A program made the translations under genes and the position numbers. Source: Podarcis cretensis (Eukaryota). Taken from it: DNA of 64,000 nucleotides. The notes under the pieces are model-generated. The model had not been told where the DNA came from. It did not search any database and worked only from the letters and a program-made list of their open reading frames with translations. The stretch is from positions 47,802,001 through 47,866,000 of the forward strand of contig OX638154.1 in NCBI GenBank assembly GCA_951804945.1. The letters run 5' to 3'. Positions 1 through 64,000 of the stretch are shown piece after piece (position 1 is the stretch's first letter; the number at the start of each line of letters is the position of its first letter).

Positions 1-1345
1 GTGAAGGGAGAATTGCCCAAGGTCACTAATTTATGTAACAAATGGTCTTTTTAATTTTCAATTAAACTTTTTTGTTTTATTTCCAAGCAAGATTGTTACA
101 AGCTATTGTTACACTGTTGAAGATGTTAAAACAGGCTTGTAGCACAATCTTATACATGCTTACTCAAAAGTAAGCCCCATTATGTTCAAAGGGGCTTTCT
201 GGAAAGTGTGCATAGTTTTTCAGCCTTAGAACTGTATCAAGGAAGCTTTTATCATTTCTGATCCAGTTATTTTATTTAAACAGCCATTTAACCTCTCACG
301 AAAGTGCCTACAGCAACGTTTTTCAAAAGCTGCCCTACTTGTGCTGTCCACAAGGCAAGGTGGTCTTTTTAGAAATATTTAATTAGAAAAATATAGGGTG
401 ATTTATAGACAGGTGTCAACATTGAAAGAAACTCCAGCATGAAAATTCTTGGAGAATACTTCCAGTATTAAATTCAAAAATTTGGGTAAGCTAAGTTTGC
501 CATTCTCACATGTGTGTAAGAGCCATTCCCACAAATGCACTGAATGTTGATAGAAAATTGAACCACTTTTACAGCTGGTTTGATGTGCTTGTCCTTTGCA
601 GAAACTACTTACCTGTGATGGTGGTGGTAATTTTTGATAAAATCTCTAACCTAGGAATTTTCAGAGTAGCTGCTTAGAAGATTACAATTTCATACAGTAG
701 CCATGTTTGCTGCAGCTACATTGGTGTTTCCAAAAGAAAGTGCTGAAAGTCAGATACACGTTTCTAGACATTCAGGGATGCATGCTGAGCCCACAATGGC
801 TATAACAACATGATCATGTCTGCTGCATGTTCACGGAACATATAGCTGCCCTTCACATTTTACATTTGCTGCAGCAGACACACTAGTATAGGCAAAAACA
901 AAGACAACTGCCACAGAAAATGAGAGGTAACTCTTAGGATTCCAAAAACAAAGAAATTAAAAAGTGAGGCAACCCCAATGAACTTGAAGGATGCCCATTG
1001 CAAACAAAGTCAAACCTGACTTGAAAGATTACACTTACTCCAAATTATAACTAAACATTCAGAGAGCCAATATAAGGCACTAAAAGCTTTTCACAAATAA
1101 TAGGTTGCTTTCCCAAAGAAACAATGTATTTATATCTGATGCAAAATAATAATAAAAAAGTATTATATAGCATTGTCCAACTAGGAATATTGGACTAATG
1201 GGATATTTCTATTCTGGGGTGATTTACTTCCTCTTCCGTTATCTGTAATTAAAAAGGCACAAAAACAGGTTTCTCCTTTTTTATTTTGTTCAATATTCTG
1301 TGTTTACATTATCATACCTTTAAATAAAAAATTTTTAAATACTTT
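1..1345 (+). other. Possible 3' UTR end of the convergent upstream neighbour (KCTD20 by synteny), AATAAA near 1150 and 1323
   Basis: Plus-strand AATAAA hexamers with U/GU-rich downstream sequence; identity inferred only from the human gene order KCTD20(+)/STK38(-). Confidence 0.3.
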
Positions 1346-2224
1346 TCTGGTAGTTGTTTACGTCCTGAATCTTAGTTTTCAAGGAGTTGCCTTTTATCTG
1401 CTGCGTTATGTTTCTAATCCCGTGTCATCTCTTTGGTGGCTGTTTTTCTAGTCATCTTGAATATGGTCTGGAAAATCCTTTTCTTTGCATTACCTTGATG
1501 CTAAAGAACAGTGTGGCCCTACCTGTACTCTCCGGAGGGAGCCACACTGGCCCCAGCCCCCACCTGTGTGTACACATGGTATAAAGAATGTCTATAGCCA
1601 CATCCGGTGTAACAGGAAACACCTGGTGCCTCCACTAACTCTTTTAACACACGTGAAGCAACCCTGAAGATATTTCATGTTAGAACAAAAGTTTGCAAAA
1701 CGCATGCCTGAGAAGGAGGATGCTCATAGGCGCTCTCAAGCATAACGAAAAGGGTTTTTGAGACACTTTCTTTTGAGAGACAGGCCTCATCTACAGTTCC
1801 CCATCCTATCCCTCCCAGTAATCGCCCAGTGCTCTGTATCCCTTTCTATTCTGCTTCCCTTGCCTAAGTTGTGCTATTTCCAAAACTTAAATTCAAAAAC
1901 TCAGCAACTGGAATTGGGTTTTCCCCCTCCCCCCTTTATTTTCCCTTTTATACAGGTGCTGTTTCTCTTTTCATTTTTCTCTTATGTACGTCTCACCATG
2001 TTTAGTGTACATATAATTATGTACCGTACTTTTACAACTTTCAATGAAGATGTCGGGGGGGGGGGGGATTCAGCGACTGGAATAAGTGAACATGTGTATT
2101 GCTCATTATTCACTCTTATTTCACCTAATCAACACACTTAGCAAATGCATCCAGGCACCCCCTTTGATTACCTCAGTGTCATCTGTTTGCGAACAAGAAG
2201 CTTTTCAGTTCAAATAACTCAAAA

Positions 2225-5200
2225 AACATTAGCAAAACTACATTTATTGAGGAAGTATTTTAAACAGCTCAGAATGCAAAGACACTTCCATAAAAATTGG
2301 TCTTCACACAAAACCCCAGAATCATGTACAAAGTATATGAAATTTTACACTGCAAGTAGTTACAGCTGTATGCAGATACAAAATCAATTTTAATCGGCCA
2401 TAAGGCGGAACCCAGGCACATTGGTTAAGCAGTACCTAAGTGCAATACTCTGCTAATAATCACACACAACTGGCAGCATTGCTCATCTTAAGTCTCAGCC
2501 AGGAATTTTCTCCTGTACCCAGACACGCCAAAAATGTAGTATTTTGCAGCTTTCTGTTGTGCCAGAGAGACATCAGCGTTACTAAATACCTCAGTAGAAC
2601 AGGAAACAGAAAAATGATACCAACTTGCATTATGAGTAAGCTGTGTAATTGTTTGGCTTCTAGATCTAAAACTGCTTTCGAAGAAGAAATGTGCCACCCC
2701 GGAAAGGCGACAGTTTCTCTAGAATTTACTATGGGCTGCTGCAGGGTGACAAGAGCTAGGAACATGAGATTGGCAGCCACCTGTGGATTGTGCACTCCCT
2801 GCCACATTAATTGTGGTTAAGCATTGGCATTAAGCATTGACACTTACAATGGTCATTAAGGCTTATTGGGATTCCTGTTTAACCAGGATTTAAATACGGG
2901 TTTCAGATCTTGGTTAAATGAGAACCTTAATTCTCTAAATTAGTGCCAACAGACTACTTAACTGATTAAAGAGGACATTTACTGCAGTGACACCATGCGG
3001 AAGCTCTCTAAAAAAATTGTTAAAAGGAAGCCAGCATTATTTGCAACAGCCAATATATGATCTTCTCAGTTAATACTCCTGTTTTAGTGTTCTTGTGTGT
3101 TATTTTAAAAAAGCAAAACCATAGGAACCCAAGTTATAATGTTGCTATGAGAGGGCAGCATTGATTTTAACCCCCCCCCAAAAGAAAATGGTTCACAGAC
3201 TGATGTTCCAAGTTCCCAAATGCTTAATTCTCATTTCCATAAGCTTGTTGATGCATAATGTCCTTATTTGTGGGGAGCCTTCATTCACTGCACTGGCAGT
3301 GTTAATTAAGCACACTGGGTGACCTCTGGCAACTCAACTATGCTCTTGGCTGCGGCAGAGACTACAGGAACAAGGATTCGACCTCAGTTATAACAATATG
3401 CTATATTCATTCTCACTACAATACACAAAGTAAATCTTTCAAAAATTCCCAACAGTAGAAGACAGAAAATTACACCTTGTACTGCAATTCAATTTACTCA
3501 CGTACACACAATGCTTGCACTCATCTGTCACACTGTGGCACAGAGATGCTTTGCTAAATGGTCATAATGCAAAAGGAAACATCAAAGAGGCATGCAAGAA
3601 TCTTGTTTTCTTCCCTTTTGTGCAAGTTATTGGCTGGGCAGCTCTCTAGGCAATCAGGTTTTCCTGAGACCTTCTACAGCTTTTTTCTTAAAAAAGGCTC
3701 TTAAAGCACCAGTTATGTATGCTACATATTTTCAACATTCAGCAAGCACCAGAAATTTAACTTTAAACCCATCATTATCTAACCAGTAAGCAAAACTCTA
3801 GCCCCACCATGTGTAGGACACGTCATTGGAGCGCAGTAATAATTACAAACTAGGCACAGAGGATATATTAAAGCAGGAATAAGAGTTACCTCCCTATAGC
3901 CTCTCCCTAGATACATTTTGTGGACAAAGCCTAAATGCAAAATATTTCATCAGTGACCTTCTCACTGAAGCTTCTGTGCATTGCCACATCTAGAAAACTA
4001 GTTAAGGACCAGGATCTATCTGGATTTATAGGAGTACTAGGAAAGATAGGAAACACTCATGGTATGATGATTGGGGGGGGGAGGGGGGGTTCCAAACCAG
4101 TACATAAGACTGCCTACCGGTGAAGGGCATGTGTAACAGTGCAGATTGGAGAACAACCACTATTAAAACAGTTTTTAATGTTTTAACACATTAATCCCTC
4201 CAATTAATTTGCTAAAACTCCGATCTGGATCTGATAAGGACAGATGAACCATCAGAGGACAAGTGAACTACTGCATAATTATGCACATTCAGTGAAAATG
4301 ACTAAGACACCTGTTATTGAAATATTGCAGGCTTCATCAGATCTTCTAAAGGCAGAGACAACAATAATATTTGACGACTGTCTCCTAAATTACAACTGAA
4401 TCCTGATCTCTACCTTTGTACAAGAACAAAGGACTTCAACTTCTTTCAGCCTTTTTGGGCATCAGAGCACCTTACTAAAGGAAAGCTTAATGTTTTTACT
4501 AAATCGCCCGGTTACATAGCCTGATGTACAAGGACCATCCCAAGCCATCATGTTTAGGTGTTCTCCTCTGGCTTTCCTATCTTCATTTTGGCTCCAGATG
4601 CACTAGGTCTCCTCCTGTACTGTTACCTGCCCCCATCCTCAGTCTGGAGCTTAACATTATCTTGAACAATTGATTTCAAAGATTGTTATCTGAACAATAT
4701 GGTGAACTACATGAGATACACCAAATGATGGCAGTCTCATGTATCATGCAGAGCCTGAGAGGGCAGGGGTCCACCTTAAGAATCTGAAGAACACTCAGAG
4801 GGTCAGTGCCACCTAATGGCAACAGCCCAAGAAGTAGAACTGCACTATGTAGATCCTTTGAACAACCAGTCACTATGATCCCATTACTTCCTGTAGAGCA
4901 CTCCTAGGTTATCCCAAAAGGCACTTCAGGGCTCTCTGCGTCCAAGCTTCAGAAAGATAAAGCTCCAAAGTATATTACGCCACTAGCTAAACACTTACAT
5001 TTTACAATTCTCTGCTTGCAGCAACTTCCTAAGCTTTCATTAATCAAAGTCTTGAGAGTGAGAAGTAGGGAAAGAATCTGAAAAAGCAGGGCTCCTTTCA
5101 CAGTATTAACTATGGTATCCTAATAATGCTATTAACAGTGATTTCTTTCTTACTACCAAGTAGAATGCAGTTACATAAATCTCACAAGGAATCATCTTTA

Positions 5201-5860
5201 GCTCTCTTGACAATGCTTGTAAAAAAGCGTAACATTCCCCAAATCTGAAGTTTAGAAGGGGGGAAAAGCTCAATACTTTAGGATTACTATTTTAGTACCA
5301 ACAGTAAAGTGCAGCAGCTTTTGAGGCCATTGTTGGGTTGAAAAAATTGCTATCCAAAAGGCTTTTGAACTAAGTATACAACACACTAGTGACAATTAAG
5401 GCAATACAGGTTTTGCCCTCCTATAGGATAAGCTTCTGAGAATTTGGTCTACCTCATACTAGTTATTGCTCTGTTTCCTTAGCCCTTAGAATTGTGCTGT
5501 ACCTTTGCACAGCACTTGCAAAACAGAAGATACAAAAAAACCCAAACCACAATTATGTTATACTCTACAATGTAAATAAAAGCTTGCACTCTCCTTCTTG
5601 AAGTAACAGTCTTAGGAATTTTAACTAAAGCGAGAATAACCTATTTCTGCAATAAAATCTGCAAAGGCAGGCTCATAAGTGCCATTTGTGGAAGTTTTCA
5701 ATGCATAAATCCATTTAAATGTAAACACTGTGCATAATGATGTTATTTTGCACTCTTCTCAAGAGTTCACAGGCCTCAGATAATGTTTATGAAGCATAGG
5801 AGAAAAAACTTGTGCTGACAGGAAAGAATGAAGGTTCAGGAATAGTTTTGTTGTGAGTCA
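2225..5860 (-). other. STK38: Probable STK38 3' UTR ending at a polyA signal (AATAAA on minus strand, 2248-2243)
   Basis: Repeat-poor AT-rich sequence downstream of the stop codon; TCAATAAATG followed by a U-rich tract; the true 3' end cannot be verified from sequence. Confidence 0.5.
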
Positions 5861-5991
5861 CTACTTTCCTGCTTTCATGTATGAAGGTATTGCTCCTCGA
5901 GCTGTCAGGCCTTCAAATCGCTTGTAGGTATAATTTATAAAGACCCAGTCTTTGTTCTTGTAGTCTGTCTCTGGATGGTTGCTTGTGGTCA
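5861..5991 (-). CDS. STK38: STK38 last coding exon, stop TAG at 5863-5861
   Basis: TTSNHPETDYKNKDWVFINYTYKRFEGLTARGAIPSYMKAGK* (hydrophobic motif FINYTY); the 13 exons sum to 1398 nt = 465 aa. Confidence 0.97.
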
Positions 5992-6736
5992 CTGATTTTA
6001 AAAAAGAATATAGAGGTATTACGTTATTAATAATAACTAAGGAGTTTAAGAGAACACAACTTTGCATTAAAAACGTTTTAGGAAAACCCTGGACTCCTTC
6101 AGTTTATTTTAAAAGTGCAAAAAGTTTCAGTTAGAATTACAGACAGCCAAATGTAAAGACACCTCAAAGTAGCCTCTACAAATCTATTCTGCAATCTGCA
6201 GCCAAGTCATCATTCTCCATGCTACTGAAAGCCCTGAACATGTCTAGCATATGCTAAAGTGGCAAAGAAAGTTAGGGAAAGAACCTACTTTGAGAAGCTT
6301 CCTCTCAAAGACAATTTTATTCATTAAAATATTTTGCTCTGGGTTAAACCAAACCTGTGACACTTTCATGTCACTTTTGTAAGTTTTTCCAGATTTGTAT
6401 TACCAGAGAATGCTTCAAAATTATCAATAAAGAGGGAAAAAATTATTTAACAATACCAGAAGCAGAAAAAAGCCCAAAATTAAATTAGGTCACTAGACAT
6501 TTTTGGCCACAATGTAACACAGAGTTAACCATGAGTACATGCAGTTAACTGTGATGGCTTACCTGGCTATATTGGATTTTGGACTGTGCTTCTAACATTA
6601 GACAAAACCCTTTCAGCAGGTCAAGCTCAAACATAATGGAAGTGAGAGCATGAGGATTTGCAAAACTGAGCCTGTAGTAGACTATGAACTATTTTATATA
6701 CCTACTTTTGAGAGAGAGATTAAAGCTAAAACTCTA

Positions 6737-6889
<153 letters not shown>

Positions 6890-6899
6890 TTAGAGTTTA

Positions 6900-7244
<345 letters not shown>

Positions 7245-7752
7245 CTAGAGCAGGTCTCCATATATTGGAAGAAAAAAACCTTAGTATCTGTGTGGGGTTA
7301 ATGAGCATTGTTTTTAAAGCCATTTCACATTATTTCCCCGTCCTCCAAAACACTGGGAGCAGTGCAATAGCTGCATTACTCTGATTTTCCTCCAGGCATC
7401 TGGTCATAAGGTACCATGTTCCCCTTCCTAAGCCCTCTGTGCATTACTGAGAAGTTGTGAGGCTCCAGAACATTTTTATGCCATATTAATCAATTCTGTG
7501 TCTCTTCCAGTGAGATATGGACTGCTTAATACCACTTGTTATGATACATGTTTCCCCAATGTTTCATTATCTGGCAATGTAATAAATTGCAAGAATGTCA
7601 ATGCTTTGTTCCTTTTTTTCCTGTTCTGTTTAACATGCTTCTGCTTCCAGGCATATCAAGCAGAATACTCTCTTTTGAATTTCTGTGCAACACAAGAGTT
7701 CAGACACTCACTTAATATTTTCCAGTGCACAGAACATTAGGAGCTAGGGAAA

Positions 7753-7878
7753 AGGTACCCCTGCCCGTACGGGCCAGTCTTGACAGACTCTGGGGTTGTG
7801 CGCCCATCTCACTTAAGAGGCCAGGGGCCAGCGCTGTCCGGAGACACTTCCGGGTCACGTGGCCAGCGTGACATCGCT
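7753..7878 (-). mobile_element. 5'-truncated young Sauria SINE
   Basis: Matches the 3' part of the full-length copies; flanked by direct repeat GAGCTAGGGAAA (7741-7752 and 7879-7890). Confidence 0.9.
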
Positions 7879-8373
7879 GAGCTAGGGAAAGGTTGCCTCT
7901 AAAACTCGGATTCAAGGAAGTTTAGAATCTGCACAAGTCTCTCTCGCTCTACCCTGATTTTTGCTGGAGGTTCAACATAAGGGAGAATGACCATCCTCTT
8001 CTGCAACATACACAATACATTAAGGGAATAAATTTCTCGCTTTATGCAGCTGGCCAAGGAAGCTGGAGGCAGCACAGGAGAGGTTCCCACATTCCTGAAA
8101 ACCCACCATGAAGTAGCAATGGTGCTGTGGATGCTGAGGGGTTCCTTGCAGGTACCTAGGCTAAAGCATTTGCCCAAGTTATGTGCTCTCTGGGGCAGGC
8201 AACTGTTGCAAGTGCTTACAAAAAGGAATAAAGTTAAGAAGCAGTATGAAATAAGGAGAGAGCAGGGATGAAATAAGGAGAGAGCCTAAGCAAAACTAAT
8301 ACTCCTGAATGATAGTGTGCTACCTACACAATTTTTAAAATATGGAAGCCTAACTCTTATTTTTGTAAGATCA

Positions 8374-8604
<231 letters not shown>

Positions 8605-8742
8605 TTAATGAAGTCCATGTGCAGCTATCATCTTCTACCTTCTTAAATTTATTTTAAGGTCAAGCACCACAATTGTATATAAAAATCCAGCTAAAAGTAG
8701 CCAAGCAGAAGAAAAGCAGTATTATATATAACATATTATTTA

Positions 8743-9129
<387 letters not shown>

Positions 9130-9151
9130 TTATTATTTGAGCGATCTAAAC

Positions 9152-9766
9152 CAAGGATGGGGAACCTCTAGCCCATAGCTGTCAACGTCTCCCTTTTTTA
9201 AAGGGAAAGTTCCTTATTCCGAATAGGATTCCTTGCAAGAAAAGGGAAAAGTTGACAGCTATGCTCTCGCCTGCAGGCCAAATGTGTTTCTCCCCCCACC
9301 CAGGTCTCCCCATTTGGCCTGCCAGGCTGTTTTGGGAAAGTCAAAATTATATAAAATGTCAGCTGTGAGGCGAGTAAGGGTGGGCCTTCAAAGGAGCTTA
9401 AAGTGAGCTCTCAATTGTTCCTTTTTATGACGCAAGGAGTGCTCCCAACCAAATGCATCTTGCTCAAGTTGGAGGAAGCAGTGCTACTCTTTGCAAGCCT
9501 CCCCATACTCCCCCTTTGAACCCCTGACATCTGGAGTATAAAACAGTCATGTGGCTTTTAAGCCTCCCTTAAAAAACCCTCCAACATCACTTGGGAACTC
9601 TGAACAAGTAATTTTGACAGGAGGGAGACACAACTTGCCTATCAATCGTGTGCCATAGTGATGACATGTGACTGACAGTTGGGCGATCCCACCTGCCAAA
9701 TTTGGCCTGCAAAATAAATCCTGATAAAGATCAGGCTTGTGGAGCCAAAACGTTTCTCTACCCCTG
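9152..9766. mobile_element. hAT-type MITE with a nested 90-bp MITE at 9174-9263
   Basis: Outer 8-bp TSD ATCTAAAC/ATCTAAGC; inner 13-bp TIR CATAGCTGTCAAC with TSD CTCTAGCC/CTCTCGCC. Confidence 0.75.
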
Positions 9767-9943
9767 ATCTAAGCCTTCAATTACAACTCTATGGTTCTAT
9801 TTCCCTAGATGAGAACAAGTGGCAGAGACGAAACAAGTATGCATTACATACTGATTTCTCTGCAGGATCTTCAAGGTCTTAAACACAAACTATGACATGA
9901 TCTCTACACAGAGGGAAGAATCTCTAGACAGAGCAATACCTAC

Positions 9944-10005
9944 CAGCTGCCGCCTGTTTCTTTTCCAAGTTTCTGCTTTCCTTTTGGAGTTCATATTCTG
10001 AAAAG
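9944..10005 (-). CDS. STK38: STK38 coding exon 8
   Basis: FQNMNSKRKAETWKRNRRQL (NDR autoinhibitory insert); 62 nt. Confidence 0.95.
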
Positions 10006-10719
10006 CTAAAGATAGAAAACAGGTAGTATTACCTTTGTGTTTAATGGCTCTTGTTTCAATGAAGTGTTGATGAAGCTTACATTTTTGTACAATAGTTCCC
10101 TACTTTTAACATATTCCCCTGAATCCCAGTATGCTCCCTCTCCCCACCCAATACAACCCAGAAATGTGCATGTGTGCATGAGAGGGTGAGTATGTGAAAG
10201 AGAACTAGAATAGCCCAGTAAAAATAAATAAAAGTTATATGTGACTGACAGCAAGATGAAAGTTCAGCATTCATTTGATTACATTTCCAAAAATGGCTCC
10301 ATATTTATTAAAGTGGATGTGTATTATTCCTTCTAGTTACAGACAATTTATTCTTTGGTGGCTACACTTAAAATCTTCAGTAGGTATCTATCTTGCTTTG
10401 CAATTTTGCAAAAGCAGTATTTTGAGGTCTCCCTCAGATATCATTTAGCAGCAGTCATTCCATCAAGCTGCAGCAGAGGGATGAGCCTACAGAGTCACTT
10501 CATCAAGTCCGTTGAGATTGCCAGTGACATTTGGCTCCCCCCTCAACTGTTTATATTCAAGCTGGTCATTATAAGAACTCTGTGTAATTTTAAGAACTGA
10601 TTATCAAACTTGCTTGTTTTCTTCTCCCCTCCTCGTCCCATTTATCATTTTGATTCCTGTCTTTAAGACTGCAAGCCTATCAATATTTCTGCCAGGCAAC
10701 AAGCTCAAAAGAAGTTTTA

Positions 10720-10839
<120 letters not shown>

Positions 10840-11654
10840 CTACATGTCAAGAAACAAGCACAAAGTAAGGAGATACAACTCATCCTCATTTTTAAATTTT
10901 CTTTATTTAACAAATTTTATATAACATTTTATTGTATCAAAACCTCTAAAGAGTTCAGGTACTGAATATTTGACCATGGTCTTAAAAGCCTGAACTGGCC
11001 TTGATCTTAAGACCAGGTTTCTAGAACGATAAAATGACTCTGTCTGACCAACTCATTCAGAGTCTTGGGTAATTGTGGCCAAGAGACCTTGGTGATACAT
11101 ACTGTGCATGAATGGAACCATTCACTTAAGAAATTTTGAGAACATGTACAGGAAGCAGGAGAACAACAACAAAAACTGACAACCAAAATTACATGTCATG
11201 ACTCTTCTTCAGCACCCAAAGCATGAATGCCAGGAATCCTAACTAGAACTCCATAATTTCTTTCTCTAGTCTGGGTGGTGGTATGGGAAACACATGCTAT
11301 TGAGGGTTTCGGATTTGATGTAGGTACCTTCTTCTGGCTCATGCATGACATACCACACATTACTGTGGCAACAAGGTCTCTGAGCAGGTCCTTTTTATGC
11401 ATCTAAGCCATTTCCATCCCTGGGGTTTCCAAAGTAAATTAACACAGCAGTAATAAAATAATATTAGATCTCTGCCTTGTGTGTTTATTTATATTGTTTT
11501 CACACCTATGTTTATTACAGAATCATAAAATTGCAGAGTTGGAAGAGAACCAAAGGATCATCTAGTTCAACCCCATTTTTAATTGTATGATTGGAAATCG
11601 CCATGTGATATCTGAAAAAGGGGATTAATAAATTAATAATAATAAATATTTTTA

Positions 11655-11999
<345 letters not shown>

Positions 12000-12584
12000 T
12001 TAAATAGCTACTTAGTCTATTTTCTTTCCTACACAGGCAAGAAAATAGCATCATAGACAGAATTACATTATGTCCTGGAAAATCTGCATGATTTACTCCT
12101 TGCAATTGCTGGTAAAGGATTCTGAAATGGCCAAAAGTAGATGTCCATTCCATCATAAATATAGCAGCCTAAAATAGCAGAATGGCCTTTTGAATATGCC
12201 CTCAATTTCACCGTTTCCTTCTAACAAGTTCATGTTTCTAATTTCAGCATAAATAAATACAATTTTATCAAATTCCTGCATGAGCCAACCTCAACTTATT
12301 TCTGTCAATAACAAGTACAAATGCAAGTCTTGATATAGCTCTGAAAAGTTATTGAGCAGTAAAGTGGATAGGTCATTTGGTCAAAACAGTAATATTCTCC
12401 CTCAAAAACTCACACGAACACCCTGACCAATAAACAGTAACGAGTAAAGGTCAACCTGGAGTAGGACTCCTTCACTATCAGTGAATTTCATATGCTCAAA
12501 ACTGCCTTTCCTATAGTTTGACTATAGTCTATGGGTACATCACTTTAGATTGTGAATTGTTCAATACATGGTAATCAGTGACTA

Positions 12585-12818
<234 letters not shown>

Positions 12819-13059
12819 TCATTTTTTTTAAAAAAGAAGCAAGTTGTAATTAAAGAAATATTTACACAATATTTGCAAATGTTGTTCATAACCCAAGAGG
12901 TCCCCAAACGTAACTAATATTAAAAATAAGTTGCCATTTCAAATTGCAGAATGGTGCATGCCAGAAGCACAGGTGCTGCCCAGTCAAGTGAGTCAAGGTA
13001 CAGGCAATGGGCTGTATACCCACCCCAACTGTGAACAGGAAATAAAATTTTAAAATGAG

Positions 13060-13530
13060 CAATTCCCTCCCCTTACCAGCAGCAGCCACTTAGTTAAGTT
13101 GGGGCTGCCCTTGGAAAATATTCAGAACTTTCAGTTAATGCAGGATGCTGCTGCTAAAGATTTGACCATCACTACATTTCAGAAACATGTTACCCCTTTG
13201 CTATTCTCAGCTGCACTGGTGGTTGGTCTGTTTCTGAATGTAATTCTAGGTTAAAGCCCACAATAACTTAGGACAAGTTGTCTAAAAGCACTTTTTCTTC
13301 CCATTGAGTCTCTCTGCCCTCCGATATCTAGCAAAGCCCTTTTATGCATTCTGTTGCCTTAAGAAGTGCGTTACCACCCACTATACAAGACTGCTTTTTG
13401 TGTCATGGCACCCGGTATATTAACTCCCTGCCCAGAAAGATTAGGTTTATATCCTGTTCTGCTGGTTTCCTGTTGTTTGAAAACCTTTCTAGCAAGCCCT
13501 TGTTTTTAAGCTTCTGTGTTTTTTGGCGTT
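13060..13530 (+). mobile_element. Degenerate LINE (L2-like) 3' fragment
   Basis: GGGCTGCCCTTGGAAA..TTCAG..ATGCAG..GCTGC and CAGCTGCACTGG motifs typical of squamate L2; boundaries approximate. Confidence 0.5.
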
Positions 13531-13593
13531 TGTTGCTGCTATTTTACTGATACTGGCATTGGCCTGGTTTGTAAATTACAGTATGTCAAATTA

Positions 13594-13935
13594 TGGCTAA
13601 GTGTGAATGAGGGAGTGTGTGAGTATTGAGAGGAAAGATCATGACCCCTTTGCTCCTCTCCTGGTCCTGCTGCTGTGCTATTCAGAGCTAAGCCATAGTT
13701 TGGCTTAGGGCTATGTCCAAACCCAGGCCCACAGTTTCCAGACAAATGAGCTGCAGGCCATGTTTGTTCTTGGCTTACCACTTGTGGTTTGTGGAGTGAG
13801 ACAAACCCTGAGCAATGCTAATTCAAATTATGAATTGGCTCTGGGTAGTGTGGCAGCAGCAGGACAAGGGAAGAGCAGAGCGGCTACGATTTTTCATCCA
13901 AGTTCCCACCTACTTTCTTGTTCATGCTTAGCCAT
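13594..13935. mobile_element. Palindromic MITE-like element
   Basis: Long imperfect inverted arms (CCTGCTGCTG...CAGAGC and GCTCTG...GCAGCAGCAGG). Confidence 0.55.
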
Positions 13936-14758
13936 GGATTGACTTAGCAATGCCTTTTGAAATGAGTCATTGGTTTTTATATTTTATAAACTGTCTTTGT
14001 ATCTCTATTTTAGAAGGAGAAAATGATTATAAATCCCAAAATTATTAAATATTGCTAGTGTGAAAACACTGTATCCACCAGCGCGAGCAAAGGGTTTCTT
14101 AATTTGCAGCTGAAGCCTCTAAATAGTTAAGTGCCTTCTGACTACCTCCATGTTGCCTGCATCAAAATTAAATCAGGCATGGGATACAGACAAAAGTGCA
14201 CTTAGTCACCGAGACACATGCAAGTGGAATTTAAGTCAAAGGCTTAAACAGTTAAGGGAAGAATTCTGAATTTCATTTTCCTTCTATAGCAGCATATTTA
14301 TACCTGAACACGCATGAAAATTGATCAGGACACATGTATTCAACTTTTGATGCTCAAAACTCTTAAGACAAGACTTACAGCATGATCCCATGAAGGCTTT
14401 CTATGAACAAGTCCCAGTAAGACTTACTCTTTAATAACTGTGCATACAACTGTAGTTTTTGCATATTAAATACTAAATGCTCAATTAAATTTAGATAAAG
14501 ATGGAGAGTTGGAGATACAGGTTCAGAAACATCTCATCCACAAGCTGGAAAAACTTAAAATGAAAGTTACCACATTCCATTTGGTGAGTACAGAGTTTCT
14601 TTTTCCTAGAAGGTTCTCTTCTGCCTTCCATGCATTCCATATTTCCCCACAAAATGATAATTTAAGATATCCCATCATGAGTCTAATGGTTCCAGCAGAA
14701 AAGAAGAACTCCACATTGCCTGCACGTTCTTACTTTTGACATCTGCATTCTCTCGTTA

Positions 14759-14857
<99 letters not shown>

Positions 14858-15641
14858 CTAGAAGTTGTGCAAAAACAATGCACATATTAAAACCCATTTC
14901 AGCCATTTCTTTTAAGGCAAACAGTTACAGAAAGAAGACTTAGAGGAGCAAAGTATATAGAGCCTTCTGTACCTACCAGTGTAGTATAGCTAGTTTTCAG
15001 CTGCTATGGAGCATAACACTATCTGGCATTGAGTCAATTATTATTTTTCCTTTCTGGCTAACATTCAGTTCTACCCTTCATAATAAATTAGAGTAAGAGA
15101 TACGGGAATACATATAACTGAGACAGGCCTAGGGTACACCCAAAATATTTGGATAATGGGTATAAATAAAGCAGAATATTATTACTATAGCACTACAATG
15201 GAACAGGGCAACTTAGAAAAGGTGTAGACATAGTATATTAAGAGAGTTAAGTTTGGAAAACAACATTATACCGTTAGCCATTAGACGATTTTCAGAAAAG
15301 CCAGTAAGATACTGCTGCTGCTTAGAGCATTACCTGAATTCTGTAAATAACTACATGTAGGAAACAGGTGTTACCAGATAACTGTTAGGGAGCTCAGCAT
15401 AAAACTACACTTCATTTGGTGTTCAATGTTAACAAATCAACTTTGCCCAATTGTCCATTACCTTAAGAGGATTTTCAAATTACTAACATATTTTTCAGAA
15501 GTGTAGAAATTACCTTTATTGATGGGATACTTGCCCTGAAAGCAAACTCTGTGTATTTGCATTTAACAACAGGGTGATAAGATGAACCCACAGCTGTTTG
15601 ATGGTGTTGGAGGGTCAGAAGTTGGCTGTCTATACTTTTTA

Positions 15642-15791
<150 letters not shown>

Positions 15792-16071
15792 CTAGAAGTT
15801 GTTAAAAAATGGGGGGGGGGGATTAGTGTCATTTTCTATTAAAGAATAAATAAATCAACAGCTAGACCAGAATCATTCACAGCAAAGGCTTGTTATCTTT
15901 ACTCTGGTCTTTGATACCTAAAATGTATATTCTTAGGACCCGCCCTTCTTTTTGTGGCTGCATTCCATAACTGTATGTTTTAAAACTATTTTTAATGTTG
16001 TATTTTAAATTGTTGTGATCCATCCTGTGACCTTAGTGTAGAGGACAGATAATAACTTTAAATTATTGATG

Positions 16072-16083
16072 ATGGTGATGATG

Positions 16084-16119
<36 letters not shown>
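16072..16119. repeat. (ATG)n/(ATA)n microsatellite
   Basis: Direct reading. Confidence 0.9.
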
Positions 16120-16120
<1 letters not shown>

Positions 16121-16172
16121 AGGGGTGATGAGAAACAAGCACCAAGAAAGCATGTTTCAGCATATGCAATAC

Positions 16173-16224
16173 CTCTTCATCTTTTAAGCCTTCTTCTTCC
16201 ATAACTTTTTCTAGCTTCTTCTGT
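16173..16224 (-). CDS. STK38: STK38 coding exon 2
   Basis: QKKLEKVMEEEGLKDEE; 52 nt, AG/GT bounded, phase consistent. Confidence 0.96.
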
Positions 16225-17024
16225 CTGGGAAAATAAAAGAATAAAGTTTTTGAACAAGGTCTCCACAAGTTCATGCATACAACTTCAGCACAGAATAGAG
16301 CTGCCAGGAATTGGAACACTGAATTCCAAGGCTTCATTTCTCAATGCACACAACAATCAAGATAATCACCCTGCTTCTGCTTGAACTTCTGCAAAATGAA
16401 CAGGAAATTTGCTCTTATCGTGCATTTGCATCATACAAATTAAGTCTTTTGTAAAGAAAAGGGGCACGAAACAAGAGCAGAGTTTAATCATTTATAATAA
16501 AAAGGACGTACAAACAAACTGATTGCAGGATGAGCAACTTCTGGAAGGTATCAAGACCTGATTTAGATCAACCATCAAATATCTTACTGCCAGGTCAAGG
16601 TGTGTCTGTGGTGGGAAAGGGCTCACAGGAGATAGCTGGCAAAAACAGAGGCCACATCATCGCAGCCAATCTAATACCCAATCCATAATGCACAGCACAA
16701 CTGCATTTGTCACTGGGTGGAACAGTAGAATGTAAAAAGTGGAAAGGACTTCATTTCAAAATGACCTTTGAAACACTATAGAGAGCTTCTTAGACTATAA
16801 ACTACTTCCATTTCTATGAAAATGATCAGTCTCTTCAATTCTAACCAATCTGTCAGCTTAATAAACCTTTAGTTATTCTGTATATGCAAACAAAAAGCTG
16901 GATAAATTTAGGGAGGATATAGAAGGGAGTAGATCTGATGCATTTTAGTAAGGCCTTTCAAGAAAATTGCTCAAAGGCAATGTATTTCAAAAAAACTGAA
17001 ACACCTTACGATAGAATTCTGAGG

Positions 17025-17336
17025 CAAGGGTTCCTGTGAGCTTCATTCAGGTGGTCTTCAGAATGTCCACATTAAATTATTGATTTTAAACTGTATTGCT
17101 GCTTATTTTATTATATTTTACTGTATTATAATTTGAATTCCATAAAATGCAAATTGTAATACAAAAAATACAATATAAGAAATAAAAAAAACAATAAAAA
17201 TACAGCATCTACCACAGCACATTACCAATTATACAACAAACAGGAGTGAAACATGAAGCACCCCCCCCCTCAAGATCATCAGCAAACCTGAAGTAGTCCC
17301 CCAATATCATCTGGGTTGGGGGAAAAGGAACCACTG
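17025..17336. mobile_element. hAT-type MITE, related copy near 49023-49210
   Basis: TSD TTCTGAGG/TTCTAGGG; shares CCTGTGAGCTTCATTCAGGTGGTC with the 49040 copy. Confidence 0.55.
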
Positions 17337-18289
17337 TTCTAGGGTACCAGTCAAGCACACACAATCAAATGTACCTCACAGTTAGAACCATAGAATTGTA
17401 GAGTTGGAAGGGATCCCAAGGGTCATCTAGTATAACCCACTGCAATGCAGGAATGTTATTCCATGTGAACTGGCAGCATAACCTAACAAAGATTTCATAT
17501 GGCTGTATGTTATAGTAAAAGACTGGAAGCAGTGACAAGCTATTTCTATAACTGATCTTCTCATTGTTTAGCCTAATAAGCTTTCAACTACAACATCTAG
17601 AGAGACGTTGGTGGAGTTTCCCCACCAAGCGAAGGGAAACCAGAGAGGTGTGTTTTTCAGCAGTGGCTTCGCCTTCAAGGACCTATGTTCCAATTGGCAT
17701 TCAACAGAATGAAGAGAGGGGTGTTTGTTAAATATTTCAAATAAGGGAAAGCTAAATTGGAACAATGGTTTTATGCATTAAACATTTTTTTACGGAGCAC
17801 ATTTGACCACTACTTGTAGCAGGAAGTAGTTAATATATTTTACAGATAAATATAAAATACAATACTTAGAAGGGAATGAAATCCAGGAAGGAGTAAACTG
17901 TGTTTAGAGAGGCTGCTTTTGATTATAGTACACAGTAGAGCCAAGTGCATTTCGCAATAAAAACTGTTTATACTGGACACACTGAAATAAAAATAAAACA
18001 TAACACTAGAGAGAGAAAAACAACTTTCATTCCAGGAAAATGCTGCTACTAGTTTTCATCAAGCATCTGCAACATATGCCTTTCTTGAAATGCACAACAA
18101 GAGGATAGCATGGGCACTGAAAAATATCATCATACTAAAATATTTTAACGGCTTTTTGAGGACTTAAAAGTGTTATAAAAACTTTTAGCAGGATAAGATG
18201 ATCAGCGTATTTGTGGCATCCATTGTTTCTTAAATCTTGATATAAGGAAAATAGCATTACTTCCATTTTCATGAAGCTGGGATATTTAC

Positions 18290-18420
18290 CTCATTTCTCG
18301 TTCCTCATGCTGCGCAATCAGATTACTGTAGAAGTTTTCTAATGTCACCTTTGTCATTGTAACTCGCTCCTTGGTGTGGTTGCTCATAGATGAACAAGGT
18401 GCTGGGCCAGTCATCGCCAT
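18290..18420 (-). CDS. STK38: STK38 (NDR1 kinase) coding exon 1, start codon at 18420
   Basis: MAMTGPAPCSSMSNHTKERVTMTKVTLENFYSNLIAQHEEREMR; acceptor ccag|GAACC at 18425, donor AG|gtaaat; 131 coding nt. Confidence 0.97.
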
Positions 18421-19689
18421 GGTTCCTGGAAGAGAGAAATTAGAAAATATCTGTGATCCTAAACCTTGAAGCAAGAAATCTACACTACATGATGGCTTAA
18501 ATTTAAATAAAGCAGCCAGTTTAAAAATAAACAAAAGCTTTGCAAAACGCAATATGCCCAAACTGGAAGCTACAAGTGTAAAAGGCCACAATGTTGCAAA
18601 ACTTCCTGTTTTTCTACATAAGTTATGAACAAGGAGGAAAGAAATGTGATAACTATTAAGTCTCTGAATGACATTTGCAGGTTGCATTACAAATGTCTCT
18701 TATTACTTTCATCTCCAGTCAATTAAAATTCTACCAACATGTTTTAAACCAATAATAGTACGTATTTCCATGTAAAAGTATTTACAAACATAGCACAAGC
18801 TTCATTTATTTCCTTGGAACTTGCTTGTATTGAGTAAGAGTCAATATCTGCAGGGCTGTCAACAAAGAGTGAGCAAATTTGTTTCTGTTGCTCTAGAGCC
18901 TAGGGAAAGGGAATATTGATTACACTTTGGAAAGAATGTCCTGACCATATGAACTGCTAGACAGTGGAACAGGCTGCCACACAAGGTAAAGAACTGTTGG
19001 AGGTTTCTAAGGACAAGATGGATGGCCACCTAGTTATTGTAGATAACTAGAGTAGCAGATAATATACCTAAGTAAAGTGGACTAGATGGTTTTTAAACCT
19101 TCCAACTAAGATTCTAATCAGTAATTTTCAGTTCAAATTTACTTGGAGATAAGTCCCAGTGATTTCAATGGAGCTTACCTCCAAGCAAGTGTTCATAGAC
19201 TACAGCCCAAGCAGTATTTTTCCTTGTATGACAGCAGAAACAAAGGTTTCTGTTCCTATTTTCTTCACAGTGTAACTAGCCGACCTAGAACCAATTAGCT
19301 CTTACACATTTGCTTTAGTTAACAATTGTAACTGCTTTTAAAATCTTCCCAATTTCATCAGAACTTCTAACCAAACAAAGGTTATATAAAATAATTATTT
19401 GAACTAATTAGAGTATTTTGCTCGCATGGCTCTTTGAATGCAATCATTTTACGGTGCACTCCCTTCCAAGAAAAGCTGTACATAATATAAATTATCTCTC
19501 TTTGTCATACTAGGCAACTGCAGCTCCTTTTTGCCAGTTGAAATTTCCCATTTAAAAATTATCATCATCCCCAAGGACCAGAGTGTCACTATGGCCCATC
19601 TGCAGTGTACCTAGCCTCTCATGCCAGTTACAGGATCATGCCACATGATACAGCCATGGCGTCCCACAAAGTTTGTTATGGGTACCTAG

Positions 19690-20030
19690 GGCTGTTAGGC
19701 AGACCCCCGTTTCTCTTAAGGAGCTACAGTTTTCAGGATCTCTGGGAATTGTAGCTCTGTGCAGGGAATAGGGGTATCCTAACAACTCTTACCATGCTTA
19801 ACAAACCACAATTGCCAGGATGCTTTTGGGGGGAAACCACAGATGTTTTAAAGTGGCATGGTACAGCTTTAAATGTACAGCACAGGTGGGGCCTACTAGA
19901 ATTCAAAGCAAAGCCTTCCCCTATGCATCCAAAGCACATTTCCCCCCAAAGAATCCTGGCAACTGCAACTTACCCCTCCCAAAGCTGCAAATTCCCAGCA
20001 CCCTTAACAAAATATAGTTCCCAGAGCTTT
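19690..20030. mobile_element. Palindromic DNA-transposon-derived repeat
   Basis: GGGAATTGTAGCTCTG motif with an inverted copy (CAAATTCCCAG); boundaries approximate. Confidence 0.5.
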
Positions 20031-20299
20031 GGAGGCGGGAAGGGGCAAGAATTGTGCTTTTTACATGTAGGGCTTATACAATGTCTTAGAATCCCAGGAG
20101 ACTTAAGCTGCTCCACTCCTAGGCACATTTACTCGGGAGCAATTCCCTCTCCTCAAGTCAGCAAAAGCCTCACTCGCCAGCAAAAACGACAAGGAGAAGA
20201 TGAAGAAGGAAAAAGGAGCACGAGGTCCATTTTCCACAGAAGAAGTTTGCGAGGGGGAAGAGGCGAGCAGGTGTAAACAGAGGAAGGAAAGGCAGAGCC

Positions 20300-21300
20300 A
20301 GGCGTCACGCTAAAAACCTAACAGGAATCTATGTGGTCAAGAAGCAGAAAATGGGGGGTTTTTTTAGAGGGGGGAGGCAGGAGACTCAAGAGGAGGAAGA
20401 AGAGGAGGAGGAGGAGGAGGACGGGGCAACTTGAGGCGTCTCCCCTCCCCTCTGTGGATGCTACAAAAGTACCTACCTGGCAAGAGGGGGCGGGACAGGA
20501 TGGCGCCCCGGGAGGCAGCTCAGCCTGAGGGGGGAGGAATAACTTTTGGGTGGGGGGGTTAAGAGCAAACACCGGAGGAAGAGACGCTTACCGGACCCCC
20601 TTCTGGGAGCAGCGCCGAGGAGCCCCCGCCGTCCAATGCCTTCCCAGCCGACCAACACGGGAGAGAGACGGGGAGAAGCAGTTCCCAGAGGCCGAGCCCC
20701 GCCCCTTGCTCCCCGCTCAGCCGCCCCCACCCCAAAGGAAAGCTGGAGCCCGCGACCGGACAAGCGCCGACTGGAAACTCTGGCACAGCCCGCATGCGCA
20801 GAAGAGCTCTTTCTCTCTCTCCCGGCCGCGGCGCCGCCCTCTTCAAGGGGCGAGGCTCGCCTGATGGCCCGCTCCCCGCCCGCAGCCCCAGGAGGCGGGG
20901 CGCCGACGCACTTTTGCCTAGCCTCCGGCGCTGCGCATGCGCCGGCTGCCGCTCTAGCGCCTCGGCGAGCGGGCTGGGAAGTTCGTGCTGCTGTGCGCCG
21001 CTCCTTCGGCGTATGAGGAAGTCGGCAACTGTTTCCCGGGCGGCGCAAGGTGGCGGCCTCCTCCTCCGCCTCGCCCTCCGCTTGCTTACGCGGAAGTAAA
21101 CGCGGCACGACGGGCGTTTGCTCCCCACGTTAGGGGAGGTGAAGGGGAGGGTTGCGGGGTTTTAGCGGCTTTGCTGGGAAGTATGTTGGCTTCCGCGCTT
21201 AGGATCGCACTGCGCGGGTGTTTTGGACGGTCACCATCGAGCCTGGGTTTACGCACGTTTATTCAGAAGAAAAAAATCTCTGTTTTTAGGACACTCCGCC
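20300..21300 (-). promoter_or_regulatory. STK38: STK38 CpG-island promoter and non-coding first exon(s)
   Basis: Dense CpG; NRF1 sites CGCATGCGCA 20791-20800 and TGCGCATGCGC 20932-20942; ETS CGGAAGT 21091-21097; candidate minus-strand donors CCG|gtaagc (exon end 20592), CAG|gtaggt (20477) and CGC|gtaagc (21090). Confidence 0.85.
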
Positions 21301-23540
21301 CACAGAGCTCCCAGTTAGGATGAATCGACGCCTTCATATGTGGAAAGCAAGTCAGGAAGGTTCGTTGGTTCCTCAGGGTGTTTTTCCACAATCCCAAATC
21401 CACATAAAGATTGTATTAATTTCAAAAGATCCGAGTTCTTATGCTGTGTTTCAAGAGACAGGAACACGCCTTGTTCCTGATCGTTGTACAGTTCTTCCAT
21501 TTGGCTTTCCCCTGCTTTTCCAGACATTGGAACTGCACAAATAGGGAAATAGTGATGCTCACTAGTTTTATCAGATCACACCAAAAACGTTTGCTTTTAT
21601 TGCTTGTATTGTGGCACTGTAAAAACACCATATGCCAGGTTTATTTGGCATACACCTTGTGGACTAGAGCCCACTTTGTCAGACACCTATGCCAAAATAA
21701 ATCTGTACGTAAAGTGCCAAAGGACTTGTTTTTCCTGCAAGAGGCTAGCCTGGCCACCTCTGTTGAATTTTTAAAAAACAAGAAGTTCTTTAAAACCATT
21801 TCCAGAAGAACAAAGGGCAGTATTTTACTTCAGCTCTCCCTTTGTCCTGATGATCTACTGAGACAGACACTTGAGGGAAGGACTCTAGACAATGGATGGA
21901 TTTATGCAACTAATAGAAGACTGGATATGTGCCATAAGCCGTACTCTGTGTCTACTAACCCTATGAAGAACCTCTGGTCCCTACTCGTTAATATCCATGA
22001 ATTGAGAAAGTTGATGCCCTAAAGACGAAATTTTGAAATAAGCAACCATCGCTTTGTGGTTAAGCTGAGGTGTGTATATTTGAGACTGCCCGTTGCACAT
22101 GCACAGTTGACAGCTTCAAGAATAGAAGTTGCGGGAAGCTGCAGGCATGGGAAAACCAAACGGGTACGGTCATATACATAGAGTGAAGACACCCCTGCCC
22201 CTTCTCGGATGTAAATGTGACTTGAAGGGGAGTGGGAAGAACAAATTTGCTGTGTTTTAAGCTGCTAATATGTATATAGCCTCTCATGAAAATTCCATTT
22301 CTACTTTTAAATCCACTTACAGGATAATATTATAACTCAGATGAACAGTGACAGCAAATTGTACATAGCTGTGGAAGTCCCTGTTGTTGCCAACATAGCT
22401 ATCCAGTGTTTTTTTCATTTTAATGGCATTTAATATCTTTTCCATTTTATTCAAAAATGCATAGCTATTAGCAAAATATAACCTTGCTTTATTTTATTTA
22501 GATTTCCAGCATTAATGATGTACAACATTTTGATAAATTTCATGCAAAAAACATGTATCTTAATGCGTTCTATAACACTGAGGATGGACAGTTTGTTTAA
22601 AATGGATCACTGTAAAATATGATCTATCAACATTGTATCATTATCAAAATATTATTTTAAGACAGCTTAAGCATTATATTTAAAGTAACTGAGACCTTGA
22701 ATATTTTCGGTGACCCGAATAAGAAAGCTATAGCAATACTACATATGTATTTTAGCATTTGTACATATTGTTTAACATATTATTATTAAATATGAAGGAC
22801 AAAATGTGTTCTTGCCATTTATTACTCCTTTGGAATGCACAAAGGTGGCTTTGTATAACATCTCAGCCCTGCACTTGTTGGCTTGGGAATATTCAATGGG
22901 ACTTATTTGCTAATAATTGTACTGTATTTAGAATTCTGCATTCAGAATTTTGTATGTTTCCCCAAACTAATTTAGATCTGAAATATGGCATTAGAAACTA
23001 GGAAACCAGTCTCCTTGCTCATGACAAAAATGGTATGCGAAGGCCAGATCCAGCCTCTACTTATGATAGCCTTCAGAGATTTTCCAGGGGGAAGTTGAGA
23101 TATAAAATACAAATGTATTTGCAAAAGAAAAAAACAAGCAAGCAAGAAAAAACAAACTTGTCCCACATTAAGTAATAAGACGCTCAGGCAGAGTCCCCCA
23201 AAACAAAATCTGCATGGTGGTTTAGTATCTGGTGCCTGGACAACCAAAATCTAACCAGTCTGCGATCTGCTCATGGCCAAACATTGATTATACACTGAAT
23301 GTCAGTGGTGTACAACATAACTTCATGTTGTGCATCAGTATGAGCCCATTTTAAATTGTTACATTCACCATCTGAGTAATATGGTTTCTATGTTGTATTC
23401 AGGTAGAGTAAATTAACAGCACTGTCTCTGAAAGTTGACCCTATAATTACCCACTTTCCTAGGATTGGGAGAAACCTGGATGCAGAGCTATTTAGAGACT
23501 TCCCGGGGAGCTGTATTTAACCCGCTCTTAATGCCAGTTA

Positions 23541-23895
23541 GGACGCAGGTGGCGCTGTGGGTAAAAGCCTCAGCGCCTAGGGCTTACTGATCGAAAGGTT
23601 GGCGGTTCGAATCCCTGCGGCGGGGTGCGCTCCCGTCGTTCGGTCCCAGCGCCTGCCAACCTAGCAGTTCGAAAGCACCCTCGGGTGCAAGTAGATAAAT
23701 AGGGACCGCTTACCAGCGGGAAGGTAAACGGCGTTTCCGTGTGCGGCTCTGGCTCGCCAGAGCAGCGATGTCACGCTGGCCACGTGACCCGGAAGTGTCT
23801 CCGGACAGCGCTGACCCCTGGCCTCTTAAGTGAGATGGGCGCAAAACCCCAGAGTCTGTCAAGACTGGCCCGTACGGGCAGGGGTACCTTTACCT
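23541..23895 (+). mobile_element. Full-length young Sauria SINE
   Basis: tRNA-derived head (GGTGGCGCTGTGG, GGTTCGAATCC), ACCTTT tail, 13-bp TSD TTAATGCCAGTTA. Confidence 0.95.
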
Positions 23896-24011
23896 TTAAT
23901 GCCAGTTACGTTACCAACCCTTGTGTGGAGCCTAACAGAACAATCAACATTTAGTTCTCACACATCACATTGTTTTAGGTTTAAGGTACGCAATCTGCAC
24001 CTCTTATCTAT

Positions 24012-24146
24012 CATTGAATTGTAGAGTTGAAAGAGACCATGAGGGTCATCTAGTCTAACCCCCTGCAATGCAGGAATATTTTGCCCAATGTGGGGCTCGA
24101 ACCCACGACCCTGAGATTAAGAGTCTGATGCCCTCTGGACTGAGCC
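24012..24146 (-). mobile_element. tRNA-Lys(CTT)-derived SINE with CR1-like tail
   Basis: Reverse complement of a tRNA-Lys body (CTCTTAATCTCAGGGTCGTGGGTTCGAGCCCC) plus GGGGTTAGACTAGATGACC tail; tail-only fragments near 11520 and 17385. Confidence 0.8.
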
Positions 24147-24695
24147 CAATAGACTTTGGAACTTTTCTGACAAAACCTTTTCATCCCTCTGGAAAGTGGG
24201 AACTCTCAGCATACTTCTTCCAGAGGTATGTAGTATCTGAAATATTTTGTTCAAGCAGCTAACCAGTTACTTGCAATGGTTGCTTTCAATTCCACATCTT
24301 CAGAGTTGCAGCAGAATGTTTTTACATTTGAAAATATGTATATTTGGGCTTTTCTACTAAATGTTCTAATCAGCTAGCTGTGGGTGATAGGCTGAGGCAT
24401 TATTCTGGATGACTTGATTCCTTTTGAAAACCTTGAGTAGGTCAGAATTGCTGCAGCCTGATCCAATGCATGTTTACTCAAAAGTAAGTCCCATGGTGTT
24501 CAATGGGTCTTATTCTTGTTTGCCTAAGATTCCAATCTTACTGTAAGACATATTCTTTCTGCAGTAAGGAGACTATATTAATATGCTCAAAGAACCAGGG
24601 GTGCATATTTAGAAGTATGCATTTTTACATGAAAAAAATGTATTATAGAGCATTTGAATTTGCTTTCCAGCCTAGGTGTTTTCTCAGCCATGTGC

Positions 24696-24701
24696 TTTAT
24701 T
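24696..24701 (-). terminator. Candidate PTH4 polyadenylation signal
   Basis: First minus-strand AATAAA I found, about 460 nt downstream of the stop codon. Confidence 0.45.
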
Positions 24702-25157
24702 ATAACTTAAACCCACATTGCTAAAGGGGAACAGTAGAAAACAGGCACAAAAGACCTCAAGTAATTATATGGGTGGTGGAAGCAGGAAAGGAGCATAAGG
24801 GACAAAGTGTGAATACTTTCCACATACCCCAGCAGAATCTGCATGCACAAATACCTCAATAATATTGTTCAACAAATGCAAAGGAGTGAAGCAGCAATAA
24901 TAATATATAGCCCCTGGCAATATTGCTAACAGTTATAAAATATTTGTCTAGAAGGGAAAATTTTAACCCCTGCACATTCCTGTTTAATAATCGGAATAAG
25001 GGGGAAATGTTCTGACCTTTCAACAATGCCAGATTACAATACTACAAAGGAGTAGTAAATGGCACAAACACACATTTTCTTTGTTAATCAACTTTTCTTT
25101 TGATCTCCCTCAGTGTATCAAGTAGCAGATGGACTGCAATAGGTTCGGTCAGGAAAT

Positions 25158-25548
25158 CTATGTCTGGGTGCTGAGATTTCTTTTGCCATCTTGATCTCCA
25201 CCTTGAAATATGTCAGAAAGATCTTGCCGGTCCTGATTGCCCTTTACATTCTTTAGATACTGCAACACATTTGTTTTCCTGAGGACAGCAACAGGCTCTT
25301 CCTTCTCCATCAATCCCATCAGCAGTTGCTTCATCATTTCTAGAGACTCTTCTCTGCCAGTTCCATCAGAGAGATCGGAGAGGTCTTGGTTCTTTGGGGA
25401 GGTCCACACAATGTGTGCCTGCGGGATGTCCCTGCCCACGGCTGTGTGCACTCCTCCCATGACTTGGTGGAGCCAAATCAGTCGGTTTAACTCTTCACGG
25501 AGATTTCCTTTGTTATGCAAGAACTGGAATTCTGCCACTCCTCTCTTA
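25158..25548 (-). CDS. PTH4: PTH-family hormone (PTH4/PTH-L) mature-peptide exon
   Basis: catttcag|T AAG AGA gives T-KR-GVAEFQFLHNKGNLREELNRLIWLHQVMGGVHTA-VGR...GKRNLSTQT*; PTH/PTHrP 1-34 pattern (V2, E4, Q6, H9, G12, R20, W23, L24, HTA 32-34); 89+391 = 480 nt = 159 aa. Confidence 0.9.
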
Positions 25549-26076
25549 CTGAAATGTGAAAAAGCCAGTACTGTGCTTGAGAAGCAGAAACACATTCACA
25601 ACAAAGCAAGAAAACATTTCAAGTATATTAGTTAAAGATGAGGAAACCAAGATCACTAAGGGATTGTCTCCAACCTTGTTGAACTATCTGGTGCCATCTA
25701 ACTGCTTGCAAAAATAGTGTATGGTATTCCTGGGGTCTGAACCAGTGCTGACCACTTCAGATGTTTGACATCTGCATTCATTATTTTCTTTGTAGAATTG
25801 GACCGATGCAAAGTTGACAGTCCCCCAAGCCATGCAAGTCATTGTCCCACAGCTCCTCATCTGCCTTTATTTGTAATTCTTTAAGGCTGGAATCCTACAA
25901 AGACTACCTCAGAATAAGTTCCACTGAACTCAGTAGGGCTTACTTCTAAGTAGGCATATATAGGATTGGACTGTAAGGCTACAGTTCTATGCATGCTTGT
26001 TTTGGAATATGTTCCACTGAATTCAATGGAATCTGATTTTTTCATGTCTGAATTTGCACTGGTGTTTCTTATTTGC

Positions 26077-26437
26077 TGGGACGCAGGTGGCGCTGTGGGT
26101 TAAAGCCTCAGCGCCTAGGGCTTGCCGATCGAAAGGTCGGCGGTTCGAATCCCTGCGGCGGGGTGCGCTCCCGCTGCTCGGTACCAGCGCCTGCCAACCT
26201 AGCAGTTCGAAAGCACCTCCGGGTGCAAGTAGATAAATAGGGACCGCTTACCAGCGGGAAGGTAAACGGCGTTTCCGTGTGCGGCTCTGGCTTGCCAGAG
26301 CAGCGATGTCACGCTGGCCACGTGACCCGGAAGTGTCTCCGGACAGCGCTGGCCCCTGGCCTCTTAAGTGAGATGGGCGCACAACCCCAGAGTCTGTCAA
26401 GACTGGCCCGTACGGGCAGGGGTACCTTTACCTTTAC
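26077..26437 (+). mobile_element. Full-length young Sauria SINE in the PTH4 intron
   Basis: Near-identical to the 23541 copy; 12-bp TSD TTTCTTATTTGC. Confidence 0.95.
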
Positions 26438-27105
26438 TTTCTTATTTGCCTACCTCTTGCTAAGAAATCTTTTCATGGCTACTGTCTAGCAAATATTATA
26501 TGAGTTTTCAGTGTTGGACTTTGAGTTTTGTTTCAAACTGGGAAACCTAAAATTCAGTAAAGATTAGCCACTGACAGATGCACAACTAACTTTAACCTAA
26601 TATATGAAAAGACAGATTACTGTACAAGCATATTAGCATTGTCGCTGTTCACATGGCTGTTTCAGGTTCTTGCATTATAGTTTCTATCCAGTGACTTTTT
26701 TGTAGTGTAAAATGAAGGTGGCATAGCTAGCTTTTATTTACAAAACCTGTCTGTTCATTATAGTACCATGGACCAAAGAGAGCCCACTGAGGGCCATACT
26801 TGGGGAAAACTCCTATCCAGTTGTGGACAGCATGAATGGGGATAGTGCCTGACCTCCCAACATCTGTGTTTGAGGGGTAGAGTGGCATAGAGGTCAGTGC
26901 AGTGCAAACACACCACCAAATGCATCGGATTGGCTCTGCCAATGCATTTGAACCATGCCGACCTCCCCACTGCCTCACCTCTCTCCTGCCTGAAACCTTG
27001 GAGAGTGGTTAGGGCTTCGCTGGACGGACCAATGGTCTGATTCATTATAAATATGTTCCTGTGTCCTATGTTAGACATGATGATGGCAGTCACATTTCTT
27101 TATTA

Positions 27106-27322
27106 CAGTGGTACCTCAGGTTACAGACGCTTCAGGTTACAGATGCTCCAGGTTACAGCCTCCACTAACCCAGAAGTAGTACTTCAGGTTAAGAACTTTA
27201 CCTCAGGATGAGAACAGAAATTGCATGCTGATGGCAGCGGGAGGTCCCATTAGCTAAAGTGGTACTTCAGGTTAAGAACGGACCTGTGGAACGAATTAAA
27301 TTCATAACCAGAGGTACCTCTG
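27106..27322. mobile_element. Tc1/mariner (Tigger-like) MITE
   Basis: TIR CAGTGGTACCTC, TA target duplication. Confidence 0.85.
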
Positions 27323-28262
27323 TATTTGTGTGTGTGCTCCATCTTTGTAATAAAGTGGTGGTGTACTCCCTGCTCCATAAACTGGGTTAGGAGAAAAGGG
27401 ACTGGACTGACGGAGTGCAGGGGGTAAAAAAAGGGGGTCATATTTCCTGATCCATGCACCCATTTTCATGTCAAGACTACCACATACCTTGGCCTGTTTC
27501 AGACATAATAGGAAACCATGATTCCATAATGGGAAACTCCATAATGGGAAGCTCCATGAAAGAGCCTGTATGAGTCTCAAGTTTCTATGCATCTCTCTCC
27601 CATGGCCACAAGGATATTGGAAGCTTCCATTTTTAAACAAGCCGCAGTTCCTCTTTATGCCCAGGCTGGAGAGATTGTAGCAAGAGGTACTAACCTTATG
27701 ACCAGCAGACCATGTGAGCCTGAGGTTCATGTGGGTTCACTCATGTGGTGAGCAACTGGTTTCCCATTATGTCTAAACCAGGCTAATATATGTGAACAGG
27801 ACAGACATGTGAATAACACATGTAGCTGTCTTCATTGTTTCTTATTTTGCTATGGATTTGTGCTTTGACGTGTTAAAAGAGGTAGCTCTCTCACCCTTAT
27901 CATCACTATCTAGGAATGAACAGAAGATCACTTTATGGTTTACGGAACCATCTTGGAAAGTTCTAACAACAAGAAGACTTTGCCCTTTCCCTTAGCTATC
28001 TTGTGACTTTCACTACAGGATAATCTTGTTTTTAAAAGCAGCTTCCAAATGTATCATATTTTAAAGAAAAATCATTTTAAAAATTACAAACGATGCTAAA
28101 CATATGTTTGCACAGTGATCTCCTTCAGAAAAATACATTATATTGTAAAGCATTACTGCAATGTTATCATTTTGCATCCAAAAGTCAACACAGTAAAAAA
28201 AACAACCCAAAAACCCACCCAAAAGAAAGCTTATCAAAAATTTAACTAAAAAATATTCTTAC

Positions 28263-28351
28263 GTTTCTGTTTCTTGACATGTTGCAAACCAAACAAGAAA
28301 AAAAATGGACAAAAATGTTACCATCTGTAGATATCTTTGGGACAAAAGCAT
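28263..28351 (-). CDS. PTH4: PTH-family hormone (PTH4/PTH-L) prepro exon: signal peptide and propeptide
   Basis: tttacag|GACAGAAG ATG; MLLSQRYLQMVTFLSIFFLVWFATCQETE + AC|gtaaga; 89 nt, phase 2; hydrophobic signal core. Confidence 0.88.
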
Positions 28352-30107
28352 CTTCTGTCCTGTAAACTATTAAACAAGATGAAATAAGATGGACATTGAA
28401 ATGCAACTTGCAGCTATAACATATTCCACTTAAATAATGGATAGTAAAATTAAACCATAGTGGCAGATAGGAAGTATTGGCCTGAAATATATATATTTTT
28501 TTAAAATATTATTCTTTGCCTTTTCATATTTACTGTGACAATAAAAGCCAAACAATTCCATGGTGTATTTTATTTGTATATTAGGACACAAAAGGTTTTA
28601 ATTTGAAACAGTAGGAAACCATCTTTTAAATATGTATTCCAAATATTCCTGTCATAATTATATTACTGCAATCTTCACTCAGGTTAGTATAGCCTATGAA
28701 AATCAATAGCATAATATGTATATAAAATTGTTTGCTTTTGGAGGGAACAAAACAAATATTCTGATCTGAACCAGAACTGGTTTTTTAGAAATATGTGAAT
28801 ACACAAAATACATCCTGAATGGCACAAGCCATTGGTTCAATTTTTCCAGTACTGTAATCACTTATTGACAGATTTTGTCAATAATATATTTGAGATATAT
28901 TTGTATAGCTACATATAATCGACAATATCTTAATTAAATATTAGTTGAAAGAAAATATTTAACAGTGCAACCCTATACATGTCTACTCAGAAATAAGTTC
29001 AATGGGGCTTATATCCAGATAAGTGTATATAGAATTTAAAGCCCAACAGGTTAAAAATAGCAGTGTAATGTAGAGTACTTACTATTTCTCCTTGTACTGG
29101 AGTATGGTAAAGTTGATTTGTGGAGTCTTACTTGTTGCTAGCAGATCTCTAGTGAGCCTCCTTCTGCAATGACAGTGTGCGCCTTCCTAGCTTCTTTTAT
29201 AGTTCTGTAGCTGCACTTAACAATAGGGATGAACTGCGCATCATATTCTATGACTAAGATCTTTTTCTCCTTGTATAAATGAAAGATGTGCTTCTCCCAG
29301 AGACAATCACCCTTGGACAATAAAGTTTACTATTTGGCTAGTGATTAAGACACTGGGACCTCCTGTTTTTGAAATATCTCTCATCCTGTCATTTTCATAG
29401 GATCGTAAAATCATGCTATGGAGGTTGGGATCAATAGCAAGGCTGAAGAATTGGAGACTTTTTATCACTGGGGGACTTATTCCAGCCATTACTTGCTGGA
29501 TAACTTTTGATATAATTTCTGGATCAGCGCCACATGTTTAAGGTAAGAATCAGCTTGATTTTTCTAGAAGGCAGCTGGAGAAGTGGAGAACTGACCATAT
29601 GAACAAGGCAAGGAGGAATCTTCCTCTTCTTGACATGTTATTGTTATATTTTGAATTGGACCAGGATTTACAATGGTGCATGGTCACAATGTGCCTTCAG
29701 TGCCAGGGCTCAGCCCACTTCATGGGATATTACTATATGCAACTAAAAATGTAGAAGCATAAATAAAACTTCTTGCTCAGTAGAAATTAAAGACATACTT
29801 CACACAGCCCACCCCAAATTTTGGGTTGATGTTTATCAGTCTTGGTTGAACTATGGCAGCCTCAATGGCAAACAAATATTCAGGATGCTCCCAGTGAATT
29901 CTCCTGCATCCACCCAGTGTCACCAACAGTAACTTGCAAACTGACCCATAATATCTCTCTGGCGTAACTGGATGGGGCTTTGCTATTATACATGCAATAC
30001 TTTCCTCAGATGCTGCATAAGCAGATTTCACTGCCCATCCACAGATGAGAAATGTGTGCATATGGGGCATAGCTAGAGTCAGAAGATGCAGGACTGTGAG
30101 GGCTCAC

Positions 30108-30172
30108 CTAAATATGGTACTTTCCCAGCGGTCCTATCTCGGCAGGCCTGCTCTTCTTTGAGCTTTTATATA
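30108..30172 (-). promoter_or_regulatory. PTH4: Candidate PTH4 TATA box and short non-coding exon 1
   Basis: TATATAAAA on minus strand 30172-30164; predicted TSS about 30142; donor TTAG|gtgagc at 30108/30107; PTH genes have a non-coding first exon. Confidence 0.55.
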
Positions 30173-30302
30173 AGGCAGCAACCTGCTACTCTGAACATCA
30201 GAACTGATCTTACATATGTGCCTCTCAGCCTTGCACAGAAAAAGAATTCTGCTGCCTTCATCTATTATTTAGTTTTCCTCCTTTATAGTTGTTTGTCTAG
30301 TG

Positions 30303-30440
30303 CAGGCATCCCCAAACTTGGCCCTCCAGATGTTTTGGGACTACAATTCCTATCATCCCTGACCACTGGTCCTGTTAGCTAGGAATGATGGGAGTTGTAG
30401 TCCCAAAAAACATATGGAGGGCCGAGTTTGGGGATGCCTG
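30303..30440. mobile_element. Palindromic hAT MITE
   Basis: TIR CAGGCATCCCCAAACT; 8-bp TSD GTCTAGTG/GTCTAGTA. Confidence 0.88.
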
Positions 30441-32737
30441 GTCTAGTAGGCTCAGAGCAGCACTTTCAGAGCTCTCCAAACCCCTCATTCCTCCCATCAC
30501 AGGATTCTCTTCATAGATAAATAAATCACAGCTCTATTTCCCTTGGTTCCTGTCCCCTTGCCCCAACCTCCACTCCACTGCCAGGTAAATGAGTCTGCTT
30601 CTTTTCCCAGTACAGTACCCTTTCAGAGCAAGTTCGTGTTCCTGAAGCTTTTAGACCCACGTCAGTCTCTTCTCTGTGGTAAAGGTGAGTTTCTCTGGGT
30701 GCATCTGAGGCCTGTCCCTCCTCTGCTGGCTGCTTCCCCCCTCTATAGTCCAGTGGTGAAAGCAACAGCATATGCATGGCGCAGCCACTTGTGGTTGGCG
30801 CAAGTTCACTTCCATTTAGGCCAGAGTCAGCAGAGAGTGGACATCACCAGCAGCCACTTGCAGTATTGCCTCTCAGATTTGGATTTCCAAGACACCTTTC
30901 AAGAATTACGGAACAAATAAAATAAAACAATAGAAATGCAGAGCAAATAATATAATACCAGCAAGCCTGAACAGAGCCTGTACCTCACAACCTGGACCTT
31001 TCCTGCACAACAGGATTTCCTCTGTGCCTGCCCACTGCCCATCTACTCAATGATTCCCAAAGTGTCCAACACAGATTCTGGGAGTTTGCAGGAGCTGAAA
31101 GGTGAGGGTGAGAGGACAGGAATGCATGGTTGAAAGCCCATTTTGATAGCATATGGACACAATTGAATGCCATATATATTTTCTTTGCAGTCATATTGGT
31201 ATAGCTGTTTGTGCCTCATTGCAGCTGCAGTTAAATGTAGGATTGTTTTCATGATGTTAATAACATAAAAAGTAGTAGCCAAATACCAATGTACAGACCT
31301 AACTGGTTCTGCCTTGTACCATCTGGGGCTAGAATTGTTTATTTTGAGCCATTGTGTTCATCAACTAATCACTACAGGCTTCTAGCTTTGTAACAACTCT
31401 GTTCCTGGCGTAAGAGCCATTTATTGAAAAGGTCAAAACTTGTAACCAATTAAAGATTTACATAGAAGTTGCTAAATTGGTTGCTAAACTCTTGTGATCT
31501 CTTTTTAGTTTCCAGGACACCCAAAAAGTTAACGTAAATGATGTGTCTGCCACAGCAGAGCTTTCTAGTTACGTGTTTCCAGGCTAATAAGCACTAGCCA
31601 TAGCCAAGTCTAAAACATCTGATCTTTATAAGCACCTTTATGTAATTGAGGGGCAACTACCATTATCATAAGAACTATGATTCCATTTGTCTGAGCAAGT
31701 GAATGTCAGCCAGAGAAATTGAAAGATGCTCATTGAATGACAACTTAAAGCATTCTATCATAGACAAAGTGTGCTGCCATGGCTACTCAATTCCACTACC
31801 CTTGGGAAATTGCATTATAGGAAATATCTCAGCAGCTCTACTTTTAGAGAATGGGTGTTGTGTCCAGCAGCAATTTTAACTCCTGCAGTAGAAGTTATGG
31901 AAGCTTCAAACTGTGCTGGCCTTCACTGAACAATAGTTACCAGATGGTTACAAGCTGGCTTCCAGTACTGAGTTCAAGAGTATCCCAGGATTGAATAAAA
32001 GTGTCTAAAGAAGTGGAGCATATTGCAGGACAAAAAATCCATGCTAAATCCTAAACCTGCCCTCCATTTTTATCTTTGAAGACTCCATAAAGATGTGATT
32101 ATATTAACTGTGGCTAAATCCACCACAGAAAAGCTGTGGAGGATTTTGAAAGCAAACTTTAAGTTGGACTGGCAGCAGCAGCTCTGGAACTTGTGTGGCT
32201 TTGAACGAGAAACTGGCCCATTATGTGTCGGCATATCAAAGTAATTAGACAATTTCTATGCTATGCACATCAACTTTATTAAATAGTTACCAAAGAACAT
32301 GAGCTTTGGCTTCTGGCAATGTAAGGGAACTTGTAGCAAGATATTATGGTTTGATACAACATACATAATCAGTGATTCAGGTAATGTAGCCATGTTGGTC
32401 TGTCGTAATAAATAACAATGATGAAAGATTAAAAAAAATATATATTGAAAGATGTTCCAGTAGCACCTTAAAGACCAACTAAGTATAAGCTTTCTAGGTA
32501 TGAGCTTTTATGTAATCAGTGTTTTCTTATTTTTGAAATGGTATGTATATTTCTCTAAATTGTTGATGCATTTCTTTCAAATAAATAAAATGCCTCCCTT
32601 TCTCTGCCATATGTTTTGCATTTGATGTACATTTTAATGACCAGGTGTGTACCCAAGTTTCAGTTTCCTTGGAATGAGGAACAGCGGAGACTATGGTGTC
32701 TTTAGGATCAATGGTTTATATACATATATACAACCTG

Positions 32738-32812
32738 GCGTGCCTGGCGTGCTCTGGTCCATGGGGTCACGAAGAGTCGGACACGACTAAACGACTAAAC
32801 AATAACAAAACA
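32738..32812 (+). mobile_element. BovB/RTE LINE 3' end, severely 5'-truncated
   Basis: GGTCCATGGGGTCACGAAGAGTCGGACACGACT with a (CAA)n-like tail; TSD ACAACCTG. Confidence 0.8.
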
Positions 32813-33793
32813 ACAACCTGTGGCTTAGACAGAAATCAGGCATAGTTCTGTCTTCCAGCTTCTAGCTTACATCACTCAACTCTCAATTTTCGCTTTTGTC
32901 TTTCTAACAAAGGGAGTGGGGGACCCACGTATTTGTTATCTGGCACAGAACCACTTCCTTTGTTACCTAATGGCCCATACTTAGAGAGTCATTACCTCAC
33001 CAGGAACCTAACCTGGCTATTCCAGAAATTGAATCAATGCTGCCTCCAGGAATTAGAAGGAAGCTCAGGCATACAACCTACCCCACCTAACTCATAAAAC
33101 TATATTAAGAGCACGTGACATGTCCAGCTTTTTACATAGCATTCATGCGAAACACAAAACTAGTTGCCTCCATATGTCTGATATCTTTATAGGCCTTGTG
33201 GCCTTCTGGGGTTTTAACCTAGAATAACTTCAGACTACTCTACAACAGAAAGCACTCCTGTGTGGGTGACAAAATAGCAGAGGAGCTATGGATTATTCAG
33301 ATAGAAAACTGGGGAAACAGTTAAGACAGACAGGCTTTTAGCTCCAGAAAAGCAAACAGGTTTCTTTGTTTGTCACTAGATGGCAGACCAACAGGGTCAC
33401 GCATACTACAATGCAATCTACCAAATGTAAGGATTCACAAAAGTGTACTTTTAGAAGTATAAGTCCCAAAGAGGAGGAAGAAGAGGTCACACAACAGAAC
33501 ACTCACATGGAAACAGGATATTTCTTTCACCACATGGCAATAAGCCTGCAGAAAGGACCCTGTGTAAGATGCTCAGGGAATACTTTTTTTTTTTTTGCCA
33601 AGCAACTGAGAGGGATTAGGACGACACACGAAAAGGGGAACCACAGCTACACACTATCACACACTGCTAGGACTATCCCATAGTGGTGCCCTACACAGGA
33701 ATCAGGGTTGGAAGGTGGTGGGATTTTGACCCCCACTGAGGGAAAATGGCCTCACTCATTTTTTGCATACCTGGCCAAAAACTGTTAGATTAC

Positions 33794-33975
33794 AGGGGTG
33801 CCAACTTGAATAAAATATTTGGGGACCTAGGTAAGCCCTTCCCCACATAATCACATGATGGGGCACACCCACACTATTTGAATGGCAATTTCCATCAACT
33901 TTGTGTGGGGTGGTGCCCCCCCAAATATTCTCGGGGGGGGGGCAAAGGGACCTCAGCCCCTAGGAGTTGGCAGGT
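33794..33975. mobile_element. MITE-like repeat
   Basis: Inverted termini GGTGCCAACT...AGTTGGCA. Confidence 0.5.
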
Positions 33976-34349
33976 AGCATCCCAAAACACTTTGCCCTCA
34001 TCACCTCTCCGCACAACTTGCCAGCCAAGGGACTGCCTCATCTGTCACAGCAGGGGCAATAGCCATCCCACACTTGCCTTTAGGGCCTGCATCCCACCTA
34101 ACCGAACACAGAATGGAGGTACCACTCGCTCCGACAGCATCCGATTCCTTGTCCTTCCTATTCTGAGGCCAGCTGAAGCCAGATCAGGTGTGGGAACGGG
34201 GTCCCTAGCTAGCAACCCCTCTAGGAACAAAGTCACAGCACAGTTGGCAAAAGTATAGCTTTTTTCGTACAGCACCTGGGATGGGCAACACCTATGCAAA
34301 GGGGAAACATAGCTCTTCGGAAACAAGCCCCACTTTGTAAATCGTTAGG

Positions 34350-35450
34350 AGAAAAGAATCAGAACTGCGGCCGCCTTAAATTCCCTTTTAAGGATTAATG
34401 GCGAGGTGGGTTCCCTCCACAATCCAGTACGGGTTCAGGTTAAAGCTGAAGCGAGAGATGCCGCGCTTCTAAAATAGGGACGCCCTTTAATACAAAGAGC
34501 TCATCCGGGAAATTTGAAAAGCGGTTGCGTCGAAGTGGAAATGGAGCAGTTGAGCGAAACCCCACCGGCCTTTAGTAAATACTGGGACACCTCCCGCCCC
34601 ACACGTTTCCACCATAAGCCCTGAGCCTCCGTGAGACACTGTCGGCCCCGCCCCACCCATTCTCTCCCCCCTCCCCGTCCCACCTATTCTCTGGTTGCCA
34701 CGGTGACAGTGGCCCGGCCTACTGGGCAATAGGAGCAGGCACTACTAAGCGAACAAGAAGCGTCAGGAAGGATCTGCTCCTTGAGGCGGAGCCGTCTCTC
34801 TGAGAAAGGGGGTAGGGCGCAAGGAACCGTCGATCACCGGAGAAGCGACGTGCAATTGGTGAGAATCCTGGTCACGTGCTAGATGGGCAGGACATATATA
34901 AACTCGGGGTGTGTAGGCGCCTTCCGCCATTTTGTCCAGTGCGACGAAGTGGGAGAGGCGGCGGAATCGAGTCTTGGCGGGAAAACGGGCGACGCAGCGA
35001 TCGAGCTCGGTGGCTGAGGGGCGAGAAGCGAGGGAGACTGCGGAGCCGACCGAAAATTAATAATCATAAAACCGTGTAGCGGTTACTCGCGAGAGTCGGT
35101 CACACTCCTGGCCCGGCCGCCGGTGAGGGAGGGGCTTGGTCGGGATGGAAGGCCTCGCGGTTGCGGCAGCGGACAAAGAGCCGCCGCCATTTTGTGTGGT
35201 TGAAGTAACGTCAGGTCTCGCGCCGGGATATTGGTCCCGGGGAGGAGATGAAAGGGGAGGCGGATTGCCTGAGCGTGAGGGGCGGCGTGGTGGGTATTAT
35301 ATGCGCAAGCTCGAGTCGAGAATTGTGAGGGCCAGAGGCCGCCGCGATGGGCGGGAAACCGCTCAGTAGTAGGCGCGCCAGTTACCCAAGGCGTAAGAAG
35401 CCCTTTTCGTCTCCTCGTGAGCGAGGAGCCTGAGGCCCACCTCAGATCAC
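34350..35450 (+). promoter_or_regulatory. SRSF3: SRSF3 CpG-island promoter and non-coding exon 1
   Basis: E-box GTCACGTG 34871-34878; TATATAAA 34895-34902; YY1 CCGCCATTTT 34924-34933 (second copy near 35184); candidate donor CCG|gtgagg at 35122. Confidence 0.85.
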
Positions 35451-35851
35451 CACAGGCTGCCTTGAGGGAGACCTGCTTTGGGGATCTGAACACAACATGC
35501 CCTTCCAAGACCAGTTGTCAACCCCTGGATGCCCTCAAATGGGGGAAAGGATCGGCAATTCCTTTCTTATATCAAGGTCTCTTAATTTTGACTTTGCTTG
35601 TGGGTTTTAAGGGCCCGGAGTATGGGTCTTCAATATAAGATGATTAATACCTTGGAACAATGGATTATATTTCTAAAGTAGATTATAAAATGGACTGAAA
35701 TGTATGAATAGTTATGCGTTGTAAGTCAAATCATCTGCACCGTATTTTCAAAATCATGAGCCTGTTTCAAATACCTTATAACCCAAAAGGTTCCCTAACT
35801 AATAAATATGAACAGAAGGCAAACCAGTTTTTCCTTGCATGTCTTCCAGAG

Positions 35852-36057
35852 ATGCATCGTGATTCGTGTCCACTGGACTGCAAGGTTTATGTAGGTAACC
35901 TTGGGAACAATGGCAACAAAACTGAATTGGAGCGAGCCTTTGGCTACTATGGACCACTACGTAGTGTGTGGGTTGCTAGGAATCCCCCTGGTTTTGCTTT
36001 CGTTGAATTTGAAGACCCACGTGATGCTGCTGATGCAGTCAGAGAACTAGATGGGAG
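35852..36057 (+). CDS. SRSF3: SRSF3 (SRp20) coding exon 1, RRM
   Basis: [68 protein letters not shown]; 206 nt. Confidence 0.98.
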
Positions 36058-36764
36058 GTAAAAATTCACTTACATTTGGGTTGAGCTTGTATGTATACTC
36101 TGATATATTAATGTAATATACTGCTTTGATTGAAAAGAAAGTTGGTCACAAATAGCCTGGCTTATGTACTTGGAGATCCAAAAGAAATAGAACTGATTTT
36201 CTGTGGGGGCTAGTTGGGTTGGGAAGTAATTCTTACTAACAGTCTGTTAAATTTGTGTGAAATGTAATCCTTTGCTTGTGTTAGAAGAGTTTATTTTGAG
36301 TACAGTTTAAACATGTTGCATATTATTCCTGAGCTTCTAGATTTTGTACAGCTATCAAATTTTGGAAACACTGGTTGTGAGCTCTTGTGGTTCTGAGTGC
36401 CCTGGTTCAAACATTTAATATTTTTTTAAAATGGAAATATGCTCCACGTTGCAGGCTCTTAATGGCTCAGTCTGTAGCTGAATTTCACTCATGTTGACTT
36501 AAAAACATTTTTATTTTGACATCTATAATAAGCCTGAAGCTGAATATGCGTTCTATATGATCAAAACAAAGTGCTGACTGCTTCTTAGGAGTGAAATACT
36601 GGTCCCCAGTCTAATTTTCAGTTAAACAAAACAAAATTAGACTGACTTGGTATGGTTTTGTGTTGAAGTTTAAACAACTAGGGAAATACAGGGGCACTAG
36701 TTGAAGTGTCTGGCTTAGTTTTATTAGGCTGTTAGAACTAACAACCCTTCCCTTTTTCTCTTAG

Positions 36765-36899
36765 AACTCTTTGTGGGTGTCGTGTCAGGGTGGAACTCTC
36801 CAATGGTGAAAAACGTAGTCGGAACCGTGGTCCACCTCCCTCATGGGGTAGACGTCCTCGAGATGACTATCGTAGGAGAAGTCCTCCACCTCGCCGCAG
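36765..36899 (+). CDS. SRSF3: SRSF3 coding exon 2
   Basis: [44 protein letters not shown]; 135 nt. Confidence 0.97.
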
Positions 36900-37628
36900 G
36901 TATTTGGGAGCAAAGAACTTGTATAGTAATGTTTGGCAGTATTACCATTTGGCATAATAGACTTTTTTAAAAATATATATATGCTTGTTTATACCTACCC
37001 AGACACAGAATTTTAAAGCATTGAATATGTGTTAGAGGGATACATTGTGTTGAACACTGACTTTTATCCTTAGGTGTCTATACCAGTTGATAGTGCCCTC
37101 TAACACGGGTTATCATCTTTCCTTCTGAAGTCTGTTCATCTTCTAGTCACTTTCTTTTTCTTCCCAGTACTCCAACTTGGGTTTTTTTTTGCTTTTCTTT
37201 ACACCATTGTTGTAAACATTGCATACAACAGCTTGGCTTTTTCACCCACTTGAGATTTTTCCACTTTAGCACAATGATGCCAGGCAGGCAACTGTTTTAA
37301 AAATGCTGAAGCAATGAACAGTTGCTTAGCTAAATCTGACAATAGTAAATCTGTTGAAATATGACCAACTTTTGAGTTATGCAGGAATAAATTTCAAAAT
37401 AAAGCAGGTTTTTACAAGTAATGCATTCTCTGACCCTGACAGATTGGTTGGGTGTTTATTAGTTGTACTTAAGGTCTTTATTTCTGCAAGGGCTGATTTT
37501 AGCCTGTTTCAGGTAAATGAAGTCCATACAAGATAAGAGAGTGAAATCTGTTCCCTTTCACTGTAGAACACAATAGGAGTATTTGTTAGCTAATAGATGG
37601 TTGTACTGATGGCTTGTTTTTCATTTTT

Positions 37629-38176
37629 NNNNNNNNNNNNNNNNNNNNNNNNNNNNNNNNNNNNNNNNNNNNNNNNNNNNNNNNNNNNNNNNNNNNNNNN
37701 NNNNNNNNNNNNNNNNNNNNNNNNNNNNNNNNNNNNNNNNNNNNNNNNNNNNNNNNNNNNNNNNNNNNNNNNNNNNNNNNNNNNNNNNNNNNNNNNNNNN
37801 NNNNNNNNNNNNNNNNNNNNNNNNNNNNNNNNNNNNNNNNNNNNNNNNNNNNNNNNNNNNNNNNNNNNNNNNNNNNNNNNNNNNNNNNNNNNNNNNNNNN
37901 NNNNNNNNNNNNNNNNNNNNNNNNNNNNNNNNNNNNNNNNNNNNNNNNNNNNNNNNNNNNNNNNNNNNNNNNNNNNNNNNNNNNNNNNNNNNNNNNNNNN
38001 NNNNNNNNNNNNNNNNNNNNNNNNNNNNNNNNNNNNNNNNNNNNNNNNNNNNNNNNNNNNNNNNNNNNNNNNNNNNNNNNNNNNNNNNNNNNNNNNNNNN
38101 NNNNNNNNNNNNNNNNNNNNNNNNNNNNNNNNNNNNNNNNNNNNNNNNNNNNNNNNNNNNNNNNNNNNNNNNNNNN
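37629..38176 (+). other. SRSF3: 548-nt N run at the position of the SRSF3 ultraconserved poison (NMD) cassette exon
   Basis: Lies between coding exons 2 and 3; flanks GTACTGATGGCTTGTTTTTCATTTTT and GAGTAAGCGGCTTA match my recollection of the human flanks; the content itself is not visible. Confidence 0.75.
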
Positions 38177-38934
38177 GAGTAAGCGGCTTATAAGTAATTA
38201 CTTTTTCTCAATCAAAGGCTGGCTGTGCATAATTTCGTGGTAACATACATATGTTGCTTGAATAAAACTTTTAAGGGTGTTAAGGAAACTTAATATAAGA
38301 AACTAAACTGCAGTATATTTGCATGTGAGATGGCAAACTACATTTAATTGCTAACTTGGTTCTTCCTTGCAAAAATCTGCCAACTCCTTTCACCTTTAAA
38401 CTGTTTTACTAACAGTTTTCGGAACTTAAAACAATTACTTTTGGGATAAACTGGGCAAACTAAGGTTCTTAGACTAAACACACTATGACATTTTAAATTT
38501 TTACATTCACAAATATGCAGTTCTAATGGTGTTTAATGGCTTTGTCACGGTGTGCGTTAGTCTTTCACTTGATACCTTATGTCCTGTTGCGGACTTTTAC
38601 CTTGCATGGGTTCCAAAATACTGGTTTATACCAATTTTGGGACTACTTGTGGGACATTAGTATAGTGTTCTAGGCAGTGGATTTAGTTGAGATGGAAGTG
38701 CTGCATTGGACAGGTTTGCTTATGACGTGGTGTTAGTTAAAGCAAACTCATGGTTGGAAGCGTGCTGATCACACTGAGTTTTTAATGCCTGAATCTTTCC
38801 ATTTTGCTGGACGATGAGTGCCATGTTATTTGGCACATTCACTGGGCCCAACAGTGACTTGACAAGTTGGGAATTGCCTCGCCCCACTAATGCTGAATTG
38901 ATGAAAATACTCACTTTTGTATTTTTGATTGTAG

Positions 38935-38973
38935 ATCTCCACGAAGGAGAAGCTTCTCCCGTAGCCGCAGCAG
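38935..38973 (+). CDS. SRSF3: SRSF3 coding exon 3 (RS domain)
   Basis: SPRRRSFSRSRS; 39 nt, AG/GT bounded. Confidence 0.96.
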
Positions 38974-39008
38974 GTAATCTATTGGTGCTGCATTTGGGTT
39001 GTCTAGAT

Positions 39009-39326
39009 AATGGGTAGGCAAACTGAGACTCAGGGGCTGGATCCGGTCCAATCACTTTCTAAATCCGGCCCGTGGACGGTCCGGGAATCCGCATGTTTTT
39101 ACATGAGTAGAATGTGTCCTTTTATTTAAAATGCACATGCGTTATTTGTGGGGCCTGCCTGGTGTTTTTACATGAGTAGAATGTGTGCTTTTATTTAAAA
39201 TGCACCTGTTATTTGTGGGGCATAGGAATTTGTTCATTTAAAAAAAAAAAATCAAAATATAGTCCGCCCCCCAAAGTCTGAGGGAAAGTGGACTGGCCCC
39301 CTGCCGAAAAAGTTTGCTGACCCCTG
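39009..39326. mobile_element. hAT-Charlie-type MITE in an SRSF3 intron
   Basis: Perfect 8-bp TSD GTCTAGAT; termini GGGTAGGCAAACT and AGTTTGCTGACCCCTG; internal ~60-bp duplication. Confidence 0.88.
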
Positions 39327-39929
39327 GTCTAGATAGTGCTTATAGAATAAGGGACTCCCCACCCCCTTAAACAGATGGCACTGTGGTGCAGATGACACAG
39401 GTATGACATTTCATACCCAAAAGATAGTTTAAATTAATACACTTGAAGTGCCATAAATCTCTGACTACTTTGAAAGTGTACTTGGCCAGCATAGTTGTCA
39501 GTATTCTGTGTTAAAATGCATGTCAAATGTGTTTATTAAAGTATAGTCTAATCTGAATTCAGCTTTCAACAATTTAAAAGTTTTTTTCTGCCATCAAATG
39601 CTGTGATAAACTAAAATACCTTTTGTTTTGAATCCAGTATCAATGATGAATTACATATTATTCTAAAAAGTGCCTCATAAACTAAGACTTTCAAGCATGT
39701 TTACAAGCACTGTACTAGTTAATGCATTGATACCATGCATTACTCAAATACAAAGTAAAACCTGTGCTCATACATTAGTATGTTACAGCCATTAATTCGC
39801 AACATATTTAAAAATATGAATTTAAGCTACAAGAAAAAGGTTATTCAAGGAGTGAGATTTGAGTATGCTGTTTTTCAAGAATTGCATGAAAAATGTATTC
39901 TCTTGAAATCCTGATTATTCCTTTTATAG

Positions 39930-40016
39930 GTCCCTTTCTAGAGATAGAAGGAGAGAGAGATCACTGTCAAGGGAGAGAAATCACAAGCCTTCTCGTTCAT
40001 TTTCCAGATCTCGTAG
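39930..40016 (+). CDS. SRSF3: SRSF3 coding exon 4
   Basis: [28 protein letters not shown]; 87 nt. Confidence 0.96.
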
Positions 40017-40224
40017 GTAAGAACACTTCCATAACCTTAATGTCTGAATACAGAGTTTAATTCTGTAGTGTATTTACTAGAGAAATGTCATTTTCACTAG
40101 TGCACTAATTAAAAGCCTTATAATATGTGCATTTGTCTAGTTGAAATTTCAGATGTATGTTTAGATAACGATACTGAACTGCTTCCATTGTTTGACTGAG
40201 AATCTCAATGTATATTCTATCTAG

Positions 40225-40252
40225 CCGTTCCAGGTCAAATGACAGGAAATAG
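40225..40252 (+). CDS. SRSF3: SRSF3 last coding exon, stop TAG 40250-40252
   Basis: RSRSNDRK*; exons sum to 495 nt = 164 aa. Confidence 0.95.
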
Positions 40253-43200
40253 AACTTCAGGAACAGCAGTGTACAGGAAGTCATATTAGATCTGAAGAAA
40301 GGAGTATGTGAAAGGAGTATGTACAGAACATTGTTTTCTTTTAAGACTTCATAAGCTTGGTGCATTTTTAAAATGTTTTAGCTGTCAAATTTTGTTTTTC
40401 TTGTCTCTTGTAACAGGTGACAAATGTAACAGTTGTGAATCTGTATATGGTTCTGAGCAGGTCATATGAAGTGTAATAACTTGTTGCTTTACAGTGTACC
40501 CTTAAGCATAACTTTGATTTGCATTAATGTTTAGCTAATAACCTTGCATAGACTTACCAAATAAAACCTCAAAAGCCATGCAAGTGGCAAATGTTCTTCA
40601 TATAAATATTGTGTTCTGGAATCTGCAGGATCTAAACTTGAAAGGAAGTACACAACACACATGACCTTTTAATCCTGAGCATTTGCTACAATCACAAATG
40701 GGCAATCTATGCAGGGTGAGAGCAGGGTTAAAGGACAGGATAAAACCAATAGTAAGCAAAAGGGTTATGAAAGCCTTGTAGGAGCTATATGTTTTTGATA
40801 CTGTTTTACAAGTTCTGATTTATACCAGTTTAGTCAGAACTACCTTCTACCATGTAAAAGTGTAGATTAAGTTTTGTATCTTTGTGTGGATCAGTACTTA
40901 CTGCTGAAATGTGAACTGCCTAATCTGTTCATTATAGAGCAGACCAAAAGAACAGATGATTAGCTTAAAGGATTTGGGTGCATAAGGGTACATTGTAGAT
41001 GCGAAATTTTCTTATTGTGCATAAGTTGTCATGTCACTGTAAACTCTTTGAGATCTTTGGATTAAAAGTTTGGTTACAAATCGTTCTAAGTATTTAACTT
41101 TCGTATTTTGACATACTTTCGTGCAAATATAACATTCAGATGGACTTGTGTACAGTTTAATTCAAATCTGTTATTGTGAACAATTTGAAGCCATAATCAA
41201 ATTTCACTGTGTTAATATTTGGATAAAGAGCTATTCAGAGAATGTTTTATATGTAAGTAACAGATCACACATAGTTCCTTTTAAAATACCTCTTCAAATA
41301 CCTAGAGGCAATTGCCTCAGTCATCGTCTATGGTAATACATGGCTACTTACTACAACACATTCACAACAAGTTACAGTAATGATTGGCTTAGCATGCTGC
41401 ACTCCAATGAGCATTCATTTTAGTAATGAAGCACTCAAACTTGTATACCAAAAGTGAACTTGCTATGCAGGGATTCAAGTTAAGCATAAAAATTAAGCTT
41501 TGTAATGCCGACAAAGCTTTAAATGCTCTGCATTAAAACAAATGTTGCATGCAACGTTTATCCATTGGTCTTGTGCCCAGAAAATAATTGGTCTTGTGAA
41601 TTTTAGATTAAATCCATACTACTTGAATACATTTGGTTTAATTTCATTATCTAGCCTTTTAAGGAAAATTACATGGTCATCCAAAGATTGTTAATGTTTA
41701 ATATTCTATCTTAAACGGCTTCAAAAAGGGGAAATGCATGCTTCATTAAAGACTTGTCTTGCAGAGTTCCATTGTGCCTTGTCAACCTATGTGGATAAAG
41801 CATTTGTAAAAAAACAAAAAAACTCACAGCAGAATGAGCTGTTGAAGTAGGTGTCTTTTTGGGGAGACAGGCTTGGAGGGGGGCAATTGCAAACTAAACC
41901 CTATGAAAAACAACACTCAAGAAAATCCACATGAGTCGCTTTTATGTACTACCTTGAACCTTTGCACATGGGTCATATCACATTGTAACCCAGGTATCAG
42001 AAGCCTTGCTGAAAAATGTGAAGGAAGGGATATACGTAGTTAAAGCATGTCAAATTACAGAGTTAGAAGTACCTGCACTATGCCATGTAGTAAACATCCA
42101 GCTCAGTAGTTTTAGTGTGTAAGCTCCCTGTACCATAGAGGTTCTGAAACTTGTGTGAGGGGAGCACGAGATACTGCAAAGTATCAGCCCAAAAGAGTTG
42201 CACATTAAATCCTCCTGGTAAATTTATTGGTTAAAAAATGATTACCTCTGGTGGCTTCCTGATTCTTCGTGCAGTACAAATGTTTCCCTGGCAAGCTTGC
42301 ATCTGGGTCTGGTGATGCTCATCTGTGCAGGTACCTATGATGGATGTGAATTGTGCGTCCCCCCTCCAACTGTGTCCAAAACAACTGGTGTAAGCATACA
42401 AAGGGGGAAGAAGTCACATTCTCAAACTGGTATTGAAATTTAAGGGAGTTTTGGGTATAATGTGAGGTGCACATGTACTCTTCAAGGTAGCTGTCAATAT
42501 CTCATTGTCAAGGTAATTTAAGTCCACAGAGAAGTGCATCGTTCTTCACAAAATGGCAATAGTATACAAACAGCTTATTCTACTTTTTGAAGAAATTGTA
42601 CCATCAAGTGATGTTTGCTTTCTCTTGCCCTAGGCACATGGCAGCAGTTGGTTTCTTTGGATATGCGTCATAAAGTTGCAATAAACTCAAATTGCTACTG
42701 TGGGCTCCTACTGAGTAGCTAGGAGATACTCTCTAGCTGAAAAATATTTAGTTGACTGCCTACAGCAGTAATTAGGTTGCCTGTTTCTCTTGACATTGGT
42801 CAAATTACATTTTCTTTGTAGATAGATTTCCAGAACAGTTAATTGTTTTTGTTAGAGGGAACAAGGTAGTAAAGTTTAAACGGCAAAATCTGAGAAAATC
42901 TCAAATTCACTACTTCAGAGAAATGTCCTTGGTGTGTGAATATGGAGGCTTGTATCCAGTGCAGAACTAGGGATATACACTTGGGCAATGGAGCTTTTTC
43001 CCCACCAGTACCCCATGAGTCTGTACTGAGGTTCTTCCAACACTGGGTGTGTGTGTGTGTGTGTGGATTTGGGGAGGATATGTGGTTGCAGGTAAGAGTC
43101 ATGGTACACAAGCAGGAACCGACAAGCTGTCTGGACACTCACCAGAGCTTACAGTGCTGTTTTCCTTGGGTCCCTTCATGCTTGAATAATCATTGATTCA

Positions 43201-43920
43201 GTACAATCGAGAGCAAGAAGGCCATAAACCATGTGACTGGATGAATATTGACTGAACGAACGACCATCTGCACTTTACTTCATCTGTACTGCACTTTACA
43301 ACGCCAAAGCCTCCAATGGAGGTTGAGATTCTGGTGGCAAACATTCCAAATGATCACAAAACAAAGTGTCAACAATATCACAGTTTTTGTGAGAATGGGA
43401 TTAAAATGTCATCTTGGGGGAAGGAAGAATCAGGGCTGGAAAGCTGACTGGGAAGGAGATACTAGTAGGTTGCAAATCTTTGAAAATAAGAAATCCTAGA
43501 GGACAGTGTAAGTAGATTCAGGAATTTGTGTGAAGGGCAGATAGATAGGCCTTGAGAAAAAGGCTTTTTGAGTTTCCAAGACTAGTCCCTAAGAAATTCC
43601 TGGAACTTGCATGGAACAATTCTGCTTCCTGTGGCTTCTGCGATAAACTGCAGTGGGGTTACATTCTTTTATATGCTACATGCTAATGTAGTCAACTAAT
43701 TCTTTGTGGCCTTCTATATCAATAAATCAGTACCATAACACTAATATATTTAATTAGATCAGCTTCTGTTGGGTATGCATGTACACACTTTGAATACAGA
43801 TTGCCAGGAAAGACACATTATAAGCACGTGAACTACCTGCAATATTAAAATCTCTTAAATAAAAGCATGACTTAATGTATTTGTTTTCAGTGTTAATATT
43901 TTGGTAATAAAAAGATACAG
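40253..43920 (+). other. SRSF3: SRSF3 3' UTR with several candidate polyA signals
   Basis: AATAAA 40560-40565; ATTAAA near 41061 and 41532; AATAAA near 42680, 43721 and 43906; largely repeat-free. Confidence 0.55.
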
Positions 43921-46328
43921 TATAAGCTTGTTTATAGTTGTGTGGGATACGCTTGCCATTGGATATGGGAAACCTATGTAAGTGTCCCTTGCCTTCTGCC
44001 AAGAAGAATCCCAAGAAATTTTGGAGTTGCTTGCATGTGCTTGTGGTTTGAATATGAAGAAACAGGCATTTCTTCTGGCTTATCGATGTCTCCAGCACTA
44101 GTGAAACAAGATAACAACTCTTTTTCCTCTAGAATAGATACTTTGTAGGAATCAAGGAAAAATTGAGACTTGGCTAGCAAGCCAAAGTGATAATTTGTGG
44201 AACCCAGTCAGCTCATATGTAGGGGTGGAGTGGCACAGTGGATTTTACCGACAGCATGGAAAGCAGTCTCCTGTTACAAACAGGAGGATACTCTTTCCAT
44301 GCTGAATTCAGTCTGCAGTGGACAGTTGTTAGCAGGATACTTCTTTTTTTAAAAAACGTGCTGTACTTTAGTGCTGAATAGAGAAGGAATACTCCCAAGA
44401 TTGAACAAATAGATTTATTATGGTCACAGACCAGAAGTCTCCCAAGATTAAGCCCCTTGTGACAAGAAAAAATTATTCATCTATGTCAGAGGTGAGTCAA
44501 ATATGTGTCAAATATGTTGAGAAACCTCTTTTAAGGCCATCTAGTGATGTCCTTTTAAGAATTTTTATCTCCTTATCCAGGCACTGCTGGAGGCACTAGG
44601 CAAATGAAATTGCATGGCTGCCTAGTTACTGCAACTTTGCTGTTGGGACTAAACTCTTGTAATGCAATATATAGTAGCTGCCACCATCTTAGATACTGTA
44701 ATAGATAATTGTTAGGAGTAGTTGCTTGAGGCATCCAGTTGTAATGCTAACAGCTGCTAGTTTTCACTAACCTCAAATATTAACACATTCTTCATAATTT
44801 TGACAAAAGAACTCTGGTGGTGTTGCTACTCCAAAATCAGTTGGGCTTAAACACTTCCCGCACATATTCTAGCAAGGTAATGGTCATATTTGTGACTGCA
44901 AAAGAAAGTGATAGAGTCCTAGTGCTTGGCATTCTGAACTGGAGCACCTGGCTGTCACTGGAGATGGGAGAAGCCGTCTGAGGACCAAATTGGAAATGAT
45001 GCTCCACCCACATCTTCACAGCTCCCTGTTGAGTTATTTAAGAAACGTATATCCTGATTTTCACTTACTTCAAAGCAGCTAGGCACGCTCCTAGAATCAT
45101 TAAAACTGCAGTCGCTGACTTAAAAAGACAAAATCTTGGTGAGCACCTTGTTTCATTTAAATAGGGTATATGGGATATGGATAGTTGCAAGTTAAATTTT
45201 GGTTTACCTAATTCACTATGATTAAAACACCTTCAAAAGGCATCAAGTCTGTGTCCTCTATTCATACTACTTGTTCCTTGAAAGCCTTAACGTGGCATGA
45301 AATCATGGGAGGGAGGCTGACATGCCTGTTTATATTTGGTGGGGGTGGGTAAGCAAGATTATGAACTTGTATGGCAGTTCTACCTAGCACATAGCATTGG
45401 TGCAAGGCTTTGTGGCAAATTAAAATGGCACTGAAGATGGCTTTTTTAATTACTGTGGGGATTTACAATGGTGATTGGCTCCCAGAAACAGCTGCCTGGA
45501 ATAGTGCCCGCTTCAACCAGGCATCAATACAGTAGTGGACCCTGTTGGGTCCCTCGTAGGTATTGAAGGATGTTGCGTGTCTCGGACAGCCATGCAGTTA
45601 CAGTTCACTCGCTTACAGATCTATTAATGTGCCACAGTTCCTAATTTAGAAACGAAATTTCCTTTCTGCCACCTGGGGAGTCTGGGTGCATCATAGAAAG
45701 CAGACAGCATAGTTTTTCCATTAACTTCGGACTAGAGACAATTTAAAACAGTCAGCTGCATTCTTACATATAAGCTTGGCTGTTGACACAGCCTTAGGCA
45801 TAACATGATCCTGGAAGTTAGAGTAACAGAGAAGGAAAATTGCAGGCTTGTTCTGGTCACGTAAGACACATCTGTGGTAGTTTCTTCGTGTTTGTGGTGA
45901 TCAGCAAACAACAGCTGGGATTAAACGCCTCTCTGTAACCTGGTCTCCTAGGAACAGCTGCAACTAACCAATGCAGACACATATTTATAAAATAAATATA
46001 CCTCTGATAGGTGGTCATCTTGGTCCAGTTACAGGAAATGTCCAGCATCCCATAGGCATAGTCAGCTGCAGTACTCCAGCTTGCTAATTTCACCACCTCT
46101 AATTCTTCATTCTTAAGTGAGAAAGGAATTCCCAAGAACTGGGTGTTATTTTTCCTTTAGAGATGGTGCAATTACCTGTTAAACCCCCAATTATCACTGG
46201 GCAAATTCAGCCTGTTTTACCGTTTTCCTGCACTTAGTTAAAGCATGTAGTGCAAAGAGGTATAGCACACATGGGATAATTCCTTGGAATATACATTCCG
46301 TTTTTAAAAAAACAAACTGAAGAATTTG

Positions 46329-46678
46329 GGTAAAGGTAAAGGGACCCCTGACCATTAGGTCCAGTCGCGGACGACTCTGGGGTTGTGGTGCTCATCTCAC
46401 TTTACTGGCCGAGGGAGTCGGTGTACAGCTTCCGGGTCATGTAGCCAGCATGACTAAGCCACTTCTGGCGAACCAGAGCAGTGCACGGAAACACCGTTTA
46501 CCTTCCCACCGGAGCGGTACCTACAGTATTTACTTGCACTTTGACAAGCTTTCAAACTGCTAGGTTGGCAGGAGCAGGGACCGAGCAACGGGAGCTCACC
46601 CCATCGGGGGGTTCAAACTGCCGACCTTCTGATCAGCAAGCCCTAGGCTCTGTGGTGTAACCCACAGTGCTACCCACG
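46329..46678 (-). mobile_element. Older-subfamily Sauria SINE
   Basis: GGTAAAGGTAAAGGGACCCCTGACCATTAGG tail; diverged body. Confidence 0.9.
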
Positions 46679-48589
46679 TTAGTTAAAAAACCAAAACACA
46701 TTGCTTACTAAGTAGCTGGCTCTAGACAGAAACTCTTAAAGGGGAAGGATCACCTATGATATTCAATAGCAGATACCTGAAGAGACAGAAAGGATGACAT
46801 CATCTTAATTTTTATCCAAATATTCAGAGGAGGGGCAAGAGTATATTTTAATTTGATGTACCCATTGTAGGTATGATGAGCCATCTTTGAGCGCTTTGGG
46901 GCATGACATTGCACATGGGCAGGGAACCTTGGACCCTCCAGATGTTGAACTGTATCTCCCATTGTCATGCTCGCTGGGACTGGTGGAAGCTGGAGTCTGG
47001 TAACATCTGGAGAGAGACAGGTTCCCCACTAAGGAAACTGAGCCATTAATACTTTGCAACAACCCAAGAAGGTACAAAAATAAGTCTTATTTACATTTGA
47101 TACACCCATCAAAGGGGGAAATTCCGTCCTGTGTATTTGAGAGGTGCTTGAAACATCACAGAACAGCTGTTCTGGATTGGTTAAACTAGGCCAGTGGTCC
47201 ACAGATAGAGGGATTTTTTCTTTAAAGAAAGAGACGTGGCTTTTTCCTTGAGCCATTTTCCTCACTGAGCAAGCTTTCAAGTTCTCCAGCTTGGATGGAA
47301 AAAGGAGAGAATGGGGAAGATTAGTCCTTGCAGCAACACGTTTTGTACCCAGAGTAATTTAATTAAGTCTGCATAACCCCTCCTGCACTCCCAACTTCAG
47401 ACTTACAAACTGCAGAATGAGATTTTTCTATCCTAACTTTAGTGTCTTTCCTTTTGGAACTTTATATTGGAAGGCCTTAATCTAGGGTTAGCAGCCCAGA
47501 GCGCAGTTGGCTCTAGCTGGCTTCTGGAGTTGCTCGCTGCCACTGCCACTGCTGAAAGTGAACCAGGGATGTCTGGCGGTACAGATCTCCTTCCCCCTTC
47601 CCCCTTTGTTTTGACAGATTAGGGGAGGCTTGGGAGTCATGGGCAGGCGGCTGTCACAGGGTAGGAAAGAAGAGCTTTGCACCTTTATACAATATGCATG
47701 TGTGCTTGGGCCCAGGGTCTTTTGCCTCACCATCCCCATTACTGACTCCCTGTTGCTACTTAGCTTAAAAAAAAAAAAAAAGTGTCCCCAGACTCATTGA
47801 AAAAAATCTGGTAACCATACCTTAATCTGTTCCTTTTCTCTGACTTTGGAAGCCAAGCAGAGGGATGGCTTATAGCACAGACAGCAGCAACAAGCAGCTC
47901 CAGCTCTCCTATTCCTACCCATTGCCACCCCACCACCGCACTTACCTGACCTGGGGGTTCTGGATTGCTGGCTCTACTGGTCAAAACAGGAGCCTCAGCA
48001 ATTGCCCTCTCCCACCAGAAAAAAACCAGGACTGCTCCAGGAAAACACATGGAAAAAAGGAGTGCCAGGGCCACACCCTTACCTGCTTGTGATTGGCCAA
48101 GTGGATAACCAATCAATCGGGATTATTTATTTTTTTAAAAAAGATTCCCCCCCATCACTTTTCACTTCCTACTGTTGTCTCCTAGCCTTGTGCTGTGCCC
48201 CCCCCCATTTATGAGATTTTCACCTGTGGCCCTCTTGAAATATCCGGGGGGTGGGGGTGGGCAGAGGCTAATATGGCCTCCGGTTGGAAAACACTGCTGT
48301 AGATTATCAGTGTTTAGAACTAGACCTGGAATCAAACTACAGTGAAGGTAAAAATAAAGGCACGGCATGCTCCTGATAACTGGCTCCAGTCAGAAGTCTC
48401 ACAGCAACATTATGTACAAGTTTTTGAACATTTTTCAATGGTAGCCCCATGTAGCTGGAGCACCAGATTCAGCTAGGCAAAATTGTTGAAGGATACATCT
48501 GCCACCAAAGCATCTAGGAGCACGCTGAATCTGCAAACTTTAAGGAGAGTGCTCCTTCATCCAAGATTGGTTATTTTATCAACAGGAAC

Positions 48590-49010
48590 ACTTCTGACTT
48601 GTCTGGATTAATCTTTAGTTAGTTAACCCCCATTTGCTTTGTTAACCCTTGCTCAACATTGCTGATTCCAGGCAGTGATTCAGAATCTCCATGGCTTTCC
48701 TTGATTAAGATGGAAAGAAGAAACGAAAGCTGAGCAACAGCTGCATACTGATGGCAGTGAACTCCAAATCTTCAGATCTTGATAAGTTTCATATAGATGT
48801 TAAACAGCATGGGAGACAAGATGAGCAGTCGTCCTCAGTACCATCTTTCAGAACTGTATGTTTCCATTAAGGACTGGAACCGCTGCAAGCAAGTGGAGTC
48901 TATCCAAGGCAGGTCCATGAGAACCATATTGTGGTGGATAGTACTGAAAGCTGTTGACAGGTCCAGCAGACCACCAGAGACAAGACTCCCTAGGTCTAGT
49001 TCCTAGTGTA
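48590..49010 (-). mobile_element. Degenerate L2-like LINE fragment
   Basis: RT-region remnant (ACCATATTGTGGTGGATAGTACTGAAAGCTG = reverse of the 'AFxTIxH' segment); boundaries approximate. Confidence 0.45.
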
Positions 49011-49983
49011 GATTGTCTAGAGCAGTAACCAAACTGTGGCCTGTGAGCTTCATTCAGGTGGTCTACGCAGTGTTGGTAAAATTAAAATTAAAAATCATAC
49101 AGCATCTAGCACAGCACATTATAATTGCTACAACAGGCAGAAAAATCATTAAGTAGTCTGTCAAGCAATATTCAAGTGGTTTGAGGGCAAAAAAAGAGTT
49201 GGGAACCACCAAATCCATTTCAGTACCAAAGTCAGGCCAGAAATCAGATTGAAATTTATATTGATCCTCCATAAAGCTTTGGCAGGGAGACACCATTGCA
49301 TGCTTGCCCCCAAGATAAATTAGTGACTAGCCAGAAATTATCCAGTATGGTGAATTCAATCAGACAGGGCCCTTTAAACAATCTTACAACAATCTTCTTC
49401 AACAGTTTTCCGGTAGAACTATTCACCCACTGAAGGTACCATAGCCCATTGGCACACGCTTTTCTTATGCACTTGGCCAGCTGTCCTCTGACGGGTGAGG
49501 ACTGAGTGTGCAGGTGATTGCCCTAAACACTTCAAAGATCCTATTCTCATACAAACTGGAAAGTACATCTGAAACTACTGCTAACGTGGTGTCCAAATTA
49601 GAACAGATGTGAGTGATTTTTACCCATGAAGAGCTCTGCAATCTGGTCACAGCGGCTTACTGAGTGCTGGGATGTATGCTACACTGATGTGCTCCTATTG
49701 CATGCATTTCATTTAAATCCGATACCTCCCAAGGTTTATAAACACAGCAGGTAAGTCATAATCAAACACACACACACATATTTAAATTGGGCTTCAAGGA
49801 TGGTCAGCTTTTTCTCCGCACCTTTTAATATCTGTATGACTGGGCATAGCCCTCCTACAACTCCCAGTATCCCTAACTATTGGCCATGTTGGTTAGGATT
49901 TATAGGAGTTGGGAACCCAACATCTGGAGGGCCATCCCTATATTAAGGCATAGAACCCCTGTCAACATAGTACTATGGTAGTA

Positions 49984-50250
49984 GGGACGTGGGTAGCACC
50001 ATGGTCTAAACCACTGAGCATCTTGGGCTTGCTGATCGGAAGGTTGGCGGTTCGAATCCTTGTGCCCTGTCCCTGCTTCTGCCAACCTAGCAGTTTGAAA
50101 GCACACCAGTGCAAGTAGATAAATAGGTACCGCTGCGACAGGAAGGTAAAGGGCAACTCCCTTGGCCTGAAGCAAGATGAGCACCGTACCGCCCCCCATG
50201 CTCACCTTTGACTGGTTTTAATCATCCAGGGGTCCATTACCTTTTACCTT
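49984..50250 (+). mobile_element. Old Sauria SINE
   Basis: GGCGGTTCGAATCC, GCCAACCTAGCAGTT and GTGCAAGTAGATAAATAGG motifs. Confidence 0.85.
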
Positions 50251-52602
50251 GCCTTTGCTATGGTAGTAGTTTTGTCAGTGTGAGCATTTCAACTTCCCAA
50301 AAGGAACAATTCCCCCTCTTCTACTTCCAAATGCTGATCTGGGGGACGGGGGTGGTGGGGACAGGGGAAGCGGGATTCATTGCACTAGTGGAAGTCCTGC
50401 ACAGGCTTCTGCTAGCAGGATTCATTATTTGAATCTAGCCTGATGTGAAAATATAAAACTGCCCCTTGGCTAAGGCTAAGCGATGAAGAAAAACCTGAAA
50501 GTCCATTTGCAATGGTTGAAAGACTGTAACCCTGATTGGGAAGCAACATCTTCTGGAATTGGTGGATATATGACAAACTATAAAGAATAGTTTGTTATTA
50601 TTACAATTACATTAATTTAAAAATTGCTGGTTTTTGTGCTCCTTGTTCTCAGGTTCTTCTTGAGACAGGTTGCCTTTCATTTTAATTTTTCAGGGACCTG
50701 TTTCTACGTTTTTTCCCCATACACGATATTAAAACAGTAATTTGTGCACCATAAAAGTGTTTGTTGTGTGATTTATGGCAGTTCTCATGGGATTTTCTGG
50801 CTTGATGTGGCAACTGAAACAAGCTGCAGTTTACAAGCCTGTACATGTCTAATCAGAAGTAAGCACTACTGAGTGCAAGGGGACTTACTCCCAGGTGAAG
50901 ATAGGATTGCAGCCTAGGAGTCATTCAGCAACTGTGGCTGCAATTTTGTGGTCACCTATTGGTGCGTAAGCCCCTCGGTTTTCACAAGCTGGTGATGCGG
51001 AGGGCAAAAGGGAACCCCCAGCCACGTGGCCGCAGCCTCTGGCGCCCAGCATTCAGCTGTGAATGGGACAGGTGCAGCCAATATGCTTAGCTGTAATTAA
51101 ACTTCAGCAATTGGAGTGAGTCAGCAAAAAAAGAAAAAAAAAATGTTGAAAGAAAAGCCCAGGTAGTCCCTGCTGTCTTTTGAATGCAGGAACAATGACA
51201 TTTCTTTTCTGCGAGCCAAAAATCTCCGCCAGCCACAAACAGGGAGAAGAAGAAGAAGAAAAAGTTCCCGGAGCAATTACGTTAATGACTGTGAATGAGC
51301 CCAGAAACAAGTTTGGGTGAAAATGAATGGGGAGAAAGAGGGGGAGGTAAGAATGAAATGAGCAATTCAGTGGATGCATAAAGCAGACTGCCTGGGTCCA
51401 GCAATGTCACCAGGAGCCAAGAAAACTTGCTTTGGAGAATGTCTCATCCAGCCTGTGTTTGGCAGAATTCTGTTTACACACTGGTGCATTTTGGATCTCA
51501 TCAAGCTGCCTTCATAAATGGAGCAGACAATGGCTGAATATGGCCAAGCAGGGAGGGAGTCAATTAACATGATCCAAATTAGTTAGAGGGGCAGAGTTAA
51601 TCAAGCATTCAGTGCTTTGTCATTCTTGTCTTTCTTTCATGGGAAAATCCTATTAGTAGAAAATCACTTAATAGAGGCACTTCAAAGGGCTGACTGGGAA
51701 ACATTTTTCCCTCGGATGTAAGCACCATTCAGCCGAACACTGGATTCATTTAGGCTCTTGCTGAAGCATGAGTTCCATTAAGGGTGTTCACGTTTCCTTG
51801 CTTTCAGAAAAGATGCTTGTCAGTAGAGATAACAAATTCCACCAGAGAATTGTGCCGCAATCCTCGGCGTGTTTACTTGGAGGTAAGCCCCACAGAGCAC
51901 AATGGGGCTGGAACACAGATAAATCTGCATAGGATTGCAGCCTTAAGAGCCCAAGCTCTGCTGTTGACAGTATCGCATTATGCATGGATTTGGCAGACTA
52001 GGTGTGAAACATTAGATTCGCTAGCAGGAAGCCTTTCTCTCCCTCTTCGGAAAAAAGATACAGGATACTCTCTTGGGCATTTCAGGTCGGGGTAGTGAAA
52101 CCTTCAAAATAAAGAGGGTTTTCAGCTCGTGAAACTCATATATGGCAGGTTAAGACCCACAAAATAGTTGCTGGCTTCCTGTGAATGGATCACACTGCTG
52201 GCAATTGACACATGATTTTAACTGGTGGAATGATATCCAGATCAAATCTGGAACCAGCTGGTAAATCCTGTCTAAAGACACAGTTTTACTGCTACTTTCC
52301 CAAGTCAATACCATTTCGTAAGGAGTGGTAATTTCCTGAGACCAGTTTCGTGAGCAGGAAGTACAGTACACATTTATCTCATCTCTGCGTCTTGGTGACT
52401 TCAGTGAGTCTCTTCACATACATGTGCTGGGATCACATCCTGTCAGCTTTGTCCTAAAGTGGGGTGGGGACAGGTGCCCCCCCCCTGCCCCAGGTCAGCA
52501 ACTGCTTTCAACTCTGGCTATCATCTATGCTGGCTGGGACTGATGGGAGTAGGAGCTGAAAAGCTGCTGGTTCCCCACCCCTGTCCTAATTATATTTATT
52601 TT

Positions 52603-52738
52603 TAGCTCTGTTGGTAGAGCATGAGACTCTTAATCTCAGGGTTGTGGGTTTGAGCCTCACGTTGGGCAAAAGATTCTTGCATTGCAGTGGGTTGGACTAG
52701 ATGACCCTCATGTTCCCACACTACATTTCTACGATTCC
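52603..52738 (+). mobile_element. tRNA-Lys-derived SINE with CR1-like tail
   Basis: TAGCTCTGTTGGTAGAGCATGAGACTCTTAATCTCAGGG...GGTTGGACTAGATGACC. Confidence 0.8.
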
Positions 52739-54716
52739 ATTATCTTACTTGACTGAATTCAAAAAAACTCTTAAGTGGTTTAATTAAAATAGGCGTTAAA
52801 GGTTGACAATAAAAAAAACAGGTTAGCCTATGTTTCTAAAAGATAAAATCAGCTGTCTTGAAAGATATACATTGCAAAATAAAACCACATATTAAAACAC
52901 AGGTCAAATTTTACATGTCTGGATAGGCTTGCTTAAGCAAAAAACATTTTAGTAGGCACCGAAAACACAGTGAAGGTGCCTGCCTAATACCAACATGCAG
53001 GGAGTTTCAAAGGGGAGGTGCTTTAGCGGTTGGGGGCATACAGGTTGGGGGCCATAGCTAAACAGACAATTTATTCCCAGCAATGCATTCTGATCCCTGC
53101 CCTGCCAGAAGTTGAGGAAAAGCATGGGGCGGGGGCAATCCTGCCTGGAACCTTGCTATGCTGTTTTCTTGCTTGGGTACATGGAAATGTCATCTTTCAA
53201 TATCTTTTACAGAAGGAGGGTGGTAGGCAGCTCACATATAGCTGGATATATTTTGAGAGTCACAGAATCTGAGCGAATAAGTGCTCCTGTGCAAGGTTTC
53301 AGCCAGCCATATCCTGTCCCAGGCTACTTTGTTCCATTCTCTCCTAGTTTTCAACACAAACACACACACACCTGTATGCATTCCACGGCCACTAAGCACA
53401 CACAGTTCTCACTGGACTGTGTTGTTGTTTTTAATGTCCTCTTTCTTAGAATTCTTTTTCCTACAAATTTGTGGGTTTTAAACTCCCACCCCCACACGTT
53501 GGTCATACTTCTGCAAATCTTGGGAATTTCCCTAAGCTTGTTGGTGCATGACCTCTTCTTGGGTGTGGATGGGTCATTCTTCAATAATAGGATTTTAGAG
53601 ACTTACAAAGCACCATGGAACACCTATTTCTGAATGTAGACGGGGTGGCAAAATAAGAGGACAAAGACTTTCAAAAACTTTGTGAAGGCTACTGTGTATA
53701 CTTAGATACAAATTTAGAAATAATTACTATTTTAAAAATAGAAATACAATCCATTTCATCATCACAGCTATCAAGGTGTTATCAAATTATTGGCAGGCAC
53801 CTCCACCTCCCCCGTTCTCCTTTTTTATGGTTCTTAAGTGCAGATAGAGGACTGTAAAATGTAAATGTAAAAGATCCCACTCTGTTAATAATCTGTTTTT
53901 TAACTGAACAATTATTTCAATGTATTGCACAATTACACACTTCCAGGGCAATAGTTCCTTTACATAGCAGCCTGTAGGAATTGTGAAGTATAGTTTCAAA
54001 ATCTTTTTTTAAAAATGTATTTTATATACCTCTTCAATCAGTTGCTACAGTACAGCCTGGCCCCATTCATCAGGTGGTTCTAGGAATGACTTGGTTTTCT
54101 TTTAGGTTTGCTCTTTAAATGCAGGCAGTACTGAATAAAATCAAGTGTACTCTTATTCCCCAGTGGTAAATGTGGAAAAGGAGAAGTTTCTGCCTGTTTA
54201 CAAGCAACTCCTTCTAACCTTGTAACTCCATTCTCGATTCCCAGTAAGCTGTAGTTACTCTTTGTGGTTACAGAATTGTTGACAGAAGCATTTTTAACTA
54301 TAACTATGTTTATATATATCACACACACAGTCACATGTTAAATCAGAACTGGAGTCTGATTTTAATGTGATGCTTGACTTGTGAGAAAAACATATCCATG
54401 CAGTTTCTTATGGTGCTTATTTCTGGTTTAAACTGGCTTCCTTTGCCTACATGGGCAGGATTGGAATACTAGTGATCCATAGCCCAGGAGGACTGAATGC
54501 TTGCAAAGTCTGTACACACAGTGGTGCTGGGACCACTGCTTTACGTATGAAGAAGGCCTTGTGGAGCACCATCCAGTTAAGCTTTTGATTCTTGGCTGAT
54601 GCCACACATTTCTGCCTAGGGATAAAAGAACCTGAGGAAGTTCTACTTGAGGAAGTTCTACTTGAGTTTTCCCTTTTTGTTCTTGTTGGCATCCATCTGT
54701 CTCAAGAGACAATGGA

Positions 54717-54718
<2 letters not shown>

Positions 54719-54747
<29 letters not shown>
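54719..54747. repeat. (GT)n microsatellite
   Basis: Direct reading. Confidence 0.9.
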
Positions 54748-54749
<2 letters not shown>

Positions 54750-54972
54750 TGAAGTCAAACCACTGAAGACTCACAGTGCCTGCTGTGGCTGCAGAGACCG
54801 GTAACTCGTAACTGCTGCCTCCTGTGTTGTTTTTACTACCTTGACAGCACCAAAGTGACCACTCTGGGGCACAAGCCTGGGCCGTGTGTATGGAGGTCCT
54901 AGTATTTGTCGATTTGGTCCAAAGGAAAGCAGAGCAATGCATTTGGCACCAGCTGGGCTGCATGAGTTGCCA

Positions 54973-55249
54973 GAAGAAGAAGAAGAAGAAGAAGAAGAAG
55001 AAGAAGAAGAAGGGGAATTTTGATTTGATATCCCACTTTATCACTACCCGAAGGAGTCTCAAAGTGACTAACATTCTCCTTTCCCTTCCTCCCCAACAAC
55101 AAATACTCTGTGACGTGAGTGGGGCTGAGAGACTTCAAAGAAGTATGACTAGCCCAAGGTCACCTAGCAGCTGCATGTGGAGGAGCAGAGACGCGAACCC
55201 AGTTCACCAGATTACGAATCTACTGCTCTTAACCACTACACCACACTGG
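54973..55249 (-). mobile_element. tRNA-derived CORE-type (Squam3-like) SINE with (AAG)n tail
   Basis: Reverse head CCAGTGTGGTGTAGTGGTTAAGAGC, core GCCCAAGGTCAC, (AAG)n at 54973-55012. Confidence 0.75.
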
Positions 55250-56155
55250 AGGCGTACAAGGCACCATCCAACCGTCTTAAGAACTCTACTCTGGATATGT
55301 GTAGGGTTTACTCCTGAACCTTTTCTGCTCCCAAAGATGTCCTGCAAGGCGGTGGGGACAGATTTTCCCTCAGTCTTCCCTTTACCACATAGTTATTAAG
55401 TAGATGCAAGTCAGCAGTGGCTTAGTGGCAAGTTCTGAATTTGAAGGAAAGGCCACAGCCACTCCCGTGAAGGGAAATCCAAACATGAAGGCAGGTGTTT
55501 TGACTGCACGCAGGGCCAGCCCATGAGTTTTTGCTGCCTGATATGAAGGACAAGATGGCGCCCCCTCCCGTTTCAGAAAAGAAGCATTTGGTCCCCACTT
55601 GATTGCTTTCCTCATTCTCTTGAATTCCTTTATGTCACACAATCTATCACAAACACACCTGAAAACCTCATTATCATCTCATTCACTTTTGCCACAGCAA
55701 AAGCAAGTGAATGAGGCGGGCCTGGTCCTCTGCAAAATAATATCATAACCCCTGCCCTGGGAAGGACAAGTCCGGAAGCTGCACTTCCCAAACCTCCAAT
55801 TTCTGCTCCACTACACCACTATAAGTCACGGCAGCTTTGGAAAGCGCAGCCATTCCAGGGGTGGAATGTCCTGTTTAGCTGTGCCGCTCTGCTGCCAATA
55901 CCTCCTTTACCTAGGTTGTGCGGCAGCACCTGCAAGGTAGGAGCAGCAGCAGTGGTTTCGAGCAATGTTGTAAAATCTTGCCTGAAACCACTGCTGGTGC
56001 TGCTTCTCTGCCAGTGATGAAGGTGGTGGGGCAGGGGGGGCTCCCATGTGGGCGCCACCTCTTGAGCTTCCACCACCTGAGGCGGCTACTTCACCCCACC
56101 TCATGGGCCCTGAACCATCCTGATGTATTGTCTCTTCCATCTGTGGCTGTTAATA

Positions 56156-56370
56156 CAGTGGTACCTTGGGTTAAGAACTGAATTTGTTCTGGAGGTCCGT
56201 TCTTAACCTGAAATTGTTCTTTACCTGAGGTACCACTTTAGCTAATGGGGCCTCCTGCTGCTGCTGTGCGATTTCTGTTCTTATCCTGAAGCAAAGTTCT
56301 TAACCCGAGGTACTATTTCTGGGTTAGCGGAGTCTGTAACCTGAAGTGTCTGTAACCTGAGGTACCACTG
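56156..56370. mobile_element. Tc1/mariner MITE, same family as the 27106 copy in opposite orientation
   Basis: TA-CAGTGGTACCT...AGGTACCACTG-TA. Confidence 0.88.
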
Positions 56371-57188
56371 TACTTGCTTGCCTTGTTGAAGGGGATCCTG
56401 CCTATAAAGGCTGTGCAGGCTCTGAAATCACACATGACCAAGTGCCACATAGAATACAGTGGGCAACCAGATTTCACCTTGGACTGACAACAATTCTTAG
56501 TGTTGATGCTTCCCAGAGGCACCTCACTGATTGAAAAACAGGATGCTGGACTCAGTGGATCCAGCAGGACTCTTACTAAAAATTCATCCAAAGCTTCCCT
56601 CAGTCCCAATACATCCTGTTTGGTCTAAAAACTTGCAGCTTTGTTGGTTTTTTTATTTTAAAAATGACACAAAACTTTAGAAGAATCCAAGGGGCAAAAG
56701 GAACATGTTCAGACATATTTGACTGAATCCTCCTCTCCCAGTGAATCTTCTTTTCCTCTGGTGCAGAACCACCCTCCAGGACTGTCTTCTTGCTGAGCTG
56801 AGGATTACTCATCTTATACACAGTCACTGTAATGAAAAAAAAACAAAAAAAAAAAACAGGCATGGCAAGTGGGGTTCCAGGTTGACTGGTTTGCCAGCTG
56901 ATCTCCACCTTCATCACAGGAGGAGTGTCTGCATGAAAGATGAGCAATTAGTACCCAGAATTGGCCTTCATATTCAGGCAGGCATTTGACATTTGTTGCT
57001 ACTCACTTGTTTCCTTGGATTGTGGTTTATTGACTTCTCTGAATGGTTCACTTTGTGGTGTTGTTGCTTTTCTTGGACTTTGCATCCCACTTTGAGCTAA
57101 GCTGCCCTGATGGGGGAGGACAAGGCTTCTGCAGTTTTAATGGTTGTATAGAAGAGGGAATTTCAGCAGCTAAACTATGCCTCTTCTA

Positions 57189-57552
57189 AAAGGTAAAGGT
57201 AAAGGTACCCCTGCCCGTACGGGCCAGTCTTGACAGACTCTGGGGTTGTGTGCCCATCTCACTTAAGAGGCCAGGGGCCAGCGCTGTCCGGAGACACTTC
57301 CGGGTCACGTGGCCAGTGTGACATCGCTGCTCTGGCGAGCCAGAGCCGCACACGGAAACGCCGTTTACCTTCCCGCTGGTAAGCGGTCCCTATTTATCTA
57401 CTTGCACCCGGAGGTGCTTTCGAACTGCTAGGTTGGCAGGCGCTGGGACCGAGCAGCGGGAGTGCACCCCGCCGCAGGGATTCGAACCGCCGACCTTTCG
57501 ATCGGCAAGCCCTAGGCGCTGAGGCTTTAACCCACAGCGCCACCTGCGTCCC
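57189..57552 (-). mobile_element. Full-length young Sauria SINE
   Basis: 12-bp TSD ATGCCTCTTCTA; near-identical to the 26077 copy. Confidence 0.95.
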
Positions 57553-59184
57553 ATGCCTCTTCTACACAACAGTTAAAGCTGCAGAGGCCTTCTTTCCCAT
57601 CGTCATATGGCCACCCTACTCTGAGCGTGCATTTGGATGGAAAGATAGACAGTAAACCTAACACACAGTTGAGGAAAAAAATCAGTTGTTTAAGTCAGGT
57701 ATCAGTTACTTGGTTCTTTCACTGATAGCGTTCAGAGTGAGCACAGTATTGACAATGGCACAGTCTGGTCATTTTAAACAACAACTCAAAGTGTAATGAA
57801 ATGAAAACAAGACACAGAGCCAAAATCAGTTTTGGCTCAGTTGCTTCCATTCAGGTATGCATTGTATTATCGTATATTGTAGACACATTTTGTGACATAT
57901 ATACTTACAGTGCTAAAAGCATAATGTGACATCATCTTGAAGAGAGCTTAGGAACTTAAGTCCCTTGCTTTTAGCCTCAGCAGAATTGCGTCAGCAAGTA
58001 GGGCTACACTGCCATAACAAATGCGCTGGTGTAACCCTGTAGTATGCCAGCATGAAGTCCTTCATCTTTAAGATCTCCAAGGCTCCTGGCATTAGCTGAA
58101 ACCAAAGCATAGGATTGAACTGAAACTAAAGCCTAAGACTGAGCTGTCAGTGTGGTCCTGAAAGTTCACAAGCCAGAGATCTCTCTAGGCCAGGGAGAGC
58201 AAATCCATGACCCTCCCAGATGTTGTTGAACTCCAACTCCCATCAGCCCCAGCCAGCATGGCCAATAGACAGATAATGGCAGCTAGACAGATAATGGCAG
58301 TCTGGCAACCTGGAGGCTACAGTTTCCCTCTCCCTGCTCTATGCATGAGGCAAGCCAAGCCTTTTTAACAACCTGGTCAAGGGTGGAGAGCTGTTGTGTA
58401 AGGTCTACTTCCGATTGCTAAAAAAGATTTGCAAAGTATCTGGCAGAATGAATCCACAAAGCCTTTTTCTGCCTCTGTCTCTTTGAGGTTGCTATGTTCC
58501 CTCTGAGATGTTGGAATGTCCGTTTAATCTAACCTTGCATAAGGGCTTGACTGCAGATCTCCACATCCGATCTGTTCTTGCAGAAGGCTGCCTTTTAAAT
58601 CCCATGCTAATCTCTCCAGTGAGTAAATTTACACAAGCCCAATCAAACAAATAATCTGAAGTCGAGAAGAACCAAACTTTATGGACTGAAACTAGATGGA
58701 CTGTCGTCACACAAATGCTGTTACTGGCTTCTGTGGTGGCCAGGACTGAAATATGACATTTAGGATTTTTATTTTCTTTTCCTCCTTACTAATATTGGGA
58801 GTTTAATGTTTGGTTATCTAAGGCAGGGGACCAGCTGAGACATTTTACTGCCTATGGTAGAGTAGCAAATGTCCTCCCTTGCCAAATTAAGGGGCAAAGT
58901 CATAGTACTGTTAAACTTATTTTGACACCTGCAAGGCATAATCCCACAACTACTTACCCCACCCTGCCCACAAACCCTCCAAGTGTCTCTATTTTCCAGG
59001 GACGTCCTTGATTTAGAGAAGCCATCCCAGTTTCTGATTTGATACTGGAATGTCCCGCTTTTCCTTAGGATGTCCCTATTGGAGAAATGTTGGAGGGGAT
59101 GGAGTTATCCAATCCCTGAGCCGTCTGAAGGCAGTCCTGTATAGGGAAGGTTTTATTTTTATTTAAAAAAAGTTTAATGACCCC

Positions 59185-59370
59185 GTGACGGAAACCAGAG
59201 CGCAAGGAAACGCCGTTTACCTTTCCGCTGCAGCAGTACCGTAACTATTTATCTACTTGCACTGGCGTGCTTTCGAACTGCTATGTTGGCAGGAGCTGGG
59301 ACAGAACAATGGGTGTTCACCCCATCCTGGGGATTTGAACCGCTGACCCAAGAGGCTCAGAGGTTTATGC
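59185..59370 (-). mobile_element. Partial old Sauria SINE
   Basis: GGAAACGCCGTTTACCT and TATTTATCTACTTGCAC motifs. Confidence 0.75.
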
Positions 59371-60284
59371 AATGCTATCCTAGGACTTCCCCATCTTGTG
59401 GAAATGGATATAAACACACTCTTTTGCATTGTCATCACAGTAGATTATTTGTATGCCATTTTTCCATGGCAACATTGCTCAAAGCAGTTTACAACTTCCA
59501 AAATTTCAATCTTATAATTCACCAATTACAACAGAGTTTAAATAGTCATAGAACAGCAGGCAAATGGAAACACTGCATATTAATAGCCAATAAAATTAAC
59601 CAATCACCAGATAATTCATAACAGTGCAACAAAAAAAATACAAAAATGCTCACAGCGAGACCTTTATGACTGGGACATGGCAAACAGGGTCTAAAAACAT
59701 GGAAGTGAACTGTTTGAATAGTATAAAAGGCTCCCAAACTACCAGACACTTAGTTATGCAGCTGCTTGTGACCTGGCAGAGCTACAAACAATCCATGCTG
59801 CCCACATGTGAAAGCGAAGACAAAAAGAAGGCCTTGGTGCTGCCCTAAATAGGCAAAGAACTCCAGGATGAGGAAAGGATAACTTCTCAACACCTTATAA
59901 CAATAAACCCATCCTGCAATTTGTAGTGACTTTTTTTGCTGTCTAGTAGATAGGCTTAGCATGCCTCTTACATGTAACAATGCCTCTTTTGTATTCAGAT
60001 TAAATTCTCAGCAGGGAGGAGAAAGTGACTGGGAATACACAAGTGTCTCTCCCCCCAAAAAACCCCAGCTCATTTATAGCCCAACAAGTAATTGACTAGG
60101 AAATGGCCCTGGGCTCTAAGCTAGAGGAAATATGCCTTGATTCCTTATCTGTGACCAACAGGCCTTTTCTACCTCTGAATGTACATTTTAAGATTGCTTT
60201 AACAGGGACAAGTAGACAATACACACAGCAGACAAGGGCTTCTTTTCACCACAGGGCGATATATCTGCTTTCAAATGCTGAACC

Positions 60285-60560
60285 TCCAGAGGTGTTTAAG
60301 ATTGTTCAAGGTGTGGAGAAAATGGGTAGAGAGGAGTTTTCCTCCCTCTCCCATAACAAAAGAGCTTGCAGACATTCAAGGAAGCTGAATGCTGGAAGAT
60401 TCCAGGACAGACAAAAAAAAGGACTTAGTCACACAGCCCATAATTAAAGGATGGAATTTGCTCCCACAAGATGTAGTGAGGGCCACCAATCTGGACAGCA
60501 TTAAAGAAGGATTAGACAAATTGATTGAAGATAATAAATCTATCCATGGCCCACAAGCCA
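60285..60560 (+). mobile_element. CR1 LINE 3' fragment
   Basis: EVFKIVQGVEK...WNLLPQDVVRATNLDSIKEGLDKLIED, the CR1 ORF2 C-terminal signature. Confidence 0.8.
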
Positions 60561-62766
60561 CTAATGCTACATTCTGCCTCCAGTGTTGGAGGCAATATGC
60601 CTCTAGACATTGGTTGCCAGCCCTACCATCAGGTGGCACAAGGCAACTGCCTCAGGCAGCAGACACTGGAGGGCAGTCATTCCTCTTGGTTGGAGATTCA
60701 ATAGCTAGGCTAGTTGGCATCTATATGTGGAATGGGGGGGGGGACGGGGACACACACGACATCTTGTCCTTTGGCCGGCCTTATTTGAGTGACTGTCAGG
60801 CATAACTCTGTTGCTGGATAGAAAGAGGTATCTGGCTGGTCCCACTGTGAGAGCTTCTCCTTTCTTGAATTATTTGCCTGCCTTCAAATGCCTTGTGTTA
60901 CCATACATGCACACATAATTTTATTTGTATGCTATGCCAAGGCAGATTACAACCTGAAAAACCAAGCATAACATAACAGCAACATAACAAAGGAGTCACA
61001 AACAATAAATAAAACATTTAAAAGTACTGAACTATTTCCACAATATTTAATATATTTAAATATTTAAAATAAAGAAACAATATTTAATATTTAAAATAAT
61101 ATTTAAAATAAAGAAACAAAGGGGAAGAAAAATTAAAAATAGCAACAACAAAAGACCCCAGCCAAAAAGTCTTCAGCAACCTCAGCTTCTGCAGCTGGAG
61201 TCAGGGTCCTGTCCTTCAAGGCAGGGTGGAAAAAGGCTTGCAGGGCAGGGAGCAGGTCTCCACAGACAAGAGGAGTGGGGGCCTGCCTCTCACTTTAAGA
61301 ACCACAGCTCTAGAGATAAAGTCACCATGGAGCAGCTGGGAGTAAGAGGATATGTGAGCAGTGGGTAGATCTGGCTCAGATGGCCTAGTTTTTCAAAGCA
61401 GCACACCTCCCACATTCTAGTACACAATGTGTCCTAGGCATGTGATAATATTATTTTCTTAAAAATAAAAACAGGACAGCACCTGCTATTGTTCTGCACG
61501 TAAGAGTTTTGACTTTGTTGGTAGCATTCAAATGGTGTGAAATAATAATAATAATACCAACAATATCCCTTGTTGCTAGTTTGTAGTAGCAAGAGTTTCT
61601 GGCATGAAATTAACACTTTCCCATGCCCTCTACTCTATTTTAAAGCGTAATTTCTCTGCTCTGTTTAGCAGAGTGAGAGGGCACTGACTGGGCACAATAA
61701 GGGAACTCTATTCCACAGGGCCCTGTGCCAAGGGGAGGTCCTACGGCAGCAGCACCAAAAAGGAGCCAGTCACGGAGTGGGGTTTGAGCAGTTATTAAAT
61801 GCAAAGGATGCAGAGATTTAATTGGTCTTAAAGCCTCTTTCTTTGTACCCGTGCAATCTATGCATGTTACAATGCTGGGTTTGGAATTTTAACTTGCCCA
61901 TTAAAAACTGACTGAGTCAAATCAAAAACTTAAATGCAAGGGAGAAATAATAGGGACACTTCACAGGCATGAAATGTTCTAAGGAGAATAGTTCCTGCTA
62001 GATTTTATTCCACAGCATGTAGTATCTATAGGCGGGGTTCAATCTCGCACTATGACGAACGTTTTGTCTGCATGAGCATTTCAACTTGCCAGATGGAAAA
62101 TCCCCCTCCCCTTCCCTCCACCCCCACATCCCACCCGCCACATCCTGTTCTCGGGATTCACCTAACACGTCCATCCCCATTCGTGGGGAGGGGGGTTAGA
62201 CATGAAGGGGGAAGAAAGGGGGGAAAGCATTGCTGTCCAAGTGGAAGTGCTTGCCCAGGACTTCCACTGATGGGTCTTGTTAGCTGCATCCTGCCGTAAT
62301 TGTTATAAGATGGTAATAGCCAACTTCAATCTGACCACAAGTCTCTCTTCATCTACACAGCCTGGACGTTAACAGAATTAGCACCTGGCCAAACCCTTGT
62401 GCCTCAAGAAAAGCTGCACAGCAGGCAGAAATGCCACATCTTAATGGAATTGCAATGATAGAGGATACTGCATCTGTTGGATTTCTACCTGTCACCCAGC
62501 TGTTAAACACACAGGGGCTGTGCCGCCAACAAATGTGAGAATGGCAGTAGCCATCCCATCCACCCACAAATAAGCACACACAGGCTCAGGTATGGTAAAT
62601 CGAACCCTTAATGTGCAGCCCTAATTTCAGCTGATGAGCACAAAGGTGCCACAATCAATGCAACTCCAGTCTAGCATCTTATCTGGATGCTGTGATCTAC
62701 TTTTCAAACAAGGACTGTTACTAACTCAGAAGAAGGCCACTTCACCAGGATGCAGCCTCCTTAGTA

Positions 62767-62786
62767 TAACATGCCCAAACATGTTC
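62767..62786. promoter_or_regulatory. p53 response element
   Basis: TAACATGCCC AAACATGTTC: 19/20 match to RRRCWWGYYY x2, no spacer, both CATG cores intact. Confidence 0.65.
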
Positions 62787-63982
62787 CTTGTTAGAGCACT
62801 TCGCTCTGAAAGCTGCTTATCCAGGCACTTTTACTATGAAGGCTCACTTTTTATCCCTGGAAGCCAATTTTCAAAATCTGGCTACCAGCTGATTTAATTG
62901 ATTTTCCTTGTATTCTGAAATAGAAGATAATGGGGTTCTTTAGCCATGAACCAATGTTGCATTAGATATGGAAAAAGCAGTCTAGATAATGGTTCTGCTG
63001 CTTACCTCATCCCAATCCACAGTGGAGAATAGAGTCCTACGCAGTTAGAAATTCTGCCCCCACTCCAATGCTGTCTTTAAAAAAATAATAACCCAGAGGC
63101 TGCTAGACAAAAAGTATTTAGTGTGACCTTGTGCCATACTTTGCAGAAGGCTGTCTTCTGTTTGAGGGCATCCTCTGTTTGAAGGGCTGCCTGACCAAGT
63201 CTATTTTAAAGCTAAAGAGCAGTTAATAAGGGTCAGCAACGATGATGTTTGTTAGCAGCTGGACAGCAGACTGAGCAGTCACACAGGTCAACACTATGGT
63301 GAGATGCATTTCTATTTAAATTACAGTAATTATTTCTAAAATTGCATCTCTTCATAGAAATTAGCATATACACTTTATGCAAACCTCTGTCCCCCCAACC
63401 CCTGTTTTTTTCTTTTTTGGCCACTCTGGAAATGATACAATTAACCGTGACTGGGTTTTCTCAGTGAGGTGAGGGCCTAGCTGCACGGCATGCAGATTTT
63501 CAATAAGTGTCTTTTCTACCAGTGCATAGTAGCAGCGAGGAAAGCTCTGCCTGGTAGATTTCAGCCTGTTACACAGCTTATAAAGGTGCAGAAGCCCAGC
63601 TCCAAAAGGTGGCAACCTACTAAGTAGACAGCTAAGACTTTTGAAGCAGGTGGCTAACAATGTTGCCTAGCAATGCCCTGCCATGTTAAATATTGATATA
63701 TGGAGGGGGGGGGCAGATGCATGGTTCCCTTTGTTAAAGGTCCTGATTTGGCTCCAGACAGGTTGGTAGCAACCTTAGAGTTGTAGCTCAACAGCCCTGA
63801 AGTGGAGCATCTTCACATGTCACTGAAAGTTCATATGACCAAGGTGTAATTTGTGAATGATTATCTCAATACTTTATTATGAAGTTAAAAGAACAGTCCA
63901 GTAAGAATAATGAAATGAAATAAACAAAAAGAAGAGAACAAAACAGTACCTTACAAAAAGAATCAAGGCCTTGTATCAAATA

Positions 63983-64000
63983 CAGTGGTACCTCGAGTTA
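63983..64000. mobile_element. Start of another mariner MITE, cut by the window edge
   Basis: TA-CAGTGGTACCTCG. Confidence 0.7.

Follow-up and report, generated by a model that had tools for sequence, protein, structure and literature searches.

A PTH4 (PTH-L) peptide with an altered N-terminal region in a lacertid lizard

Animals as far apart as lungfish, coelacanth, birds and most lizards have nearly the same PTH4(1-34), a hormone without a settled role in land vertebrates. In the 64,000-nucleotide stretch of Podarcis cretensis DNA analysed here (the window), the minus strand at 25440-25541 encodes an open stretch of 34 residues with Gly1, Phe5, Asn10, Trp23 and His-Thr-Ala at 32-34 (P0001). 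The initial annotation assigned this peptide to PTH4, took Gly1, Phe5, Asn10 and Trp23 for unusual selectivity residues, and proposed that receptor preference may have shifted in squamates. The locus raises the questions whether the gene is an intact PTH4, which of its residues are new and in which lineage, and what the changes would mean for receptor activation.

The gene is the PTH4 (PTH-L) of a lacertid lizard. It is intact and present in a single copy; a second canonical PTH4 was searched for in the genome and none was found. On the minus strand, the signal exon has its ATG at 28351, 89 coding bases (28351-28263) and a GT donor, and the AG acceptor of the mature exon lies at 25549-25550. 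Position 28263 joins 25548 in phase, yielding an open precursor of 159 residues. The features of the locus are as follows.

28263..28366, minus strand: exon that codes for the signal peptide and pro part, preceded by 15 bases of 5' UTR (the X20 contig aligns at 28263-28366)
25549..28262, minus strand: phase-2 intron of 2714 bases, GT..AG, just 5' of the Lys-Arg site
25542..25547, minus strand: Lys-Arg convertase site, putatively cleaved (orthologues are also dibasic here)
25440..25541, minus strand: mature PTH4 residues 1-34 (translation, Pfam match, structural relatives)
25464..25541, minus strand: remodelled residues 1-26, with 15 differences from Elgaria PTH4 (protein comparison)
25431..25433, minus strand: Arg37, possible C-terminal cleavage site that would give a 1-36 peptide, by analogy with PTHrP 1-36
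25158..25439, minus strand: C-terminal tail, 93 residues and the stop codon (73/93 identical to Elgaria PTH4)
24663..25157, minus strand: 3' UTR to the end of the X20 contig alignment (polyA-like hexamers at 24988 and 24701)
11697..11858, minus strand: exon of the neighbouring STK38 kinase, synteny marker (51 aligned residues identical to PDB 6bxi)
35852..36058, plus strand: first coding exon of the neighbouring SRSF3, synteny marker for PTH-L (69/69 identical)

Several lines of evidence bear out the original assignment to PTH4. The Pfam Parathyroid domain (PF01279) is matched with 33.9 bits against a cut-off of 22, the best solved structural relatives of the mature peptide are PTHrP and PTH, and the closest named proteins are squamate PTH4-like entries (73% identity to that of Elgaria). 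Orthology is further indicated by a 1-34 domain that follows a dibasic site within a secreted-type precursor and by linkage to SRSF3. The locus sits between STK38 and SRSF3, and in chicken and Xenopus SFRS3 (SRSF3) is described as a marker of the PTH-L locus (PMC3009671). The two coding exons, with an intron before Lys-Arg, reproduce the PTH-like gene structure described for PTH-L (PMC4354418). PTH, PTHLH and TIP39 are separate genes in the same genome (L001, L003, L008). Arg37 is kept in 103 of 105 orthologues.

The predicted splice 25548/28263 is present in the contig of one relative (run X20, organism H, guessed to be RNA; depth 50), with 104 letters on the short side of the joint. This is one of four runs whose RNA status was guessed, none of the matching runs being recorded as RNA, and its tissue is unrecorded; the others (X15, X17 and X18) gave unspliced contigs of low depth, uninformative on expression. 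Past 28366 the X20 contig continues for another 75 unplaced letters, which suggest that a non-coding first exon lies upstream of 28500. The intron holds two repeats of high copy number, at about 26040-26440 and 27100-27330, where contig depth is very high; they are probably SINEs.

Ancestral states were read from 105 non-lacertid orthologues with the N-terminus present, a bird-heavy set that remained after 13 of 118 PTH4 proteins lacking the N-terminal region had been dropped; extra proteins of unclear orthology, two of which have Tyr5 or Gln5, were left out of the count. The His5 and Asp10 of canonical PTH4(1-34), each found in 104/105 as had been said for His5, are absent from the lizard peptide, which has Phe5 (0/105) and Asn10 (1/105) instead, and Phe5 is thus not broadly shared. 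Gly1 is likewise found in none of the orthologues. The initial annotation missed a larger change at residues 13-19; Asn13, Leu14, Arg15, Glu16, Asn19 and also Ile22 each occur in 0/105. The Phe5 codon (25527..25529, minus strand) is two base changes from any His codon. Trp23 and His32-Thr33 are universal in the set (105/105) and Ala34 nearly so (104/105). The letters were therefore read correctly and the first three residues are indeed unusual, but Trp23 is not, and the His-Thr-Ala end, earlier taken for a PTHrP-like trait, is ancestral in PTH4; both were rejected as novelties.

The change is not squamate-wide. His5, Asp10 and Trp23 are kept in each of the 14 non-lacertid squamate genera with a named entry (geckos, a cordylid, anguimorphs, iguanians and snakes), which contradicts a shift "in squamates". 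The searches yielded no PTH4 from a teiid, an amphisbaenian or another named lacertid. The motif 'MHD', which every PTH-L studied is reported to have at 8-10 (PMC4354418), is absent from the lizard peptide but also from the 14 genera, and is thus no marker of orthology. Positions 9 and 11 of the lizard peptide are His and Lys, as in most non-squamate orthologues (89/105 and 88/105), and Val2, Glu4, Gln6, Leu8, Gly12, Arg20, Trp23 and Leu24 are retained. A platysternid protein named 'apolipoprotein A-II-like' (Platysternon, P0020) is a PTH4 by sequence. The earlier description of the N-terminus as more PTH-like holds at best weakly: the peptide shares 12/34 residues with the animal's own PTH, against 10/34 for Elgaria PTH4, and 13/34 with its own PTHrP.

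Compared with the PTH4 of Elgaria (alligator lizard), the peptide differs at positions 1, 3, 5, 7, 9, 10, 11, 13-17, 19, 22 and 26, whereas residues 27-34 show no difference. The remodelling of 1-26 requires at least 19 base changes, with four codons needing two. Residues 1-34 give a branch length of 0.687 and the tail one of 0.215, which inverts the usual pattern. Among the nine other squamate tips, Sceloporus has 0.305 and the rest 0-0.06. In relative-rate comparisons of 1-34 with a gecko or cordylid as outgroup, 13-15 changes were unique to the window sequence and 0-2 to the other species in 12 of 14 cases (p 0.0001-0.004). The two comparisons against Sceloporus gave non-significant values (p 0.27-0.3), and only one of seven reached p<0.05 when alligator served as outgroup. 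The tail also evolved faster than that of Elgaria (p 0.02 and 0.001). Residues absent from nine other squamates make up 12/26 of positions 1-26 against 15/93 of the tail (p=0.002). Of the seven family-core positions, shared by PTH, PTHrP and Elgaria PTH4, one has changed (Leu15), against 14 of the 19 others (p=0.011). Leu15 has become Arg, and with the 13-19 swap the net charge of 1-34 goes from +2 to 0. The rate tests are at the protein level, the PTH4 DNA compared being lacertid only, and the direction of change was judged from counts against outgroups and from branch lengths. These comparisons show a burst of change in residues 1-26 which, among the genera sampled, falls on the branch that divides this lizard from the other lizards and snakes.

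A compensated codon deletion and insertion at 14-17 was considered and set aside since, by hand reasoning, it needs as many events as plain substitution. The PTH4 of Sceloporus undulatus (P0012) shows a second, separate speed-up of 1-34, with 10/34 differences from Elgaria and His5 kept.

The new N-terminus recurs in close relatives. A Logan protein (P0002) agrees with the lizard peptide at 33/34 positions, and a Podarcis muralis UniRef model (P0008), the sole named protein with this N-terminus, agrees at 32/34, its residue 1 stemming from a mis-joined model; the protein is uncharacterised. Contigs of five sampled relatives (C, E, F, G and H) hold no amino-acid variant and one synonymous variant in 1-26, and 11 nonsynonymous and 8 synonymous codon variants in the tail. 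The contrast between fixed and variable changes gives p=0.006, but 0.078 on omitting run X20, which has 44 undisplayed gap positions; a test of 1-26 against the tail that uses nothing but the variable positions per site gives p=0.10. The sequences are thus suggestive, though not firmly so, of stasis in 1-26 after the burst. Val27 (25461-25463) is found only in the window sequence, the five relatives, P0002 and P0008 having Ala27. Among 120 listed of 199 matches there was no RefSeq PTH4 of a lacertid or of Rhineura, though their PTHrP entries exist, which is possibly an annotation gap caused by the divergence. The PTHrP of this genome is 99% identical to a Lacerta/Podarcis cluster.

Exons of PTH1R, PTH2R and PTH3R (some exons of each) were found in the genome. 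PTH1R keeps the residues matching Phe288, Leu289, Leu292, Leu354, Ile363, Gln364 and Tyr429, in what we take to be the numbering of the human receptor, anchored on PDB alignments. Its second outer loop has Tyr-Phe where the human receptor has Asn-Lys (L025:2198-2290, minus strand), a pair that is a candidate for a partner change on the receptor side. The PTH2R exons are open and keep the matches to human Ile244 and Tyr318; Thr replaces Ala just before the TNYYW motif of TM3, and a PTH1R-like Leu stands at the column of human Val41 (L015:2530-2637, L013:1405-1563), a number that is presumably that of the human PTH2R as matched to PMC5303546. The pairing of ligand Trp23 with receptor Val41 is thus absent, as Trp23 is present but ancestral and the receptor has Leu; at position 5 the ligand has Phe, which is hydrophobic but not the Ile of Ile5-type PTH2R agonists. 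TIP39 has an open frame in the genome (L008), and a loss of TIP39 that would have left PTH2R without a ligand was therefore rejected. For the third receptor, the name PTH3R follows by elimination and from the reported presence of PTH3R in lizard (PMC3483286).

Published pharmacology supports the view that position 5 is relevant to receptor choice. At PTH1R, Ile5 versus His5 is reported to set sustained versus transient cAMP through hydrophobic contacts (PMC9586930), and at human PTH2R His5 is described as blocking activation through Ile244 and Tyr318, with Trp23 pairing with Val41 (PMC5303546). The rule that Ile5 and Trp23 govern PTH2R activation, on which the initial annotation drew, comes from the human receptor; rat PTH2R is reported to respond poorly to PTH (PMC4354418) and zebrafish PTH2R to bind TIP39 only (PMC3483286), and the PTH2R of this lizard has Leu in place of Val at the position-41 filter. 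The earlier listing of Asn10 as a selectivity residue finds no backing in the cryo-EM account, in which positions 1, 10 and 11 alter PTH1R contacts little and neither residue 1 nor Asn10 versus Asp10 makes an obvious difference (PMC9586930). Gly1 is reported to abolish phospholipase C activation while cyclase activity is kept (PMC5407178).

In our preferred reading, which we consider about as likely to be right as wrong, the burst followed by stasis reflects retuning: the peptide would still work as an agonist at PTH1R-type receptors, but its duration, bias or potency would differ. The precursor would be secreted and cut after Lys-Arg, and probably also at Arg37. The C-terminal half (Arg20, Trp23, Leu24, Val31) would dock on the outer domain of the receptor as usual, and the N-terminus would enter the membrane pocket via the conserved Val2, Glu4, Gln6 and Leu8. 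By extrapolation from human receptor work, a hydrophobic residue 5 would pack on Phe288, Leu289, Leu292 and Leu354, all kept in the animal's own PTH1R, and is predicted to lengthen cAMP signalling relative to His5; Gly1 is predicted to weaken phospholipase C signalling, and the 13-19 swap to alter affinity, which the change to Arg of a Leu15 common to all three paralogues could reduce. The direction of the position-5 effect is uncertain, because a bulky Phe could clash in the pocket as has been suggested for His5 (PMC9586930).

The main rival is that a partly redundant PTH4 drifted under relaxed constraint on a long branch, keeping residues for residual binding and with slightly weaker pharmacology; we regard this as unlikely, yet deserving serious weight. 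The loss of Leu15 and the acceleration in Sceloporus fit such drift, as do the reported loss of the gene in placental mammals and the redundancy proposed for it (PMC5640766, PMC4354418). Constraint could also be loose given that chicken PTH-L, which activates PTH1R with an EC50 of 7.7 nM, barely activates PTH3R and is called low-activity (PMC3483286). Drift does not readily account for a rate of change in residues 1-26 about threefold that of the tail, normally the freer part, for the absence of amino-acid variants there among relatives that carry 11 in the tail, or for the His9 and Lys11 that match most non-squamate orthologues.

A switch of receptor, confined to lacertids, would let Phe5 together with the ancestral Trp23 pass the His5 filter of PTH2R and make the peptide a second PTH2R ligand beside TIP39. 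The open PTH2R exons and the retained matches to the two residues linked to His5 exclusion (PMC5303546) are compatible with it, as is the description of zebrafish Pth4 as a brain peptide (PMC5640766). We consider it improbable: the open TIP39 frame leaves no vacancy at PTH2R, PTH is said to activate the rat and zebrafish receptors poorly or not at all (PMC4354418, PMC3483286), Phe is not Ile and the open-access literature gave no Phe5 data, there is no visible convergence on the animal's own TIP39, and position 41 of PTH2R is Leu. Still less probable is that the peptide has become a weak or partial agonist, an antagonist or the ligand of a different receptor. Fifteen changes in the activating half, with Gly1, Arg15 and Glu16 seen in no orthologue, would suit this, but Val2, Glu4, Gln6, Leu8, Gly12, Arg20, Trp23 and Leu24 are kept and, among solved structures, PTHrP and PTH match best.

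Ectopic gene conversion from PTHLH, overwriting the first codons, is very hard to credit. The animal's own PTHLH matches 28/39 bases in codons 1-13 against 32/63 in codons 14-34, and 5/7 same-residue codons in 1-12 are identical; but the longest exact run is 8 bases, the excess of same codons is equal for PTH (7/11) and PTHLH (7/13), the protein identity with PTHrP lies below the 16/34 of Elgaria, residues 13-19 match no paralogue and the donor is on another contig. The codon and base comparisons thus lend no real support to conversion from either PTH or PTHLH. An assembly error, pseudogene or mis-assigned paralogue, to which the missing RefSeq lacertid entries might point, is refuted by the same sequence in contigs of five relatives, the spliced contig, the open frame, the single copy and the synteny.

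A squamate-wide change at position 5, the chief site of receptor selectivity, does exist, but in PTHrP. Among 115 PTHrP proteins with the N-terminus (3 of 118 were dropped for lacking that region), Tyr5 occurs in 26, namely every named squamate row and two others, mostly together with Thr1 (P0140-P0234), and His5 in 88, including tuatara, turtles, crocodilians, birds, mammals and amphibians; the remaining one is a faulty gene model. The PTHrP of this genome has Thr1 and Tyr5 (PTHLH; L001:1507-1521, G000:C5). Lizard receptors are therefore likely to accept an aromatic residue at this place, and Phe5 in PTH4 resembles Tyr5 in squamate PTHrP more than Met5 in the animal's own PTH. More speculatively, and on balance we doubt it, lizards and snakes gave up His5 on two occasions: in PTHrP, where all squamates came to have Tyr5, and later in lacertid PTH4 (Phe5, with 1-26 rewritten), matched by the aromatic pair in the second outer loop of PTH1R. 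On that view the lacertid PTH4 would have taken on a new role as a natural hormone that is long-acting, biased towards cAMP or active at PTH2R, and it would offer a ready-made analogue from nature with which to study the position-5 switch.

The PTH4 gene itself is already known; we found no report in the open-access literature of the lacertid N-terminal variant or any lacertid PTH4, of Tyr5 in squamate PTHrP, or of Phe5 analogues. A lineage in which half of the activating region was replaced and then kept offers a direct comparison of old and new peptides on cloned receptors. In PTH drugs the bias and duration of the signal are governed by residues 1 and 5, which makes the natural Phe5 and Tyr5 variants useful probes.

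The PTH4/PTH-L of chicken, Xenopus and fish (PMC3009671, PMC3483286, PMC5640766) resembles that of the lizard in the SRSF3 locus and, as described, the intron before Lys-Arg, and shares Trp23, the His-Thr-Ala end, Arg37 and a homologous tail; the lizard peptide differs in lacking His5 and Asp10 and in having Gly1, Phe5, Asn13, Leu14, Arg15, Glu16, Asn19 and Ile22. With PTH and the Ile5/Trp23-type PTHrP analogues, whose effects are known on mammalian receptors only, it has in common a hydrophobic residue 5, His9-Asn10 and Trp23, and its Gly1 is that of PLC-deficient PTH analogues (PMC5407178), but residue 5 is Phe and not the Ile or Met of PTH. Squamate PTHrP is similar in its aromatic residue 5 (Tyr versus Phe), Leu8-His9 and Lys11-Gly12, and is set apart by another gene and contig, Phe23 and a basic nuclear-signal region. 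Tyr5 belongs to all named squamate PTHrP, whereas Phe5 in PTH4 is limited to one lineage.

What the first reader, a model, noticed from the sequence alone, without database searches (positions are those of the whole stretch)
25158..30172. Intact parathyroid-hormone-family gene (PTH4/PTH-L) hidden between STK38 and SRSF3
Seen in sequence: an 89-nt exon (28351-28263, too short for the ORF track) encodes a signal peptide. It splices in phase 2 to a 391-nt exon (25548-25158), giving an uninterrupted 159-aa precursor: MLLSQRYLQMVTFLSIFFLVWFATCQETET-KR-GVAEFQFLHNKGNLREELNRLIWLHQVMGGVHTA-VGR.... A TATA box with a short non-coding exon lies upstream and an AATAAA downstream. Established knowledge: PTH and PTHLH have a phase-2 intron just before the basic cleavage site and share the 1-34 pattern (V2, E4, Q6, H9, G12, R20, L24; HTA 32-34 in PTHrP). 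PTH4/PTH-L is the paralogue reported in fish and chicken and lost in eutherians; in zebrafish it acts as a brain-to-bone signal, and as I recall it maps near SRSF3/CDKN1A. Human has no such gene in this interval. Inference: this lizard retains a functional PTH4 endocrine or neuroendocrine axis that annotation could easily miss.
Basis: partly seen in the sequence, partly recalled or inferred. Interest (0 to 1): 0.92.

Follow-up and report, generated by a model that had tools for sequence, protein, structure and literature searches.

The report
Lizard PTH4 hormone gene, peptide rewritten
This is an intact lizard copy of PTH4, a parathyroid-hormone relative lost in placental mammals, in its expected place beside SRSF3; the gene is already known and annotated in other lizards and birds, but in this lizard family the hormone part has changed unusually much.

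Summary
On the minus strand, an 89-nt coding exon (28351-28263) joins in phase 2 to a 391-nt exon (25548-25158). Together they encode a signal peptide, a KR cleavage site and a PTH-type peptide. Exon B alone passes Pfam's Parathyroid model (38.2 bits, cutoff 22).

A tree places it in the squamate "parathyroid hormone 4-like" clade, within PTH4 and apart from PTHrP. It lies between STK38 and SRSF3, and Pinheiro et al. 2010 report the PTH-L/SFRS3 linkage for chicken and Xenopus. So the PTH4 call is right, but it is not new. More than a hundred PTH4 or PTH4-like proteins are already named in squamates, birds, crocodilians, turtles, salamanders and lungfish.

Two things go beyond that. No full-length lacertid model turned up among 5.8 billion proteins, only a mis-built Podarcis fragment. 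The lacertid hormone domain differs from the squamate consensus at 16 of 34 residues, against 18 of 93 in the rest (p=0.003). In every other species this ratio runs the other way. The residues I recall as receptor-contacting (V2, L8, R20, W23, L24) are kept.

Transcription is unproven. The spliced 159-aa protein was never searched as one piece.

The parts
28263..28351 (-). Coding exon A. It encodes the initiator Met, the signal peptide and the start of the pro-segment (MLLSQRYLQMVTFLSIFFLVWFATCQETE plus 2 nt). The exon probably begins at 28359, after the acceptor TTTACAG|G.
   Evidence: It is 69-79% identical to the N-termini of annotated squamate PTH4-like proteins. tblastn maps Anolis and alligator to 28351-28265 and 28354-28262. 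The hydrophobic core spans residues 10-24, with an 11-residue Kyte-Doolittle mean up to 2.66.
25549..28262 (-). Phase-2 intron (GT..AG) just before the Lys-Arg cleavage site. It contains SINE and other repeat copies, including a SINE at 26065-26437.
   Evidence: One search shows GTAAGA at 28262 and TTTCAG ending at 25549. The intron position before KR agrees with the literature on PTH-family genes (PMC4354418). A related species' contig skips the SINE.
25158..25548 (-). Coding part of the last exon: the third base of Thr30, the KR site, the PTH-type peptide, the C-terminal extension and the TAG stop.
   Evidence: Pfam PF01279 gives 38.2 bits against a cutoff of 22. It is 60-73% identical to named squamate PTH4-like proteins.
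25440..25541 (-). Predicted mature hormone residues 1-34 (GVAEFQFLHNKGNLREELNRLIWLHQVMGGVHTA). This is the lacertid-specific diverged region.
   Evidence: It aligns to PTHrP(1-36) and PTH(1-34) chains in the PDB. It has 16/34 differences from the squamate consensus against 18/93 in the rest, Fisher p=0.003. G1, F5, N13 and N19 occur in none of 202 other family members.
25161..25439 (-). C-terminal extension of the precursor. Its motifs KTNVLQYLKNVKG and DQDGKRNLS are well conserved among squamates.
   Evidence: Alignment A1.
30108..30172 (-).
   Evidence: The sequence is present. There is no transcript or conservation evidence.
29132..29254 (-). Alternative candidate promoter and non-coding first exon: a conserved element at 29254-29216, TATAAAAG at 29201-29194 and donor CAA|GTAAGA at 29132|29131.
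   Evidence: One search gives the sequence. The element's translation (EYDAQFIPIV) matches residues 6-18 of the Naja naja model P0013 (tblastn E 0.001 within 7.5 kb). This is candidate status only.
24696..24988 (-). Polyadenylation-signal candidates: ATTAAA starting at 24988 (169 nt after the stop) and AATAAA starting at 24701 (456 nt after the stop).
5864..21100 (-). Flanking gene STK38 (NDR1 kinase). Its exons run from 5864 to 18420, with a G+C-rich promoter region at about 20500-21100.
   Evidence: ORF list. The kinase exon 11694-11843 matches PDB 6bxi 'Serine/threonine-protein kinase 38' at E 1.7e-27. The N-terminal exon matches an STK38-like peptide.
35852..36058 (+). Flanking gene SRSF3, first coding exon (RRM).
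   Evidence: It matches PDB 9asq 'Serine/arginine-rich splicing factor 3' over 69/69 residues at E 2e-45, better than SRSF7 at 6e-29.

Best explanation
This is the lacertid orthologue of PTH4 (also called PTH-L), the fourth vertebrate parathyroid-hormone paralogue. It sits in its ancestral position between STK38 and SRSF3. It has the family's usual layout: a probable non-coding first exon, an exon for the signal peptide and part of the pro-segment, a phase-2 intron just before Lys-Arg, and a last exon for the hormone and a C-terminal extension. The inferred mechanism runs as follows. The precursor enters the secretory pathway. Signal peptidase cuts near Cys25. A prohormone convertase cuts after Lys-Arg and frees a helical peptide of about 34 residues or more. 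By analogy with zebrafish Pth4 and chicken and Xenopus PTH-L, that peptide activates class-B PTH receptors (PTH1R, PTH2R or PTH3R). In lacertids the hormone domain was heavily rewritten. The residues I recall as contacting the receptor were kept, so the peptide most likely still binds a PTH receptor, perhaps with altered selectivity or potency. Shown here: gene structure, family membership, orthology and synteny. Inferred: transcription, processing and receptor action.
For: Intact exons and canonical splice sites. Pfam Parathyroid above its curated cutoff on exon B alone. PTHrP and PTH 1-34 alignments keep V2, E4, Q6, L8, H9, G12, R20, L24 and HTA32-34. The nearest proteins are named 'parathyroid hormone 4-like' in five squamates. 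In the ML tree the squamate PTH4 clade has support 100/99, sauropsid PTH4 93/93, and the PTH4 clade including teleost 'parathyroid hormone 4' 92/92; PTHrP is separate at 95/89. SRSF3 and STK38 flank the gene, and the PTH-L/SFRS3 linkage is published for chicken and Xenopus (PMC3009671). The signal peptide is conserved and has a hydrophobic core. Constraint within lacertids: exon B is open in the window and in a second lacertid (P0001, 96% identical). No indels were listed in exon B in two related species' contigs. Of the 7 listed differences, 3 are replacements and 4 silent, giving pN/pS about 0.21. Lacertid substitutions avoid V2, E4, Q6, L8, G12, L18, R20, L21, W23, L24, H25, M28 and G29-A34. 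Pth4 activates Pth1r, Pth2ra and Pth3r in cell assays, as cited in PMC12439947.
Against: There is no evidence of transcription. No listed run is on record as RNA, and the laid contigs run through the introns without any spliced joint shown. No full-length lacertid gene model exists in the protein collection. The hormone domain is normally the best-conserved part, yet 16/34 residues differ from the squamate consensus and four residues are unique in the family; relaxed constraint could also produce this. The pN/pS estimate rests on 7 differences. The signal-peptide and cleavage predictions were made without a dedicated predictor.
Confidence: 0.8

Rival explanations
1. The gene is a PTH4 orthologue under relaxed constraint in lacertids. 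The hormone domain has drifted, the peptide no longer acts as a PTH-receptor agonist, and the still-open frame is a gene on its way to loss, as happened in eutherian mammals.
For: Substitutions are concentrated in the normally invariant 1-34 region: 16/34 against 18/93, the reverse of all 20 other species compared. G1, F5, N13 and N19 are unseen in 202 family members. There is no RNA evidence. No RefSeq-type lacertid model was found, although other squamates have one. The literature proposes that redundancy with PTH led to loss of PTH4 in eutherians (PMC5640766).
Against: The frame, start codon, KR site, both splice sites and stop are intact. The diverged peptide is nearly fixed between two lacertid genera, with 1 difference in 34. 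The residues I recall as receptor-contacting and the whole 28-34 segment are untouched. Listed differences from a related species give pN/pS about 0.21. The C-terminal extension and the signal peptide remain conserved.
Confidence: 0.15
2. The gene is not PTH4 but a lineage-specific duplicate of PTH or PTHLH, or its hormone exon was overwritten by gene conversion from one of them.
For: The best PDB match is PTHrP(1-36). Asn10 is a PTH-like state (from memory of PTH sequences). Only 2 of 202 other members aligned have N10.
Against: The tree puts it firmly inside squamate PTH4 (100/99) and apart from PTHrP. The C-terminal extension is PTH4-specific and collinear with other squamates. The position next to SRSF3 is the PTH4 position. 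The closest 1-34 peptides outside lacertids are PTH4s at 21/34, and no paralogue in the set comes closer.
Confidence: 0.03

Closest known systems
Squamate 'parathyroid hormone 4-like' gene models (NCBI: Elgaria multicarinata, Varanus komodoensis, Hemicordylus capensis, Ahaetulla prasina, Sceloporus undulatus; UniProt G1KSU8, Anolis carolinensis)
   Same: The precursor layout and length are the same (155-166 aa). The signal peptide is 69-79% identical and exon B 60-73% identical. The KR site, the C-terminal motifs KTNVLQYLKNVKG and GKRNLS, and residues 28-34 (MGGVHTA) are shared.
   Different: Those species share an almost invariant 1-34 (AVTEHQLLNDRGRALQGLKRLMWLHNAMGGVHTA, 1-2 changes each, 10 in Sceloporus). 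The lacertid peptide differs at 16 positions. The Elgaria and Varanus models carry 7 extra residues before KR that the window cannot encode in frame.
Chicken and Xenopus PTH-L (Pinheiro et al. 2010, PMC3009671)
   Same: It is the same paralogue by tree (bird PTH4-like proteins) and by linkage to SFRS3/SRSF3. The paper describes a PTH-like gene structure and a single mature peptide.
   Different: PTH-L transcripts and calciotropic activity were measured in those species. Nothing has been measured for any lizard. On et al. 2015 state that all PTH-L peptides carry an 'MHD' motif at 8-10; the window has LHN.
Zebrafish Pth4 (Suarez-Bregua et al. 2017; PMC5645135; PMC12439947)
   Same: It falls in the same orthology group, since a teleost 'parathyroid hormone 4' lies in the same clade.
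   Different: Teleost precursors are shorter (about 116-125 aa) and lack the sauropsid C-terminal extension. Per the literature, teleost pth-l lacks the KR site and has the intron before an SRR motif (PMC4354418). Carrying the function over to a lizard with a rewritten hormone domain is an extrapolation.
PTHrP (PTHLH) and PTH
   Same: They share the Pfam family PF01279, the 1-34 helical receptor-binding peptide with V2, E4, Q6, H9, G12, R20, L24 and HTA32-34 as in PTHrP, and the intron before the basic cleavage site.
   Different: They form separate clades, lie at different loci (chicken PTH on chr5 and PTHrP on chr1) and have different C-terminal regions.

Membership tests
Parathyroid hormone family (Pfam PF01279) | Match to the family profile above the curated gathering score | tested here: met
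   Exon B alone scores 38.2 bits against a cutoff of 22, E 2.5e-9, covering profile positions 1-45.
Parathyroid hormone family (Pfam PF01279) | Secreted precursor: an N-terminal signal peptide followed by a short pro-segment ending in a dibasic site directly before residue 1 of the hormone | tested here: met
   Exon A has a charged n-region (R6) and a hydrophobic core over residues 10-24, and it is conserved with annotated precursors. KR immediately precedes G1. No dedicated signal-peptide predictor was available.
Parathyroid hormone family (Pfam PF01279) | Conserved 1-34 residues. Those I recall as receptor-contacting in PTH and PTHrP are V2, M/L8, R20, W/F23, L24 and L/I/M28. Family-conserved residues are E4, Q6, H9 and G12. 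| tested here: met
   All are present in the window peptide. Their role in receptor contact comes from my own knowledge of PTH1R-ligand structures and was not tested here.
Parathyroid hormone family (Pfam PF01279) | Intron interrupting the prepro region just before the basic cleavage site | tested here: met
   A phase-2 GT..AG intron lies one codon before KR. The literature statement on intron position is in PMC4354418.
PTH4 / PTH-L orthology group | Groups with named PTH4 proteins to the exclusion of PTH and PTHrP | tested here: met
   ML tree of 42 sequences: squamate PTH4 100/99, sauropsid PTH4 93/93, PTH4 with teleost Engraulis 'parathyroid hormone 4' 92/92, PTHrP clade 95/89. Names come from the sources.
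PTH4 / PTH-L orthology group | Conserved synteny with SRSF3 (SFRS3) | tested here: met
STK38 lies on the other side. The linkage is published for chicken chr26 and Xenopus (PMC3009671).
PTH4 / PTH-L orthology group | Near-invariant PTH4 hormone sequence (AVTEHQ..D.GR..QGLKRLMWL), including the 'MHD'-type motif at 8-10 noted by On et al. 2015 | tested here: not met
   16/34 residues differ from the squamate consensus, and positions 8-10 read LHN. G1, F5, N13 and N19 are unique among 202 members. This conservation pattern is an observed regularity, not a criterion of orthology, so it does not overturn the orthology call.
PTH4 / PTH-L orthology group | Transcribed and spliced as predicted (hypothalamus in fish; cartilage, brain, lung and bone in chicken and Xenopus) | tested here: inconclusive
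   No run on record as RNA holds the locus. Contigs of four runs cover introns and exons alike with no spliced joint listed. One contig ends exactly at the acceptor 25548 and overlaps by 30 nt a contig that continues into the intron.
PTH4 / PTH-L orthology group | Peptide activates PTH receptors (PTH1R, PTH2R or PTH3R) | not testable with these tools
   Only the zebrafish literature is available (PMC12439947).

The most novel reading that the evidence does not exclude
In the lacertid lineage the PTH4 hormone was re-tuned, not degraded. About half of residues 1-27 were replaced, including four residues found in no other PTH-family peptide (G1, F5, N13, N19). The residues I recall as contacting the receptor were held fixed, as were the signal peptide, the cleavage site and the C-terminal extension. 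This would mean a lineage-specific change of receptor selectivity or signalling bias, possibly co-evolving with a PTH receptor, in a hormone otherwise nearly frozen since the coelacanth split.
Probability: 0.3. Interest if true: 0.55.

Novelty: new member of a known kind. Interest (0 to 1): 0.3.

Why it matters
PTH4 is the least studied member of the parathyroid-hormone family. It is absent from placental mammals and has been tested functionally almost only in zebrafish, with roles in bone mineral balance and sleep. Showing that a lacertid has an intact copy in the ancestral position adds little on its own, because many sauropsid copies are already annotated. Two points are useful. First, lacertid annotations appear to lack or mis-build this gene, so it would be missing from comparative endocrine gene sets for that family. 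Second, the lacertid hormone domain is a natural variant that departs at 16 of 34 positions from a sequence conserved for over 400 million years, yet keeps the residues I recall as contacting the receptor. That gives a ready-made probe for which PTH4 positions set receptor selectivity. It also offers a test of whether PTH4 is being lost again through redundancy with PTH, as proposed for eutherians.

Tried and rejected
No joint was listed at 28263/25548, 30108/28359 or 29132/28359. This is inconclusive and is not evidence of silence.

I therefore could not fetch DNA of the Elgaria, Varanus or Podarcis loci. That ruled out a direct synteny check in other squamates, a proper codon-based dN/dS and a conservation test of the two 5' exon candidates.

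3. A squamate-only tree meant to date the burst gave a polytomy. The Logan-derived sequences carry no species names, so the burst cannot be bracketed.

4. Exon against intron divergence relative to a related species (7/294 against 18/516 listed differences) was not significant (p=0.53).

5. Gene conversion from a paralogue was considered. No family member outside lacertids is closer than 21/34, and those closest are PTH4s. Lacertid PTH and PTHLH themselves were not available.

6. The PDB search with the STK38 C-terminal exon found nothing. The N-terminal exon only hit an STK38-like peptide. The kinase exon settled it.

7. A broad literature search for PTH4 in reptiles was swamped. A search on 'pth4' alone listed no paper on reptile PTH4.

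8. The primary paper Suarez-Bregua et al. 2017 (PMC5240660) is not held. Its conclusions are taken from the same group's review.

9. As the operators require, the spliced 159-aa protein was never built or searched as one sequence. The exons were searched separately by reference. The N run at 37629-38176 was left alone.


Full report
WHAT IS THERE

On the minus strand, an ATG at 28351 opens an 89-nt coding stretch that ends ...GAAAC|GTAAGA at 28263|28262. After a 2714-nt intron ending ...CATTTCAG at 25549, the frame resumes at 25548 with T AAG AGA. It stays open for 129 codons to TAG at 25160-25158. The intron is in phase 2 and lies one codon before Lys-Arg.

Each was searched by reference, and the joined step is left out.

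FAMILY

Exon B alone matches Pfam PF01279 (Parathyroid hormone family) at 38.2 bits against a curated cutoff of 22, E 2.5e-9. Against solved structures, the best matches are PTHrP(1-36) and PTH(1-34) peptides. They align residue for residue from position 2 to 34 and share V2, E4, Q6, L8, H9, G12, R20, L24 and HTA32-34.

Exon A is 69-79% identical to the N-termini of annotated squamate precursors. The Anolis and alligator N-termini map by tblastn to 28351-28265 and 28354-28262. It has a typical signal-peptide hydrophobic core over residues 10-24. No dedicated signal-peptide predictor was available.

WHICH PARALOGUE

The closest proteins are named 'parathyroid hormone 4-like' by NCBI in Elgaria, Varanus and Hemicordylus. 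A profile search adds Ahaetulla, Sceloporus, more than a hundred birds ('PTH4 protein' or 'parathyroid hormone 4-like'), alligator, turtles, axolotl and lungfish, plus a coelacanth protein that its source labels 'parathyroid hormone-related protein-like'.

An exhaustive profile search gave 102 family representatives, including PTHrP- and PTH-type proteins. Ten were given names from their sources.

In a maximum-likelihood tree of 42 sequences, the window's exon B sits in these nested groups:
- with a second lacertid sequence, support 100/100;
- inside squamate PTH4, support 100/99;
- inside sauropsid PTH4, support 93/93;
- inside a clade that also holds teleost 'parathyroid hormone 4' and the lungfish, coelacanth and salamander sequences, support 92/92.

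The PTHrP clade is separate, with support 95/89.

SYNTENY

The ORF at 35852-36058 (+) is the first coding exon of SRSF3. It matches PDB 9asq over 69/69 residues at E 2e-45, against 6e-29 for SRSF7. The minus-strand exons between 5864 and 18420 belong to STK38 (PDB 6bxi, E 1.7e-27).

Pinheiro et al. 2010 report that PTH-L and SFRS3 are linked in Xenopus (scaffold_169) and chicken (chromosome 26). They also report that human chromosome 6 carries SFRS3 but lacks PTH-L (PMC3009671). The review PMC5640766 states that PTH4 was lost after the eutherian-metatherian split.

I did not examine human sequence.

HOW NEW IS IT

As a kind of gene it is not new. PTH-L was described in chicken and frog in 2010, and PTH4-like models exist for many squamates.

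Among 5.8 billion clustered proteins, the only lacertid entries were two:
- a Logan ORF that reads through the intron end (P0001, 96% identical);
- a 109-aa Podarcis muralis 'uncharacterized protein' (A0A670IHM8, P0007). It lacks the signal-peptide exon, starts in an intronic repeat and ends in unrelated sequence.

So lacertid annotations appear to miss or mis-build the gene. I could not inspect those annotations directly.

THE UNEXPECTED PART

PTH4(1-34) is nearly frozen. The squamate consensus AVTEHQLLNDRGRALQGLKRLMWLHNAMGGVHTA differs from coelacanth at 9 positions, from axolotl at 5, and from most squamates at 1-2.

The window's peptide, GVAEFQFLHNKGNLREELNRLIWLHQVMGGVHTA, differs at 16 of 34 positions. 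The remaining 93 residues of exon B differ at 18. That is a ratio of 2.4 (Fisher p=0.003). In all 20 other species the hormone domain is the better-conserved part, with ratios of 0.08-0.85.

The overall lacertid stem branch (0.34) is no longer than the snake stem (0.35). Snakes, however, keep the hormone intact. G1, F5, N13 and N19 occur in none of 202 other family members, and N10, L14 and R15 occur in one or two. No paralogue resembles the new sequence, so gene conversion is unlikely on present data.

The positions left untouched are V2, E4, Q6, L8, G12, L18, R20, L21, W23, L24, H25 and 28-34. These include the residues that, from my own knowledge of PTH1R-ligand structures, make the key receptor contacts.

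The diverged peptide is almost identical in the second lacertid, with one V/A difference. Contigs of two related species show no indel in exon B. The seven listed differences to one of them split into 3 replacements and 4 silent changes, pN/pS about 0.21. The numbers are small, so this is only suggestive.

I read this as a burst on the lacertid stem followed by constraint. That fits a re-tuned but working hormone better than decay. Decay is not excluded.

EXPRESSION AND GENE ENDS

No run on record as RNA holds the locus. I laid four small runs of uncertain type from related species on 25000-30400. Their contigs lie on introns as well as exons, and no spliced joint was listed.

One contig in run X9 ends exactly at the acceptor (25548). 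It overlaps by 30 nt another contig that continues into the intron. That is what an assembly-graph branch at a splice site would look like, but it is only a hint.

So does a second set: TATAAAAG at 29201-29194 with donor CAA|GTAAGA at 29132|29131. That second set is preceded by a 39-nt element (29254-29216). The element's translation matches the start of the Naja naja gene model P0013 (tblastn E 0.001 in 7.5 kb). This suggests a promoter-proximal element conserved between snakes and lacertids.

Which first exon is used is open. PolyA signals lie at 24988 (ATTAAA) and 24701 (AATAAA).

MECHANISM

Shown here:
- a secretory precursor gene of the PTH family, orthologous to PTH4, intact;
- the expected gene structure and chromosomal position.

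Inferred:
- signal-peptide cleavage near Cys25;
- convertase cleavage after KR;
- release of a helical peptide that binds class-B PTH receptors.

For the last step, the preprint PMC12439947, citing earlier work, states that zebrafish Pth4 induces signalling in cells expressing pth1r, pth2ra or pth3r. It also reports that Pth4 is made by hypothalamic neurons. Other zebrafish work links Pth4 to mineral balance. Whether the lizard uses it as a neuropeptide, a calciotropic factor or both is unknown.

LIMITS

There was therefore no orthologous DNA, no codon-model test, no synteny check in other squamates and no conservation test of the 5' exons. The primary 2017 PTH4 paper is not held. The N run at 37629-38176 in SRSF3 was left untouched.

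VERDICT

This is a correct and careful observation of a real, intact gene that is correctly named. The gene is already known and widely annotated outside lacertids, so its novelty is modest. The lineage-specific rewriting of the hormone domain is the part worth following up.

Noticed in passing
window 26065-26437 (also 7725-7915, 23710-23954, 57186-57569): A tRNA-derived-looking SINE sits in the PTH4 intron. A 1489-nt contig from a related species (run X1) skips it exactly, so it is a recent insertion in the window's lineage or a deletion in the other. Near-identical copies lie at three other places in the window.
   Followed up: partly
P0149 and cluster members (Aquarana, Rana, Lithobates 'parathyroid hormone'): The frog protein that NCBI names 'parathyroid hormone' falls inside the PTH4 clade on a long branch. 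It may be the anuran PTH-L under a misleading name.
   Followed up: no
P0007 (Podarcis muralis A0A670IHM8); compare window 25881-26045: The only database model of this gene from a lacertid is mis-built. Its N-terminus is a repeat-derived ORF from the intron, the signal-peptide exon is missing and the C-terminus is unrelated sequence.
   Followed up: partly
P0002, P0003 (Elgaria, Varanus); window 25549-25569: These RefSeq models have 7 extra residues (SEFSHFN, TGFSQFS) before KR that equal the translated end of the intron (window AFSHFS). That implies an acceptor 21 nt upstream. In the window that position is preceded by GT, not AG, so only the proximal acceptor keeps the frame.
   Followed up: partly
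window 29216-29254: A 39-nt non-coding element just upstream of a TATAAAAG box is conserved with cobra, where it appears as 'EYDAQFIPIV' at the start of the Naja model P0013. It is a candidate PTH4 promoter element.
   Followed up: partly
window 25161-25439: The C-terminal extension keeps KTNVLQYLKNVKG and a dibasic KR near the end (DGKRNLS) across squamates. KR is also present in birds, turtles and alligator, but the preceding Gly is not in the three birds and the alligator examined, so C-terminal amidation is not conserved across sauropsids. Likewise the 'GR' after HTA is SSR in birds and RAR in turtles.
   Followed up: partly
window 37629-38176: The only N run of the window lies inside SRSF3.
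   Followed up: no

Follow-up and report, generated by a model that had tools for sequence, protein, structure and literature searches.

Organization of the SRSF3 locus

The stretch of DNA analysed here (64,000 nt, hereafter the window) carries an intact SRSF3 gene on its plus strand, the features of which are collected in Table 1. Splicing of its five coding exons at GT-AG introns yields an open reading frame of 495 nt that codes for a protein of 164 amino acids with an RRM and an RS tail, figures that equal those published for the human gene. The first 69 residues are identical (69/69) to the SRSF3 chains 2i2y_A and 9asq_H of the PDB (E 2e-45), whereas SRSF7 matches the same N-terminal RRM far more weakly (E 6.3e-29). 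The spliced translation of the five coding exons ends in a C-terminal RS domain and is devoid of a zinc knuckle. Comparison of the first coding exon with the animal's own genome gave two matches at E <= 1e-15 among the 28 candidates scored, namely the SRSF3 locus itself (100%) and a paralogue on contig C3 (77%). The RRM is thus closer to SRSF3 than to SRSF7 and the window holds the sole near-identical locus in the genome, which together mark the gene as the SRSF3 orthologue.

Table 1. Features of the SRSF3 gene and of its N-containing intron, in window coordinates
Feature	Position	Strand	Remarks
TATA-like motif (34895) and putative non-coding exon 1, up to the donor-like GT at 35123	34895..35122	+	In a CpG island; start and end putative
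First coding exon, with 206 coding nt and most of the RRM	35852..36057	+	PDB identity; Pfam RRM_1 E 2.1e-17
Second coding exon, 135 nt	36765..36899	+	341 coding nt up to its end, phase 2
GT-AG intron (2,035 nt) of the isoform that skips the exon	36900..38934	+	Contains the N run
AG-free U-rich stretch with branch-point-like motif	37597..37628	+	Putative upstream part of a 3' splice region
N run	37629..38176	.	Most likely the scan's own mask; putative cover over SRSF3 poison exon 4; letters beneath hidden
39-nt coding exon that follows the cassette position	38935..38973	+	RS domain
Coding exon, 87 nt	39930..40016	+	RS domain
Last exon, with 28 coding nt (40225-40252)	40225..41066	+	TAG at 40250, AATAAA at 40560, ATTAAA at 41061; 3' end putative

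Two further observations concern the 3' half of the gene. An acceptor-like AG is placed at position 40416, in the 3' UTR, and its joining to the donor at 40016 is predicted to give a protein of 156 amino acids that lacks the last 8 residues. The intron after the 39-nt exon contains an element of 317 nt (39010-39326) with imperfect inverted ends, flanked by 9-nt direct repeats and carrying an internal duplication of 61 nt (93% identity). No second copy of this element was seen within the window, and it is likely a small hAT-type DNA transposon.

Upstream of SRSF3, and head-to-head with it, a protein-kinase gene occupies the minus strand between about 5900 and 21100, with its own CpG island near 20001-22000. 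Pkinase matches were obtained in three of its exons, two of them above the Pfam cut-off, and this gene is probably STK38 (NDR1), the neighbour of SRSF3 in human. Two CpG-rich stretches (23703-23951 and 26241-26486), similar to each other and each about 250 nt long, have near-identical open-frame translations and probably represent copies of a short interspersed repeat. Some repeats of the window may be of squamate type.

The N run and its flanks

The window contains one run of N, of 548 nt, and no other N among its 64,000 bases. This run is placed inside the intron that connects the second coding exon with the 39-nt coding exon, of which 729 nt remain visible upstream and 758 nt downstream. 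The original prediction had described a single 548-nt block in the intron after coding exon 2 of SRSF3, starting at a pyrimidine tract, and both parts of this description are borne out. The 15 visible bases next to the left end of the run include 13 pyrimidines (12 of them T). A closer look at the left edge showed that the last 32 visible bases are free of AG and contain a branch-point-like motif that agrees with the consensus at five of seven positions; the acceptor AG that would follow lies beyond view.

Both strands of the window (about 63 kb) were scanned for a T-rich, AG-free tail combined with a branch-point-like motif, with thresholds that were chosen after inspection of the site. A rule of medium strength returned five clusters on the plus strand and eight on the minus strand. 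Three of the five plus-strand clusters fall in SRSF3, two of them at the real acceptors of the exons that begin at 36765 and 38935 and the third at the left edge of the N run. On the two strands together, 5 of the 12 clusters other than that edge precede evident coding exons. The looser rule gave 19 clusters on the plus strand and 24 on the minus strand. The resemblance of the left edge to a 3' splice region beyond what chance would give is suggestive only, because the thresholds were set once the site had been seen. For the same reason a count of 1 of 63,373 was discarded as a measure of significance, as a rule fitted to the site provides no p-value.

The visible parts of the intron hold 11 donor-like sites. 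The one at 38179, two bases past the N run, was considered as the 5' splice site of a hidden exon and rejected, its exonic side being mostly covered by the run. An acceptor-like AG at 37167, preceded by 17 pyrimidines in 20 bases, and a donor-like site at 37513 would bound a segment of 345 nt, a pairing that is probably due to chance.

Origin of the N run

Most likely the N run was made by the scan itself, which had exchanged stretches of the window for N ahead of the first reading. The window is known to carry such scan-made stretches and this run is the only one in it, from which its origin follows as the most likely one; so understood, the run is uninformative about the assembly. The original prediction had also proposed masked sequence rather than an assembly gap. 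Its masking part is probably right, on other grounds than those it gave, namely that the scan itself masked the window and that the run is the sole one. The non-round length (548 nt), which had been offered as a clue to the origin, was set aside, because a mask applied letter for letter preserves any length. For the scan the practical consequence is that N runs in masked windows do not count among the features of a genome and deserve no score as such.

The run could instead belong to the assembly, either as a gap or, in the version put forward by the original prediction, as the trace of a screen for contaminants at submission, in which an ultraconserved stretch resembling human sequence was taken out. 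Scan masks and assembly gaps look identical in the window, and the run does occupy the site expected for uc.189. We nevertheless regard an assembly-level origin as improbable, given that the scan is known to have masked stretches here and that the run is single. The animal's own genome, with 1.51 Gb in 51 pieces, also speaks against it, as does the state of a second locus, that of the paralogue on C3.

This paralogue (77% over 62 aa) carries a zinc knuckle and is SRSF7-like. The human SRSF7 gene holds uc.50 (PMC12660711), and its poison exon measures 449 nt (PMC12621892; PMC12809107). In the SRSF7-like locus (L001, 9,901 nt) a cassette candidate of 448 nt is in full view on the minus strand (G000:C3:17082891-17083338), with AG and GT at its ends, an in-frame stop 8 codons in, and introns of 180 nt before and 230 nt after it. 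A filter that mistakes ultraconserved elements for contaminants, as the original prediction had it, would be expected to leave N at other ultraconserved poison exons of the assembly, and the 9,901 nt of this locus contain none. The filter is thus left unsupported at the one locus examined (1/1), a small sample.

Exon 4 as the probable content of the masked stretch

We consider it very probable that the scan's mask accounts for the N run, which lies in an intron of an intact SRSF3, and that it hides exon 4, the conserved exon with a stop by which SRSF3 would keep down its own level. The presence of exon 4 under the run is a reasonable inference from four lines of evidence: the position of the run, the room within it, the splice signals at its left edge and the published conservation of the exon, the last of which carries more weight than the left-edge signals.

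Human SRSF3 exon 4 spans chr6:36599821-36600276 (456 nt; PMC10321290; PMC12621892; PMC12809107), and its length is the same in mouse. The ultraconserved element uc.189 spans chr6:36599740-36600312 (PMC12660711), so that, as computed from these published coordinates, its 573 nt divide into 81 intronic nt ahead of the exon, the 456 nt of the exon itself and 36 intronic nt behind it. By place and room alone, the N run fits exon 4: the intron that holds it follows the second coding exon, and the run accommodates 456 nt with 92 nt over, which the original prediction had supposed to be split into about 45 nt on each side. The run is 25 nt shorter than uc.189 and the two therefore do not simply coincide. 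The human gene has seven exons; six are visible or putatively placed in the window, and the N run follows the third of them. An exon at this position would have 113 codons and 2 nt ahead of it, which fits the truncated product of 124 amino acids that has been published.

The identity of exon 4 is reported as 100% between human and mouse, over 97% in birds and 91.92% in the coelacanth (PMC10321290). Names of reptiles are absent from the readable text of the supplement to that paper, and a 17-nt motif taken from the visible left flank returned no match in the paper search. The agreement of the flanks with human sequence is thus a supposition of the original prediction.

If the run is the scan's mask, exon 4 could still have been lost, broken or replaced in this lineage, with SRSF3 controlled by intron retention or by another cassette in the visible intron. 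The letters beneath the run are hidden, the visible intron offers the acceptor-like AG at 37167 with donor-like sites downstream of it (e.g. that at 37513), and the SRSF4/5/6 family offers examples of poison exons that disappeared and were acquired again, as described in PMC4379411. Loss is nonetheless highly unlikely here. The conservation documented in PMC10321290, from mammals to birds and in the coelacanth, brackets the animal if it is a reptile; loss of exon 4 is selected against in mammals; sequence resembling a splice signal persists at the left edge of the run; and sites like that at 37167 are frequent under loose rules. That the stretch acts mainly in a retained-intron or non-coding transcript of the T-uc.189 type, rather than as a cassette exon, is scarcely credible, since the mouse nuclear transcript that speaks for it (3,451 nt, with an open reading frame of 129 amino acids; PMC8329457) has, according to the same paper, an open reading frame identical to that of an annotated intron-retaining Srsf3 isoform, and its existence is compatible with cassette use.

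Proposed autoregulation and comparison with known systems

The mechanism proposed for the exon under the mask follows that described in mammals. The human gene consists of seven exons, of which exon 4 is alternative, with an open reading frame of 495 nt for 164 amino acids, a TATA box, and a proximal AAUAAA and a distal AUUAAA (PMC10321290). Skipping of exon 4 gives the full-length protein of 164 amino acids, whereas most of the mRNA that includes it, with its early stop, is degraded by NMD, a fraction being translated into the truncated protein of 124 amino acids (PMC10321290). The SRSF3 protein itself favours inclusion of exon 4 in its own transcript (PMC10321290). In the intron before human exon 4, a cluster of branch points is distributed across the conserved region (PMC5959240).

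In the gene of the window, inclusion of an exon 4 placed under the N run would bring in an early stop, with three junctions between it and the last exon, and a stop so far upstream leads to the prediction of NMD. By analogy with mammals, SRSF3 would then limit its own level in this animal through the stop-bearing exon.

The locus is vertebrate SRSF3 by every testable feature and shows no departure from the known system. With the human and mouse genes (SRp20, exon 4, uc.189) it shares the protein of 164 amino acids, the 495-nt open reading frame and the 69 initial residues identical to the PDB chains, a cassette position that follows the third exon and has room for 456 nt, a TATA-like motif, and a proximal AATAAA before a distal ATTAAA, the arrangement described in PMC10321290. 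It differs in the length of the N run (548 nt, against 573 nt for uc.189), and in that its exon, with the inclusion, decay and autoregulation known from human and mouse, is putative. Both the gene family and the predicted logic agree with the AS-NMD of SR-protein genes in ultraconserved elements, and no difference was found with respect to the accounts given in PMC4379411 and PMC5959240. Exon 4 of SRSF3 and uc.189 are already well described, with conservation reported down to the coelacanth, and the locus adds little new biology.

A possible use of the locus concerns temperature. For Srsf2, AS-NMD that depends on temperature has been demonstrated in cells of mammals and chicken (PMC7726792). 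Neither the main text of that paper nor that of a review of 2024 (PMC11346455) mentions SRSF3, and the one paper listed by a literature search for temperature and the SRSF3 poison exon in reptiles deals with Listeria infection. If the animal is, as seems probable, an ectotherm, its SR poison exons would suit a test of such temperature-dependent regulation.

SRSF7 (9G8, uc.50) is the closest paralogue and has its cassette, like SRSF3, behind the exon in which the RRM region ends. It differs in its zinc knuckle, which the protein of the window is without. At the SRSF7-like locus of the animal the cassette candidate, in contrast to the stretch covered in SRSF3, is visible, and it is placed in a much shorter intron than that of SRSF3.
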